A stretch of 32,000 nt of DNA from positions 1 through 32,000 of the forward strand of contig JASJAO010000016.1 in the NCBI GenBank assembly GCA_030066975.1, in the 5' to 3' direction. Both the position numbers and the translations under genes were made by a program. Shown here piece by piece: positions 1-32,000 of the stretch. The DNA is from Henriciella sp. (lineage in GTDB: Bacteria; Pseudomonadota; Alphaproteobacteria; Caulobacterales; Hyphomonadaceae). Each line of letters begins with the position of its first letter. Within the stretch, counting starts at the first letter, position 1. Under the pieces are notes generated by a model. It made no database searches. It had not been told where the DNA came from and was given only the letters and a program-made list of their open reading frames with translations.

Positions 1-214
1 TACCGCACCCACCGGCCCGGCTCGCCTGAGCTTGGTGGGAGCTCCACTCACCGGGCCTCAGTGCCCATGCCCGAACCAGAAAGAAAGGCGAACAGACTCT
101 CCAAATAAACGGCCCGGATTACGGGGCTGGGTCAGACTCACCGTTACAGCGGTGGCCCTTGTCCTAGGGCGGGCGGGTTGCCACATGGGGCGCTTCGTTT
201 AGAGGAGGCTGATC

Positions 215-1138
215 ATGGCGCCGACAAATATTGCTCTTGAAGATTATGTCACCGGGTTCTCGCCGCAGGGCCTGCCGGTGACCGGGCGTATGGTGCGCAT
301 GGCCGAGGGCACCTTGTCGCCGATCCTGAAACGCCATGCCTATCCTGATCACCTTGCTGAAATTCTCGGCGAGGCGCTGATGCTGTCTGTGCTGGTTGGC
401 TCCGGCATGAAGTTTCAGGGCCGGGTGATGGCGCAGGCGGAGGGCGATGGCCCGGTCTCCATGCTGGTGGGCGAGTATCGCAAGGATGGCGGCCTGCGCG
501 CCTATGCCCGCCACGAGACCGAGCGCTGGGCGCATCTGGAGCGCGTCAACAAAGGCGACAAACCGCATATGCCGCAGCTGTTCGGCGCGATGGGGCGGCT
601 CGGCCTGATCATCGTGCACGACAATCCGGATCTGCAGCCCTATCAGGGCATCGTGCCGCTGGCGAAGGGCTCGCTGGCCGAATGCGCGCGCGACTATTTC
701 CGCCAGTCTGAACAGGTGGAAACGCATCTGATGATGGCGATCAACAAGACCTCAGGCGGCGCATGGAGCGGCGGGGGCATGATCCTGCAGCGGATTGCCG
801 GGGATGAGGCCCGCGGCGACACCGATGAAGGCTGGCGCGAGGCCGAGGCCAAGTTTGCCACCTTGTCGGCAGACGAGTTGCTCGACCCGGCGCTGCCGGC
901 TGAACAGCTGATCTATCGCCTGTTCCATGAAGGCGGTGTGACCATGGATGCGGTGCCGCAGCCTCTGGTGGATGCGTGTACCTGCAATCGCCAGCGGCTT
1001 GTCGATACCCTGTCGGGCATGTCGGATGAGGCCCTCTATGACATGGTCGAGCCGGACGGCACGCTGGGTGTCGACTGTCAGTTCTGTTCGCGCCACTATT
1101 CCATTCCGATAGAGGATGTGACGTCCAAGACCAGCTAA
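215..1138 (+). CDS. hslO: Hsp33 family redox-regulated chaperone
   Basis: 307-aa ORF. AGGAGG lies 6 nt upstream of the ATG. The C-terminal Cys switch CTCNRQRL...CQFCSRHY is typical of the Hsp33 zinc centre. Confidence 0.9.
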   Translation: MAPTNIALEDYVTGFSPQGLPVTGRMVRMAEGTLSPILKRHAYPDHLAEILGEALMLSVLVGSGMKFQGRVMAQAEGDGPVSMLVGEYRKDGGLRAYARHETERWAHLERVNKGDKPHMPQLFGAMGRLGLIIVHDNPDLQPYQGIVPLAKGSLAECARDYFRQSEQVETHLMMAINKTSGGAWSGGGMILQRIAGDEARGDTDEGWREAEAKFATLSADELLDPALPAEQLIYRLFHEGGVTMDAVPQPLVDACTCNRQRLVDTLSGMSDEALYDMVEPDGTLGVDCQFCSRHYSIPIEDVTSKTS

Positions 1139-1165
1139 AGGGTTTTCACCGAAAACAGCGCCGCG

Positions 1166-1750
1166 ATGAGTTCCAAACGAAGCACCTGGCCTTACGCCCC
1201 GCGACAGTCGCTCTGGTCCTGGTTGTTTCGCCGCGATGACAATCTCATCGAACTGGGCTCGCCGCCAAAAGCGCTGGAGCATAAGTCAGCGCCAAAGCCG
1301 GAAAGCGGCGGGGCCTCGCTTCGAACCAACGGCGACAATGCCCACGCGCGCCCGATGGAGCCTTCGACCCGCAGCGGCAAGCCCTTTTTCCTTCTGGTCT
1401 TGCAGGCGATTGTCAGCACGTTCAACTGGAACGGGCGGGCCTCACGCCGCGAGTTCGGAGCGTATGTTGTGTTCTATGTCGGCGTGCTGCTGTTTGGCGG
1501 GTTCCTGCCGCGGCTAGCGGAGGACTATCTGCCCGCATTCGCCGGGATCAGCCTGCCGACTTTTATCTGGTTCATTCTGTTTCTCACGCTCGCCTCGGTG
1601 TCTCTGCGCCGCATGCATGACACCGGACGACGCGGTTGGTGGGTGCTGCTCAGCGTGACCAATCCGATCACCGCGCTGTTGTCGATCTATCGCCTGCTGC
1701 AACCTGGCGATCCCGGCACCAATGAATTTGGACCACCGCCTGAGGATTGA
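1166..1750 (+). CDS. DUF805 (YhaH-type) inner membrane protein with a low-complexity N-terminal extension
   Basis: The C-terminal ~120 aa carry the DUF805 signatures NGRASRREFGAY and RRMHDTGRRGWWVLL plus hydrophobic helices. The start is uncertain; an in-frame ATG at 1355 is an alternative. Confidence 0.75.
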   Translation: MSSKRSTWPYAPRQSLWSWLFRRDDNLIELGSPPKALEHKSAPKPESGGASLRTNGDNAHARPMEPSTRSGKPFFLLVLQAIVSTFNWNGRASRREFGAYVVFYVGVLLFGGFLPRLAEDYLPAFAGISLPTFIWFILFLTLASVSLRRMHDTGRRGWWVLLSVTNPITALLSIYRLLQPGDPGTNEFGPPPED

Positions 1751-1753
1751 ACG

Positions 1754-2455
1754 TTACGGTGCCAGCACGTCGCTGGTCTCGCCAAAGCTTGTATACTCGG
1801 TCGGCAGGATAAACGGTTCGCGTTGTACTTCGCGCAGCAGCAGCCAGGCCCGCTCGCCGCCGGTGCAGGCGACATTCACCCACAAATCATCCTCACCACC
1901 AAACTGGAAGTCGGCGAAATCCATAAGGTCGGCCTCATTCAGCTCATAGGTCTCGCCGTCAAACTCACCCAGAAAGTAGCCTTCCGCGAGATAGGATTTG
2001 TACAGGATGACGTCGCCACTCTTTAATGAGAGAGGCTGAACATCCTGACTGAATCCGGTCTCGATTTCGACATCACCCATGATGAAGACAGGGGTCATCT
2101 TGGCGGCTGAACGGAAGATCAGGTCGTCGGCTTCCACTCGGTCATGGTTCCAGGGCGAATAGTTCGCGCCTTTTTCCACGGCGCAATCCACGTCGTGGGG
2201 CAGGGCGCGTTTCATCTCACTGCGTCCGGGCAGCACCGTATTCTCACCGCCAATGATAAATCCATCAGGATACTCACCGGGCCAGAAGTCGCTAATGTAC
2301 CAGCTCTCATCATAGCCAGGAATGTCCGGGGCCGGCTCTGCCAAGGTTTCGACAGGCGGTGCAGGCGCGGGCTCGTCGACTTTTGGCTGGGTCTCATGCG
2401 GATTGCTGCAACCGGCAAGAAACAGAGCTCCAAGACAAACCGCGAGACGACGCAT
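1754..2455 (-). CDS. Hypothetical lipoprotein
   Basis: 233-aa ORF with GGAGG upstream of the ATG. The signal peptide ends in a perfect lipobox (LFLAGC), followed by a Pro/Ala linker. I recognise no family. Confidence 0.7.
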   Translation of the reverse strand: MRRLAVCLGALFLAGCSNPHETQPKVDEPAPAPPVETLAEPAPDIPGYDESWYISDFWPGEYPDGFIIGGENTVLPGRSEMKRALPHDVDCAVEKGANYSPWNHDRVEADDLIFRSAAKMTPVFIMGDVEIETGFSQDVQPLSLKSGDVILYKSYLAEGYFLGEFDGETYELNEADLMDFADFQFGGEDDLWVNVACTGGERAWLLLREVQREPFILPTEYTSFGETSDVLAP

Positions 2456-2539
2456 TTGAAACCTCCGTGTTTTTCTATTCTGTCGAAGAGTTCATCCTGG
2501 CTGTCAAATGTGGCCGCAATGGCTTGGCTTTTGTGCCGT

Positions 2540-2554
2540 TTTCGTGTCGAAGGG
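2540..2554 (+). repeat. 15-bp exact direct repeat TTTCGTGTCGAAGGG, copy 1 (upstream of the second DUF805 gene)
   Basis: Identical 15-mer at 2540-2554 and 3012-3026. Related GTCGAAG cores occur at 2482-2488 and 4400-4406. All copies are intergenic. Confidence 0.85.
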
Positions 2555-2570
2555 CTAGGGAGGGCTAGGT

Positions 2571-3011
2571 ATGTGGTGGGCTTATGTCAAAAACGCCATT
2601 GCAAATGCTGGTAATGGAGCAGGCCGCGCCACTCGTGGCGAATATGCGGCGTATTTCAGCTTCACCTTAGTTTTTCTGGTAATTATCTTCACGGTCGACT
2701 TTTGGCCGACATCAGAAGCCTATACTGAAACAAGAGACGTTGTGGCTGTTGTTGTTATCGTTTGCGCATTACCGCTGTACATACCTTATATCGCTTTGTC
2801 GGCGCGAAGATATCACGATTTTGGGTGGTCTGGTTGGTACGCCATTCTCCCGATTTGGCCGCTTCTGCTACTCTGGCCGGGAAATAGGGGAATAAATCAT
2901 CATGGTGAGCCACCTCACTGGAGTCTTAAGCGCCGCGACGATCTAAAATCTCGTACTTTCGTTTCCAGCGTCACGGACGGAGTGAAATCTCTGACTTGGC
3001 TTTTGCCCTAA
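2571..3011 (+). CDS. DUF805 (YhaH-type) inner membrane protein, second paralog, visibly lower GC
   Basis: GRATRGEYAAYF and RRYHDFGWSGWYAIL motifs. GGGAGGG lies 6 nt upstream of the ATG. The coding sequence is noticeably AT-richer than its neighbours. Confidence 0.75.
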   Translation: MWWAYVKNAIANAGNGAGRATRGEYAAYFSFTLVFLVIIFTVDFWPTSEAYTETRDVVAVVVIVCALPLYIPYIALSARRYHDFGWSGWYAILPIWPLLLLWPGNRGINHHGEPPHWSLKRRDDLKSRTFVSSVTDGVKSLTWLLP

Positions 3012-3026
3012 TTTCGTGTCGAAGGG
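3012..3026 (+). repeat. 15-bp exact direct repeat TTTCGTGTCGAAGGG, copy 2 (gltX leader)
   Basis: Starts immediately after the DUF805 stop codon (3009-3011) and 28 nt before the gltX ATG. It overlaps a TCGAAG/CTTCGA hairpin at 3020-3036. Confidence 0.85.
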
Positions 3027-3053
3027 GCGCTTCGAGATTACGGGATATCGTAA

Positions 3054-4391
3054 ATGACCCAACCTGTTGTTCGTTTCGCGCCGTCGCCGACGGGAAAGTT
3101 GCATGTCGGCAATGTCCGCACTGCGCTGATCAACTGGCTGTTTGCCAAGGGCCAGGGCGGCACGTTCATCCTGCGCATCGATGATACCGACCTTGAGCGC
3201 TCAACCGCAGAATATGAGCAGGGCATTCGCGATGACCTGACCTGGCTGGGGCTGACCTGGGACAAGACGTTCAAACAGTCCGAGCGGTTCCACCAATATG
3301 ATGCGGCAGCTGATAAGTTGCGCGACATGGGCCTGCTTTATGCCTGTTATGAAACCGCAGACGAGCTGGACCGTCAGCGCAAACTGCAGCGCGCCCGCGG
3401 TAAGCCGCCGATCTATAATCGGGCGGCGCTGGACCTGACCGACGAAGACAAAGCGAAACTCGAAGCAGAGGGGCGTAAACCCCACTGGCGGTTTAAACTG
3501 TCGGGCGAGCGGATCGAGTGGGTCGATCTGGTGCGCGGCGAACAGGCGATTGAGACAAGTAGCCTGTCGGACCCGGTTCTGATCCGCGCCGATGGCTCTT
3601 ACCTCTACACGCTGCCAAGCTGCCTTGATGATATCGAGGCCGGCATCACGCATGTCGTGCGCGGTGAGGATCATGTGACCAATTCCGGCGCACAGATCGA
3701 GATCTTCCAGGCCCTTGGCGGCGCTGCACCGGCCATGGCCCACACGCCGCTTCTGGTCGGTGCGGATGGCTCTGGCCTCTCCAAACGCCTCGGGTCGCTC
3801 GGCATGGGGACGCTGCGTGAGAAGGGTGTGGAACCGCTGGCGATTGTCAGTCTGCTCGGCAAGCTTGGTACCAGCGACAATGTCGAGATCCGCGCCTCGC
3901 TCGATCAACTGGCCGAAGAATTCTCGTTCGACAAGATCGGGCGGTCGCCCGCGCGGTTTGACGAGGAGGAGTTGATGAGCCTCAACGCCGCGCTTACGCA
4001 TGAGATGCCATTTGGACAGGCCAAGGACCGGCTCGCGGCGCTTGCGCCTGAGGCGGCGAATGAGACGTTCTGGACGCTTGTGCGCGAGAACTGCCAGACG
4101 GTTGAAGATGCGGCGAAATTCGTCCCGGTCGCCTTTGGGGAGATCACGCCGCTGATTGACGATGAGGATAAGGACTTCATCGCCACCGCGGCCAAGCTGC
4201 TGCCCACAGGCGATATCACCGCCGACACCTGGGGCACCTGGACCAGCGCGCTGAAAGCCGAAACCGGGCGCAAGGGCCGGGGCCTGTTCATGCCGCTGCG
4301 CAAGGCGCTGACAGGCCGCGAGCGTGGCCCCGATGTCGGCGTGATGCTGCAGCTGATGGGCCGGGGCCGGGCAGTGAAACGGCTCAGCTAG
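3054..4391 (+). CDS. gltX: Glutamate--tRNA ligase (short alphaproteobacterial form)
   Basis: N-terminus VRFAPSPTGKLHVGNVRTALINW (HIGH-type motif HVGN) and a KMSKS-type GLSKRLGS. 445 aa. Confidence 0.93.
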   Translation: MTQPVVRFAPSPTGKLHVGNVRTALINWLFAKGQGGTFILRIDDTDLERSTAEYEQGIRDDLTWLGLTWDKTFKQSERFHQYDAAADKLRDMGLLYACYETADELDRQRKLQRARGKPPIYNRAALDLTDEDKAKLEAEGRKPHWRFKLSGERIEWVDLVRGEQAIETSSLSDPVLIRADGSYLYTLPSCLDDIEAGITHVVRGEDHVTNSGAQIEIFQALGGAAPAMAHTPLLVGADGSGLSKRLGSLGMGTLREKGVEPLAIVSLLGKLGTSDNVEIRASLDQLAEEFSFDKIGRSPARFDEEELMSLNAALTHEMPFGQAKDRLAALAPEAANETFWTLVRENCQTVEDAAKFVPVAFGEITPLIDDEDKDFIATAAKLLPTGDITADTWGTWTSALKAETGRKGRGLFMPLRKALTGRERGPDVGVMLQLMGRGRAVKRLS

Positions 4392-4458
4392 GCGGTCTCG
4401 TCGAAGATCCGGTGGCTCTTATTGGGCGTCAAAGCTGAAATGAAGAGCTTGGTGAGAG

Positions 4459-5265
4459 CTACTTAAAGAAGGCAAGCTGATTTGACACAGCCAGCAAAAT
4501 ACCACTTTCGGACCATATGCTAACGCATTGATCAAACATCCCATCGCCGACAGCGCGGCTATCTGCTTCGATCATGACCAAGTTAGAGTCGAGATTTTTG
4601 AGCAGGTCATCTGACGCGAAAATGTTGATTGAAAGCGATACTGTAGAACCGAAACGCGGTGTCTCGAACGCGAAGAACGCACGTGGCATCGGTGTGTCCG
4701 CAATAGCCAGTAGAGCTTTCGCATCGAGGTATCGTCCGTCCGCTTCCCGAATCCAGGTGCGGGTAAGTGGCCGCTCATTGATGGTGAAAGGTTGGCCAAC
4801 GAACATACGTTGCTCGTAATATTGCATCCAAGCTGGCCCCATTCCGGCCACATCCATCAGAGGAACGCTGGAGGGTTCAGGTGAAACCGGCATTGGGACC
4901 TGGAACGCGGCATCCGACGAGCCGCGGCGTCTGGACGCAACGATGTCAGCGCTGAAGACCAGCGCCTCATCGGGGTCTGATTGAAACATCGACACGCGCC
5001 AAAAATCTGTTTGAGCCCTCTTCACAAGACGTTCTACTTTGACGTCGATGGCGCCGACTTTAATTGCCGAAGGAATGATTGAGTTCAGGCTGATCAGCTC
5101 TCCACGATAATCTGGGCTCGCTTTTACGGCTTCTGCGGCCAATGCTGCAGCCCACCCTCCAAAAGCACTTTCGAAATTCCACCAGGTTTTCCCAACCTGA
5201 CACGTGTATCGATTAGTCTCCGCTGCAGATATCTGCGTTGCAGCGTCCAAAGCCTTCAGGGTCAT
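4459..5265 (-). CDS. Acyl-CoA thioesterase II-like (double hotdog) family protein, tentative
   Basis: 268-aa ORF. Its N-terminal FGGWAAALAAEAV segment resembles TesB-like thioesterase family proteins. GC is visibly lower than the flanks. Confidence 0.55.
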   Translation of the reverse strand: MTLKALDAATQISAAETNRYTCQVGKTWWNFESAFGGWAAALAAEAVKASPDYRGELISLNSIIPSAIKVGAIDVKVERLVKRAQTDFWRVSMFQSDPDEALVFSADIVASRRRGSSDAAFQVPMPVSPEPSSVPLMDVAGMGPAWMQYYEQRMFVGQPFTINERPLTRTWIREADGRYLDAKALLAIADTPMPRAFFAFETPRFGSTVSLSINIFASDDLLKNLDSNLVMIEADSRAVGDGMFDQCVSIWSESGILLAVSNQLAFFK

Positions 5266-5405
5266 CTATGTACCTTATTATCTCTATTATCTGTTTACTT
5301 CCGAGTACGTAGGCTAGAACCGTGGACAAGCCAGTCTTTGCACACTTCTGACCAAGAGCAGTCATCTTCCGCTAGTGCCGGTGACCGCTTTGCCTGTGCC
5401 CCGGT

Positions 5406-5609
5406 TCACTCCTCACCGGAGTTCATCCAGGCAAAGACCGGCTTGATCGGCAGCGCCCAGCCAATCCCGGCCACCACAAAGAAGATCAGGCTCGCCCATT
5501 TCGGCGCGGTGGCGAGATGCGTGCCGATCGTGGCCGCGGCCCAAATCCAGAAAGCCAGAAACACCATCAGGAAAATTGCAGCCACAATCCGTCTTTGAGG
5601 GCGTTTCAT
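5406..5609 (-). CDS. DUF2842 small membrane protein
   Basis: 67-aa product from the internal ATG at 5609: MKRPQRRIVAAIFLMVFLAFWIW...WALPIKPVFAWM. It has two hydrophobic helices and is divergent from ctaA, as in other alphaproteobacteria (from memory). The longer 166-aa track ORF overlaps ctaA. Confidence 0.7.
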   Translation of the reverse strand: MKRPQRRIVAAIFLMVFLAFWIWAAATIGTHLATAPKWASLIFFVVAGIGWALPIKPVFAWMNSGEE

Positions 5610-5678
5610 CTCTCGGTCCGTTTTGACTGCGACGCCGTGGCCGCTTGCTGAAAATTCGATAAGCGACACATAGGGCGC

Positions 5679-6734
5679 ATGTTCGCGAACGCAATTTCCC
5701 CGATCGCCGCACGCTGGATTCGCCGCTGGCTGATTGTCATCGGCCTCATGGTCTATGCCATGATCCTGATTGGCGGCGCGACACGGCTGACCGATTCCGG
5801 TCTCTCCATCACAGAATGGCAGCCAATTACCGGCACCTTGCCCCCGTTTGGGGAGGCGGCCTGGCTGTCTGAGTTTGAGAAATACAAACAGACCGCCGAG
5901 TACCAACAGCAGAACTACAATATGACCATGTCAGAGTTCCAGTTCATCTATTGGTGGGAATGGGGCCATCGCCTGTTCGGGCGATTGATCGGCCTCGTCG
6001 CCATTGCAGGTTTTGTCTGGTTCGCCGCGAAGAAGTGGCTGACCAAAGCCTGGGCCACCCGGCTGCTGGTGCTGATCGCGCTCGGCGGGCTGCAAGGCTT
6101 TATCGGCTGGTGGATGGTCGCGAGCGGCATCGGTGAGACGACCCGCGTAGATGTCGCACCCTACCGCCTGATGACGCATTTTGGGCTCGCGCTTTTTATT
6201 ATCGCGGTCACGGCCTGGTTCTGGCTCGATCTCGGTGAACGAGAGCCAGAACCGACCACATCGCGCACACGGCTGTTTGCCGTCATCCTGCTTGCGACAA
6301 TCTCCGTCCAGATGCTGAGCGGGGCTCTGGTCGCGGGCCTCGATGCCGGGCGGACCTATACCGACTGGCCGTTGATGGCGGGTGAAGCCTTCCCGTCCAA
6401 CTATGTCGATCCCCAGCTTGGCGTGCGCAGCCTGTTTGAAGGCCGTGCGGCGACCCAGTTCAATCACCGTATTCTGGCCTATTTCATCTGGGGCTTTGCG
6501 ATCTTCGCCGCCCTTCACCAGCGCGGGACACCGCTTGGCCGGATGTTCGCCGTGATCGCCGGTCTGGTCACGCTGCAGGCGCTCTGGGGCATCTACACGC
6601 TGGTCAGCGCAGCACCCTTGCCGCTGGCGCTGATCCATCAAGGCCTTGGCGTGATTGTCCTGCTCGCGGCTCTGCAGCTAACCTGGATGACTAGTCAATC
6701 ACCGCAGCTGGCACGCCAAGCGGTGCCAGGGTGA
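5679..6734 (+). CDS. ctaA: Heme A synthase (COX15/CtaA)
   Basis: GGATRLTDSGLSITEWQP near the N-terminus, His motifs WGHRLFGR and FNHRILAY, about 8 hydrophobic segments. Confidence 0.9.
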   Translation: MFANAISPIAARWIRRWLIVIGLMVYAMILIGGATRLTDSGLSITEWQPITGTLPPFGEAAWLSEFEKYKQTAEYQQQNYNMTMSEFQFIYWWEWGHRLFGRLIGLVAIAGFVWFAAKKWLTKAWATRLLVLIALGGLQGFIGWWMVASGIGETTRVDVAPYRLMTHFGLALFIIAVTAWFWLDLGEREPEPTTSRTRLFAVILLATISVQMLSGALVAGLDAGRTYTDWPLMAGEAFPSNYVDPQLGVRSLFEGRAATQFNHRILAYFIWGFAIFAALHQRGTPLGRMFAVIAGLVTLQALWGIYTLVSAAPLPLALIHQGLGVIVLLAALQLTWMTSQSPQLARQAVPG

Positions 6735-7719
6735 CATCGCTTGGGTCGATCAGGACGACGCGGTAGTCGCCGGGCTCGGCCTCGCCCGCCACCACAAGCA
6801 GCCCGCCAGGATAGCCGCCACCACGCGCATCCCCTGTCCCGGCCATGCCCACAGGATTGGCTGGCATGGACACTGAAATCCCATCGCGAATGCGCACCGG
6901 TTCAAGCTCGCCCGTGTCCTTGAGATACTCGACCCGGCCAAAGGAATTGAGCGTCAGCCTGTGGCGCTTGCCATTGCGGTCGAGGGCCACCGCGGAGGTG
7001 ACCGGCGCACTGAACACCGTGGCGCCGAGGTCTTCCAGTAAACAGGCTTCAATCGGCTGGTCAGCCTCAACCGGCTCATCGGCGAGGAAGACCAGGCTGT
7101 CATTGACCTGAACGATACGCCCGGACTGCAGCAGCGTCGGTTCATCTTCGGTCCAGTAGCCAAGCCGCATCACGCCATCAATGTCGCCTTGGGGCGGGGC
7201 AGTGCAGAGCCCGGCGGCCGGGCCGCTCTGGTCAACCTGGAACCCATAGGCAATCGGCTCCTGTAGCTCACCGCCATGGATATAGGCTTGCAGTGTGCCA
7301 TCGCGATCGATGCCGGGAAAGATCGAGACCGGCGTCCCCGACAGCATCAGAAACCGCCCATCGCCGACCTGGTCGACATTCAGGTCGCCTTTGGAGGTCA
7401 GGATCTCGGCTTCGAAATTGAACAATTGCAGGCCGCCATCGGCATAACTGACTGCAATCGTGGACCCAAGCTCACCGGCAATCCCGACACTTGCGGGGGC
7501 GACGGGCAGCGCAGATGTGTTCCACACCGCAGGCATCGACATCCGTGTCACCGGCGTCTCAGTTACGGTTTCCGGTACCTCCGCTGGCACCTCTACTGGC
7601 AGCTCCACATCAGGCGTGTCAGAAGGGGCATCACAAGCGGCTGTGATGAAAAGCAGAGCAACCAGCGAAGGCGCGTTGACAAGGCGTTTCGCGGCGCTTA
7701 AACGCGGGCGCTTGAACAT
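6691..7719 (-). CDS. Hypothetical secreted protein or lipoprotein
   Basis: Start trimmed to the ATG at 7719 (MFKRPRLSAAKRLVNAPSLVALLFITAAC, signal peptide with a possible lipobox). The longer track ORF would run into rplM. An acidic Pro/Val/Glu linker precedes a beta-rich body. Its 3' end overlaps the ctaA 3' end by 44 nt. Confidence 0.6.
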   Translation of the reverse strand: MFKRPRLSAAKRLVNAPSLVALLFITAACDAPSDTPDVELPVEVPAEVPETVTETPVTRMSMPAVWNTSALPVAPASVGIAGELGSTIAVSYADGGLQLFNFEAEILTSKGDLNVDQVGDGRFLMLSGTPVSIFPGIDRDGTLQAYIHGGELQEPIAYGFQVDQSGPAAGLCTAPPQGDIDGVMRLGYWTEDEPTLLQSGRIVQVNDSLVFLADEPVEADQPIEACLLEDLGATVFSAPVTSAVALDRNGKRHRLTLNSFGRVEYLKDTGELEPVRIRDGISVSMPANPVGMAGTGDARGGGYPGGLLVVAGEAEPGDYRVVLIDPSDVTLAPLGVPAAVID

Positions 7720-7756
7720 TATCCAATAACTCCGATTAAGAGGCTCCTGCGGAGCA

Positions 7757-8221
7757 ATGAAAACATATAACGCACCAGCCGACGTTGAGAACAACTGGAT
7801 CGTCATCGACGCAACGGATGCCGTTGTGGGTCGTCTTGCTTCCTACGTCGCCAAACGCCTGCGTGGCAAGCATCGCGCTGACTTCACGCCACATATCGAC
7901 ACAGGCGACTTCGTTGTCATCGTCAATGCTGAAAAAGCCAAGTTCACCGGCAACAAGCTGAAAGACAAAGTCTATTACCGCCACACCGGTCACCCGGGCG
8001 GCATCAAGGAAACCACAGCCGGGAAAATCCTGTCTGGCCGGTTCCCGGAGCGCGCCATCGAAATGGCCGTGAAGCGCATGCTTCCGAAAGAAAGCGCCAT
8101 GGCGCGCAAGCAGTTCTCAAAACTGCGTGTCTATGCCGGCGCTGAGCACCCACACGAGGCCCAATCCCCGGAAGCGGTGGATTTTGCTTCCATGAACACC
8201 AAGAACACGAAGGTCGCCTAA
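7757..8221 (+). CDS. rplM: 50S ribosomal protein L13
   Basis: [27 protein letters not shown] is a canonical L13 N-terminus. Confidence 0.97.
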
Positions 8222-8224
8222 GAC

Positions 8225-8716
8225 ATGTCCGAGACTGCAAATTCTCTTGAAGACCTGAAAGCCGTCACCGAAGGCGAAGGCGCCCCGGTTGAACTGGCTC
8301 CGATCACCGCCGAGCCCAAGATTGACGAACAGGGCCGCTCTTACGGCACAGGTCGCCGCAAGTCGGCCACCGCGCGTGTCTGGATCAAGCCCGGCACCGG
8401 CAAGATCACCATCAATGGCAAGGACCAGGAAGAGTATTTCGCTCGCCCGGTTCTGCGCATGGTGATTGAACAGCCGCTGGTCGAGGCTGAGCGCCGTACA
8501 GAGTTCGACGTGATCGCGACTGTGAAAGGCTCTGGCCTTTCTGGACAAGCTGGCGCAGTCCGTCACGGCATTGCCCGCGCACTGGTCAATTACGAGCCAC
8601 AGCTGCGCCGCATGCTGAAGCCGTTTGGCTTCCTGACGCGTGACCCGCGTGTTGTTGAGCGTAAGAAATACGGTAAGGCGAAAGCCCGCCGCAGCTTCCA
8701 GTTCTCGAAGCGCTAA
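8225..8716 (+). CDS. rpsI: 30S ribosomal protein S9
   Basis: [12 protein letters not shown] and the C-terminal [18 protein letters not shown]. Starts 3 nt after rplM. Confidence 0.97.
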
Positions 8717-8743
8717 GCCAGCTGGCTTATACCATTTTGGAAA

Positions 8744-8771
8744 GGCGCTTCGGAAACGAGGCGCCTTTTTT
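8744..8771 (+). terminator. Rho-independent terminator of rplM-rpsI
   Basis: GGCGCTTCG-GAAA-CGAGGCGCC (9-bp stem with one G-U pair, GNRA tetraloop) followed by TTTTTT. Confidence 0.75.
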
Positions 8772-8794
8772 CTATCTGAAACAAGGGTTTGGGC

Positions 8795-9838
8795 ATGTCA
8801 GATCAGGTAAAACTCAAAGCCGCTATTCTCGGCGCCTCAGGCTATACGGGCGCTGAAACGGTTCGATTGCTGCGGGCGCATCCGCATGTCGAAGCTGTGG
8901 CTGCCACCGGACATTCACTCGCAGGAAAGCAGCTCTCGCAGATTTTTCCGCATCTTGCCGGCCCCACCGACCTGCTGGTTGTCAAAGCCGGTGATGTTGA
9001 CTGGAGCCAGATTGATGTCGCGTTCAGCTGCCTACCGCACGGGACCAGTCAGGATCTGATTGAGACCCTTCCAGATCATGTCAAAGTGGTTGATTTATCT
9101 GCAGATTATCGTCTGCGCGACGCTGATCTCTATGCCGAGACTTACGGCCGTGACCATCTCAACCCGGCGCGCACCGCTGCTGTAAAGTATGGCCTGCCGG
9201 AATGGCGCGGGACGTCGCTGACCGGCGAAACGCTGGTCGCGTGTCCGGGCTGTTATCCCACCGCGACGCTTCTGGCGCTCTTGCCTCTGATGCAGGGCGC
9301 GATTGATCCTGAGCATATCATTATTGATGCGAAATCCGGTGTGTCAGGCGCGGGCAGGGGCCTCAAGGAAGGCAATCTGTTTAGTGAAGCGGCCGAAGGC
9401 ACCCACCCTTACGGCATCGGCACCCATCGCCACGCCCCGGAGATTGAGCAGGAGCTGAACCTGCAGGCCGGGCGCAGTGATATCGGCGTTACCTTCACGC
9501 CGCATCTTTTGCCCATGGTGCGGGGGGAACTGATCACCGCCCATGTCCGCGGTGATGTCGGTCAGATCCAGACGGCGCTCGAGACCCAGTATGCCGACGC
9601 GCCCTTCGTGACTGTGCTCCCGCTCGGCTCGTCGCCACCGGATACCAAACATGTGCGCGGCACCAATAATTGCCGGATCGCTGTTTATCCTGACCGGGTC
9701 AAAGGCCGGGTCGTGGTCATCGCGGTGATCGACAATCTGGTCAAAGGCTCCAGCGGCCAAGCGATCCAGAACCTCAACCTGATGATGGGCTGGGACGAGA
9801 CGCTCGGGTTGGACCACCTTCAGGCTGTATTTCCATAA
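8795..9838 (+). CDS. argC: N-acetyl-gamma-glutamyl-phosphate reductase
   Basis: AILGASGYTGAE Rossmann motif and the active-site CPGCYPTA. The ATG at 8795 is preferred over the TTG at 8789. Confidence 0.92.
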   Translation: MSDQVKLKAAILGASGYTGAETVRLLRAHPHVEAVAATGHSLAGKQLSQIFPHLAGPTDLLVVKAGDVDWSQIDVAFSCLPHGTSQDLIETLPDHVKVVDLSADYRLRDADLYAETYGRDHLNPARTAAVKYGLPEWRGTSLTGETLVACPGCYPTATLLALLPLMQGAIDPEHIIIDAKSGVSGAGRGLKEGNLFSEAAEGTHPYGIGTHRHAPEIEQELNLQAGRSDIGVTFTPHLLPMVRGELITAHVRGDVGQIQTALETQYADAPFVTVLPLGSSPPDTKHVRGTNNCRIAVYPDRVKGRVVVIAVIDNLVKGSSGQAIQNLNLMMGWDETLGLDHLQAVFP

Positions 9839-9854
9839 AAGGTGACCCGTTCCG

Positions 9855-10295
9855 ATGCGCATCGACATTCGCCCTCTGACCGCTGCTGACCGAGACATCT
9901 GGGCTGAGCTCTGGACCGGGTACCTCACCTTCTATGAAAGCACGGTCGCGCCTGCCGTCTACGACACCACGTTTCAGCGTCTGCTGGAAGATGGCTCTTA
10001 TGAGCCGTCCTGCCTGCTCGCGTGGGAAGGCGAGGAAGCCGTTGGCCTCGTACACTATCTCTTCCACCGCCACTGCTGGCGTCAGGAGAATGTCTGCTAT
10101 CTGCAAGACCTGTTCGCAAGCGAGACCGCGCGTGGCAAAGGCGTGGGTCGAGCCTTGATCGAAGCGGTCTATGTCGTCGCGGACCGCGAAAACTGCCCCA
10201 CCGTCTACTGGACCACAGCCGAGGACAATCACATCGCCCGGCAGCTCTATGACCGCATCGCCCAGAAGACCCCCTTCATCAAATACCAGCGCTAA
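9855..10295 (+). CDS. GNAT family N-acetyltransferase
   Basis: 146 aa with the acetyl-CoA motif ARGKGVGRALIEAV. Confidence 0.8.
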   Translation: MRIDIRPLTAADRDIWAELWTGYLTFYESTVAPAVYDTTFQRLLEDGSYEPSCLLAWEGEEAVGLVHYLFHRHCWRQENVCYLQDLFASETARGKGVGRALIEAVYVVADRENCPTVYWTTAEDNHIARQLYDRIAQKTPFIKYQR

Positions 10296-10298
10296 ACC

Positions 10299-10327
10299 AA
10301 AAAACCCGGCGCAGAGGCCGGGCTTTT
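10299..10327. terminator. Probable bidirectional terminator between GNAT and ctrA
   Basis: A-run, then CCCGGC-GCAGAG-GCCGGG, then CTTTT, lying between convergent genes. Confidence 0.5.
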
Positions 10328-10350
10328 CGGATTGTTCGGGGAATGAAGCC

Positions 10351-11052
10351 CTAAGCGGCGACGGCTTCTTTCTTGGGCTTGGGATCACGCAGAACATAGC
10401 CGCGGCCCCAGACGGTTTCGATGTGATGCTCGCCATTCGTGGCATTGGCCAGCTTCTTGCGCAGCTTACAGATAAACACGTCGATAATCTTCAGTTCCGG
10501 CTCATCCATCCCGCCATACAGGTGGTTGAGGAACATTTCCTTGGTCAGCGTCGTGCCCTTGCGTAGTGAGAGGAGCTCAAACATCTGATATTCTTTGCCG
10601 GTCAGGTGAACGCGCTCATCGTCAACCTCAACCGTCTTCGCATCGAGGTTCACGACAATGTCGCCAGTGCGGATGACGCTTTCCGCGTGGCCTTTGGAGC
10701 GGCGGACAATCGCGGTAATCCGGGCAATCAATTCGTCTTTGTTGAACGGCTTGGTCAAATAGTCGTCGGCGCCGTAACCAAGCGTCTTAACCTTGGCCTC
10801 GATGTCCGGATTGCCTGACAGGATCAGAACCGGTGTGTTCACCCGCGCCATGCGCAGCTGTTTCAACACGTCATAGCCGGAGATATCCGGCAGGGAGAGG
10901 TCGAGAATGATGATGTCATACTCATAGACTTTCCCGAGATCGACGCCTTCTTCGCCAAGGTCGGTCGTGTAGATATTGAAGCCCGCAGCTTTCAACATCA
11001 GTTCAATACTCCGGGCGACGGCGTTGTCGTCCTCAATCAGCAAAACTCTCAT
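10351..11052 (-). CDS. ctrA: Cell-cycle response regulator CtrA (OmpR family)
   Basis: MRVLLIEDD...IILDLSLPD receiver domain and a C-terminal winged helix ending [15 protein letters not shown], closely CtrA-like throughout. GGGGAG lies 6 nt upstream of the ATG at 11052. Confidence 0.93.
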
Positions 11053-11064
11053 TATCAACTCCCC

Positions 11065-11150
11065 GAATCAATCTAGGACGACATTAGCCGCATCGTTAAC
11101 CATTGTGAATCTAAGGCTGCATCCTTACCAAGGATTTAATATTCGGATTC
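11065..11150. promoter_or_regulatory. ctrA upstream region with three GANTC sites and a near-consensus CtrA box
   Basis: GAATC at 11065-11069, GAATC at 11107-11111, GATTC at 11146-11150. TTAC-N7-TTAA at 11125-11139, and a TTAAC half-site at 11096-11100. Confidence 0.4.
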
Positions 11151-11175
11151 GAAACGGTTTTTTTGTTCATACCTG

Positions 11176-12012
11176 TTAACAGTGGACTTCCTTACCGGTG
11201 CGCCCAAGCAGCGTGTGGGCAATGGCAATCGCGTCCATAATTGGCTGTGCAGACGGATCTGTAGAAATCAGTGTTTTCTGGCTGCGAATGGCTTCGCGCA
11301 CCGCATCATCACGCATCACAGTGCCGGCAAGATGCGGGCGGAAGCCCAGAAAAGTCTGGCAGGCGCGCGCAATCGCTTCATATGTGCGCTGACCCCCGGC
11401 CCGCGTTTCAGCCTGGTTGATCGCAACCACCTGCTCCACGTTCGGCGCGTAGCCTTTCAGCACTTTGATGAAAGCATAGGCGTCGGTCATCGACGTCGGT
11501 TCGTCGGTCACAATCATCACCACCTTATCGGCAGCGCGTGCGAGACGCATGCAATTGGCCTCGATACCAGCACCAAGGTCCAGAATGACCTGATCATATT
11601 GCAGGGCCAGGGCTGAGAGACCGGCCGCAAGTCTCGCGACTTCATCAGAGGACAGCTCTGCCAGCGCACCGGACCCGGACCGACCCGGCAGCACATCAAA
11701 GCCGCCTTGGCCAGAGCCGCCATCGACCGGCGTGACCGCATCTTCCAGCTCGACCCAGCCCGCAATCACAGCGGCAAGATCAGTTTCCGGCGCGATGCCG
11801 AGCTGAACATCGACATTTGCGAGGCCAAGATCGCCATCAACCAGCAATGTGCGCTTGCCGGCCTGAGCAAAAGCGCTGGCCAGTGTGATCGACATGAAAG
11901 TCTTACCGACACCACCCTTGCCGGATCCAACTGCGATAATCGAAGCTGGATCAACCCGGCGCGGCGGTTGCTGAGCAGGGCGTTCTTGGGATTTTGGAAG
12001 CAGGAAGCTCAT
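11176..12012 (-). CDS. flhG: MinD/ParA-family ATPase, FlhG (FleN/YlxH)-like
   Basis: Deviant Walker A GSGKGGVGKTF, LLVDGDLGLANV, Walker B VILDLGAG. Its start codon shares one nt with the flhF-like stop (TAATG). Confidence 0.8.
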   Translation of the reverse strand: MSFLLPKSQERPAQQPPRRVDPASIIAVGSGKGGVGKTFMSITLASAFAQAGKRTLLVDGDLGLANVDVQLGIAPETDLAAVIAGWVELEDAVTPVDGGSGQGGFDVLPGRSGSGALAELSSDEVARLAAGLSALALQYDQVILDLGAGIEANCMRLARAADKVVMIVTDEPTSMTDAYAFIKVLKGYAPNVEQVVAINQAETRAGGQRTYEAIARACQTFLGFRPHLAGTVMRDDAVREAIRSQKTLISTDPSAQPIMDAIAIAHTLLGRTGKEVHC

Positions 12013-13016
12013 TATGCGGCTCCTCTCAGGGCTACATGCGCGGGCGCGTCCTCGGTCAGGAGCTGCGCCAGGCGCGTTGGCGTGGCCGGGACAAGCCCGC
12101 CGCCAATGAAGGGGGTCACCGCCAGATGAGAGAAACTCACTTTTGCGGCTGAGAGCGCGGAGACGATGCCGCCTCTTCGTTTGGTCACGTCAAGCTTGGT
12201 GATGATCGCGCGTTTTACACCTGCGCGGGCAAACGCCCGGACTGCTTCGGCTTGATCCTCAGGGTGCCCTTCGGCACTGATCACCAGAACTGGCTCGGCT
12301 TTGATCACCGCGACCAGATCCTGCAGGCTCGCCATATCGTCCTGATCAAACGGAATGATTGCTGGCAGATCGATGACGCAGCGCTGATTGCCAGCCCGGA
12401 TCGTCTTTAACAGGGCAAACAGATCGTCCGGCGTCTTGGCGCTGCGGATCTGCCCTTGTTCCTGTTCCAGATAGGCCGCGAGCTGCGCCCCGCCTGCCGT
12501 GGAGTCGAGATCGGCGGCGACGGGCAGCACTTTGGCGTTCGCAACGGCGGCCCGGCGGGTGAGCTTGGCCGCTGTGGCCGTGCGGCCATGTCCGGGCGGG
12601 CCAACCAGAAGAATGTCACGCTCTGGCATGGCCTGGATCGGATCGCAGGTGATCATGCTTTGCAGACCGGCTGCGATCGCCGCGCTTGGCTCAGAACAAT
12701 CGAAACTATCGGAGACCCCGCTATCGGCGGTGCGATCAGCAAAGCGTTGCGGCGCGCCATGCCAGAGCAGGGCGTCGCGAACCCGGTTGCGGATCGGATT
12801 TTCCACCAGTCGCGGTGACGGCGAGGCCCCCAGGCGGGTCAGGATGCGCGATTCCGTCGGCACCATGCCGCCGCCAAGTTTGTCGGTCGCCGCCCGGACT
12901 TCCACACCGCCCGGCACATCACGCTCGGACAGGATGATGGCATCATCACCCATTTCGGCGAAAATCATCGCTTTTGCGGCCTCAAGGGACTCAGCAGCAA
13001 ATAATTTCATTCGCAT
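12012..13016 (-). CDS. flhF: FlhF-like SRP-type GTPase with degenerate G motifs
   Basis: FlhF-type N-terminus MKLFAAESLEAAKAMIFAEMGDDAIILSERDVPGGVEVRAA. The NG domain has GPPGHGRT in place of GxxGxGKT and DLPA in place of DTAG. TKLD is retained. Confidence 0.78.
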   Translation of the reverse strand: MRMKLFAAESLEAAKAMIFAEMGDDAIILSERDVPGGVEVRAATDKLGGGMVPTESRILTRLGASPSPRLVENPIRNRVRDALLWHGAPQRFADRTADSGVSDSFDCSEPSAAIAAGLQSMITCDPIQAMPERDILLVGPPGHGRTATAAKLTRRAAVANAKVLPVAADLDSTAGGAQLAAYLEQEQGQIRSAKTPDDLFALLKTIRAGNQRCVIDLPAIIPFDQDDMASLQDLVAVIKAEPVLVISAEGHPEDQAEAVRAFARAGVKRAIITKLDVTKRRGGIVSALSAAKVSFSHLAVTPFIGGGLVPATPTRLAQLLTEDAPAHVALRGAA

Positions 13017-13036
13017 ACAAGATCACTCCACTGTCT

Positions 13037-13103
13037 GATTCGGAGTTTCGAGGCGAAAGGTTAACAGAATCTGTCGATTTGTTAGTTTTTACATTACTGA
13101 TTC
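13037..13103. promoter_or_regulatory. flhF upstream region with three GANTC sites and a TTAAC half-site
   Basis: GATTC at 13037-13041, GAATC at 13067-13071, GATTC at 13099-13103, TTAAC at 13061-13065, all inside a 116-bp AT-richer intergenic gap. Confidence 0.35.
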
Positions 13104-13132
13104 ACATTCAGACAGGGTAAAGAGAGGGGCAT

Positions 13133-13393
13133 TTAGGCGGCCCTGCGGCCATCCACGATCTCGCTCAAAGTGACGCCCAACTGGCCATCTGCAATCACCA
13201 GACGGCCCCGTGCCATAAGGCGATCAGACACATAAATATCAACCAGATCAGAGGTTTGGCTTTCCAGCGCGAGAATGTCGCCTTCCGACATTTGCATCAG
13301 CTCATCCATCGGGATACGGGCCTCGCCGAGCACGACATCAATCCGCACCGGCACGTCCATTAAGGATTTCTCTAAAAATCTATTAACACTCAT
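13133..13393 (-). CDS. fliN: Flagellar motor switch protein FliN (SpoA domain only, 86 aa)
   Basis: VPVRIDVVLGEARIPMDELMQMSEGDILAL...RLMARGRLVIADGQLGVTLSEI matches the FliN/SpoA C-terminal domain. Confidence 0.85.
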   Translation of the reverse strand: MSVNRFLEKSLMDVPVRIDVVLGEARIPMDELMQMSEGDILALESQTSDLVDIYVSDRLMARGRLVIADGQLGVTLSEIVDGRRAA

Positions 13394-13429
13394 AACCGCT
13401 CAAATCGTATCGAACCTCGCCCCTTAAGG

Positions 13430-13819
13430 TCAATCGGAATGGTTGCCGAGAGGTGAATGAGGGGTGGAATTTGCAAATAATTCGCCTTGTCCGTCGATCA
13501 AAGTCGCCGCCAGACGCCGCACTTTGGAGAGGGCAATCGTCTTTTCCTCTGAACTCAAAGCCGCTGTTTCAAGCAGGGTCGCGAGCTCGACAATCGTGGC
13601 CAGTGCCTGTTTCAGATCTTCGCTGACCTGTTGCAGGCGTTCAGATTCCGCTGACAGCGTCTCATCCTGTAGAATACGAACCGCCCCGTCCCTTGTCTCA
13701 GCAAGCAGCGCGCGCAGCTCGGCCGCGCTCATCGAGACCAGATCCGGCACCTCCGGCTGAGGTGCAGAAAAGTCACTCTCGAACGGGAAAGGCTGTAGCT
13801 TTTTAATCTCGCGCTTCAT
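13430..13819 (-). CDS. Short FliH/FlbE-position flagellar assembly-like protein
   Basis: 129 aa. N-terminal FPFESDF motif followed by a predicted coiled coil. It occupies the slot between fliG and fliN and has a 4-nt start/stop overlap with fliG. The family call is tentative. Confidence 0.45.
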   Translation of the reverse strand: MKREIKKLQPFPFESDFSAPQPEVPDLVSMSAAELRALLAETRDGAVRILQDETLSAESERLQQVSEDLKQALATIVELATLLETAALSSEEKTIALSKVRRLAATLIDGQGELFANSTPHSPLGNHSD

Positions 13820-14739
13820 TCTACAAGTTCCTCATCGTCGGGATGAATCAGGATGTCGCCGCGTTTAACCAGGGTGCGGGCATGTCCGGTCAGCTCGGCT
13901 CTTGCCGCCTCAATGTCGGCGCGCCGGACCGGCCCCAGCATCTCAATCTCACTCTTCATCAGGTCTCTGGCGCGCTGGGTCATATTATTAAGGAAGGCAT
14001 TCGCGGTCTCCTCACGTGCGCCTTTCAAGGCAAGCGCCAGAACCGAGCGGTCAATGCTGGCCAGAATGGTCTGCAGGCTGGCGGGGTCGAGATGGGCAAT
14101 ATCATCAAAGGTGAACATCAGCGCGCGAATGCGCTCGCCAAGACCGGGCTCTGCGCCATCCAAGGCCGCGAGCAAACCCTGCTCAACCCGTGTCTCAAGA
14201 TTATCGAAGATGCGGGCAATCCGTTCTGTTCCGGCGGCTGGCGATGCCGGCGCGGCGGTCAGGGCCTTTTCGACCGTGGTTTCGATCGCCTGCAGGGCAC
14301 GGGGATGGACCGGGCCAAGATGCAAGAGATGGCGCAAGGCCGGCGTCGCAATCTCACTTGGCAGGTCGCGCACCAGCTCCGCAGCCGTCTTTTCCGGCAG
14401 CTTGGACAAGATCACCGCGATCACGGCGGGCCGCTCCTCTGCCAGGAAACGCGCGGTCACCGCTGTATCCTGGCGCGCGAGCCTCTGCCAAACCGATGGG
14501 GCCTGCCCCATTGCATCGCGTGGCGTCTCAGCCACATCGCGCAAATAGGCCTGGGCGGCCTTCACTTCGCTGACGGGATTATCGTCCAGCGTCTCCATCG
14601 CCTGCGTGAGGTGACGCGCTTCGGAAGGCGACAGCGCAGACCAGACCGCATTCGCTTTCGCGCCGAGCGCGCGCATCAGCGCGGCGCTGCGCAACACGCC
14701 ATCTGGCGCGCCGGATGAGACTTTGGCGGGCAGGGTCAT
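13816..14739 (-). CDS. fliG: Flagellar motor switch protein FliG
   Basis: EERPAVIAVILSKLP (EHPQ-type motif) and C-terminal MFTFDDI...ALKGAREE...MTQRARDLM...LGPVRRADIEAA...LVKRGDILI. The E. coli K264, R281 and R297 equivalents are conserved. Confidence 0.88.
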   Translation of the reverse strand: MTLPAKVSSGAPDGVLRSAALMRALGAKANAVWSALSPSEARHLTQAMETLDDNPVSEVKAAQAYLRDVAETPRDAMGQAPSVWQRLARQDTAVTARFLAEERPAVIAVILSKLPEKTAAELVRDLPSEIATPALRHLLHLGPVHPRALQAIETTVEKALTAAPASPAAGTERIARIFDNLETRVEQGLLAALDGAEPGLGERIRALMFTFDDIAHLDPASLQTILASIDRSVLALALKGAREETANAFLNNMTQRARDLMKSEIEMLGPVRRADIEAARAELTGHARTLVKRGDILIHPDDEELVE

Positions 14740-15380
14740 GAGGCTGCTCCTGGTGTCTCAGACATCCAGGTGCGCAGCAGGCGAACCGTCCCATCAGGAT
14801 TGGCCTCGGCCAGCGCTCCGGCGCGCTCAATTGCGGTGTCTTGAGACAGACCCGGCGGCGCGGCGTCCGGCGCCGCACGGGGCGAAGTGGTCTGTGCGGG
14901 CAGGACCTGCACGGCTCCCGCAGAGCTACGCTCGGCGCCGCGCAGCGACAGTCCCCCAAGGATCAGAACAATCAGTCCGAGCCCTGTCAGTTCCAACGCG
15001 CCCTGATAAGGCACTTGCGATCTTGCGCTGGTTGCGAACTCGAATTCTGACACGGTCAGCGTGTCGGTGCCGGGACGAAATCCGGTACTGGCGGCAAGAA
15101 TTGTTTCGATCCGTTCGATCCTGGCGCTGTCCGGCGCGCCATTGATCAGAACCAGCCAGCTCTTCTCTGGCCCGCCATGCACGGCGACTTTGACCTGTCC
15201 GGGCCCGGTCACGGTTTCCAGCAGCGCGGTCACCTCGCGCTCCTGCTGGCTACCGACCGGCGCTGTCGCCGGGGCGGGCTGCAAAACATCAAACAGGCGC
15301 AGAGAAAAGACCCCCGCCGCCACAAGCAGGGCGACGAGGGTCAAGTTACGCGTGATGGGCGTTCTGGCTGTTGCGGACAT
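14736..15380 (-). CDS. Mini FliF-like ring protein (two TM helices, one RBM3-like core, FliG-binding tail)
   Basis: The ATG at 15380 has GAGAGG 8 nt upstream; a GTG at 15389 is an alternative start. TM1 is LTLVALLVAAGVFSL. The periplasmic segment is VTALLETVTGPGQVKVAV...WLVLINGAPDSARIERIETILAASTGFRPGTDTLTVSEFEF. TM2 is LTGLGLIVLILGGLSL. The tail ends VRLLRTWMSE. 4-nt overlap with fliG. Confidence 0.6.
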   Translation of the reverse strand: MSATARTPITRNLTLVALLVAAGVFSLRLFDVLQPAPATAPVGSQQEREVTALLETVTGPGQVKVAVHGGPEKSWLVLINGAPDSARIERIETILAASTGFRPGTDTLTVSEFEFATSARSQVPYQGALELTGLGLIVLILGGLSLRGAERSSAGAVQVLPAQTTSPRAAPDAAPPGLSQDTAIERAGALAEANPDGTVRLLRTWMSETPGAAS

Positions 15381-15445
15381 TTGCGACACCTCTCGCCCAT
15401 AGATTCTGCGGACCCAAGCTCCGCTTTGTTCTAAGGGCGACGTCG

Positions 15446-15461
15446 TAAACGCCGCTTTAAC
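15446..15461. promoter_or_regulatory. Near-consensus CtrA box upstream of the fliF-like gene
   Basis: TAAA-CGCCGCT-TTAAC, one mismatch to TTAA-N7-TTAAC, 66-81 nt upstream of the ATG. A GATTC site lies at 15402-15406. Confidence 0.35.
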
Positions 15462-15481
15462 GATAAAGGGCTGGTGTCAGC

Positions 15482-15748
15482 CTAGCGGTATTGCTGGATG
15501 CGGGTCGTGCGCAGGCCTTTGCGACCGTGCTTGTTGTACAGCGCGCGCCAGCCTTCAAATTCTTCTTCACTGAGATCGTAGCGCTCGCACGCCTCGTCTT
15601 CGGTCAGCAGACCACCATTCACCGCAGCGACAACTTCTGCCTTGCGGCGCGTCACCCAGCGCGTAATGCCGGGCTTGGGGAGATCCGCGAGTGTGAGTGA
15701 GCGCCCGTCGGGGCCTTTAACACTCATCAAGTGTGCATTCTGAGCCAT
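15482..15748 (-). CDS. sciP: SciP-like small CtrA-inhibitory transcription factor (DUF1153-type HTH)
   Basis: 88 aa: LTLADLPKPGITRWVTRRKAEVVAAVNGGLLTEDEACERYDLSEEEFEGW...RTTRIQQYR. This matches my memory of SciP/DUF1153 proteins and sits next to a fliF-type operon, as in Caulobacter. Confidence 0.78.
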   Translation of the reverse strand: MAQNAHLMSVKGPDGRSLTLADLPKPGITRWVTRRKAEVVAAVNGGLLTEDEACERYDLSEEEFEGWRALYNKHGRKGLRTTRIQQYR

Positions 15749-15825
15749 TAGTCCTGTCCACCATCTTCTTGGGGTTCATGATCGACCACGTTCTGCAGCC
15801 ATGCACAGGTTTTACAGGACCCGAA

Positions 15826-15840
15826 TTAAGGGCGGTTTCA
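15826..15840. promoter_or_regulatory. Near-consensus CtrA box upstream of sciP
   Basis: TTAA-GGGCGGT-TTCA, 78-92 nt upstream of the sciP ATG. Confidence 0.3.
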
Positions 15841-15933
15841 GCCGGGCGCGCGAATTTTTATGAAAATTGGATACAGTCCCGGAAACCGCGTTAGGAGACC
15901 GTTGGCAAAGCTGTGCCGGATTGGGGCAGGGAT

Positions 15934-16836
15934 TTACAGAACGTTTCCAGCAACCTGGCGAAACTCCTCGCCGAGAATGGTCAGACTGTCGGCCAAGGGC
16001 GAACTGTCGCGCCAGATCAGCGAAATACCGCGCGTTGCAAGGCTGTGATGGATCGGCCGGATGACGAGGTCCGGGTCGCGCCGGGCCTCGGTCAGCGCAT
16101 ACAGGCTCGGCAGGATCGCGATGCCTGCGCCCATTTCCGCCATCTGCCGCACCGCATCCAGGCTGGTGCCCTCATATTCCGCGCTGACAAACGAGCCCGC
16201 CGCGCGCGCAATCGTCTGGATGGTCAGGTTCAATCTGTGCCCATGACCGAGACTCAGCAGGGGACGGTCCTTCAATTCCTTGAGCGAGATCGGATCAGCT
16301 GTGCGCGCAAGCTCATCATCGGCAGCCGCGCAGATCCATAATTGTTCTTCAAACAGCGGCATGTGCGCGACATTCGTATGATCCTCCGGTGTGGAAATGA
16401 TCGCATCAAACCGGCCATCATGCAGATGCTGCTCCAGATCAATCGTGCGCTCTTCGCGCACAAACAAGCGCAGGTCCGGATATTTGCGGTGCAATTGGCG
16501 CGTCGCCAGCGGCAGGAGATATGGCCCGATGGTCGGCAGGATGCCGAGCCGGATACGTCCGGCAAGATCGCCGCGATCATGGCTCGCAATGGCTTTCAAA
16601 TCCTCCACATCGCGCAGGATCTGGCGGCAGCGGCCCAGCAAAGCCTCGCCCTTCGGCGTCAGCAGCGCGCCCTGACGACCACGTTCAAACAGGATCGTGC
16701 CAAGCTGGCCTTCCATTTCAGCGATTTGCGCCGACAGACTGGGCTGGCTGACATTCATGCGGTTCGCCGCCTCGCCGAACCGGCCCGTATCCGCCACCGC
16801 AACAAAATACTGAAGCTGTCTCAGAGTAGGACGCAT
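15934..16836 (-). CDS. LysR-family regulator, OxyR-like but lacking both redox cysteines
   Basis: HTH LRQLQYFVAVADTGRFGEAANRMNVSQPSLSAQI, and GILPTIGPYLLP as in OxyR. The position of E. coli LEDGHCLRDQAMGFCFEAG reads LGHGHRLNLTIQTIARAAG. Confidence 0.88.
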   Translation of the reverse strand: MRPTLRQLQYFVAVADTGRFGEAANRMNVSQPSLSAQIAEMEGQLGTILFERGRQGALLTPKGEALLGRCRQILRDVEDLKAIASHDRGDLAGRIRLGILPTIGPYLLPLATRQLHRKYPDLRLFVREERTIDLEQHLHDGRFDAIISTPEDHTNVAHMPLFEEQLWICAAADDELARTADPISLKELKDRPLLSLGHGHRLNLTIQTIARAAGSFVSAEYEGTSLDAVRQMAEMGAGIAILPSLYALTEARRDPDLVIRPIHHSLATRGISLIWRDSSPLADSLTILGEEFRQVAGNVL

Positions 16837-16839
16837 TTC

Positions 16840-16854
16840 ATAGCCTTTTGCTAT
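16840..16854. promoter_or_regulatory. LysR-type T-N11-A dyad
   Basis: ATAGC-CTTTT-GCTAT perfect dyad 4 nt upstream of the lysR ATG, facing the divergent small-ORF locus. Confidence 0.5.
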
Positions 16855-17160
16855 CGGTATTAGAGCAATGTTCGATTGGAACTATAAAATAAACATCCCA
16901 AATGCAATCCCATAACAACGCAGTTAGACGGAAAGATAAAATGTTTAGAACAGAATCGTCCCCATCCTCCCAGAACCCTGACCTGTTTAGTCAGGATGAC
17001 TCAGCCCCGGCACCGGTCAATGCCATGAACGGCCCGACTTCGGCGGTGGCGCAATTGTCAAAGCAATCAGGTAGCGCCTCCTTCCTGCGTCGCCAGTGGC
17101 GTCGTCGCCGGTCCCGCTAAACCGCTAAATTCCACCCCCATCAACCCAAAGGAGACTGAC

Positions 17161-17376
17161 ATGATATCCGCCGCTGATTTCTCAGCCGTTTTCGGACCCG
17201 ACACCCGGACAAAGACACGGCGTGGCCCGGGGCAACGAAAACCGCAATCAGCCTCAGTGGACTGTCTGTCGCGGTGGGAAGATGATGGCGGTGTACCCGC
17301 ACACCGGTCTCAGCGCGGGCGCAATCGACAACCACTCCCCGATGGCGGCGGCGACGGGTTACCCCTATCCCGATAG
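17161..17376 (+). CDS. Small hypothetical protein (71 aa) with an RWEDDGG motif
   Basis: AAGGAG lies 6 nt upstream of the ATG, and a strong terminator follows 18 nt after the stop. The product is basic and low-complexity apart from CLSRWEDDGGVP. Confidence 0.4.
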   Translation: MISAADFSAVFGPDTRTKTRRGPGQRKPQSASVDCLSRWEDDGGVPAHRSQRGRNRQPLPDGGGDGLPLSR

Positions 17377-17393
17377 CCGCACCATCACTCCCT

Positions 17394-17443
17394 GGCGCCT
17401 GAGCTTCCTCCTCCCCCTTCAGAGCTCAGGCGCCTTTTTCTTT
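17394..17443 (+). terminator. Rho-independent terminator
   Basis: Perfect 12-bp stem GGCGCCTGAGCT / AGCTCAGGCGCC with a 17-nt C/T-rich loop, followed by TTTTTCTTT. Confidence 0.7.
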
Positions 17444-17504
17444 GCGGCGTTCATGAAAGCGCAGACGCGCCCTCACCGTCCTCAAACACCGATCCTGGCT
17501 CGCT

Positions 17505-18131
17505 TCAGGGCGCCCCCCTCGTCTCCGGATCAAGCGCCAGACTGATCCGCGACATGGCGCGCTCAATCGCAACCGCCTTTTCGGCCTGGCTCAGCGTCAG
17601 CGTGTCTGTGACACCTGATTGCAGCAGGGTCGCTAGGCCATGCAAGGTCGACCACACAAAGATGGCATCATGCTTCTCCAGATCGGTCGCCATATCGGCG
17701 GCGTGCTTCAGGGGCAGCTTCTCAAGCTTGTTGTGCAACAGGGAGAAGGCATACTGCGCCTGTTGCATCATCTCCTCGTGCAGCTCCGGGTCGGGCAGCA
17801 CTGAGCCAAACATCAAACGGTATTCAAGCGGATGCTCACGGGCATAGTTCAGATAGGCCAGACCCATGGCGTGGAGACTTTCAAAACTGTCAGTCTCCGG
17901 CACGTTCGCCTCCATATATAGCGCAAACTCCGCGTAGCACCGCGCCACCACGGCGGCGAGGATGTGATCGCGTGAGGCAAAGTGCTTGTAGGGCGCCTGA
18001 TGCGAGACGCCTAAACGCCGCGCCACATCTCGCAGACTGAGCTTTTCCAGGCCCTTCGACTGAATAATGGCAAACGCCTCATCAATACAGGCCTGTTTCA
18101 GGTCAACGGGTTTAGACGGTGCCGGCGACAT
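17505..18131 (-). CDS. TetR/AcrR family transcriptional regulator
   Basis: N-terminal HTH LSLRDVARRLGVSHQAPYKHFASRD. Overlaps the upstream SDR gene by 20 nt. Confidence 0.88.
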   Translation of the reverse strand: MSPAPSKPVDLKQACIDEAFAIIQSKGLEKLSLRDVARRLGVSHQAPYKHFASRDHILAAVVARCYAEFALYMEANVPETDSFESLHAMGLAYLNYAREHPLEYRLMFGSVLPDPELHEEMMQQAQYAFSLLHNKLEKLPLKHAADMATDLEKHDAIFVWSTLHGLATLLQSGVTDTLTLSQAEKAVAIERAMSRISLALDPETRGAP

Positions 18132-18927
18132 CTTTCTGATTGGCCATGCCTTTCATGATCTGGCCCATTACGCGCTTTCGCAGGGGGCGTGGAAGAATCG
18201 CCAGATTATACCCAAGAAACTTGGAAAGCAGCCCCGGCCGCACCGTGCTCTTTCGTCCGAGCGCGTTCAGTGTGCCTTTCGCGACCGATGCCGGAGACGC
18301 CGCACCGCCCATCGTCATATCTGCCCGTTCGGCAAATCCAGACATGACAGGCCCCGGCGCCGAGGCTAGGACATCGACATTGTGGATCTTCATTTCGGCG
18401 TTCAGACCTTCTGCAAAGCACTGGATATAAGCCTTTGTTGCCGCATAGTGGGCGGCATTCGCGACGCCTTGAAACCCGACAATCGAGCCCATCAGAACGA
18501 TCCCGCCGCCCCCGCGCACGGCCATGGCATTCGCGATCACATGGGTGAGGGCCACCACGGCCCGGCAATTCACATCGACCATGTTCAGTTCGCGCGTCAG
18601 ATCGGAGTCGACAAAGTGGCCGGAGGTGCCAAACCCGGCGCAGGCCGCGAACAGGCCGATATCCAGGTCCAACAACTCGCCTACGAGATGATCCACCCCA
18701 TTGGGCGTGCTGAGGTCGGTCGCTGAAATCCGGGTTTCAACGCCGAAGTGGTCTTCGATGTCGCGCGCAGTGGCTTGCAACTGGTCTTCCCGTCGGGCAA
18801 CGAGACAGACATTCAAGCCGCGGGCAGCCGCATCAAAGGCGATCGCGCGGCCAATGCCGTCTGAGCCGCCGGTGACCAGGGCCCAGGGGCCGTACTTTTC
18901 TGTGAATCTAGACTTCTTGGTGGACAT
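18112..18927 (-). CDS. SDR family oxidoreductase
   Basis: ALVTGGSDGIGRAIA (TGxxxGIG) and the catalytic YAATKAY. Confidence 0.9.
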   Translation of the reverse strand: MSTKKSRFTEKYGPWALVTGGSDGIGRAIAFDAAARGLNVCLVARREDQLQATARDIEDHFGVETRISATDLSTPNGVDHLVGELLDLDIGLFAACAGFGTSGHFVDSDLTRELNMVDVNCRAVVALTHVIANAMAVRGGGGIVLMGSIVGFQGVANAAHYAATKAYIQCFAEGLNAEMKIHNVDVLASAPGPVMSGFAERADMTMGGAASPASVAKGTLNALGRKSTVRPGLLSKFLGYNLAILPRPLRKRVMGQIMKGMANQKDVAGTV

Positions 18928-18942
18928 GTTCGGCCTCGCTGG

Positions 18943-18983
18943 TTGACAGTGTCTACTATCTATCGGTAGGTAGACGCTGTCAA
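18943..18983. promoter_or_regulatory. Probable TetR operator overlapping divergent promoters
   Basis: Inverted repeat TTGACAGTGTCTAC-N13-GTAGACGCTGTCAA (13/14 match). Each arm begins with TTGACA. On the minus strand, TTGACA-N17-GATAGT sits upstream of the SDR-TetR operon. Confidence 0.55.
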
Positions 18984-18997
18984 CTCGGGATACCCAG

Positions 18998-19339
18998 ATG
19001 GATCAGCGCGTGTATATTTCGATTACGGGATTGAAGGTGAAACGCCTCTGGCATGTGCCGACATTCTGGAGGCACGCGATTGGGTCCATGCAGCAGGTTC
19101 AATCGGCAGATGGCTGTCTGCAGGCGCAAGAGCAGACCATTAACGGCATCCACCATACCCGAAGTGTGTGGGTCAGCCGGGACAAGATGCTAGCTTATCT
19201 GCGATCCGGTGCCCATTTGAAAGCCATCACTGTCTTTCCCAAAATCGCCACCGGGAAAGTCTATGGCTACGTGTCTGAAACGGTTCCCGATTGGCCAGAA
19301 GTCCACCGCCTTTGGGCAGGGCTGGGACGCGAGGTTTAG
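18998..19339 (+). CDS. Small alpha/beta-barrel-like protein (DUF3291-like), tentative
   Basis: 113 aa. The pattern RLWHVPTFWRH...TRSVWVSRDKMLAYLRSGAHLKA resembles DUF3291/ABM-like proteins from memory. Confidence 0.45.
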   Translation: MDQRVYISITGLKVKRLWHVPTFWRHAIGSMQQVQSADGCLQAQEQTINGIHHTRSVWVSRDKMLAYLRSGAHLKAITVFPKIATGKVYGYVSETVPDWPEVHRLWAGLGREV

Positions 19340-19468
19340 CGCGCGTTTCGCAGCCCCCTCCCGGCCCATTCCGGCGCAAGTCTGATGAGCAGGAAATAGA
19401 GGAAAAGAATAGGTTGCGCCGGTTTATGTTTTGGCTAATGCTCAACTCGTCTCAACAGGGGAAATCAA

Positions 19469-19948
19469 ATGAAAACCGGTACGATTTCTAGCTTTCAATA
19501 TCGGCTTTGCGCGATTGTTGCGCTGGGGCTTTTCTGTTTCTTCTCCGGTCCTGCGATGGGGCAGGCGAACTTCAACGTGAAGAAGACAGAAGATCCAGAT
19601 GCATACGTCACCACGTTGCTAGCGGGTATTGAAGCTGAGGGGATGTCTACGATCCGCGCCGAATTTGAAAGTATGGGTTTGAACACGCCGCAAAACGAAG
19701 TGGCCATTGCAGTCTATGAATCCATTCAAAAAGAAACTGATGAACGCTGGACGGATTTGATCAGTGTGATCAGTTCAGGCGATGTGCTTCGACAATACTA
19801 TGCGTACGCTTATCTGGGCGGCAATGGTTGGATCTTCATTCGCGTCGATTTCGTGAGAACTAGCGATCAAGAGTGGGCCTTGAGCAATCTTATGTTCAAT
19901 TCAGAATATGCGTCGGTCGTCGCGCGCACTATTCCCACCGATGATTAG
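19469..19948 (+). CDS. Hypothetical secreted protein, low-GC gene
   Basis: Signal peptide LCAIVALGLFCFFSGPAMG-QA. The coding sequence is visibly AT-richer than its surroundings. No family recognised. Confidence 0.55.
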   Translation: MKTGTISSFQYRLCAIVALGLFCFFSGPAMGQANFNVKKTEDPDAYVTTLLAGIEAEGMSTIRAEFESMGLNTPQNEVAIAVYESIQKETDERWTDLISVISSGDVLRQYYAYAYLGGNGWIFIRVDFVRTSDQEWALSNLMFNSEYASVVARTIPTDD

Positions 19949-20084
19949 GGATTGGAAAATCGGACTGCTCAAATCGGGTCTCGTCCTCCACCTGCCGTTG
20001 AGCGAGGCGCCCGAATGGCGGAAGGCCTGGCCGTTTCGATAAATCTATCCGACCGAATTGCGGACGCCTTTATGCTTCCAACCC

Positions 20085-20459
20085 ATGGACGTTCGCTTCT
20101 CCCTTGCCGCTGTACAGCATCTCCCGGTCTATCTCTGGCCGTGGGTCTGGTGGCAGCTCTTCGCGGTCAAGCGCTGGTGCCGGATCAATAAACGCAAAGT
20201 CCTCTGGCAAGCCGATGAGACCGGCAAAGTCTGGGTCACCTTTGTATCTGACGACGAGACAGACCTCACCGCCTGGTGCCACCAACAGGCCAAGCTCTAT
20301 CGCCCGCATTGGTATGCCCTGTACAATGAGTCCGGTGAGATGCATCTGAGCGCCATTCACTACTGGATGGGCCGGATCATGGAATGCGGCGAGCGGTTGA
20401 TGCATCGCGCTGTGTCTCAAGCGGTGCGGATGATGCCCGCCATCGAGGATTCAAGCTAA
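20085..20459 (+). CDS. Hypothetical Trp-rich protein
   Basis: ORF with GC-rich third positions. ATG at 20085, with an in-frame TTG at 20058 as an alternative. No recognisable family. An antisense ORF at 20070-20420 also exists. Confidence 0.35.
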   Translation: MDVRFSLAAVQHLPVYLWPWVWWQLFAVKRWCRINKRKVLWQADETGKVWVTFVSDDETDLTAWCHQQAKLYRPHWYALYNESGEMHLSAIHYWMGRIMECGERLMHRAVSQAVRMMPAIEDSS

Positions 20460-20665
20460 ACACTCTTCCCGCTTCCCCACGGTTTATCCGTGGGGTCCAT
20501 CTCCCAAAGTCTGCTCAAAGTACGATGTGGACCTTGTGGGAGTTGGATGCCACGGACAAGCCGTGGCAAGGCGAAGTTCGATGCCCAAACCACAATTCGT
20601 TCAACACAGCCGCCTCCGCGGCCGCACGCGCTGCCCCCAGCTCGACTGGGGGCGCTGCGCCAACC

Positions 20666-22120
20666 TCAAGTGCCGTTCTTCAAATTCCAGATCGGGGTGG
20701 CGACCACCATCCAGATGATCATCGCGGTCATCCCAACCGCCGGAACCAGCGCGATATTGTAGGGTCCGATCGCATCGACGAGGCCGCCCATAATCGCCGC
20801 GCCGAATGGGGCCCCCGCCATGAAGCCAAGTTGATAGATGGAAAGCACCCGCGCCAACTGGTCCTTTGGGGCGGCGTCCTGAACAATCGAGCGGCTCATC
20901 GCGATCGATACACCTGCCGACAGGCCCCAGATAAAGACAATGATCAGAAAGCCCCAATGCGGGATTTCTGTCATCATCGGCAGAATGGCGAGCGAGCCGA
21001 GCAATTGCGCGGTGAGCAGCAGGCGGCCCTGACGCTTGATCCGCTTGATCAGGGACAGTGCTACGGAAGACACGAATGCGCCGAGCCAGAAGGTTACGAA
21101 CATGTCGCGAATACCGTCCCCTGAAAGGCCGTACACATCGCGGTTGATGATCGGCAGAACGACCAGAAATGCGCCGATCACAAAGATGCCGACGCCAAAC
21201 ATCAGCACCGTCATCGACCAGAGTTTGGGATCGGAGGCGACCACCCGGAACCCTTCGCCAATATCTCCAAAGGCTGCGCCAAAGCCAGAGCGGCCGGTTT
21301 TGACTTTGCGGCCCTTGGCCAGAAACGCGGCGAGCAAAGCGCCAAGCGCCACGATCAAACCCTGAAAGGTCAGCAATTCCCAACTGTCGATTGGGCCTAT
21401 GCCAAACCCGCCGAGCCAGTCCGGCATCTTGGTCATCTTGTCGGCATAGCCGCCGAGGATCAGCCCGGTAATCTGAGCGGCAAATTGCGCCAGTGTGGCA
21501 AACGCCACGCCCTGCTGCAGAGTGACGCCCGAGCCAACCCGCCCGCGCCGCTCCACCACTTCATTCAGGATCGCATCGCGGGCCGGCATCATAAACGCGC
21601 CCACTGTGCCAAGCGCGAGGCCATAGATGATCATCAGGGGATAACTGAGATTACCGGTGGCGAGCGCAAAGGCGAGGCCAAAGGCGGGCAGGGCCGCACA
21701 AAGATGCAGGATCATCAAGAGCGGCTTCCCGGCGGCGCGTTCCGCCACAACCCCGCCGATCAGCAAGAAAATCACCGACGGCCCGGACAAGGCCAGATTG
21801 GCCAGGCCGAGCTCAACCCCGCCCAGGCCCAGCTTGTTGGTGATCAGGTAAGGAAACAGCACCATTTGCAAGCCGAAGGCGATGAACCAGGTCGCCTGAA
21901 CCGACAGATAGGCTGGCAGTTCGACTTTCACCCCGCGCCGGGCTTTACGCGCCAGCAGCGACTGTGCGGTCGAGAGAAAACTCGCGCCCGCCCCCATCGC
22001 CGAGCCCATGCCGGTCACAGGCGAACGCTCCGCATCCATCAGGTCGGCTGTGTCTTGCGGATCGGCTTCGGTCATTCTTGCTCTGTTATCACTCCACGCC
22101 CGGCTATCATCACCAAACAT
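20666..22120 (-). CDS. MFS transporter
   Basis: About 12 hydrophobic segments in a two-times-six arrangement with a basic central loop. The start codon is uncertain, as there are several in-frame Met in the first 40 aa. Confidence 0.8.
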   Translation of the reverse strand: MFGDDSRAWSDNRARMTEADPQDTADLMDAERSPVTGMGSAMGAGASFLSTAQSLLARKARRGVKVELPAYLSVQATWFIAFGLQMVLFPYLITNKLGLGGVELGLANLALSGPSVIFLLIGGVVAERAAGKPLLMILHLCAALPAFGLAFALATGNLSYPLMIIYGLALGTVGAFMMPARDAILNEVVERRGRVGSGVTLQQGVAFATLAQFAAQITGLILGGYADKMTKMPDWLGGFGIGPIDSWELLTFQGLIVALGALLAAFLAKGRKVKTGRSGFGAAFGDIGEGFRVVASDPKLWSMTVLMFGVGIFVIGAFLVVLPIINRDVYGLSGDGIRDMFVTFWLGAFVSSVALSLIKRIKRQGRLLLTAQLLGSLAILPMMTEIPHWGFLIIVFIWGLSAGVSIAMSRSIVQDAAPKDQLARVLSIYQLGFMAGAPFGAAIMGGLVDAIGPYNIALVPAVGMTAMIIWMVVATPIWNLKNGT

Positions 22121-22215
22121 GACACAAATGCAAAATACCGTCTGAAAAAGCTAGACCACCTTGGTGCGGCCTTTGCTGCATGCTAGCAAAGCGGACCAGT
22201 GGAGGAGGTGTCGAG

Positions 22216-22680
22216 ATGCGGATTATGCGATCAATTGGAAGCTGGGCGCTCGCCTTGTTTTTGATCTTCATGTTCGTTCAGGCGACGATCCATCCGCTGC
22301 CTAATCCGCCGATCGGTCAGGTCAAGCTGTTTGATGCGGCAGGCGAGAATATCGTCTTTGCAACTATCGCGGCGAATACCGGCATCGCCTTGGTGGAACC
22401 AACCGGCCGTGTGGCCGTGGCCGTCGCAGAACTACTGGCCGCGCTCTTGCTGCTTGTGCCGTGGTGGCGCCGAGTGGGCGCGGTTCTGGCCTTTCTGGTT
22501 CTGGCAGGCGCGGTCGCGGTTCATCTGATGCCGGATGTGCTTGGCCGTGAAGTGCCGCTCTCGTTGGTCCCGGGCGAAACGGCGACCGATGGCGGACAAC
22601 TCTTCGCCCTGGCGATTGCCATGCTCGCGGCTAGCGCCTTGCTGATCTTCGTGCATCCCGGCAAGGAACCGGAGTCGTAG
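22216..22680 (+). CDS. Small integral membrane protein (DoxX-like, tentative)
   Basis: GGAGGAGG lies 7 nt upstream of the ATG at 22216. Four hydrophobic helices. Confidence 0.5.
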   Translation: MRIMRSIGSWALALFLIFMFVQATIHPLPNPPIGQVKLFDAAGENIVFATIAANTGIALVEPTGRVAVAVAELLAALLLLVPWWRRVGAVLAFLVLAGAVAVHLMPDVLGREVPLSLVPGETATDGGQLFALAIAMLAASALLIFVHPGKEPES

Positions 22681-22743
22681 CCACCGCCATCTCATCGGAA
22701 AATTAACCAGTTTCCAGAATGCTGCGGCCAGAACAGAACTTGA

Positions 22744-23964
22744 ATGGCGGCACTTGAGATGAATGAGCCTGGGGTTGTTGAGCCACCTGTAGAGAGTGGA
22801 CGGGCACGCAATGTATTATTACGGCGGCTGATCGATTATGTCGCGATGCCCGCCTCGCGCGTTGCTCCGCAAGATCGCTCGATGGGCGGCGACATCCTGC
22901 TCGATATGCTGTTTCACTCCTCTGACGAAGAGCGTCTTTTGTGTGCGCGCCGCCTCGCCACGATGCGCGAAGCGCCGCGTCGCCTGATCCGCTATCTGGC
23001 CCAGTGCGATTTTCCAATCGCCGAACCTTTGTTGAGAGAAAACCCTGCCTTCTCCTCTTCGGACCTCTGCAATCTCATCGAGAAGGTCTCGCCAGAACAT
23101 CGGCGGGTGATCGCCCAGCGAAAAACCGTCGAGCCGGTCGTCTGTGATCAACTGGCGCGCGTGGGTGAGTTGGAGGCGGTTCTGGACCTGTTGAACAATA
23201 AGGGCGCGGACTTGTCTGAACATGCGATCGATTTGCTGATCTCCCGCTCGCGCACTGAGACCGAGATCTGCTCGGCGCTTGTGCATCGTCTGGAGCTGCG
23301 CCCGGCGCAAGGCATGGCGATGTTCTGGTGGAGTGATGAAAAGACCCGCCGCAAGATCCTGTCCCGCTTTGCAGCAGACCGGGCGGAAATGATCGAGATG
23401 TGCTCGGACGTTTTTGCCATGGCGGCAGAGGAGAACTGGCAAGATCCGGTGGCCCGCAAAACCCTGCAGCTGATTGAGCGGCGCCAACGCAACCGGGCTG
23501 CGATCGAAAAGAGCCAGTTTGAGAGTCTGGAAGAGGCGATTACCACGGCGTCGGTTGCCGGTACGAGTCCGGAATATGCACAAGAGATCGGCTATCTGGC
23601 GGGGATCAAGCCGGTCACGGTCGCGAAGATATTGGAGGATCTTGGCGGCGAAGGGCTCGCGGTCATCTGCAAGGCAACCGGCCTCAAGCGCAAGTATCTT
23701 CAACTGCTCTGGACGTCGCTGCGCCGACCCCTGGAAACCGAAGAGGGCGAACCAACCGAGCACTTCCGCAAGGTCCAGGAGGTTTATGACATTCTGAGCG
23801 TCGCCAAAGCTCAAACGACACTGCGCTATTGGAACTGGTCGCTATCATCGGCCTTCTCACCCACACAGGTGGATGCAGCCGCCCTTGAAGAAGACGAAGC
23901 CAATGATGAAACAGCTTTTTCATCGGCACGGCGAACCGCGCGCCTCGTTTTTGGCACCAGCTAA
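22744..23964 (+). CDS. DUF2336 domain protein (alpha-helical repeat)
   Basis: 406 aa. Helical repeats such as PIAEPLLRENPAFSSSDLCNLI and VCDQLARVGELEAVLDLLNNKGADLSEHAIDLLISRS match my memory of DUF2336. Confidence 0.6.
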   Translation: MAALEMNEPGVVEPPVESGRARNVLLRRLIDYVAMPASRVAPQDRSMGGDILLDMLFHSSDEERLLCARRLATMREAPRRLIRYLAQCDFPIAEPLLRENPAFSSSDLCNLIEKVSPEHRRVIAQRKTVEPVVCDQLARVGELEAVLDLLNNKGADLSEHAIDLLISRSRTETEICSALVHRLELRPAQGMAMFWWSDEKTRRKILSRFAADRAEMIEMCSDVFAMAAEENWQDPVARKTLQLIERRQRNRAAIEKSQFESLEEAITTASVAGTSPEYAQEIGYLAGIKPVTVAKILEDLGGEGLAVICKATGLKRKYLQLLWTSLRRPLETEEGEPTEHFRKVQEVYDILSVAKAQTTLRYWNWSLSSAFSPTQVDAAALEEDEANDETAFSSARRTARLVFGTS

Positions 23965-23987
23965 CGATTTCGCACATCGCTGTTCGG

Positions 23988-24037
23988 TTTTGACTGGTCA
24001 AAAGGTGATTCCGGCTCTAATTGCTCGCTCAATTGAG
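23988..24037. promoter_or_regulatory. Two perfect palindromes upstream of the mrp-like operon
   Basis: TTTTGAC-TG-GTCAAAA at 23988-24003 and CTCAATTGAG at 24028-24037, the latter preceded by the related CTCTAATTG. Confidence 0.35.
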
Positions 24038-24063
24038 AGAAAGAAACCGGAGCAGTCGGGCGC

Positions 24064-24546
24064 GTGGGTTATTTTATTGGGTTGATTGTGGTGCTGACCG
24101 GGCTCTGGCTCGGCCTGTCAGGCCTGTATAAAACGCTCATCCTGTCGCTTGGTGTCGTGTCGATCATCCTCTCGACCATCCTCGCCTACCGTTTTGATAT
24201 TCTTGACCGTGAAGGCTCGCCTTATGGGCGTCTGCCGCAACTCATCTCTTACTGGGCCTGGCTGGTGGTTGAGATCTTCAAGGCCAATTGGGTCGTGGTC
24301 AAAGCCTGTTTGCGGGCGCAGTTGGACATCAACCCGGCGCTGGTGAAGCTGAAGACCTGCTGCGAAAGCGATCTTGCCCGCACGGTCTTTGCCAATTCGA
24401 TTACCCTGACGCCCGGCACGGTCAGCGTCACGATCGAAGGCGACAAGATCCTGGTCCATGCCCTGTACGAGGAAGAGGCGCATCCGGAAGCGTTTGAGGA
24501 AATGGACCGGCGGTCAAGAGCCGCCTCTGATGGAGGTCGCGCATGA
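24064..24546 (+). CDS. mrpE: Mrp/Mnh antiporter subunit E
   Basis: GTG start. ANWVVVKACL...NSITLTPGTVSV...ILVHAL is typical of MnhE. Confidence 0.85.
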   Translation: MGYFIGLIVVLTGLWLGLSGLYKTLILSLGVVSIILSTILAYRFDILDREGSPYGRLPQLISYWAWLVVEIFKANWVVVKACLRAQLDINPALVKLKTCCESDLARTVFANSITLTPGTVSVTIEGDKILVHALYEEEAHPEAFEEMDRRSRAASDGGRA

Positions 24547-24830
24547 TCGGCGCTGCGGCACTGGCTTTTGTAATCGCGATCGCATTGATGCTGATCCGGG
24601 CGCTGTACGGGCCGACCCTGTATGATCGGGTTCTGGCTGTGAATTCGCTCGGGACAAAGATTATCCTGTTATTGGGCGTGATGGGCTTCTTGCTTGGGCG
24701 GCCGGACTTTCTTGATATCTCGGTGCTCTATGCGCTGATCAACTTTGTCGCGACAATCGCGATCCTGAAATTCTTCCGATACAGATCCTTCCAAGTGCCA
24801 CTGATCCGCAAGTCGGGGGACCGGCAATGA
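24543..24830 (+). CDS. mrpF: Mrp/Mnh antiporter subunit F
   Basis: 95 aa, three hydrophobic helices, YDRVLAVNSLGTKIILLL motif, ATGA overlap. Confidence 0.85.
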   Translation: MIGAAALAFVIAIALMLIRALYGPTLYDRVLAVNSLGTKIILLLGVMGFLLGRPDFLDISVLYALINFVATIAILKFFRYRSFQVPLIRKSGDRQ

Positions 24831-25183
24831 CAGAAATCATGGGCATTCTCATGCAGATCAAGCCGGTGCTTGGCGCTTTCCTATGCCTGGTCGGCGGTGT
24901 TCTGGCGATCATTGGTACCGTCGGGGTGCTGCGCTTCCCTGATTTCTATTCCCGCCTCCACGCCGCCAGCGTTATCGATACATCTGCGGCCACGCTGGCG
25001 ATTATCGGCATGATGCTGCTCGCACCGACCTGGCTGATCGTCTTTAAACTTGGCGTGGTTTGGCTGTTCCTGTTCCTGACCGGCCCGACCTCCAGCCATG
25101 CGCTTGCCAATGCCGCCCACACCGCCGGTGTCGAACCGCTGATCGGGCGACGTAATGGCGATGATGAAGGAGCTGATTCATGA
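24827..25183 (+). CDS. mrpG: Mrp/Mnh antiporter subunit G
   Basis: GTVGVLRFPDFYSRLHAASVIDT motif, ATGA overlap. Confidence 0.85.
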   Translation: MTEIMGILMQIKPVLGAFLCLVGGVLAIIGTVGVLRFPDFYSRLHAASVIDTSAATLAIIGMMLLAPTWLIVFKLGVVWLFLFLTGPTSSHALANAAHTAGVEPLIGRRNGDDEGADS

Positions 25184-25809
25184 GCGGCTATGAAGGCTCA
25201 GATCTGTTCATCGCACTGTTGAACATCACGCTCTTGTCGATCCTGTTCGTGATCGCGATTGCGATTGCGCGGCTTCGCAGCCTGTTTGCGATTGTCATGC
25301 TGTCGGGCATTTATTCCCTGGTTTCAGCGACATGGTTCGTCGCGCTCGATGCGGTGGATGTCGCGTTTACAGAAGCCTCGGTCGGTGCAGGCATCTCAAC
25401 GGCGCTGTTCCTCGGCGCGATGTTGCTGACCTCGCGAACCGCCAAGGCCGAAGAGGGCATTACCAAAATCGTCCCGCTCCTCGTGGTCATTGCGACCGGG
25501 GCGATGCTTGTCTATGCGAGCATCGATCTGCCTGCCTTTGGCGATCCAAACTCACCGGCGAACACACATGTCGGGGTTGAGTATCTGGAGCGAACCAAGC
25601 CGGAGATTGCTATTCCGAACGTCGTCACCGCGGTCCTGGCGAGCTATCGTGGCTTTGATACGCTGGGCGAGGTTGGCGTGGTGTTTGCTGCCGGTCTCGC
25701 CGTTGTCTTGCTGCTTGGCTTTGGGGAGCGGTCTCTCGGGGCGACCGTTCGCCAGAAAGATCGCGAAATCGATACAAACGCGAACCCGGGGGGCGAAGAT
25801 GAACGGTGA
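25180..25809 (+). CDS. DUF4040 / MrpA C-terminal-domain-like subunit (MbhD-like)
   Basis: LDAVDVAFTEASVGAGIST matches the DUF4040 signature. Membrane protein of 209 aa. Confidence 0.8.
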   Translation: MSGYEGSDLFIALLNITLLSILFVIAIAIARLRSLFAIVMLSGIYSLVSATWFVALDAVDVAFTEASVGAGISTALFLGAMLLTSRTAKAEEGITKIVPLLVVIATGAMLVYASIDLPAFGDPNSPANTHVGVEYLERTKPEIAIPNVVTAVLASYRGFDTLGEVGVVFAAGLAVVLLLGFGERSLGATVRQKDREIDTNANPGGEDER

Positions 25810-26251
25810 CCATCACGTCATTCTACGCGTTGTCGCCAAGGCGCTGATCCCGATCATCGCGCTGTTTGGCTTTTATGTGCACTTTCATGGCGAATACAGC
25901 CCCGGCGGCGGATTCCAGGCGGGCGTCATTCTGGCGGTCAGCATCATTCTTTACTCTCTGATCTTCGGAATTGCCCCGACGATGCGTGCGGTCACGCCCG
26001 GGTTTGCCCGCGCGGTCGCTGCGTTTGGCTTTCTGCTGTATACCGGCGTTGGTGTGGTTGCTCTGATCCGAGGCGGGAATTTCCTCGACTATGACGCCCT
26101 GATCCGGGACGAGCCCGGCGGGCATCTTGGCCAGCATGTCGGCATCATTGTGATTGAACTCGGCGTGCTGTTTGCCGTCGCCGGTTCGATGGTGACGATC
26201 TTCTATGCCTTTGCCGGCCGGGTCAGTGAAATCCGCGATGAGGACTGGTGA
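25799..26251 (+). CDS. mrpB: Mrp/Mnh antiporter subunit B
   Basis: Start trimmed to the ATG at 25799, giving an 11-nt overlap. ALIPIIALFGFYVHFHGEYSPGGGFQAGVILA is a MnhB signature. Confidence 0.85.
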   Translation: MNGDHHVILRVVAKALIPIIALFGFYVHFHGEYSPGGGFQAGVILAVSIILYSLIFGIAPTMRAVTPGFARAVAAFGFLLYTGVGVVALIRGGNFLDYDALIRDEPGGHLGQHVGIIVIELGVLFAVAGSMVTIFYAFAGRVSEIRDEDW

Positions 26252-26793
26252 ATATGGTTGAGTTTGTCCTCGAGCGCGGAAATTATTGGGCGATTATCGG
26301 CCTGATGATGATTGGGCTGTATATCGCGTTCGCCGCGACCAATCTGATCAAGCGCCTGGTTGGTCTCGGCCTGTTTCAGACCTCGATTATTCTGTTCTAC
26401 ACCTCGCTTTCACGCATCAGTGGAGGCACCGCACCGATCCTGTACGGCAAGGACTATAAGAGCAGCTATGAGGACAAGGACAGCCATGGCGAAACGGCTG
26501 CAAACGGCGCTGAGTATGCTGGTGAAGCCGCTACAGACGCGGCCTATGGCTACACCAATGCAGGGCTCGAAAACGTCTACTCCAATCCGCTGCCGCATGT
26601 TTTGATGCTGACCGCGATTGTCGTTGGGGTGGCGACGCTGGCGGTTGGACTGGCCATCATCGTACGCATTCGTGAGGCCTATGGCACGGTCGAGAGTGAT
26701 GAGATCCGCGAGATGGATTTGCAAGTGGCCCTAGCCGAGGCTCAGGACGAGGCGGACGAGCTGAGCCTGGCAAGCGGAGCGACGCGCGGATGA
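26248..26793 (+). CDS. mrpC: Mrp/Mnh subunit C (NuoK-like) with an enlarged TM2-TM3 loop and acidic tail
   Basis: TM1-TM2, then NPLPHVLMLTAIVVGVATLAVGLAII (TM3) as in MrpC. 181 aa against roughly 110 typical. Confidence 0.8.
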   Translation: MNMVEFVLERGNYWAIIGLMMIGLYIAFAATNLIKRLVGLGLFQTSIILFYTSLSRISGGTAPILYGKDYKSSYEDKDSHGETAANGAEYAGEAATDAAYGYTNAGLENVYSNPLPHVLMLTAIVVGVATLAVGLAIIVRIREAYGTVESDEIREMDLQVALAEAQDEADELSLASGATRG

Positions 26794-28322
26794 TCGAGAT
26801 GTTGAGTTCACTGGTGCCGGACACTGTTGCCGCGCACGCGCCAGCGCTGCTCGTCGTCGTGCCGATGATTACCGCACCGATCGCGGCGATGATGCCGAAC
26901 GGTCGGATTGCCTGGTTCCTCAGCCTGCTGGCGACAGCGGCGTCGCTGCTGATGGCGGTGGTGATCCTGTCTCAGGTGCGCTCTATCGAGGGCGGCGCTG
27001 TCCTGTCCTACGCGATGGGCGGCTGGGCGCCGCCAGCCGGGATTGAATTTCGCATCGACGGCTTGAACGCCATGGTCCTGTTGCTGGTGTCGATTATCGG
27101 TTTTCTGGCGACCATTTTCAGCTGGCCGAGCGTCAAAGCTGAAATTCGCGACGCTAAGATTGCGATGTTCTATTCGGCCTATCTGGTCTGCTTTACCGGT
27201 CTGTGCGGTGTGGCCTCGACCGGAGATGCGTTTAACCTGTTCGTCTTCCTCGAGATCTCCTCAATCGCGACCTATGTGCTGGTCGCGCTGGGGGCAGGCC
27301 AGGACCGGCGCGCGCTTCCGGCCGCCAGTCATTACCTGCTGCTTGGTACGATTGGGGCGTCGCTGTTCGTCGTCGGCGTGGGCTTCCTCTATGCGGCAAC
27401 CGGCACGCTGAACATGGCTGAGCTCTCGGTGATGCTGCCGCAAATCCCAAACAACAAGGCGGTGATGGCGGGCTATGCCTTTATCGTGGTCGGGCTGGGC
27501 ATCAAGGCGGCGATGTTCCCGCTGCATCAATGGCTGCCGAATGCCTATGCCTACAGTCCGAGTTTTGTGACGACTTTCCTGGCGGCGACCGCCACAAAAG
27601 TCGCGATTTATGCGCTGGTGCGCTTCCTGTTCACCGTGTTCGGACTGGAGTTCGTGTTCGAAGGCTCAACCCTGATCTGGGTGCTGATGCCGATGGGGAT
27701 AGCGGGCATGGTGGCCTGTTCGTTCCAGGCGGTCTTTCAGACGGATGTCCGCCGAACACTTGCTTATTCTTCGGTGGCCCAGGTCGGTTATATGTTGCTG
27801 GGCATATCGCTCGCGACTGCGGCCGGTGTTTCAGCAGGCCTGTTCCATCTGTTCAACCACGCGATCATCAAAGGCGCACTGTTCATGGCGCTGGCCGGTA
27901 TGGTTCTGTCGCATCAGGGGACAAGCCTGAACGATTGCCGCGGCATGGGCCGCACCGCGCCATGGACGATGACCGCATTTGCCATTTCCGGTCTGTCTCT
28001 GATCGGGGTGCCGCTGACGGCCGGGTTCCAGTCCAAGTTTGCGCTCGTCTCCGCGCTGCTCGACAGCGGCTGGTGGTGGGGCGCCTTGATCGTTGTGTTC
28101 ACCAGTGTGCTGGCTGTGATCTATATGGGGCGGATCCTTGAAGCGGTGTTCTTCAAGGCGCCGGTCAACCCGAATAAACGCCGCAAGGAAGCCCCGCTGA
28201 TGATCCTGATACCGCTCTGGATTTTGGCGATTTCGAATATCTGGATCGGGGTTCAGAGTGATTTTGTGTTCGGGCTGGCCCGTGATGCCGCGGCGATGTT
28301 GATCCTGGGAGGTCCGCAATGA
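26790..28322 (+). CDS. Antiporter-like subunit (MrpD/NuoN family)
   Basis: Proton-conducting membrane transporter family: FVFLEISSIATY (TM5 Glu), KAAMFPLHQWLPNAY (TM7 Lys), HLFNHAIIKGALFM. Confidence 0.88.
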   Translation: MIEMLSSLVPDTVAAHAPALLVVVPMITAPIAAMMPNGRIAWFLSLLATAASLLMAVVILSQVRSIEGGAVLSYAMGGWAPPAGIEFRIDGLNAMVLLLVSIIGFLATIFSWPSVKAEIRDAKIAMFYSAYLVCFTGLCGVASTGDAFNLFVFLEISSIATYVLVALGAGQDRRALPAASHYLLLGTIGASLFVVGVGFLYAATGTLNMAELSVMLPQIPNNKAVMAGYAFIVVGLGIKAAMFPLHQWLPNAYAYSPSFVTTFLAATATKVAIYALVRFLFTVFGLEFVFEGSTLIWVLMPMGIAGMVACSFQAVFQTDVRRTLAYSSVAQVGYMLLGISLATAAGVSAGLFHLFNHAIIKGALFMALAGMVLSHQGTSLNDCRGMGRTAPWTMTAFAISGLSLIGVPLTAGFQSKFALVSALLDSGWWWGALIVVFTSVLAVIYMGRILEAVFFKAPVNPNKRRKEAPLMILIPLWILAISNIWIGVQSDFVFGLARDAAAMLILGGPQ

Positions 28323-29830
28323 TCACAGGTGAATGGGCCATTCTCGCCGCGCTCGGCCTGCCGCTGATTATCTGCCTCGGCATTTATCTTGCCGGGAAAG
28401 TCCCTGATCTTCGCGAGGGCGTGACGCTCCTTGGCGCTGCTGCCTTGTTCGTGGTGGCGATCATCATCGCCGCTCAAGTGGCTGACGGAAATCCGCCGGA
28501 ACTGGAGCTTTGGGAAGCCTTGCCGGGGCTCAGCTTTGCGTTCAAGGCCGAACCGATCGGGGCTCTGTTCGCCCTGGTGGCGAGCGGTTTGTGGATCGTC
28601 AACAGCTTCTATTCGATCGGCTATATGCGCGGCAATCGTGAGCGTAATCAGACCCGGTTCTATATGTGCTTTGCCATCGCCCTGTTCGGGGCCATGGGCG
28701 TGGCCTTGTCGGCCAATCTGTTCACGCTGTTTGTGTTCTACGAGATTCTGACCCTGTCGACCTATCCGCTGGTCGCGCACAAAGGGGATGCCAACGCGCA
28801 GCGCGGGGCCCGCATCTATCTGATGACGCTTCTGGGCACTTCCATCGGCTTCCTGCTCGTCGCGGTGGTCTGGACATATACGCTCGCTGGAAGCCTTGAT
28901 TTCGTCCCGGGCGGTTTGCTGGCTCAGGTCGAGGACCTGTCGCCGGTGATTGCCAGCGTCCTGCTGCTGCTATTTGCCTTTGGGGTAGGGAAGGCAGCTC
29001 TGATGCCATTCCATTTCTGGCTACCGAATGCGATGGTGGCGCCGACACCGGTCTCGGCGCTCTTGCACGCGGTTGCCGTTGTAAAAGCCGGTGTGTTTAC
29101 CGTCCTCAAAGTGGCAATCTATATCTTCGGCGAGGATTTGCTGAACGAGACCGCGTCTCGGGATTTCCTGCTGGCGCTCGCCTGTTTCACCATCATCGTC
29201 GCCTCACTGGTGGCGATCACCAAAGACAATCTGAAGGCTCGCCTTGCTTATTCGACCGTGGCGCAGCTTGCCTATGTCACCTGCGGCGCGATGCTCGCCA
29301 CCAGTACCGGCTTCATGGGCGGGGCCTTGCAGATCGCGGCGCATGCGGCCGGCAAGATCACGCTCTTTATGTGCGCCGGGGCGATTTATGTAGCGACGGG
29401 CAAGACCAATATTTCCGAAATGAAGGGGCTCGGAAAGCGCATGCCGCTGGTCTTTATTGCCTTCTTTATCGCGTCCCTGTCGATCATCGGCATTCCGCCG
29501 CTCGCGGGCGATTGGCCGAAATATGAGCTGATGCAAGGCGCGGCGGATTCCGGGTCAGACTATGTTCCGTATGTGCTCATCCTGTCATCGCTGCTCAACA
29601 TCGCCTATTTGATCCCGATTTCGGTGGTCGCCTTGATGCCACCGCCCGGGTCACCCGAACCGGCCCCGTTCAAGCGGCCTGGCGGCGCGCCCATGTTGAC
29701 CGTGGCGGCACCCTGTTTCACCGCTTTGCTGTGTTTCGTCATGTTTTTTGGGGTCGGTCCGATCTCTGAATTCCTCGAACCGGTATTCTATGGTGTGACC
29801 AGCACTCAGGCTGAAGGAGGCATGCCATGA
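28319..29830 (+). CDS. mrpD: Antiporter-like subunit (MrpD/NuoM family)
   Basis: FVFYEILTLSTYPL, KAALMPFHFWLPNAMVAPTPVSALLHAVAVVKAG. Confidence 0.9.
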   Translation: MITGEWAILAALGLPLIICLGIYLAGKVPDLREGVTLLGAAALFVVAIIIAAQVADGNPPELELWEALPGLSFAFKAEPIGALFALVASGLWIVNSFYSIGYMRGNRERNQTRFYMCFAIALFGAMGVALSANLFTLFVFYEILTLSTYPLVAHKGDANAQRGARIYLMTLLGTSIGFLLVAVVWTYTLAGSLDFVPGGLLAQVEDLSPVIASVLLLLFAFGVGKAALMPFHFWLPNAMVAPTPVSALLHAVAVVKAGVFTVLKVAIYIFGEDLLNETASRDFLLALACFTIIVASLVAITKDNLKARLAYSTVAQLAYVTCGAMLATSTGFMGGALQIAAHAAGKITLFMCAGAIYVATGKTNISEMKGLGKRMPLVFIAFFIASLSIIGIPPLAGDWPKYELMQGAADSGSDYVPYVLILSSLLNIAYLIPISVVALMPPPGSPEPAPFKRPGGAPMLTVAAPCFTALLCFVMFFGVGPISEFLEPVFYGVTSTQAEGGMP

Positions 29831-30207
29831 CGGATCCACTTGAGCGGGATTCCAGCGGCCGGTTTGTGAAGCCGCCAGAGCAGACGCCGAATATGCCAAC
29901 CGGCGCCGACGATGTTCATCCTGTTGGACGCTTGCTGTTCGGCTGGGTTGAGAACAAACGCACGCCTAGCATCCTGCTGGGGCTGGTCGTTCTGGTCATT
30001 ATCGGCCTGACGGTGGCGGATCTCTTGGTTGATCGCCACGATTATTTCGACTTTGCCAATACTGTCTGGTTTTACAGCCTGTGGGGCTTTGGGGCCTTCG
30101 CCCTGGCGGTCCTGTCAGGTTGGCCGCTGGGGCATTTGCTGCGCCGGGACGAAGATTATTATGGTGAAGCTGAGACCCGCCCCGATGATGTGGAGGCGGA
30201 CGAATGA
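29827..30207 (+). CDS. Uncharacterised small two-TM protein embedded in the mrp-like operon
   Basis: 126 aa with ATGA overlaps on both sides. Two hydrophobic helices flanked by acidic termini. No family recognised. Confidence 0.55.
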   Translation: MTDPLERDSSGRFVKPPEQTPNMPTGADDVHPVGRLLFGWVENKRTPSILLGLVVLVIIGLTVADLLVDRHDYFDFANTVWFYSLWGFGAFALAVLSGWPLGHLLRRDEDYYGEAETRPDDVEADE

Positions 30208-31991
30208 GCAGCCTGGTTGGACACGTTAACCCAGGACTCGTCCTGGTCCTTGTCGGTATTCTCGGGTGTCTGATCCCGGTCCAGCGCGTGCGCCAGGCTC
30301 TGATGGTTGCAACGCCGATCGTCGCCTTGCTCTTGCTGGTCTTTGCTGAGCGGAACACCGATCTTGCGGTCTGGTCTGTTCTCGGCCTGGACCTTGTCAC
30401 CTATCGGGTCGACAGCCTCTCCTTTATTTTTGCGCTCGCCTTCCTGATCGCCTCCTTCCTGAACGCGATCTATGCCTTGCACAGCGATGACCGATTACAG
30501 GACGGGATGGCGCTGGCTTATGCCGGGGCAGCGGTTGCCGCGACGCTGGCGGGCGATCTGATGACGCTTTTCATCTTCTGGGAGATTACCGCCGTCAGCT
30601 CTGTGTTCCTGATCCTGAGGGCCGGCACCAAGGCCGCCTATCAGGCCGCCATGCGCTATCTCGGTATTCAGATTCTGTCCGGGGTCTTGCTGCTGGACGG
30701 CCTTGCTTATGTCTACAAATCGACCGGCAGCCTCGAACTCACCGCCTTTACCTCACTGGATCAGCCGGGCGCGCTGTTCATCTTCGTCGCTTTCGCGATC
30801 AAGGCCGCTTTCCCCTTCCTGCATAACTGGCTTCAGGACGCCTATCCGAAAGCGACCGTGGTCGGGGCAGTGGTCCTGTCCGCCTTTACCACAAAACTCG
30901 CCGTCTATGCGTTCGCACGGATGTTCCCGGGCTTTGAGATCCTGATCTGGATTGGCGCGATCATGACTGTCTTCCCGGTCTTCTTCGCGGTGATCGAGAA
31001 TGATCTGCGCAAGGTTCTGTCTTACTCGCTGAACAATCAGCTGGGCTTCATGATCTGTGCGATTGGCATCGGCACGCCGCTGGCACTGAATGGCGCGGCC
31101 GCGCATGCCTTTGCCCATATTATCTACAAAGGCCTGTTATTCATGAGCATGGGCGCAGTCCTCTATCGGGTGGGCACCGCGAAAGCGAGCGAGCTTGGCG
31201 GCCTGTGGCGATCGATGCCGTACACGGCGGTGTTCTGTATTATCGGGGCGATGTCGATTTCGGCCTTCCCGCTCTTCTCCGGCTTTGTCGCCAAATCACA
31301 GACGATGAGCGCCGTCGCCACCTTTAATAATGGCGAGTATATGATCGTCTGGCTGATGTTGCTTTTTGCCTCTGCCGGTGTGCTGGAGCATTCCGGGATC
31401 AAGATCCCATATTTCACCTTCTTCGGCCATGATGGCGGGCACCGGGTGAAAGAAGCCCCATTCAACATGCTGCTCGCGATGGGCCTCGCGGCCTTCATCT
31501 GTATCGCCATTGGCCTGCCGATGATGGGCGGACTTGGCTATGGCTGGTTGTATGATTTGCTGCCCTGTACGACATCAGCCGTCGCCGCCGACGTCTGCAA
31601 TGTGTCCGGCGTAGAGATCAAGGCCTACAACCCGTATACGCTTGACCATATCATCACACAGTTGCAGCTGCTTATGCTGGCTGTTCTCGCCTTCATGCTG
31701 CTCAAGCGATTTGGTCTCTATCCGCCGGAGCGACCGGGCACCATCCTCGATACGGACTGGCTCTACCGCAAACCAGGCTATGGTCTGGTCAAGTGGTTCG
31801 GCACCGTCTGGGGCAAGGTTGGACCAGCGATGACGGCGGTTTCCGGCAGTCTGGCGGTGGAGACATTTGCCCGTCTTGAGGCCGCCTTCAGCCCGCGCGG
31901 AACCCTCGCACGGGGCGGTCTGGTCAACGGGATGGCGGTCTGGTCAGCCGTCTTGCTCGGCCTTGTCATGCTGGTTGTTCTACTCGCCTAA
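30204..31991 (+). CDS. Antiporter-like subunit with a NuoL/MrpA-N-type C-terminal extension
   Basis: FIFWEITAVSSVF, KAAFPFLHNWLQDAY, HAFAHIIYKGLLFM. The C-terminal ~110 aa form an amphipathic stretch followed by a final TM (MAVWSAVLLGLVMLVVLLA), reminiscent of the lateral helix plus anchor. Confidence 0.85.
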   Translation: MSSLVGHVNPGLVLVLVGILGCLIPVQRVRQALMVATPIVALLLLVFAERNTDLAVWSVLGLDLVTYRVDSLSFIFALAFLIASFLNAIYALHSDDRLQDGMALAYAGAAVAATLAGDLMTLFIFWEITAVSSVFLILRAGTKAAYQAAMRYLGIQILSGVLLLDGLAYVYKSTGSLELTAFTSLDQPGALFIFVAFAIKAAFPFLHNWLQDAYPKATVVGAVVLSAFTTKLAVYAFARMFPGFEILIWIGAIMTVFPVFFAVIENDLRKVLSYSLNNQLGFMICAIGIGTPLALNGAAAHAFAHIIYKGLLFMSMGAVLYRVGTAKASELGGLWRSMPYTAVFCIIGAMSISAFPLFSGFVAKSQTMSAVATFNNGEYMIVWLMLLFASAGVLEHSGIKIPYFTFFGHDGGHRVKEAPFNMLLAMGLAAFICIAIGLPMMGGLGYGWLYDLLPCTTSAVAADVCNVSGVEIKAYNPYTLDHIITQLQLLMLAVLAFMLLKRFGLYPPERPGTILDTDWLYRKPGYGLVKWFGTVWGKVGPAMTAVSGSLAVETFARLEAAFSPRGTLARGGLVNGMAVWSAVLLGLVMLVVLLA

Positions 31992-32000
31992 TTATAGTTT

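Follow-up and report, generated by a model that had tools for sequence, protein, structure and literature searches.

Eight genes lie in the same orientation on the minus strand at positions 10351-15748 of the 32,000-nucleotide stretch of DNA analysed here (the window; contig JASJAO010000016.1), which comes from Henriciella sp., a marine stalked member of the Hyphomonadaceae, in the order sciP, mini-fliF, fliG, a gene for a FliH-N-like protein, fliN, flhF, flhG and ctrA (Table 1). An earlier note, made from the sequence alone, had described these co-oriented genes, and all eight open reading frames were found at the coordinates it gave. Its gene identities also stand, and the FliF-like and FliH-position assignments, which it had made without support from Pfam, are now backed by profile comparisons. 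The genes are joined by the start/stop overlaps that had been reported (ATGA at 14736-14739 and 13816-13819, TAATG at 12012), and the shortness of the structural proteins was likewise borne out, with 214, 307, 129 and 86 aa for the FliF-, FliG-, FliH- and FliN-like proteins versus 588, 374, 209 and 116 aa in L131, the nearest full-size cluster. Besides the block, no flagellar gene is present in the 32-kb window, and the absence of export-gate, rod/hook and stator genes had been correctly noted: the neighbours (Hsp33, GltX, CtaA, L13, S9, ArgC, GNAT, LysR, TetR, SDR, MFS, DUF2336 and an Mrp antiporter) are all non-flagellar. We found no published description of such a reduced rotor block.

Table 1. 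Features of the reduced block and its upstream regions, in window positions
Feature	Positions	Strand	Basis or remark
CtrA-box-like motif upstream of sciP, TGAAACCGCCCTTAA (coding strand)	15826..15840	-	one mismatch to TTAA-N7-TTAA
sciP (88 aa, inhibitor of CtrA)	15482..15748	-	NF051866 129 bits (cut-off 100); DUF1153 match
Conserved CtrA-box-like motif upstream of mini-fliF, TTAAAGCGGCGTTTA	15446..15460	-	conserved in 7/7 loci
mini-fliF	14736..15380	-	214 aa from ATG 15380; 217 aa from GTG 15389
mini-FliF transmembrane helix 1, residues 8-33	15282..15359	-	AlphaFold2 model
mini-FliF periplasmic ring-building motif (alpha-beta-beta-alpha-beta), residues 45-112	15045..15248	-	AlphaFold2 pLDDT >90
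mini-FliF transmembrane helix 2, residues 125-153	14922..15008	-	AlphaFold2 model; aligned with FliF TM2
mini-FliF cytoplasmic C-terminal helices, FliG-binding motif, residues 180-207, LAExxPxxTxxLxRxWM	14760..14843	-	profile alignment to FliF C-termini
fliG paralogue (307 aa)	13816..14739	-	FliG_N, FliG_M, FliG_C Pfam domains
FliH-N-like protein (129 aa)	13430..13819	-	profile match to FliH-position proteins of L131/L138
fliN paralogue (86 aa; SpoA domain only)	13133..13393	-	FliMN_C E 1.2e-21
flhF-like gene (334 aa), degenerate GTPase motifs	12012..13016	-	SRP54-type domain; TIGR03499 best NCBIfam match
FlhF P-loop GPPGHGRT, Walker A lysine replaced by arginine	12579..12602	-	motif comparison of reduced-module loci
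flhG/fleN (278 aa), MinD-type ATPase	11176..12012	-	PDB matches 5j1j, 4rz2
CtrA-box-like motif upstream of ctrA, TTAAATCCTTGGTAA	11125..11139	-	one mismatch
ctrA (233 aa from ATG 11052; ORF open from TTG 11058)	10351..11052	-	NF045991 412 bits (cut-off 350)

Homology and deletions of the block proteins

The FliF identity of the 214-aa protein receives no support from Pfam. When compared with 35 full FliFs by hhalign, it was matched with a probability of 96.9% (E 1.7e-10), and its family profile aligned with Salmonella FliF in two segments (residues 38-69 to 238-269 and 78-212 to 397-558), skipping Salmonella residues 270-396. By these profile matches, it is a true FliF derivative in which TM1, TM2, the FliG-binding tail and the central part of ring-building motif 3 (RBM3) are retained, with RBM1, RBM2 and the beta-collar absent. 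Both the model and the alignment indicate that residues 45-112 are the RBM3 core without the beta-collar; Foldseek gave weak matches of this motif to PrgK domain 2, EscJ and FliF chains. The tail aligned with the C-terminus of Salmonella FliF (...DPRVVALVIRQWMSND) and with that of L003 FliF, and all 88 sequences compared share A187, A191, P195, T198 and W205. The segments that are missing here (RBM1, RBM2, beta-collar) are those that in FliF accommodate the export gate and touch the rod, and the continuous wall of the S-ring is made by the beta-collar.

The FliG paralogue scores 140.6 with TIGR00207, under the cut-off of 226.7, and carries a 27-aa deletion in FliG_N relative to L131, L138 and L003. 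The torque-helix charges (K of LKGA, R of TQRA, R of GPVR, plus one acidic residue) are retained, as had been claimed, and the series K, R, [D/E][D/E], R is conserved at approximately 100% across 120 family members. The FliM-contact motif E-S-P-Q...R, conserved in 97-100% of these members, is changed to E-R-P-A...H in the window's own lineage. The protein is 35% identical to FliG of L003 and L004, whose clusters show the ancestral order of genes, and 25-31% identical to FliG of loci with the fliN-fliP-fliG layout of the H. neptunium main cluster; thus, it is not a recent duplicate. The FliN paralogue scores 79.6 with TIGR02480 (cut-off 84.05) and is devoid of the N-terminal 30-40 or so residues of L131 and L003 FliN.

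The 129-aa protein had no Pfam or PDB match. In L131 and L138, residues 2-107 of the 209-210-aa proteins at the FliH position were matched by a profile built from 54 distinct orthologues out of 60 loci (hhalign 91%, E 1e-6; hmmsearch 28.8 and 22.7 bits); the Pfam FliH matches of these two proteins are themselves sub-threshold. The 129-aa protein, in which an N-terminal F-x-F-x-x-D-F-S motif is invariant, thus corresponds to the N-terminal half of a full-size FliH-position protein, the C-terminal half having been lost.

The best PDB matches of the FlhF-like protein are FlhF 2px0 and 8r9r, and its TIGR03499 score (72.7 bits) is under the cut-off of 174. G[PA]PGHGRT, together with ID[LM]P[AS]I instead of DTAG, was found in 40 of 40 reduced-module loci, while L131 has GSGKT and L003 has GAGKT with VDTGGL; the GTPase motifs have thus been lost in the reduced module. 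The earlier note had overlooked this degeneracy. The motifs of FlhG (GKGGVGKT and DGDLGLANVDV) are intact, and the protein matched P. aeruginosa FleN 5j1j (E 3.6e-42) and FlhG 4rz2 (E 2.6e-31).

Conservation, ancestral order and promoter motifs

The reduced block is also present in L001 and L065-L069, and the reduced form was found in 65 of 68 informative SciP-anchored metagenome loci, of which 28 share the compact arrangement of the window, 8 contain inserts, 13 are split and 16 are truncated where the contig ends. Chance and an assembly or frameshift artefact are ruled out by this recurrence. Named carriers of the block proteins are Henriciella pelagia and a Hyphomonas species; all are dimorphic prosthecate bacteria. 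The earlier note considered the block maintained rather than decaying, a view upheld by conserved lengths, by ATGA overlaps conserved among relatives and by dN/dS values below 1 in four genome pairs (0.007-0.35 across the block, approximate because dS is near saturation): 0.13-0.35 for mini-fliF, 0.09-0.21 for fliG, 0.03-0.045 for fliN, 0.02-0.05 for flhF, 0.007-0.03 for flhG, and 0.013 for both sciP and ctrA, whose products are each 98% identical to those of L001.

The fliN-flhF interval takes unrelated inserts, and the sciP-to-fliN and flhF-flhG-ctrA parts are split apart in H. neptunium and in 13 metagenome loci; they are therefore separable modules, a feature that had been overlooked.

Full-size counterparts reveal the layout from which the block is derived. 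The order is sciP-fliF(588 aa)-fliG-fliH-fliN-flbD-flhA-flhF-flhG in L131 and L138 and fliF-fliG-fliH-fliN-flbD-flhA-flhF-flhG in L003; in Caulobacter, sciP is CC_0903, fliF CC_0905 and flhA CC_0910. The suggestion that flhF-flhG and ctrA had taken the positions of flbD and flhA was wrong, as the full-size loci carry flbD-flhA-flhF-flhG in series. Thus, flbD and flhA were deleted, and the block is the full-size operon minus these two genes, with internal deletions.

Upstream of mini-fliF, TTAAAGCG[C/G]CGTTTA occurs 75-81 nt before the start in 7/7 loci, despite only about 40% protein identity, and may be bound by CtrA. TGAAAC-N5-TTAA is found in 7/7 loci at a distance of 67-93 nt ahead of sciP, and the motif upstream of ctrA is common to L001 and L068 only. 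CtrA-like boxes in the window number 4 versus 1.85 expected, which is not significant, and each has one mismatch. In H. neptunium, CtrA ChIP-seq peaks were reported at sciP (HNE_1390), at flhF and at the promoter of ctrA itself; HNE_1391-1393 are missing from the genes listed as responding 2.5-fold or more to depletion of CckA or ChpT, and the DivJ regulon is the only one in which they figure, with a 1.5-2.1-fold increase.

A second flagellar set and the alternative explanations

The H. neptunium genome contains a complete flagellar cluster at HNE_0241-0276 (including fliF, fliN, fliP, fliG, motB, fliI, flgBC, fliE, fliQ, flhA, fliR and flhB) and, besides it, sciP HNE_1390 followed by hypothetical HNE_1391, 'putative FliG' HNE_1392 and hypothetical HNE_1393, with FlhF-MotR-CtrA at HNE_0942-0944. 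By gene order and annotation rather than sequence, HNE_1391-1393 are probably orthologues of the reduced set. Since both sets coexist there, the reduced set is best viewed as a maintained paralogous relic without export rather than as a miniature flagellum. Henriciella species bear one polar flagellum; by extrapolation from this motility and from H. neptunium, the window's organism is likely to harbor a complete cluster elsewhere.

The earlier note had offered two readings. An exceptionally reduced basal-body core is not supported, in view of the deletions in mini-FliF and the FliH-like protein and of the full FliF, FliG, FliN, FlhA, FlhB, FliPQR and FliI encoded elsewhere in H. neptunium. The other, a membrane complex derived from a rotor and linked to CtrA/SciP, is still the one we favour. 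The homologies, deletions, conservation, purifying selection and ancestral gene order are established by the data, whereas assembly, localisation and role are what we infer. Our preferred explanation, with a probability of roughly 0.6, is that the block is a conserved remnant of the ancestral class II operon kept as a rotor-like polar scaffold, the flagellum being built from a separate complete cluster.

An alternative that we consider possible, if unlikely, is that the paralogues are working parts of a single polar motor, in which FliG and FliN, possibly along with mini-FliF by way of RBM3-RBM3 contacts, join the main-cluster rotor/C-ring proteins or take their place, for example in tuning torque, switching or stator recruitment. 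The conserved torque charges and E-S-P-Q...R motif fit a FliG still engaging FliM and MotA in a functional motor, which speaks against a relic scaffold, and the FliG-binding tail of mini-FliF is like that of full FliFs. The block is also without its own FliM and MotAB and would have to draw such partners from the main set. However, the evolutionary rates of FliG, mini-FliF and the FliH-N-like protein are 5-30 times those of the flanking genes (in comparisons that give 100% identity for CtrA, FliG reaches only 59-80%), mini-FliF has no beta-collar to form a continuous wall, the FliM-contact motif is altered in the window's lineage, and Rhodobacterales-like loci have main-type clusters with neither sciP nor a reduced set nearby.

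It is rather improbable that the module has left motility altogether, as a polar or envelope complex feeding the CtrA/SciP cell-cycle circuit or stalk/bud polarity with flhF and flhG co-opted. The tight, ancient linkage to sciP and ctrA, the prosthecate habit of the named carriers, and an FlhF that is 68-94% conserved under low dN/dS without its GTPase motifs, as expected for a repurposed scaffold, are consistent with this idea. However, the linkage is ancestral, holding in the full-size operons L131 and L138, and so is no pointer to a new function, and the stator-facing residues of FliG are conserved.

Slow decay of a functionless relic, persisting by cotranscription with, or position between, the essential sciP and ctrA, is very doubtful. 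Segments were lost from every protein, inserts are tolerated between fliN and flhF, and evolution in the neighbourhood is fastest in mini-FliF, FliG and the FliH-N-like protein (56-69% identity versus 84-98% for neighbours), but dN/dS in four pairs is 0.09-0.35, with dS saturated, open reading frames are intact with tight lengths in about 140 clusters (50% identity; for mini-FliF, relatives of 200-235 aa among 1.8 billion proteins) and about 60 loci, the overlaps and promoter motif are conserved, and the module persists apart from flhF-flhG-ctrA. Finally, that the block is the organism's only rotor/MS-ring set, an extreme miniature basal body, or that its lengths are assembly artefacts, can practically be discarded: the 32 kb holds no other flagellar gene, but RBM1, RBM2 and the beta-collar are missing from mini-FliF, a full FliF and an export apparatus are encoded elsewhere in H. 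neptunium, and the short lengths recur in dozens of independent assemblies, complete genomes included.

Proposed origin and role of the scaffold

In the preferred reading of a retained rotor-like scaffold, the ancestral alphaproteobacterial early-flagellar (class II) operon was sciP-fliF-fliG-fliH-fliN-flbD-flhA-flhF-flhG(-ctrA). The Hyphomonadaceae lineage lost flbD and flhA along with all segments serving export or the rod, namely RBM1, RBM2 and the beta-collar of RBM3 in FliF, and in FliH the C-terminal half. It kept the membrane anchors, one ring-building motif, the contact between the FliF tail and FliG_N, the stator-facing charges of FliG, the SpoA domain of FliN and the N-terminal motif of FliH, while the working polar flagellum would be built from the separate, complete cluster. 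CtrA-dependent promoters would time expression, and coupled translation would yield mini-FliF, FliG and the FliH-N-like protein. Mini-FliF would then insert into the inner membrane and oligomerise via its single ring-building motif, its tail holding the FliG paralogue, with FliN and the FliH-N-like protein docking beneath, to give a rotor/C-ring-like membrane scaffold unable to secrete. Our best guess is a CtrA-timed, membrane-anchored rotor-like scaffold that acts at the pole in concert with FlhG and the motif-degenerate FlhF, where it may help to place or seed the real flagellum or serve as a checkpoint for it.

The reduced block and its surroundings

The eight minus-strand open reading frames described in the earlier note (sciP, mini-fliF, fliG, a fliH-like gene, fliN, flhF, flhG and ctrA) were all found in the window, and the overlaps of start and stop codons that it had claimed at three junctions were seen as ATGA, ATGA and TAATG. 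The assignments of CtrA and SciP passed the NCBIfam equivalog cut-offs (412.3 versus 350 and 129.2 versus 100, respectively), and the proposed likeness of the order sciP-fliF-fliG-(fliH/flbE position)-fliN to that of Caulobacter agrees with the published locus numbers of sciP, fliF and flhA (Leicht et al. 2020). Annotation of the window also agreed that no further flagellar gene lies in the 32 kb. Genes for the export gate (flhA, flhB, fliPQR), ATPase, rod, hook and stator were found neither in the 32-kb window nor in the flanks of approximately 10 kb around related loci; with these genes missing, the block fails as a self-sufficient flagellar gene cluster. The suggested reading as a rotor-derived complex was upheld, and that as a miniature basal body was not. 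An assembly or frameshift artefact as the cause of the short proteins was considered and rejected, as was the idea that the block is the only flagellar set of the organism.

No tRNA or Rfam matches were found in the window. Directly upstream of sciP, a LysR-family regulator is encoded on the same strand, and a protein of the DUF2336 family, an uncharacterised family typical of alphaproteobacteria, is encoded 7 kb from sciP. Both are in place only in L001, a locus with the same reduced block, and conserved synteny of these neighbours was therefore rejected; since its position is shared solely with L001, the DUF2336 gene lies outside the conserved module. A multi-subunit Mrp-type Na+/H+ antiporter operon (MnhE, MbhD/E, MnhB, a 4L-like subunit and three Proton_antipo_M subunits) extends to the window end. 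The positions of these features are listed below.

Positions of the block, its motifs and neighbouring features (window coordinates unless another locus is named)
Feature	Position	Strand	Remarks
Eight-gene block, sciP to ctrA	10351-15748	-	
FlhF altered motifs	12579-12602 and 12357-12374	-	FlhF residues 139-146 and 215-220
fliN-flhF gap	13014-13136		118 bp
LysR-family regulator	15934-16836	-	
DUF2336 protein	22744-23964	+	406 aa
Mrp-type antiporter operon	24064-31991	+	reaches window end
SciP/DUF1153-like ORF, locus L054 (Amaricoccus sp. B4)	11009-11167		43% identical over 54 aa

Composition of the reduced rotor proteins

As judged from profile comparisons, the 214-aa protein is a cut-down FliF (mini-FliF). 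When 10 aligned orthologues were compared with an alignment of 35 full-length FliFs, the match had a probability of 96.9% (E 1.7e-10) and covered the last part of the ring-building motif RBM3, the transmembrane helix TM2 and the C-terminus. A word-indexed protein search with the 214-aa sequence as single query gave 3 matches, and an alignment-based search recovered more. A profile of 88 mini-FliF sequences (A2) gave 210 matches among 1.84 billion representative proteins, of which approximately 140 were clusters of 200-235 aa, and full-length FliFs (500-570 aa) were reached only at E values of about 1e-6 to 1e-5, through their C-terminal thirds. Against PDB sequences, the profile matched Salmonella FliF, with mini-FliF residues 38-69 corresponding to residues 238-269 (the first helix and strand of RBM3) and residues 78-212 corresponding to residues 397-558 (the remaining RBM3, TM2 and the tail ...IRQWMSND); nothing aligned N-terminal of residue 238. 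Therefore, RBM1, RBM2 and the beta-collar insert (approximately residues 270-396) are absent, and the RBM3 core (FliF residues 238-269 and 397-440) is present alone. The Pfam domain YscJ_FliF (PF01514, RBM1 and RBM2) matched none of nine mini-FliF members even at E values up to 10, and YscJ_FliF_C (PF08345, RBM3 with the beta-collar) was sub-threshold in five of the nine, with a best E value of 0.011. Neither the 214/217-aa protein nor the 129-aa protein gave any match above threshold in Pfam and NCBIfam.

The AlphaFold2 model of mini-FliF (pLDDT 78 overall, above 90 in the domain) consists of a transmembrane helix, an alpha-beta-beta-alpha-beta domain, a second transmembrane helix, a disordered linker and two helices. 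The two transmembrane helices flanking the periplasmic region are predicted at residues 8-33 and 125-153, and the second aligns with TM2 of FliF. In a Foldseek search against the PDB, the model weakly matched PrgK domain 2, EscJ and FliF chains (target-normalised TM-score about 0.5, E about 0.01-0.02), in a list made up mostly of unrelated small alpha/beta domains. The tail can be aligned to the C-terminal ends of Salmonella FliF, of two other solved FliFs and of the FliF of L003, a Rhodospirillales MAG with a full-size operon; it contains candidate FliG-binding helices, whose motif residues are invariant in the 88 sequences. The gene lies directly upstream of fliG, with an ATGA overlap in the window and a stop codon immediately followed by ATG in relatives. 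Some members are already assigned to FliF/YscJ in the JGI COG annotation and are hypothetical in that of NCBI, and a hypothetical protein of a Henriciella sp. MAG has exactly the 214-aa sequence, which puts the window in the family Hyphomonadaceae. A second short FliF-like family of 285-321 aa (P0339, P0340 and P0347, from a cluster of 32 members), found on contigs of up to 100 kb, also matched the mini-FliF profile, in the regions of RBM3, TM2 and tail, and may represent an independent or intermediate reduction of FliF in other organisms.

The 307-aa protein matched the Pfam domains FliG_N (partially), FliG_M and FliG_C and scored 140.6 bits on NCBIfam TIGR00207, under the cut-off of 226.7. 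Compared with the FliGs of L003 and of the full-size sciP-linked loci L131 and L138, it carries a deletion of 27 residues at the end of FliG_N; its AlphaFold2 model is all-helical, in three blocks, with moderate confidence. The torque-helix charges (K, R, R) that the earlier note reported as kept are present in the window, where the charged residues facing MotA are K, R, E and R and the first acidic position is occupied by S, and they are conserved at 99-100% in 120 family members (K 99%, R 100%, first acidic [D/E] 77%, second [D/E] 100%, last R 100%). The FliM-contact motif, EHPQR in FliG, reads E-S-P-Q...R in the family, 97-100% conserved in the 120 members. A small clade formed by the window, L001 and P0005 has E-R-P-A/Q...H instead (window FliG residues about 102-105 and 137), and within this clade mini-FliF, FliG and the FliH-like protein share only 56-69% identity between genomes that are 98% identical in CtrA and FlhG. 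A scan of contigs with FliG, which relies on exact 8-mers, returned mostly ordinary FliGs.

The 129-aa protein can be read as a FliH-like protein reduced to its N-terminal half, with the ATPase-binding half missing (FliH-N-like). Its N-terminal F-x-F-x-x-D-F-S is invariant, and the family profile, built from 54 distinct orthologues (116-140 aa) in 60 loci, found its counterpart in residues 2-107 of the proteins of 209-210 aa encoded between fliG and fliN in L131 and L138 (hhalign 91%, E 1e-6; hmmsearch 28.8 and 22.7 bits). These proteins are themselves sub-threshold for Pfam FliH (20.7/17.6 bits versus 24.1). The FliH-N-like family gave no significant hhalign match to the distant L003/L004 FliH alignment, no match in Pfam, including FliH, and nothing in a profile search of the PDB. 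It is the C-terminal half of FliH that binds the export ATPase, and this FliI-binding domain is missing, as the FliH-N-like protein ends at the equivalent of about residue 107 of 209. The 86-aa FliN paralogue is a bare SpoA/FliMN_C domain (PF01052, E 1.2e-21) that scores 79.6 on TIGR02480, just under the cut-off of 84.05, and is without approximately 30-40 N-terminal residues of full-size FliN.

Probable descent from a full-size operon

The layout of related loci points to the source of the block. L003 has the order fliF(561 aa)-fliG-fliH-fliN-flbD-like-flhA-flhF-flhG, and L131 has the tightly packed order sciP-fliF(588 aa)-fliG(374)-fliH(209)-fliN(116)-flbD(456)-flhA(703)-flhF(327)-flhG. By this comparison of gene orders and lengths, the block is an L131-type operon from which flbD and flhA are missing and in which fliF, fliG, fliH and fliN carry internal deletions, and therefore no novel gene assembly. 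The tightly packed L131, L138 and L003 operons have the same order and orientation (SciP 68-70% and FlhG 69% identical); in contrast to the reduced block, the full-size operons encode a FliF of 588-592 aa with both Pfam FliF domains, a FliG of 374 aa, a FliH of 209-210 aa, a FliN of 116-117 aa, FlbD, FlhA and a FlhF with GKT in its P-loop.

In Caulobacter, the genes between fliF (CC_0905) and flhA (CC_0910) are presumably fliG, flbE, fliN and flbD. The neighbourhood is the same, with sciP as CC_0903, fliF as CC_0905 and flhA as CC_0910 (Leicht et al. 2020, PMC7200025). The class II fliF operon of Caulobacter crescentus shares with the block the order sciP-fliF-fliG-(fliH/flbE)-fliN and CtrA-controlled early flagellar promoters. 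However, its FliF is of full length, the operon builds the sole flagellum, fliN is followed by flbD and flhA, and flhF and flhG are lacking, whereas in the window FliF has 214 aa and a single ring-building motif, flbD and flhA have been lost, and fliN is followed by flhF-flhG-ctrA.

A SciP-anchored scan of metagenome contigs yielded 80 loci, which were sorted by type. The reduced form accounted for 65 of them: 28 compact as in the window, 8 with an insert of 0.85-2.8 kb between fliN and flhF, 13 with flhF absent within at least 1.5 kb of fliN, and 16 cut by contig ends. Three loci were full-size, and FliG was not seen in 12, of which 11 have a contig end within 1.2 kb of sciP. Named members of the family stem from Henriciella pelagia and a Hyphomonas species. 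In Hyphomonas sp. Mor2 and four JGI contigs, SciP is followed by a 213-225-aa protein, a FliG of about 308 aa (one gene call gives 289), a protein of 116-117 aa and a FliN of 88 aa, then by one to six unrelated genes and by FlhF, FlhG and CtrA. The interval between fliN and flhF, the former flbD-flhA site, is a hotspot for unrelated cargo in L065-L069 and L071-L091 (0.85-2.8 kb or up to six genes, including a fatty-acid hydroxylase, peptidase S9, an FMO-like oxidoreductase, SLAC1 and TetR) and is without cargo in the window and in 28 metagenome loci.

The block of L001 is identical in composition to that of the window, with SciP and CtrA 98%, FlhG 99%, FlhF 94% and FliN 88% identical; identity is low for FliG (69%), FliH-N-like (67%) and mini-FliF (56%), and neighbouring housekeeping genes are 84-97% identical. 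Nei-Gojobori dN/dS values from four genome pairs, which are rough because dS is near saturation, were 0.13-0.35 for mini-FliF, 0.09-0.21 for FliG, 0.08-0.14 for FliH-N-like, 0.03-0.045 for FliN, 0.02-0.05 for FlhF, 0.007-0.03 for FlhG and <0.04 for CtrA and SciP. Mini-FliF, FliG and FliH-N-like are relaxed, yet clearly still constrained.

All Henriciella species have one polar flagellum. A complete main flagellar set is known from Hyphomonas neptunium, comprising HNE_0241 (fliL), 0242 (fliF, the M-ring), 0244 (fliN), 0245 (fliP), 0246 (fliG), 0251 (motB), 0268 (fliI), flgB, flgC, fliE, fliQ, 0273 (flhA), fliR and flhB; its FlhA is 40% identical to that of Caulobacter. Separate from it are a second group, HNE_1390 (sciP), 1391 (hypothetical), 1392 ('putative FliG') and 1393 (hypothetical), and a third, HNE_0942 ('FlhF homolog'), 0943 (motR) and 0944 (ctrA) (Leicht et al. 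2020, PMC7200025). By their gene order, HNE_1391-1393 are putative orthologues of the reduced set. The order fliN-fliP-fliG of the main cluster recurs in loci L048-L062 from Amaricoccus and Rhodobacterales. An origin of the window FliG by recent duplication of its main-cluster counterpart was rejected, since it is 35% identical to the L003/L004 FliG versus 25-31% to the main-type FliGs of L048-L062. We infer that the reduced set is what vertical descent has left of the old operon and that the flagellum is built by another cluster, as seen in H. neptunium. In Amaricoccus sp. B4 (L054), whose flagellar cluster is laid out as the main cluster of H. neptunium, a SciP/DUF1153-like ORF lies directly 3' of fliG; SciP-type genes may be linked to both kinds of alphaproteobacterial flagellar cluster.

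Placement proteins, CtrA and the putative role of the module

FlhF and FlhG (FleN) govern polar placement and number in Vibrio, Shewanella, Pseudomonas and Campylobacter, and FlhF-FliF and FlhG-C-ring contacts are known from other polar flagellates. In the window, the 334-aa protein belongs to the SRP-type NTPases, with FlhF as its nearest family (PF00448, E 6.5e-15; TIGR03499, 72.7 versus a cut-off of 174); it has the SRP54-type NG fold, its best PDB matches are FlhF (2px0 and 8r9r), its N-terminus aligns with the L003 FlhF, and its gene adjoins flhG. The 278-aa FlhG matched FleN (5j1j, E 3.6e-42) and FlhG (4rz2, E 2.6e-31), and its deviant Walker A motif GKGGVGKT is intact. The adjacent flhF-flhG genes, the FleN-like FlhG with intact ATPase motifs and the SRP-fold FlhF thus resemble those of the four genera, but the FlhF of the window differs in a Walker A K-to-R change and in DLPA for DTAG. 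In place of the G1 (GxxGxGKT) and G3 (DTAG) motifs, it reads GPPGHGRT and IDLPAI, and the forms G[PA]PGHGRT and D[LM]P[AS] are shared by the window and 40 of 40 loci with the reduced module; the L131 FlhF has GSGKT with DCPS, and the L003 FlhF has GAGKT with DTGG. FlhF is 68-94% conserved and under strong purifying selection despite these altered GTPase motifs, and looks like a conserved pseudo-GTPase. Because K is replaced by R and DTAG by DLPA in all 40 loci, this protein probably does not follow the GTP-dependent cycle reported for FlhF. That a FlhF lacking canonical GTPase motifs is so strongly conserved challenges the view of polar placement as a GTP switch.

Candidate regulatory sites were found at the block. 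The near-invariant sequence TTAAAGCG[C/G]CGTTTA lies 75-81 nt upstream of mini-fliF, and TGAAAC-N5-TTAA lies upstream of sciP, each in 7 of 7 loci and each with one mismatch to the CtrA box; the candidate CtrA/SciP target sequence at the block is TTAAAGCGSCGTTTA. Direct CtrA control of the mini-fliF promoter is putative. In H. neptunium, CtrA ChIP-seq peaks were reported at sciP, flhF and ctrA, and sciP drops 13-40-fold upon CckA or ChpT depletion; HNE_1391-1393 are in the DivJ regulon only (up 1.5-2.1-fold) and are therefore expressed (Leicht et al. 2020, PMC7200025). The fliN-flhF gap of the window, which is AT-rich compared with the flanking genes, holds no full CtrA box and one GTTAACC half-site; the half-site alone contrasts with the CtrA ChIP peak upstream of flhF in H. 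neptunium.

The segments kept in the module would anchor and oligomerise mini-FliF and join it to FliG, FliN and the FliH N-terminus, and those lost would be the ones needed for housing the export gate, touching the rod and binding the ATPase. The expected product is a rotor-like scaffold anchored in the membrane and unable to export. The association of FlhF-FlhG with the module is ancestral and separable, yet common, and this ancestral linkage, together with the FlhF-FliF and FlhG-C-ring contacts elsewhere, suggests by analogy a placement, seeding or checkpoint role. In a bolder reading, the five structural genes would form an autonomous polar rotor-like ring without secretion, in which a mini MS-ring of RBM3 cores alone carries a cytoplasmic ring of FliG and FliN. 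Timed by CtrA and SciP and positioned by the pseudo-GTPase FlhF with FlhG, the ring would act as a landmark or seed by which the true flagellum is templated or its assembly licensed, or else as a device for binding stators, and would not be a set of spare parts. We give such a new kind of organelle a probability of roughly 30%. The conservation of the stator-facing and FliM-facing residues of FliG is also what would be expected if the FliG and FliN paralogues worked inside the real motor, a rival view that we regard as less likely.

Identity of the module with a hat-like structure seen by cryo-ET (2022, J Bacteriol, PMC9380563) was considered and rejected. That structure is likewise a flagellum-related inner-membrane complex of obscure composition and function, with H. 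neptunium among the species; however, it needs FliP and FlhA, both of which the module lacks, and it also occurs in E. coli, Bacillus and many other species outside Hyphomonadaceae, so that it is too widespread and very unlikely to be the module.

The reduced module is unreported in the literature found, where the nearest precedent for a reduced FliF is the short FliF-FliG fusion of Chlamydiaceae (Bergeron 2016, PeerJ, PMC4768692). The two share a reduced periplasmic region, few retained flagellar genes and an obscure role; however, the chlamydial FliF has about 330 aa, RBM2 and one further ring-building motif, forms a fusion with a FliG_M-like domain and belongs to a non-flagellate host, whereas the window FliF has 214 aa and the RBM3 core alone, is separate from a three-domain FliG and occurs in flagellated bacteria. 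The dual systems of Rhodobacterales (fla1, fla2 and fla3; Cereibacter sphaeroides) are alike in that two sets of different origin occupy one genome and in the CtrA control of motility (mSystems 2025, PMC12363192). Unlike the second set of the window, with its five structural genes and no export, rod, hook or stator parts, both of those systems are complete and each builds a flagellum. The module goes unmentioned in this 2025 survey of flagellar gene clusters in Rhodobacterales, and no literature was found on the locus tags HNE_1391-1394.

The ancestral layout sciP-fliF...flhG(-ctrA) documents a physical tie between the CtrA circuit and early flagellar genes, and the block shows the dismantling of this operon in one lineage. 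It also shows which rotor parts are still useful without export and rod, namely a single ring-building motif, the joint between FliF and FliG, the stator-facing side of FliG, FliN itself and the N-terminus of FliH, and it thus offers a natural minimal system for studies of MS-ring and C-ring nucleation. The module is common in marine metagenomes, and since it is carried by the genetically tractable H. neptunium, deletion and imaging are feasible now. If the reading as an autonomous ring is true, these would be the first flagellar rotor proteins repurposed as a separate membrane complex beside a normal flagellum.

Follow-up and report, generated by a model that had tools for sequence, protein, structure and literature searches.

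A flhF-flhG pair between sciP and ctrA

The window analysed here is a stretch of 32,000 nucleotides from Henriciella sp. It carries a block of flagellar genes flanked by ctrA and by sciP, the gene of the CtrA inhibitor (Table 1). Within this block a gene for an FlhF-family protein with degenerate G1-G3 motifs, here called FlhF*, is directly followed by flhG. The stop codon of flhF* and the start codon of flhG overlap as TAATG, and both this overlap and the start codon are conserved in relatives. flhG adjoins flhF at 28 of 29 class-level loci and at every locus of the clade described below that is long enough to show it, and the adjacency of flhG and ctrA is retained in most clade loci.

Table 1. 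Genes, motifs and other elements of the locus, in window coordinates
Feature	Coordinates	Strand	Basis
ctrA	10351..11058	-	NF045991, 412 bits
flhG, 278-aa MinD/FleN-type ATPase	11176..12012	-	Matches to FleN 5j1j and FlhG 4rz2
FlhG Walker B / switch II LDLGAG, residues 144-149	11566..11583	-	
FlhG switch I DGDLGLAN, residues 59-66	11815..11838	-	
FlhG deviant Walker A GSGKGGVGKT, residues 29-38	11899..11928	-	
FlhG N-terminal peptide MSFLLPKSQERP, family-conserved, not DQAxxLR	11977..12012	-	Alignment of 27 FlhG homologues
flhF*, 334-aa FlhF-family protein, degenerate G1-G3	12012..13016	-	Pfam, phmmer against PDB, AF2/Foldseek
G4 TKLD kept, residues 273-276, guanine-specificity Asp	12189..12200	-	Aligned on TKID/TKLD
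G3 position DLPA, residues 216-219, DTAG without Thr and Gly	12360..12371	-	Aligned on DTAG
G2 position DLDS, residues 169-172, catalytic Arg of DTxR gone	12501..12512	-	Aligned on DTYR of 2px0
G1/P-loop GPPGHGRT, residues 139-146, Lys145 to Arg	12579..12602	-	Aligned on GSTGAGKT / GPTGVGKT
N-terminal FliG-interaction-domain (FID)-like fold, residues 1-44	12885..13016	-	phmmer, AF2 topology
Upstream element CTAAC-N16-TTAACC(T/A)TT, TTAACC CtrA half-site-like	13056..13085	-	
fliN, 86 aa, SpoA domain only	13133..13393	-	Pfam FliMN_C, 76.9 bits
129-aa protein in FliH/FlbE position	13430..13819	-	Position conserved in relatives
fliG, 307 aa, single copy in genome	13816..14739	-	Pfam FliG_C/M/N
Reduced FliF-like membrane protein, 217 aa	14736..15389	-	Clade-profile match to FliF
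sciP, CtrA inhibitor	15482..15748	-	NF051866, 129 bits

The 217-aa membrane protein, searched by itself, had no match in PDB or Pfam. A profile of five orthologues matches the full-length FliF of sister genera with E=2e-11 to 1e-6 in a database of 356 ORFs, and the match is colinear, covering the edges of RBM3 and the C-terminal FliG-binding tail. For the 129-aa protein in the FliH/FlbE position no family match was found. The set of reduced FliF, FliG, FlbE-like protein, FliN, FlhF* and FlhG, with sciP and ctrA at its flanks, is best explained as the relic of an older cluster of the flhA-flhF-flhG type. The element upstream of flhF* is preserved in 17 of 18 clade genomes, the remaining intergenic region being unalignable, and its TTAACC is a putative CtrA site.

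Fold, motifs and evolution of FlhF*

FlhF* belongs to the FlhF family and has an NG domain of the SRP type. Its Pfam SRP54 match reaches 55.7 bits (cut-off 22.7), phmmer against PDB retrieves the FlhF proteins of Bacillus subtilis (2px0) and Shewanella putrefaciens (8r9r), and the AF2 model (pLDDT 83.4) finds in Foldseek the NG domains of Ffh/FtsY (SRP; E=1.5e-14) and FlhF 8r9r (TMt 0.82). The FlhF equivalog model TIGR03499 scores it at 72.7 bits, under the cut-off of 174.15, and the best NCBIfam match is still FlhF. Three genes of the genome encode an SRP54 domain, namely those of Ffh, FtsY and FlhF*, the sole FlhF; a second, canonical FlhF is thereby rejected. At the N-terminus, residues 2-44 match the 53-aa chain of an FlhF FID (9en1; phmmer, E=0.0016), and the modelled beta-alpha-beta-beta topology agrees with that of the FID, the domain that binds FliG-MC (PMC11236974). 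This segment has the highest conservation within FlhF* at every evolutionary depth.

An earlier interpretation of this DNA, made without database searches (the sequence-only reading), had recognised an FlhF-type protein with Lys replaced by Arg in G1, DTAG lost at G3 and TKLD kept at G4. The domain match, the NG fold and the phmmer alignments to 2px0 and 8r9r, from which the motif positions were taken, bear out each of these points, and a check of the whole protein for a canonical GKT or DTAG elsewhere found none. The loss of the catalytic G2 Arg, the absence of flagellar genes and the likely membership in a relic module go beyond what that reading had observed. In an alignment of 59 FlhF* homologues 100 columns are invariant, including the G1 glycines, T146, K274, L275, D276 and the RRGG loop (R280-G283), and H143 of GHGRT is nearly invariant within the clade.

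The altered motifs are shared by related orthologues. All 120 closest homologues (64-100% identity) combine G.PG.GRT, D[LMI]P[AS] and [TS]KLD, and the substitutions are due neither to chance nor to sequencing error. GRT, the missing G2 Arg and DLP[AS] occur together in all sampled genomes of nine Hyphomonadaceae genera, and these sequences form a single clade in the tree (support 100/99). Rather than being a strain defect, the substitutions mark a monophyletic clade within the Hyphomonadaceae that spans at least nine genera. Arg is invariant at its G1 position within the clade, Lys is found there in 134 of 146 representatives of the subfamily, and the Lys-to-Arg change has at least four further origins in the same subfamily. 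The aligned G1 of L098, a sequence in the tree, reads GPHGSGKT. The G2 Arg is present in 29/29 class-level homologues, yet in no sampled member of the family. As the sister genera have kept GKT when the G2 Arg is already gone, and the G3 Gly in nearly all of them (one reads DGPG), the loss was stepwise and tolerated. The G2 Arg was lost family-wide, the G3 Gly in nearly all members and the G1 Lys last. Residues at G3 vary across the family (T, G, C, A, L), and since DxxA occurs in about 37% of the representatives among alphaproteobacterial FlhFs, G3 alone says little about inactivity.

FlhF* is under purifying selection in the clade. Its dN/dS is about 0.05-0.25 and that of FlhG 0.02-0.10, approximate figures because most pairs have a saturated dS (>1). 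FlhA-negative pairs gave 0.10 (G587/G570) and 0.08 with a dS of 0.44 (G459/G454), and the FlhF* ORF is intact, full-length and free of stops in 57 of 61 family genomes.

The FlhG partner and genomes without a flagellum

FlhG matches FleN of Pseudomonas aeruginosa (5j1j, E=3.6e-42) over residues 20-263 and FlhG of Geobacillus thermodenitrificans (4rz2, E=2.6e-31). The sequence-only reading had rightly called GSGKGGVGKT, DGDLGLAN and LDLGAG intact, and the N-terminus that it quoted is correct and lacks DQAxxLR, the motif of the N-terminal enhancer helix (PMC12826062). Its conclusion of a loss on both sides of the pair fails. DQAxxLR is equally absent from 28/28 FlhG homologues of Alphaproteobacteria whose neighbouring FlhF has canonical G1 and G2 motifs, most of these FlhFs also having DxxG. 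The absence is therefore older than, and independent of, the degeneration of FlhF, and we reject a co-evolved loss of a motif that is missing class-wide. The N-terminus follows a pattern common to the family, MSF[LM][LM][PR]KSx[DE]RP in 27 aligned homologues. Behind the aligned core FlhG has 15 residues compared with about 35 in FleN and G. thermodenitrificans FlhG, and the C-termini of relatives are variable. The TAATG overlap had likewise been seen correctly; the stoichiometric coupling deduced from it does not follow, as such an overlap speaks only for ordinary translational coupling.

Searches of this genome for FlhA, flagellin (flagellin_N), rod/hook proteins (Flg_bb_rod) and full-length FliF (YscJ_FliF) found none of them. 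The 57-kb motility island of the congener G405 is absent, and a gap of about 180 bp in a single contig separates the genes that flank it. With these flanks adjacent and four independent marker families absent, an assembly gap is rejected as the reason for the missing flagellar genes. Among the 61 family genomes surveyed, 12 of the 15 that are FlhA-negative keep an intact FlhF*, spread over six genera. Because the aflagellate genomes share ancestry and some are drafts, the number of independent losses is smaller than these counts. Those FlhA-negative genomes that were checked also retain FliG, FliN and a second MotA. The high-quality genomes have either both FlhF* and the module-type FliG or neither, and G558, which has island-type flagellar genes, lacks both. 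The second MotA follows the module imperfectly, being present without it in G558 and in the 72%-complete G581. Most clade genomes carry FlhA and FlhF*. The flhF* gene is accompanied by genes for a FliG, FliN and reduced FliF of its own and lies apart from the FliF and FliG of the island.

Possible roles of FlhF* and comparison with known systems

By textbook account, the FlhF/FlhG switch determines the position and number of flagella. What FlhF needs GTP hydrolysis for is still debated, since laboratory mutants conflict between species. The explanation we favor, with somewhat more confidence than doubt, is that FlhF* is an inert, probably nucleotide-binding scaffold that tethers FliG in a CtrA-linked flagellar relic module. 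FlhF* would descend from the flagellar SRP-type GTPase FlhF and would have lost GTP hydrolysis with the G1 Lys, the G2 Arg and the G3 Thr/Gly. A pseudo-GTPase scaffold had been proposed by the sequence-only reading, and this part gains from the clade-wide occurrence, the purifying selection and the FID being the best conserved segment. The suggested independence from nucleotides is doubtful, because the invariant P-loop glycines, Thr, TKLD and RRGG loop argue that guanine nucleotide is still bound, most likely as a structural cofactor, and FlhF* would be locked in one state. It speaks against the loss of hydrolysis that P-loop Lys-to-Arg variants can retain binding and occasionally show slow turnover. 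FlhF* may anchor FliG, whose gene lies three genes upstream, at a cellular site and, via FliG, also the reduced FliF, and FlhG with its intact ATPase motifs would be the sole nucleotide switch left to control the FlhF*/FliG assembly. In P. aeruginosa, FlhF alleles are bound by FliG whatever their nucleotide state (PMC6855561). The pair would thus be the placement part of a relic that selection may keep with or without a flagellum, and FlhF* probably has a role beyond flagellar placement as a non-hydrolysing scaffold. In flagellated members, the majority of the clade, a conventional placement role is possible.

It seems rather unlikely that FlhF* does its ordinary job of marking the pole for the island-encoded flagellum, with hydrolysis being dispensable, and that aflagellate genomes still have FlhF* only as a transient leftover because their island was lost recently. 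This would agree with the joint occurrence of FlhA and FlhF* in most clade genomes, with the V. alginolyticus variant R334A, which has no GTPase activity and supports normal flagella (PMC6092412), and with the putative CtrA half-site, which would suit gene control in swarmer cells. The dN branch of this lineage is also indistinguishable from that of a flagellated congener, so that its island could have been lost recently. However, a transient leftover is hard to reconcile with intact reading frames in 12 FlhA-negative genomes of six genera or with a dN/dS of 0.10 between two aflagellates differing at 29% of residues. Moreover, G558 carries flagellar genes of the island type but neither FlhF* nor the module FliG, and the genes that accompany flhF* are those of its own module rather than the FliF and FliG genes of the island.

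The invariant P-loop shape, T146, G4 and closing RRGG loop, the nearly invariant H143 and the conserved FlhG N-terminus could also be claimed for an active GTPase of non-canonical chemistry, in which Arg145 and His143 act in the P-loop and the FlhG N-terminal peptide serves as a new activator; the repeated origin of the Lys-to-Arg change in the subfamily indicates that it is tolerated. We regard such an enzyme as improbable, as three catalytic elements (G1 Lys, G2 Arg, and G3 Thr and Gly) are gone together. In Vibrio, replacing the G2 Arg alone is enough to abolish activity (PMC6092412), a P. aeruginosa allele with the equivalent change is reported to be GDP-locked (PMC6855561), and the variability at G3 is unexpected for a working Mg/gamma-phosphate site. 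The joint loss of catalytic motifs and flagellar genes in this genome might finally suggest a decaying, functionless remnant, a pseudogene in the making. This is hardly credible and was rejected on the basis of a dN/dS far below 1 and the integrity of the ORF across the family; the 100 invariant columns and the conserved start codon, flhG overlap and upstream element point the same way.

We tentatively put forward a wider proposal, which we hold to be possible rather than probable. FlhF* and FlhG could serve placement and control in a filament-less, flagellum-derived organelle, of the rotor/stator type or a polar hub, that has a function other than motility in stalked budding cells, is controlled by CtrA/SciP and uses an SRP-type GTPase as a permanent scaffold. 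Further proposed parts are the reduced FliF, FliG, FliN, a 341-aa SpoA-domain (FliM-like) protein, the second MotA and an orphan MotB-like protein. Such an organelle would be kept in Hyphomonadaceae that lost export gate, rod, hook and filament.

The clade offers a natural experiment on the purpose of FlhF hydrolysis: it has fixed an FlhF without P-loop Lys, catalytic Arg and DxxG and retained the FID and the FlhG partner despite these losses, which can be ordered along the tree. By homology, it includes the tractable Hyphomonas neptunium. The occurrence of the pair with reduced FliF/FliG/FliN and a second MotA in flagellum-less genomes points to an undescribed, CtrA-linked use of rotor and placement proteins.

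Compared with the FlhF proteins of B. subtilis (2px0/3syn) and S. putrefaciens (8r9r, FID 9en1), FlhF* has the same NG fold, N-terminal FID, short disordered linker and G4 TKLD, as well as flhG immediately downstream and translationally coupled. It differs from them in the G1 Arg, the missing Arg of G2 DTxR and DLPA in place of DTAG. Further differences from known FlhF are the very short B-domain (334 aa in total), the position away from flhA, a host genome without flagellar export gate, rod, hook and filament, and a score below the TIGR03499 cut-off. FlhG resembles the FlhG/FleN/YlxH MinD-type ATPases (FleN 5j1j, FlhG 4rz2) in that its deviant Walker A, including the signature Lys, its switch I DxDxGxxN and its switch II are intact. 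In contrast to these it has the family-specific N-terminus MSFxLxKSx[DE]RP instead of the DQAxxLR enhancer helix, and its C-terminus, the site of the amphipathic membrane-targeting helix in FleN and G. thermodenitrificans FlhG, is shorter by about 20 residues. Both differences are common to other alphaproteobacterial FlhG homologues.

PseudoGTPases are proteins with a GTPase fold that lack catalytic residues, and some of them still bind nucleotide. With its GTPase fold, lost catalytic residues and persisting selection, FlhF* appears to fit this class, which it resembles in the conserved G-fold, the degenerate G1-G3 and an apparently retained scaffold role. The literature on FlhF together with pseudoGTPase, Hyphomonas or CtrA holds no description of this variant, and no member of the FlhF branch of SRP/SIMIBI proteins is described as a pseudoGTPase in the literature searched, within which FlhF* would be the first pseudo-GTPase of the SRP GTPase branch. 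The engineered FlhF alleles R334A of V. alginolyticus and R251G and K222A of P. aeruginosa are changed at two of the catalytic positions altered here, the G2 Arg and the P-loop Lys, and with them placement, assembly and FliG binding can survive the loss of hydrolysis (PMC6092412, PMC6855561). However, each of these alleles carries one substitution made in the laboratory, in a host with a flagellum, whereas the changes described here affect three motifs, arose naturally, are fixed in a clade and are kept without a flagellum.

A degenerate FlhF beside an intact FlhG

The FlhF/FlhG pair of Henriciella sp. has lost three catalytic elements of FlhF but keeps the fold, the scaffold of the nucleotide pocket, the FliG-interaction domain (FID) and an intact FlhG, and it is retained under purifying selection without flagellar genes. 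The FlhF-family protein, here FlhF*, is named merely 'FlhF-like' in databases, and the nearest named homologues come from Hyphomonas and Henriciella. The two genes lie in a minus-strand row in the order sciP, a gene for a 217-aa membrane protein, fliG, a gene for a 129-aa protein, fliN, flhF*, flhG and ctrA (the genes between sciP and ctrA are hereafter the module), and the stop of flhF* and the start of flhG overlap in TAATG. The listed ctrA ORF opens at a TTG, two codons ahead of the methionine from which the CtrA equivalog model runs (MIMRVLL...), and the internal ATG is probably the true start.

Features of the Henriciella sp. genome discussed in the text (C, contig; L, locus code)
Feature	Sequence	Positions	Strand	Description
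sciP	window	15482-15748	minus	member of minus-strand row
Upstream element of flhF*	window	13056-13085	minus	candidate promoter element
flhF*	window	12012-13016	minus	ORF, 334 aa
FlhG N-terminus	window	11977-12012	minus	conserved in Hyphomonadaceae
flhG	window	11176-12012	minus	ORF, 278 aa
ctrA	window	10351-11058	minus	last in row, after flhG
Homologues of genes flanking the congener interval	C17 (outside window)	137062-139562		about 180 bp apart
SpoA-domain ORF	L105 (C17:159068-159265 region)	1486-2511		341 aa, adjoins dksA
Second-class MotA	C1	150894-151163		MotA_N, 85.6 bits
Orphan MotB-like gene	L109 (C23)	4420-5148		MotB_plug+OmpA, 242 aa, no MotA beside it

FlhF* scores 55.7 bits against Pfam SRP54 (cut-off 22.7), and its top NCBIfam match is TIGR03499 FlhF with 72.7 bits, far under the equivalog cut-off of 174 bits. 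Motif positions were set by phmmer alignment to the FlhF structures of B. subtilis (2px0) and S. putrefaciens (8r9r) and to Ffh. G1 reads GPPGHGRT instead of the canonical GSTGAGKT or GPTGVGKT and G3 reads DLPA instead of DTAG, whereas G4 (TKLD, canonical TK(I/L)D) is kept; as these alignments place the three motifs where the sequence-only reading had seen them, that part of it was correct. It overlooked a third loss, the catalytic arginine of G2, where DLDS aligns with DTYR. An AlphaFold2 model (mean pLDDT 83.4) divides the protein into a beta-alpha-beta-beta domain (residues 2-44), a disordered linker (47-70) and an NG domain, for which Foldseek returned SRP GTPase NG domains as the best matches (E=1.5e-14) and FlhF 8r9r with a TM-score of 0.82 on the target. 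Residues 2-44 match a crystallised 53-aa FlhF fragment (9en1; phmmer E=0.0016) that has the same fold and span as the crystallised FID, which consists of one helix and three antiparallel strands and binds FliG-MC (PMC11236974). A search for SRP54-domain genes found only Ffh, FtsY and flhF* in the genome, and thus no canonical FlhF elsewhere.

The 278-aa partner is clearly FlhG/FleN: it aligns with FleN 5j1j over residues 20-263 (E=3.6e-42), and its deviant Walker A, switch I and switch II are all intact. The DQAxxLR motif forms the enhancer helix of FlhG, and its glutamine co-catalyses hydrolysis by FlhF (PMC12826062). This motif is not present in the FlhG of Henriciella sp., from which a coupled loss on both sides had been proposed. 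The coupling does not hold, because DQAxxLR is equally absent from 28/28 alphaproteobacterial FlhG homologues whose neighbouring FlhF is canonical at G1 and G2. In its place, the Hyphomonadaceae proteins share the conserved N-terminus MSF[LM][LM][PR]KSx[DE]RP. Beyond the core that aligns with FleN there are only about 15 residues, compared with about 35 in FleN and GtFlhG, so that a C-terminal membrane-targeting helix is doubtful; the short tail is class-wide. Among the examined FlhG partners of alphaproteobacterial short FlhFs, none had DQAxxLR or a long C-terminal tail.

Spread of the substitutions and selection

All of the 120 nearest FlhF* homologues (64-100% identity) carry G.PG.GRT, D[LMI]P[AS] and [TS]KLD. 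From a class-level sample of 400 alphaproteobacterial genomes we took the 29 best homologues outside the family, which are about 330 aa long, share the N-terminus of FlhF* and are 30-37% identical to it; all 29 keep GxxGxGKT and the G2 arginine, and most keep DxxG. Within the family, nine genera (54-83% identity) have GRT and DLP[AS] and lack the G2 arginine. In the other genera GK[ST] is kept, the G2 arginine is already gone, and so is the G3 glycine in nearly all (DTPA, DGPA, DCPS, DTPP), with DGPG as one exception. The sister family retains the G2 arginine and has mixed G3 states. In a maximum-likelihood tree the GRT sequences form a single clade (support 100/99), whose sister is a group with the P-loop lysine in which flhF directly follows flhA. 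The substitutions of FlhF* thus arose step by step and are fixed throughout the clade.

Independent lysine-to-arginine changes in the P-loop occur at two further loci, L096 (genome G551) and L069 (G436), and in four representatives at 50% identity (P0139, P0152, P0167, P0203); the flhF of G551 still lies directly downstream of flhA. Across 146 representatives of the short-FlhF subfamily the P-loop residue is lysine in 134 and arginine in 10, and the G3 glycine is replaced in about 37%. G3 degeneration is thus widespread among Alphaproteobacteria, with the triple loss in FlhF* as the extreme case. In these short FlhFs (about 330 aa; L005-L033, P0121-P0269) DxxA/S often takes the place of DxxG. 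The FlhF/FlhG cycle may work in another way throughout the class.

Nei-Gojobori dN/dS values were 0.05-0.25 for FlhF* and 0.02-0.10 for FlhG, with dS saturated in most pairs; the least saturated pair (dS 0.44) gave 0.08. flhF* is under purifying selection. An alignment of 59 FlhF* homologues contains 100 invariant columns, including the P-loop glycines, R145, T146, D169, D171, D216, P218, K274, L275, D276 and R280-G283. The FID is the best-conserved segment at every depth, with 77-95% identity within the clade and 45-59% to homologues with the P-loop lysine and at class level, and across the boundary between these and the GRT clade it is the G1-G3 core that diverges most. As a sequence pattern, this fits the retention of FliG binding and of a structured nucleotide pocket with catalysis gone.

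Upstream of flhF*, the element CTAAC-N16-TTAACC(T/A)TT is kept in 17/18 clade genomes, and the rest of the spacer is unalignable. Its TTAACC resembles the CtrA half-site of Caulobacter, and the element is a candidate promoter element of this type. In most clade loci the gene after flhG is ctrA, and we infer that CtrA controls flhF*.

Flagellar gene content and the module

In the Henriciella sp. genome (99.98% complete, 24 contigs), searches for FHIPEP/FlhA, Flagellin_N, Flg_bb_rod and YscJ_FliF all came back empty, and FliG is present once. The same marker searches were positive in control genomes, and those for FlhA, FliF and FliG also in congeners. One congener (G405) encodes FliF, a second FliG, FlhA and a MotA within an interval of about 57 kb. 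This interval is a putative counterpart of what has been called the 'motility island' in H. neptunium (PMC7200025). The genes flanking the congener interval are 77% and 85% identical to two neighbouring Henriciella sp. genes on a single contig, and the interval's ORFs have no orthologue-level match in the Henriciella sp. genome; the absence is thus real, and the joined flanks rule out an assembly gap. CheW was not found in Henriciella sp. or in six of eight congeners, flagellated ones included.

Among 61 family genomes FlhA is absent from 15, of which 12 keep an intact FlhF*; shared ancestry of the relatives and the draft state of some assemblies mean that these counts overstate independent events. 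High-quality genomes have either both FlhF* and a module-type FliG (64-118 bits) or neither, and flagellated clade members have, in addition to the module-type FliG, an island-type one (39-60 bits) from a separate flagellar gene region. G558 (99% complete) has island-type FlhA, FliG and MotA and neither FlhF* nor module-type FliG, which shows that a genome can hold the island-encoded flagellar system and yet lack the module. Two further genomes (G567, G592) lack FlhA, FlhF* and both FliG types. Genera outside the GRT clade have one system, ordered fliF-fliG-...-flhA-flhF-flhG with the P-loop lysine. Their full-length FliF is hit by a profile built from the 217-aa proteins, and the matched parts, the edges of RBM3 and the FliG-binding tail at the C-terminus, are colinear. 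The best reading of the sciP...ctrA row is therefore that it descends, in reduced form, from an older flhA-flhF-flhG type cluster, has lost flhA and most of fliF, and is maintained independently of the island-encoded flagellum.

Other motor components persist as well. FliN is kept in 5/5 aflagellate relatives checked, and SpoA-domain ORFs of 327-363 aa in 4/5 FlhA-negative ones; that of Henriciella sp. has a C-terminal SpoA/FliMN_C (41 bits) as its sole domain and may be FliM-like. In 12/12 module-positive, FlhA-negative genomes the sole MotA belongs to a second class (62-92 bits), an imperfect profile since G558 and the incomplete G581 keep this MotA without the module. Flagellated congeners have the second-class MotA and an orphan MotB-like protein, plus an island-encoded MotA/MotB pair.

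Possible role of FlhF*

FlhF* would be a hydrolysis-dead scaffold, probably nucleotide-bound, that holds FliG of the module, together with the reduced FliF, at a defined site. FlhG would be the sole NTP-driven regulator left, and the assembly may serve a purpose other than, or beyond, flagellum building. The literature searched contained no description of an FlhF pseudoGTPase, of the Hyphomonadaceae FlhF* variant or of the module beside ctrA. In known systems, the FID binds FliG and lets it engage the C-terminus of FliF (PMC11236974), and P. aeruginosa FlhF alleles are bound by FliG in any nucleotide state (PMC6855561). V. alginolyticus FlhF R334A supports normal flagella despite having no GTPase activity (PMC6092412).

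Follow-up and report, generated by a model that had tools for sequence, protein, structure and literature searches.

Beside sciP in Henriciella sp. lies an operon whose first gene encodes a 214-aa relative of the flagellar protein FliF, here called mini-FliF, and which looks like an undescribed rotor scaffold with no room for an export gate. The window analysed is a stretch of 32,000 nucleotides from a MAG of this organism (contig JASJAO010000016.1, positions 1 to 32,000 of the forward strand), and its relevant features are collected in Table 1. FliF is generally treated as a nearly invariant protein with three ring-building motifs (RBMs), in which RBM1 and RBM2 hold the export gate and RBM3 together with the beta-collar forms the S ring. 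Profile comparison and structure prediction identify the periplasmic motif of mini-FliF as the RBM3 core of FliF, with a predicted four-residue turn replacing the collar and with RBM1 and RBM2 absent. We think it somewhat probable that the operon, which continues with a FliG paralog (FliG'), a small protein at the flbE position and a short FliN (FliN'), specifies a reduced MS/C-ring-like scaffold without an export gate; the formation of a ring and the binding of FliG' are inferred, and no experiment supports either.

Table 1. Features of the mini-FliF operon and its surroundings, with positions in the window
Feature	Position	Strand	Basis
CtrA-box-like element TTAAAGCGGCGTTTA (TTAA-N7-TTTA), 66-80 nt upstream of the mini-FliF ATG	15446..15460	-	15-locus comparison
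Weak stem-loop of 5 pairs, starting at the sciP stop codon	15469..15482	-	Inverted repeats at the same place in other loci
mini-FliF gene, 214 aa: TM1, RBM3 core, TM2, linker, FliG-binding-type tail	14736..15380	-	ORF, homologs, profiles, AlphaFold
TM1, residues about 12-33	15282..15347	-	AlphaFold, hydropathy; equivalent to FliF TM1 by position only
RBM3a equivalent, residues 45-69, helix 1 and strand 1, …TALLETVTGPGQVKVAV…	15174..15248	-	AlphaFold, profile alignments
Four-residue hairpin GGPE, residues 70-73, at the canonical beta-collar site	15162..15173	-	AlphaFold, profile alignments
RBM3b equivalent, residues 74-116, strand 2/helix 2/strand 3, …SWLVLING…RIETILAASTGF…DTLTVSEFEF	15033..15161	-	AlphaFold, profiles
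TM2, residues 126-149	14934..15005	-	AlphaFold, hydropathy
Pro/Ala-rich cytoplasmic linker, residues 150-180; weakly conserved, predicted disordered	14841..14933	-	AlphaFold, family conservation
Two-helix C-terminal tail, residues 181-207, …LAEANPDGTVRLLRTWM; homologous to the FliG_N-binding FliF C-terminus	14760..14840	-	Profiles, AlphaFold
FliG', 307 aa; FliG_M and FliG_C domains and a weak FliG_N; 4-nt overlap of its start with the mini-FliF stop	13816..14739	-	Domain scans
129-aa protein at the flbE position; invariant N-terminus MKR…L.P(F/Y)PF.SDFS.P	13430..13819	-	Locus comparison
FliN', 86 aa, FliMN_C/SpoA domain only	13133..13393	-	Domain scans
sciP (CtrA inhibitor), conserved upstream neighbour	15482..15748	-	Domain scans, locus comparison
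flhF-like SRP-type GTPase, 334 aa; adjoins here, separable in relatives, module membership uncertain	12012..13016	-	
flhG/motR-like MinD-family ATPase, 278 aa; module membership uncertain	11176..12012	-	
ctrA, response regulator, 97% identical across loci; neighbour, outside the module	10351..11058	-	

The mini-FliF gene and its kinship with FliF

The length of the reading frame depends on the start codon, an ATG at 15380 giving 214 aa and an upstream GTG at 15389 giving 217 aa; the ATG is taken as the start because homologs begin MSAT…. The protein is identical to an NCBI entry named 'hypothetical protein QNI84_15815 [Henriciella sp.]'. Comparison of coding sequences indicates that mini-FliF is a real gene under purifying selection: dN/dS in close pairs is 0.06-0.16 (lower still for the partner genes), length is constant at 212-219 aa with the frame intact in 15 loci, and the frame is likewise intact and steady in length across ~130 sequence clusters. 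It is also the fastest-evolving gene of the cluster, with 34-44% identity to the window copy (56% for L001, the closest locus) compared with 97% for ctrA, and its conservation is highest in TM1, the two RBM3 halves, TM2 and the tail. Rapid divergence, and the fact that all four operon proteins are shorter than their Caulobacteraceae counterparts, could be taken to mean that the operon is a decaying, functionless remnant of an ancestral fliF operon. The signature of selection and the constant frame argue otherwise, as do a tail motif and a promoter element that are invariant or nearly so and the transcription of the presumed orthologs in H. neptunium, and we regard decay, already disfavoured, as highly improbable. 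Nor does a frameshift conceal additional FliF-coding sequence, a possibility that an earlier first-pass annotation of this DNA had named as one that would refute it: the short gap to sciP carries an element conserved in 15 loci, and at the other end the stop codon overlaps the start of FliG' by 4 nt.

The same annotation had read the protein by eye as TM1, a periplasmic part, TM2 and a cytoplasmic tail, a layout that agrees with hydrophobic segments at residues 9-34 and 126-149 (Kyte-Doolittle) and with AlphaFold helices at 8-33 and 125-151. Homology, and basic residues on either side of each helix, lead us to infer that both termini are cytoplasmic (N-in, C-in), the N-terminal cytoplasmic portion being very short. 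The two helices flank the periplasmic region as they do in FliF, and for TM1 no sequence homology to FliF TM1 could be detected. AlphaFold models the periplasmic domain (~residues 34-125, about 90 residues) as alpha-beta-beta-alpha-beta with pLDDT 82-91, comprising a helix at 45-58, strands at 63-69 and 73-79, a helix at 85-99 and a strand at 106-112.

Detecting the relatives of mini-FliF required an exhaustive profile search, a word-indexed homolog search having returned 6 relatives only, with or without a profile. The exhaustive search retrieved ~130 clusters of 200-235-aa proteins, followed from E ~1e-8 by full-length FliFs (506-557 aa, with Pfam YscJ_FliF and YscJ_FliF_C) aligned over query residues 73-214. 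A family profile of 111 members matches canonical FliF over its whole extent (hhalign 98.7%, E 2.9e-16) and Salmonella FliF with E 1.3e-6, positions 43-70 corresponding to FliF 240-267 (…RIEAILSPIVGNGNVHAQVT) and 82-218 to 396-559. Residues 34-82 taken alone find FliF RBM3a (hhalign probability 93.5%, E 2e-7), compared with a probability of 0.5% for the equivalent RBM2 segment, and the remainder of the periplasmic domain finds RBM3b at 96.3%. RBM3a ends at ~69 and RBM3b begins at ~74, where canonical FliF has roughly 90-110 residues of beta-collar, and only ~11 residues separate TM1 from the RBM3a helix, the N-terminal SctJ-like region (RBM1 and RBM2, PF01514) being missing. The tail by itself matches the last 33 positions of canonical FliF (96.3%, E 2e-9); it resembles the extreme FliF C-terminus (…RxWM), and at least 90% of the 111 family members share R203 and W205. 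At the level of profiles, then, the alignment by eye to two RBM3 halves, with the collar deleted, RBM1 and RBM2 absent and a FliG-binding tail of FliF type, is borne out.

Neither outcome by which the first-pass annotation would have been refuted (an absent RBM-like fold with no FliF-family HMM match, or a sequencing error that hides more FliF) has come about. Profile-profile comparison links the family to FliF, but Pfam and NCBIfam scans of the window protein gave zero matches; the RBM3 core (PF08345 region) is recognisable by profile, the curated Pfam model is not passed by the window sequence, and weak YscJ_FliF_C matches occur in 25 of 111 relatives. A Foldseek search of the PDB with the whole AlphaFold model returned nothing at E <= 1e-3. 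RBM-domain chains (PrgK domain 2, FliF, EscJ) do appear among its weak matches, but mixed with unrelated two-layer folds, ribosomal S3 KH domains and CzrB/MamM C-terminal domains ranking alongside them. Missing family matches and weak, mixed structural matches are what one might see if mini-FliF were unrelated to FliF, being a generic bitopic membrane protein whose two-layer alpha/beta domain is of a common type and resembles FliF by accident. We find that reading, already disfavoured, barely credible, given that RBM3a, RBM3b and the tail are three independent segments, each at the correct FliF place and in the correct order, and that the gene stands where fliF would, immediately before a FliG gene that it overlaps.

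Operon organisation and the upstream element

The operon of mini-FliF, FliG' (307 aa), a 117-129-aa protein and FliN' (86 aa) is conserved in at least 15 Hyphomonadaceae genomes. The order sciP, mini-FliF, FliG', 117-129-aa protein, FliN' is complete in 12 of 15 loci, Hyphomonas sp. Mor2 being among the genomes that have it, and the remaining three (L004, L006, L008), being short contigs, show it incompletely. This order is collinear with Phenylobacterium fliF (547 aa), fliG (341), flbE (215) and fliN (110), and the mini-FliF operon has in common with the Caulobacteraceae class II operon fliF-fliG-flbE-fliN both gene order and overlapping junctions. Linkage to sciP and, to judge by the CtrA-box-like element, a CtrA-type promoter logic are likewise common to it and the fliF operon of Caulobacter, where sciP (CC_0903) lies two genes from fliF (CC_0905). 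Unlike the Caulobacteraceae operon, the miniature one encodes shorter proteins throughout (214 vs 547, 307 vs 341, 117-129 vs 215 and 86 vs 110 aa) and is not followed by flbD, and Hyphomonas has its working flagellar fliF, fliN and fliG in another cluster. In no locus does the mini-FliF cluster adjoin other flagellar genes, and no export-gate gene is near. FliN' is very strongly conserved (dN/dS 0.005-0.014). For the 129-aa protein there is no Pfam or PDB relative and no family match, and a FliH- or FlbE-like nature rests only on gene position and the aromatic N-terminal motif.

From the sciP stop to the mini-FliF ATG there are ~100-130 bp in all 15 loci, with a conserved promoter-like element. 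The CtrA-box-like sequence, one mismatch from the TTAA-N7-TTAA CtrA box, sits in a block, GTTAAAGCG(C/G)CGTTTACGACG, that is invariant in 15 of 15 loci. The window contains 4 CtrA-box-like sites where 1.85 are expected, which is not above chance; what carries weight is solely that one site is invariant across genomes. The stem-loop is probably the sciP terminator, in which case the mini-FliF operon would have its own promoter. Such a promoter, with an invariant CtrA-box-like element beside sciP, suggests that expression of the operon probably follows the class II flagellar and cell-cycle programme. In Caulobacter, fliF belongs to the early genes that depend on CtrA (PMC3930126). In H. neptunium, a CtrA ChIP peak has been assigned to sciP HNE_1390 (published supplements), and the three genes that follow, HNE_1391-1393, are missing from the list of the direct CtrA regulon (S7 Data).

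Relation to full-length FliF and to other systems

The published supplements for H. neptunium list sciP HNE_1390, hypothetical HNE_1391, 'putative FliG' HNE_1392 and hypothetical HNE_1393, and report transcription of HNE_1391-1393, the presumed orthologs of the mini-FliF operon genes; a full-length FliF (HNE_0242, at least 1.6 kb) and FliG (HNE_0246) lie in a separate flagellar cluster. Because H. neptunium has this full-length FliF elsewhere, the mini-FliF operon is most likely a paralogous set beside a normal flagellum and not the flagellar MS ring. The equation of HNE_1391 with mini-FliF rests on synteny alone, and the evidence for coexistence comes from H. neptunium and not from this MAG, for which a canonical FliF is neither excluded nor confirmed. 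That gap, and the place of mini-FliF at the fliF position beside sciP in an operon collinear with the Caulobacteraceae fliF operon, would allow it to be the organism's only FliF, forming a minimal MS ring in which the functions of RBM1 and RBM2 come from another protein or are dispensed with. This is very unlikely in view of the separate full-length FliF and FliG in H. neptunium, which has the same sciP-hypothetical-FliG-hypothetical layout and for whose motor cryo-ET images exist (Chen et al. 2011, as described in a paper citing it), and of the absence of export-gate genes near mini-FliF.

Canonical FliF (Salmonella, PDB 6scn/7cg7; PF01514 and PF08345) and mini-FliF have the same N-in, two-TM, C-in topology, RBM3 halves that match by profile, two-helix tails carrying …P..xA.xxRxWM, and genes that lie directly upstream of, and overlap, a fliG. 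Canonical FliF has ~520-560 aa, whereas the 214-aa protein is without the PF01514 region, has a four-residue turn for a collar, fails the Pfam and NCBIfam FliF models, has a TM1 without detectable homology, and in a related genome occurs alongside a full-length FliF. The short FliF of Chlamydiaceae (~330 aa; Bergeron 2016, PMC4768692) is also naturally reduced, with two TM helices, fewer RBMs and a position outside a complete flagellar gene set. It differs from mini-FliF, which retains the RBM3 core only and by inference binds a separate FliG', and the lineages are unrelated. SctJ/PrgK, SctD, SpoIIIAG and SpoIIIAH resemble mini-FliF in being membrane-anchored with ring-building motifs of alpha-beta-beta-alpha-beta form; none of them has a FliG-binding tail, and no sequence-profile link ties mini-FliF to them, the link being to FliF RBM3 specifically. 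Three metagenomic proteins, P0130 (290 aa), P0132 (338 aa) and P0139 (317 aa), have TM1, RBM3, TM2 and a …R(G/S)W(L/I) tail and like mini-FliF lack PF01514, but they keep a shortened collar insert and pass the PF08345 threshold. Other bacteria, Borrelia (FliG1/FliG2) for example, likewise have an extra FliG in addition to that of the motor; we know of no second FliG paralog that is paired with a dedicated miniature FliF, a FliN and a protein at the FlbE position. Literature searches brought up no description of a short FliF or FliG paralog in Hyphomonadaceae and nothing on HNE_1391-1393.

The proposed scaffold, its FliG paralog and the flagellar motor

The C-terminal helices of FliF co-fold with the FliG N-domain. 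The tail of mini-FliF qualifies as FliG_N-binding helices of FliF type by its residues alone, and no binding has been shown. When the tail was fused to FliG' 1-105 (FliG' alignment only), AlphaFold returned low-confidence models (mean pLDDT 63, five models 44-63), and the fusion model had no structural match. The inference that mini-FliF docks FliG yet houses no export gate is reasonable but untested; it agrees with the translational coupling to a FliG paralog, with a cluster devoid of export-gate genes, and with the full-length FliF elsewhere in the related H. neptunium.

Among the matches listed for FliG' (at least 120), all homologs were FliG' orthologs of 289-320 aa, and no canonical FliG was present. 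The positions reported by Lloyd & Blair and Zhou et al. as stator contacts of E. coli FliG were mapped onto FliG' via a T. maritima alignment. Across 106 FliG' sequences the charge is essentially invariant at the equivalents of K264, R281, D289 and R297, and the D288 equivalent is acidic in 80 of them. The family further retains E-S-P-Q…R of the EHPQR FliM-binding motif, plus MFxF. Conservation of the stator-contact residues and of most of EHPQR would suit a working motor component no less than a mere scaffold, and it is possible, if doubtful, that the module belongs to the real flagellar motor, as an accessory or as an alternative to one of its parts, with mini-FliF-anchored FliG' in or beside the basal body. 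It could then serve as a second kind of rotor, as a ring on which stators dock or are 'parked', or as a version of the C-ring used under particular conditions, and would be comparable with the extra FliG paralogs of other bacteria. The strong constraint on FliN' and the parallel between the CtrA-box-like element and class II flagellar genes are in keeping with such a role. A subunit without collar, RBM1 and RBM2, however, could not replace FliF in the continuous collar of the 34-subunit MS ring, the cluster is nowhere placed beside other flagellar genes, and the FliG' of the window has diverged at the FliM-binding motif (ERPA for ESPQ, H for R). Since a ring surrounding the MS ring was conceivable, an identity with the E-ring (FlgY/MotE/FlbB) was considered separately and rejected, there being no FlgY or MgtE_N match; the E-ring is made of FlgY homologs that form spokes around the MS ring (PMC13023049).

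In the scaffold that we favour, the RBM3 core of mini-FliF would oligomerise into a small inner-membrane ring, as do the RBM domains of FliF, SctJ/SctD and SpoIIIAG, and the tail would recruit the translationally coupled FliG', which would in turn bring FliN' and the small protein from the flbE position together in a reduced assembly resembling a C-ring. Without RBM1, RBM2 and the collar, such a ring could neither enclose a type III export gate nor hold a rod; the outcome would be an axle-less rotor or scaffold. The collar of FliF supplies much of the RBM3 ring contacts, and a ring-building motif does not guarantee a ring. The module would coexist with a normal flagellum having its own full-length FliF and FliG; a polar scaffold, a checkpoint and a stator-interacting device are candidate roles, none of them established. 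A bolder proposal, speculative and in our judgement unlikely, is that the operon builds a self-contained axle-less rotor in which the mini-FliF ring carries a FliG'/FliN' ring that still engages MotAB-type stators, an engagement suggested by the conserved stator-contact charges of the FliG' family. Rather than propel the cell, such a device would act as a sensor, checkpoint or polarity hub that is timed by the cell cycle and connected to the CtrA-SciP circuit in stalked budding bacteria.

The mini-FliF family, annotated 'hypothetical protein' and invisible to Pfam and NCBIfam, needs a model of its own. It amounts to a natural experiment in which all but the RBM3 core and the FliG-docking tail has been removed and purifying selection kept across a bacterial family, and it permits a direct test of whether the RBM3 core alone sets the ring and its stoichiometry. 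With the operon one can likewise ask whether FliG and FliN form a ring when no secretion system is present. A whole class II operon that has been miniaturised and retained beside a working flagellum bears on how flagellar parts are recruited into other machines, and it offers a view of flagellar rotor parts freed from the flagellum.

Profile homology and predicted fold of mini-FliF

Pfam and NCBIfam scans of the mini-FliF sequence gave no match, and a word-indexed search recovered only five relatives. An exhaustive profile search retrieved 255 proteins at E <= 1e-3, of which the top ~130 all measure 200-235 aa and align over their whole length; full-length FliFs (506-557 aa, YscJ_FliF and YscJ_FliF_C confirmed by Pfam) come in from E ~1e-8, with query residues 73-214 aligned to FliF positions ~360-530. 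When a profile of 111 family members was compared with all PDB sequences, Salmonella FliF was matched at E 1.3e-6, profile positions 82-218 aligning to residues 396-559 and a further, short stretch (43-70) to residues 240-267 (…RIEAILSPIVGNGNVHAQVT). Profile-profile comparison with ten canonical FliFs gave a probability of 98.7% (E 2.9e-16). The first-pass annotation had aligned the periplasmic part by eye to both halves of the FliF ring-building motif RBM3, and this proved right because the pieces, compared separately, match their expected counterparts: residues 34-82 match RBM3a (93.5%, E 2e-7), with only 0.5% for the analogous RBM2 segment, and the second half matches RBM3b (96.3%). The last 40 residues alone match the extreme FliF C-terminus (96.3%, E 2e-9), bearing out the resemblance proposed for the tail. 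The beta-collar insert is indeed deleted, a four-residue turn, GGPE, bridging the RBM3 halves at its position, and RBM1 and RBM2, judged absent by eye, have no counterpart. Homology of TM1 to FliF was not detectable in the profile-profile comparison.

An AlphaFold model built on a 6-sequence alignment places a first helix at 8-33, a periplasmic domain of helix 45-58, strands 63-69 and 73-79, helix 85-99 and strand 106-112 (pLDDT 82-91 across 45-112), a helix at 125-151, disorder at 148-179 and tail helices at 181-193 and 195-207. The predicted order, alpha-beta-beta-alpha-beta, is the one found in ring-building motifs. The Foldseek comparison suggested at first pass gave weak matches only: PrgK domain 2 (rmsd 3.1 Å over 75 columns), 82-85-residue chains of the flagellar MS-ring entry 8wkq (3.0 Å over 70) and EscJ are among the weak matches, but nothing in the PDB reached E <= 1e-3, and unrelated two-layer folds (KH domains, cation-efflux C-terminal domains) rank alongside. 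Since these matches are weak and mixed, the modelled fold is compatible with the assignment but not decisive, and the proposed membership of the FliF family rests on sequence profiles and gene context.

The reduced operon and its partners

The mini-FliF product is identical to the Henriciella sp. MAG protein QNI84_15815, which is annotated as hypothetical. An upstream GTG would extend the ORF to 15389; the ATG is the start codon, because homologs begin MSAT(A/D)RTP. The stop codon overlaps the FliG' start by 4 nt. The scanned parts of the window otherwise hold housekeeping genes (rplM, rpsI, argC, ctaA, gltX) and no other flagellar genes, the stretch past ~19 kb not being annotated.

Features of the mini-FliF operon and its surroundings (window coordinates unless another locus is named)
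Feature	Position	Strand	Remark
sciP	15482-15748	minus	directly upstream of mini-FliF
mini-FliF	14736-15380	minus	ATG start, 214 aa
FliG' (FliG-like)	13816-14739	minus	307 aa
small protein at flbE position	13430-13819	minus	129-aa ORF
FliN'	13133-13393	minus	86 aa
flhF-flhG trio	11176-13016		after FliN': FlhF-like GTPase, MinD/FlhG-like ATPase, then ctrA
flhF-flhG trio, locus L014	11882-13033
flhF-flhG trio, locus L015	11656-13892
flhF-flhG trio, H. neptunium	HNE_0942-0944
TTAA-N7-TTTA	15446-15460		within invariant block
TTAA-N7-TTAA, one mismatch	15826-15840		upstream of sciP
TTAA-N7-TTAA, one mismatch	13372-13386		inside fliN' 5' end
TTAA-N7-TTAA, one mismatch	11125-11139		upstream of ctrA

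The cluster occurs in twelve GTDB genomes, most of them Henriciella MAGs and three having chromosome-scale contigs, and also in Hyphomonas sp. Mor2 (CP017718.1) and one JGI genome. On contigs of sufficient length the genes follow one another as sciP, mini-FliF, FliG' (303-309 aa), a 116-129-aa protein and FliN'. The four core genes are collinear with the operon of Caulobacteraceae, which in Phenylobacterium consists of fliF (547 aa), fliG (341), flbE (215) and fliN (110) with shared gene boundaries; all four products are shorter here. The Caulobacter counterparts of sciP and fliF are CC_0903 and CC_0905. The flhF-flhG-ctrA genes come after FliN', and whether they belong to the module is uncertain because unrelated inserted genes split them off in several genomes and ~460 kb separates them from the mini set (HNE_1390-1393) in H. 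neptunium. The flhF-flhG(motR)-ctrA trio is itself tightly conserved (81-99% identity to the window), and H. neptunium has a CtrA ChIP peak upstream of its FlhF homolog.

FliG' contains FliG_M, FliG_C and a shorter, weakly matched FliG_N. At the positions that we take to be equivalent to the E. coli stator-contact residues, by a mapping via the T. maritima alignment, 106 FliG' sequences have K (105), R (106), E/D (80, otherwise S), E/D (106) and R (106). MFxF is invariant among them, and the canonical EHPQ…R motif appears as ESPQ…R in 103-105 of the 106. Because the family keeps these stator- and FliM-contact residues, the possibility stays open that the module functions at the real motor or together with it. 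The window's FliG' and its closest relatives are atypical, with ERPA for ESPQ and H for R (residues 101-105 and 137); these substitutions may mean that a FliM-type contact kept by the remaining family has been lost in this lineage. The N-terminus of the small protein (117-129 aa in its alignment, A5) is aromatic and invariant, reading MKR…L.P(F/Y)PF.SDFS.P, and long helices come after it; a 12-residue C-terminal extension is present in the window and its closest locus, L001. No Pfam or PDB relative was found, and that it is FliH- or FlbE-like and binds FliN' is a guess from gene position.

Selection and the upstream element

Among close pairs, dN/dS is 0.06-0.16 for mini-FliF, 0.03-0.08 for FliG', 0.015-0.06 for the small protein and 0.005-0.014 for FliN'. 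The length of mini-FliF is constant among loci, conservation peaks in TM1, both RBM3 halves, TM2 and the tail, and G59, F115, P195, R203 and W205 are kept in at least 90% of family members. Along the gene row 10351-15748, compared with the 15 cluster loci (L001-L015), divergence follows a steep gradient: identity to the window, with L001 left out, is 97% for ctrA, 88-91% for flhG, 81-83% for flhF, 81-84% for sciP, 73-80% for fliN', 50-55% for fliG', 43-49% for the small protein and 34-44% for mini-FliF.

The spacer between sciP and mini-FliF diverges except for one block, GTTAAAGCG(C/G)CGTTTACGACG, invariant in 15/15 loci, preceded by inverted repeats resembling a sciP terminator and containing TTAA-N7-TTTA, one mismatch from the CtrA box. 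This block probably serves the mini-FliF operon as a CtrA-dependent promoter. The case rests on conservation rather than on count, because near-CtrA boxes in the window, three further one-mismatch sites included, are not above chance. In H. neptunium a CtrA ChIP peak is assigned to sciP, with no data on whether it covers the element (PMC7200025 supplements). The mini-FliF 5' leader of most of L002-L015 holds a further conserved inverted repeat, GCCCGCATCTGCG.CGGGC, located downstream of the promoter-like block and ahead of the ribosome-binding site (e.g. L003 ~7970-7990); this repeat has diverged in L001 and in the window, where 15395-15425 is similar only in part.

Relation to the flagellar motor

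According to Leicht et al. 2020 (PMC7200025 supplements), a flagellar cluster of H. neptunium encodes fliL HNE_0241, fliF HNE_0242 (at least 160 ten-bp bins, i.e. at least 1.6 kb; 32% identity to CC_0905 over 70% of its length), a hypothetical protein, fliN HNE_0244, fliP and fliG HNE_0246, and a separate set comprises sciP HNE_1390, hypothetical HNE_1391, 'putative FliG' HNE_1392 and hypothetical HNE_1393. The genes of the separate set are transcribed, and deletion of divJ raises their levels ~1.5-2-fold, although the p-values (0.10-0.23) are weak. We infer by synteny alone, without comparing its sequence, that HNE_1391 is the mini-FliF. Since both gene sets occur together, swarmer cells are flagellated and the motor has been imaged (Chen et al. 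2011, as described in a citing paper), the mini set most likely coexists with a normal flagellum.

Our literature search found no paper on the mini-FliF family or HNE_1391-1393. The closest described case is the chlamydial short FliF, in which different domains survive, an RBM2-like domain and an RBM fused to a FliG domain (PMC4768692). From the exhaustive profile search, P0130 (290 aa), P0132 (338 aa) and P0139 (317 aa) are complete proteins that retain TM1, an RBM3 whose collar is shortened, TM2 and the tail, and they represent another, architecturally intermediate, type of reduced FliF; they have no PF01514 region and no RBM1/RBM2, and RBM1/2 were therefore lost more than once. These three come from metagenomic lineages, their tails read …RGW/RSW, and P0139 has 7 cluster members.

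The analysis establishes the domain composition of mini-FliF and the homology of its individual pieces, shows that selection is purifying, and shows that both the coupling to FliG' and the upstream element are conserved. In the mechanism we infer, CtrA would set expression of the operon, the RBM3 core would form a ring holding neither export gate nor rod, and the tail would co-fold with the FliG' N-domain, for which there are no binding data and a tail-FliG' N-domain fusion model was of low confidence and matched nothing; a reduced C-ring-like structure would thereby assemble. We file mini-FliF as a FliF-family paralog that fails several defining FliF features, within a miniaturised rotor operon.
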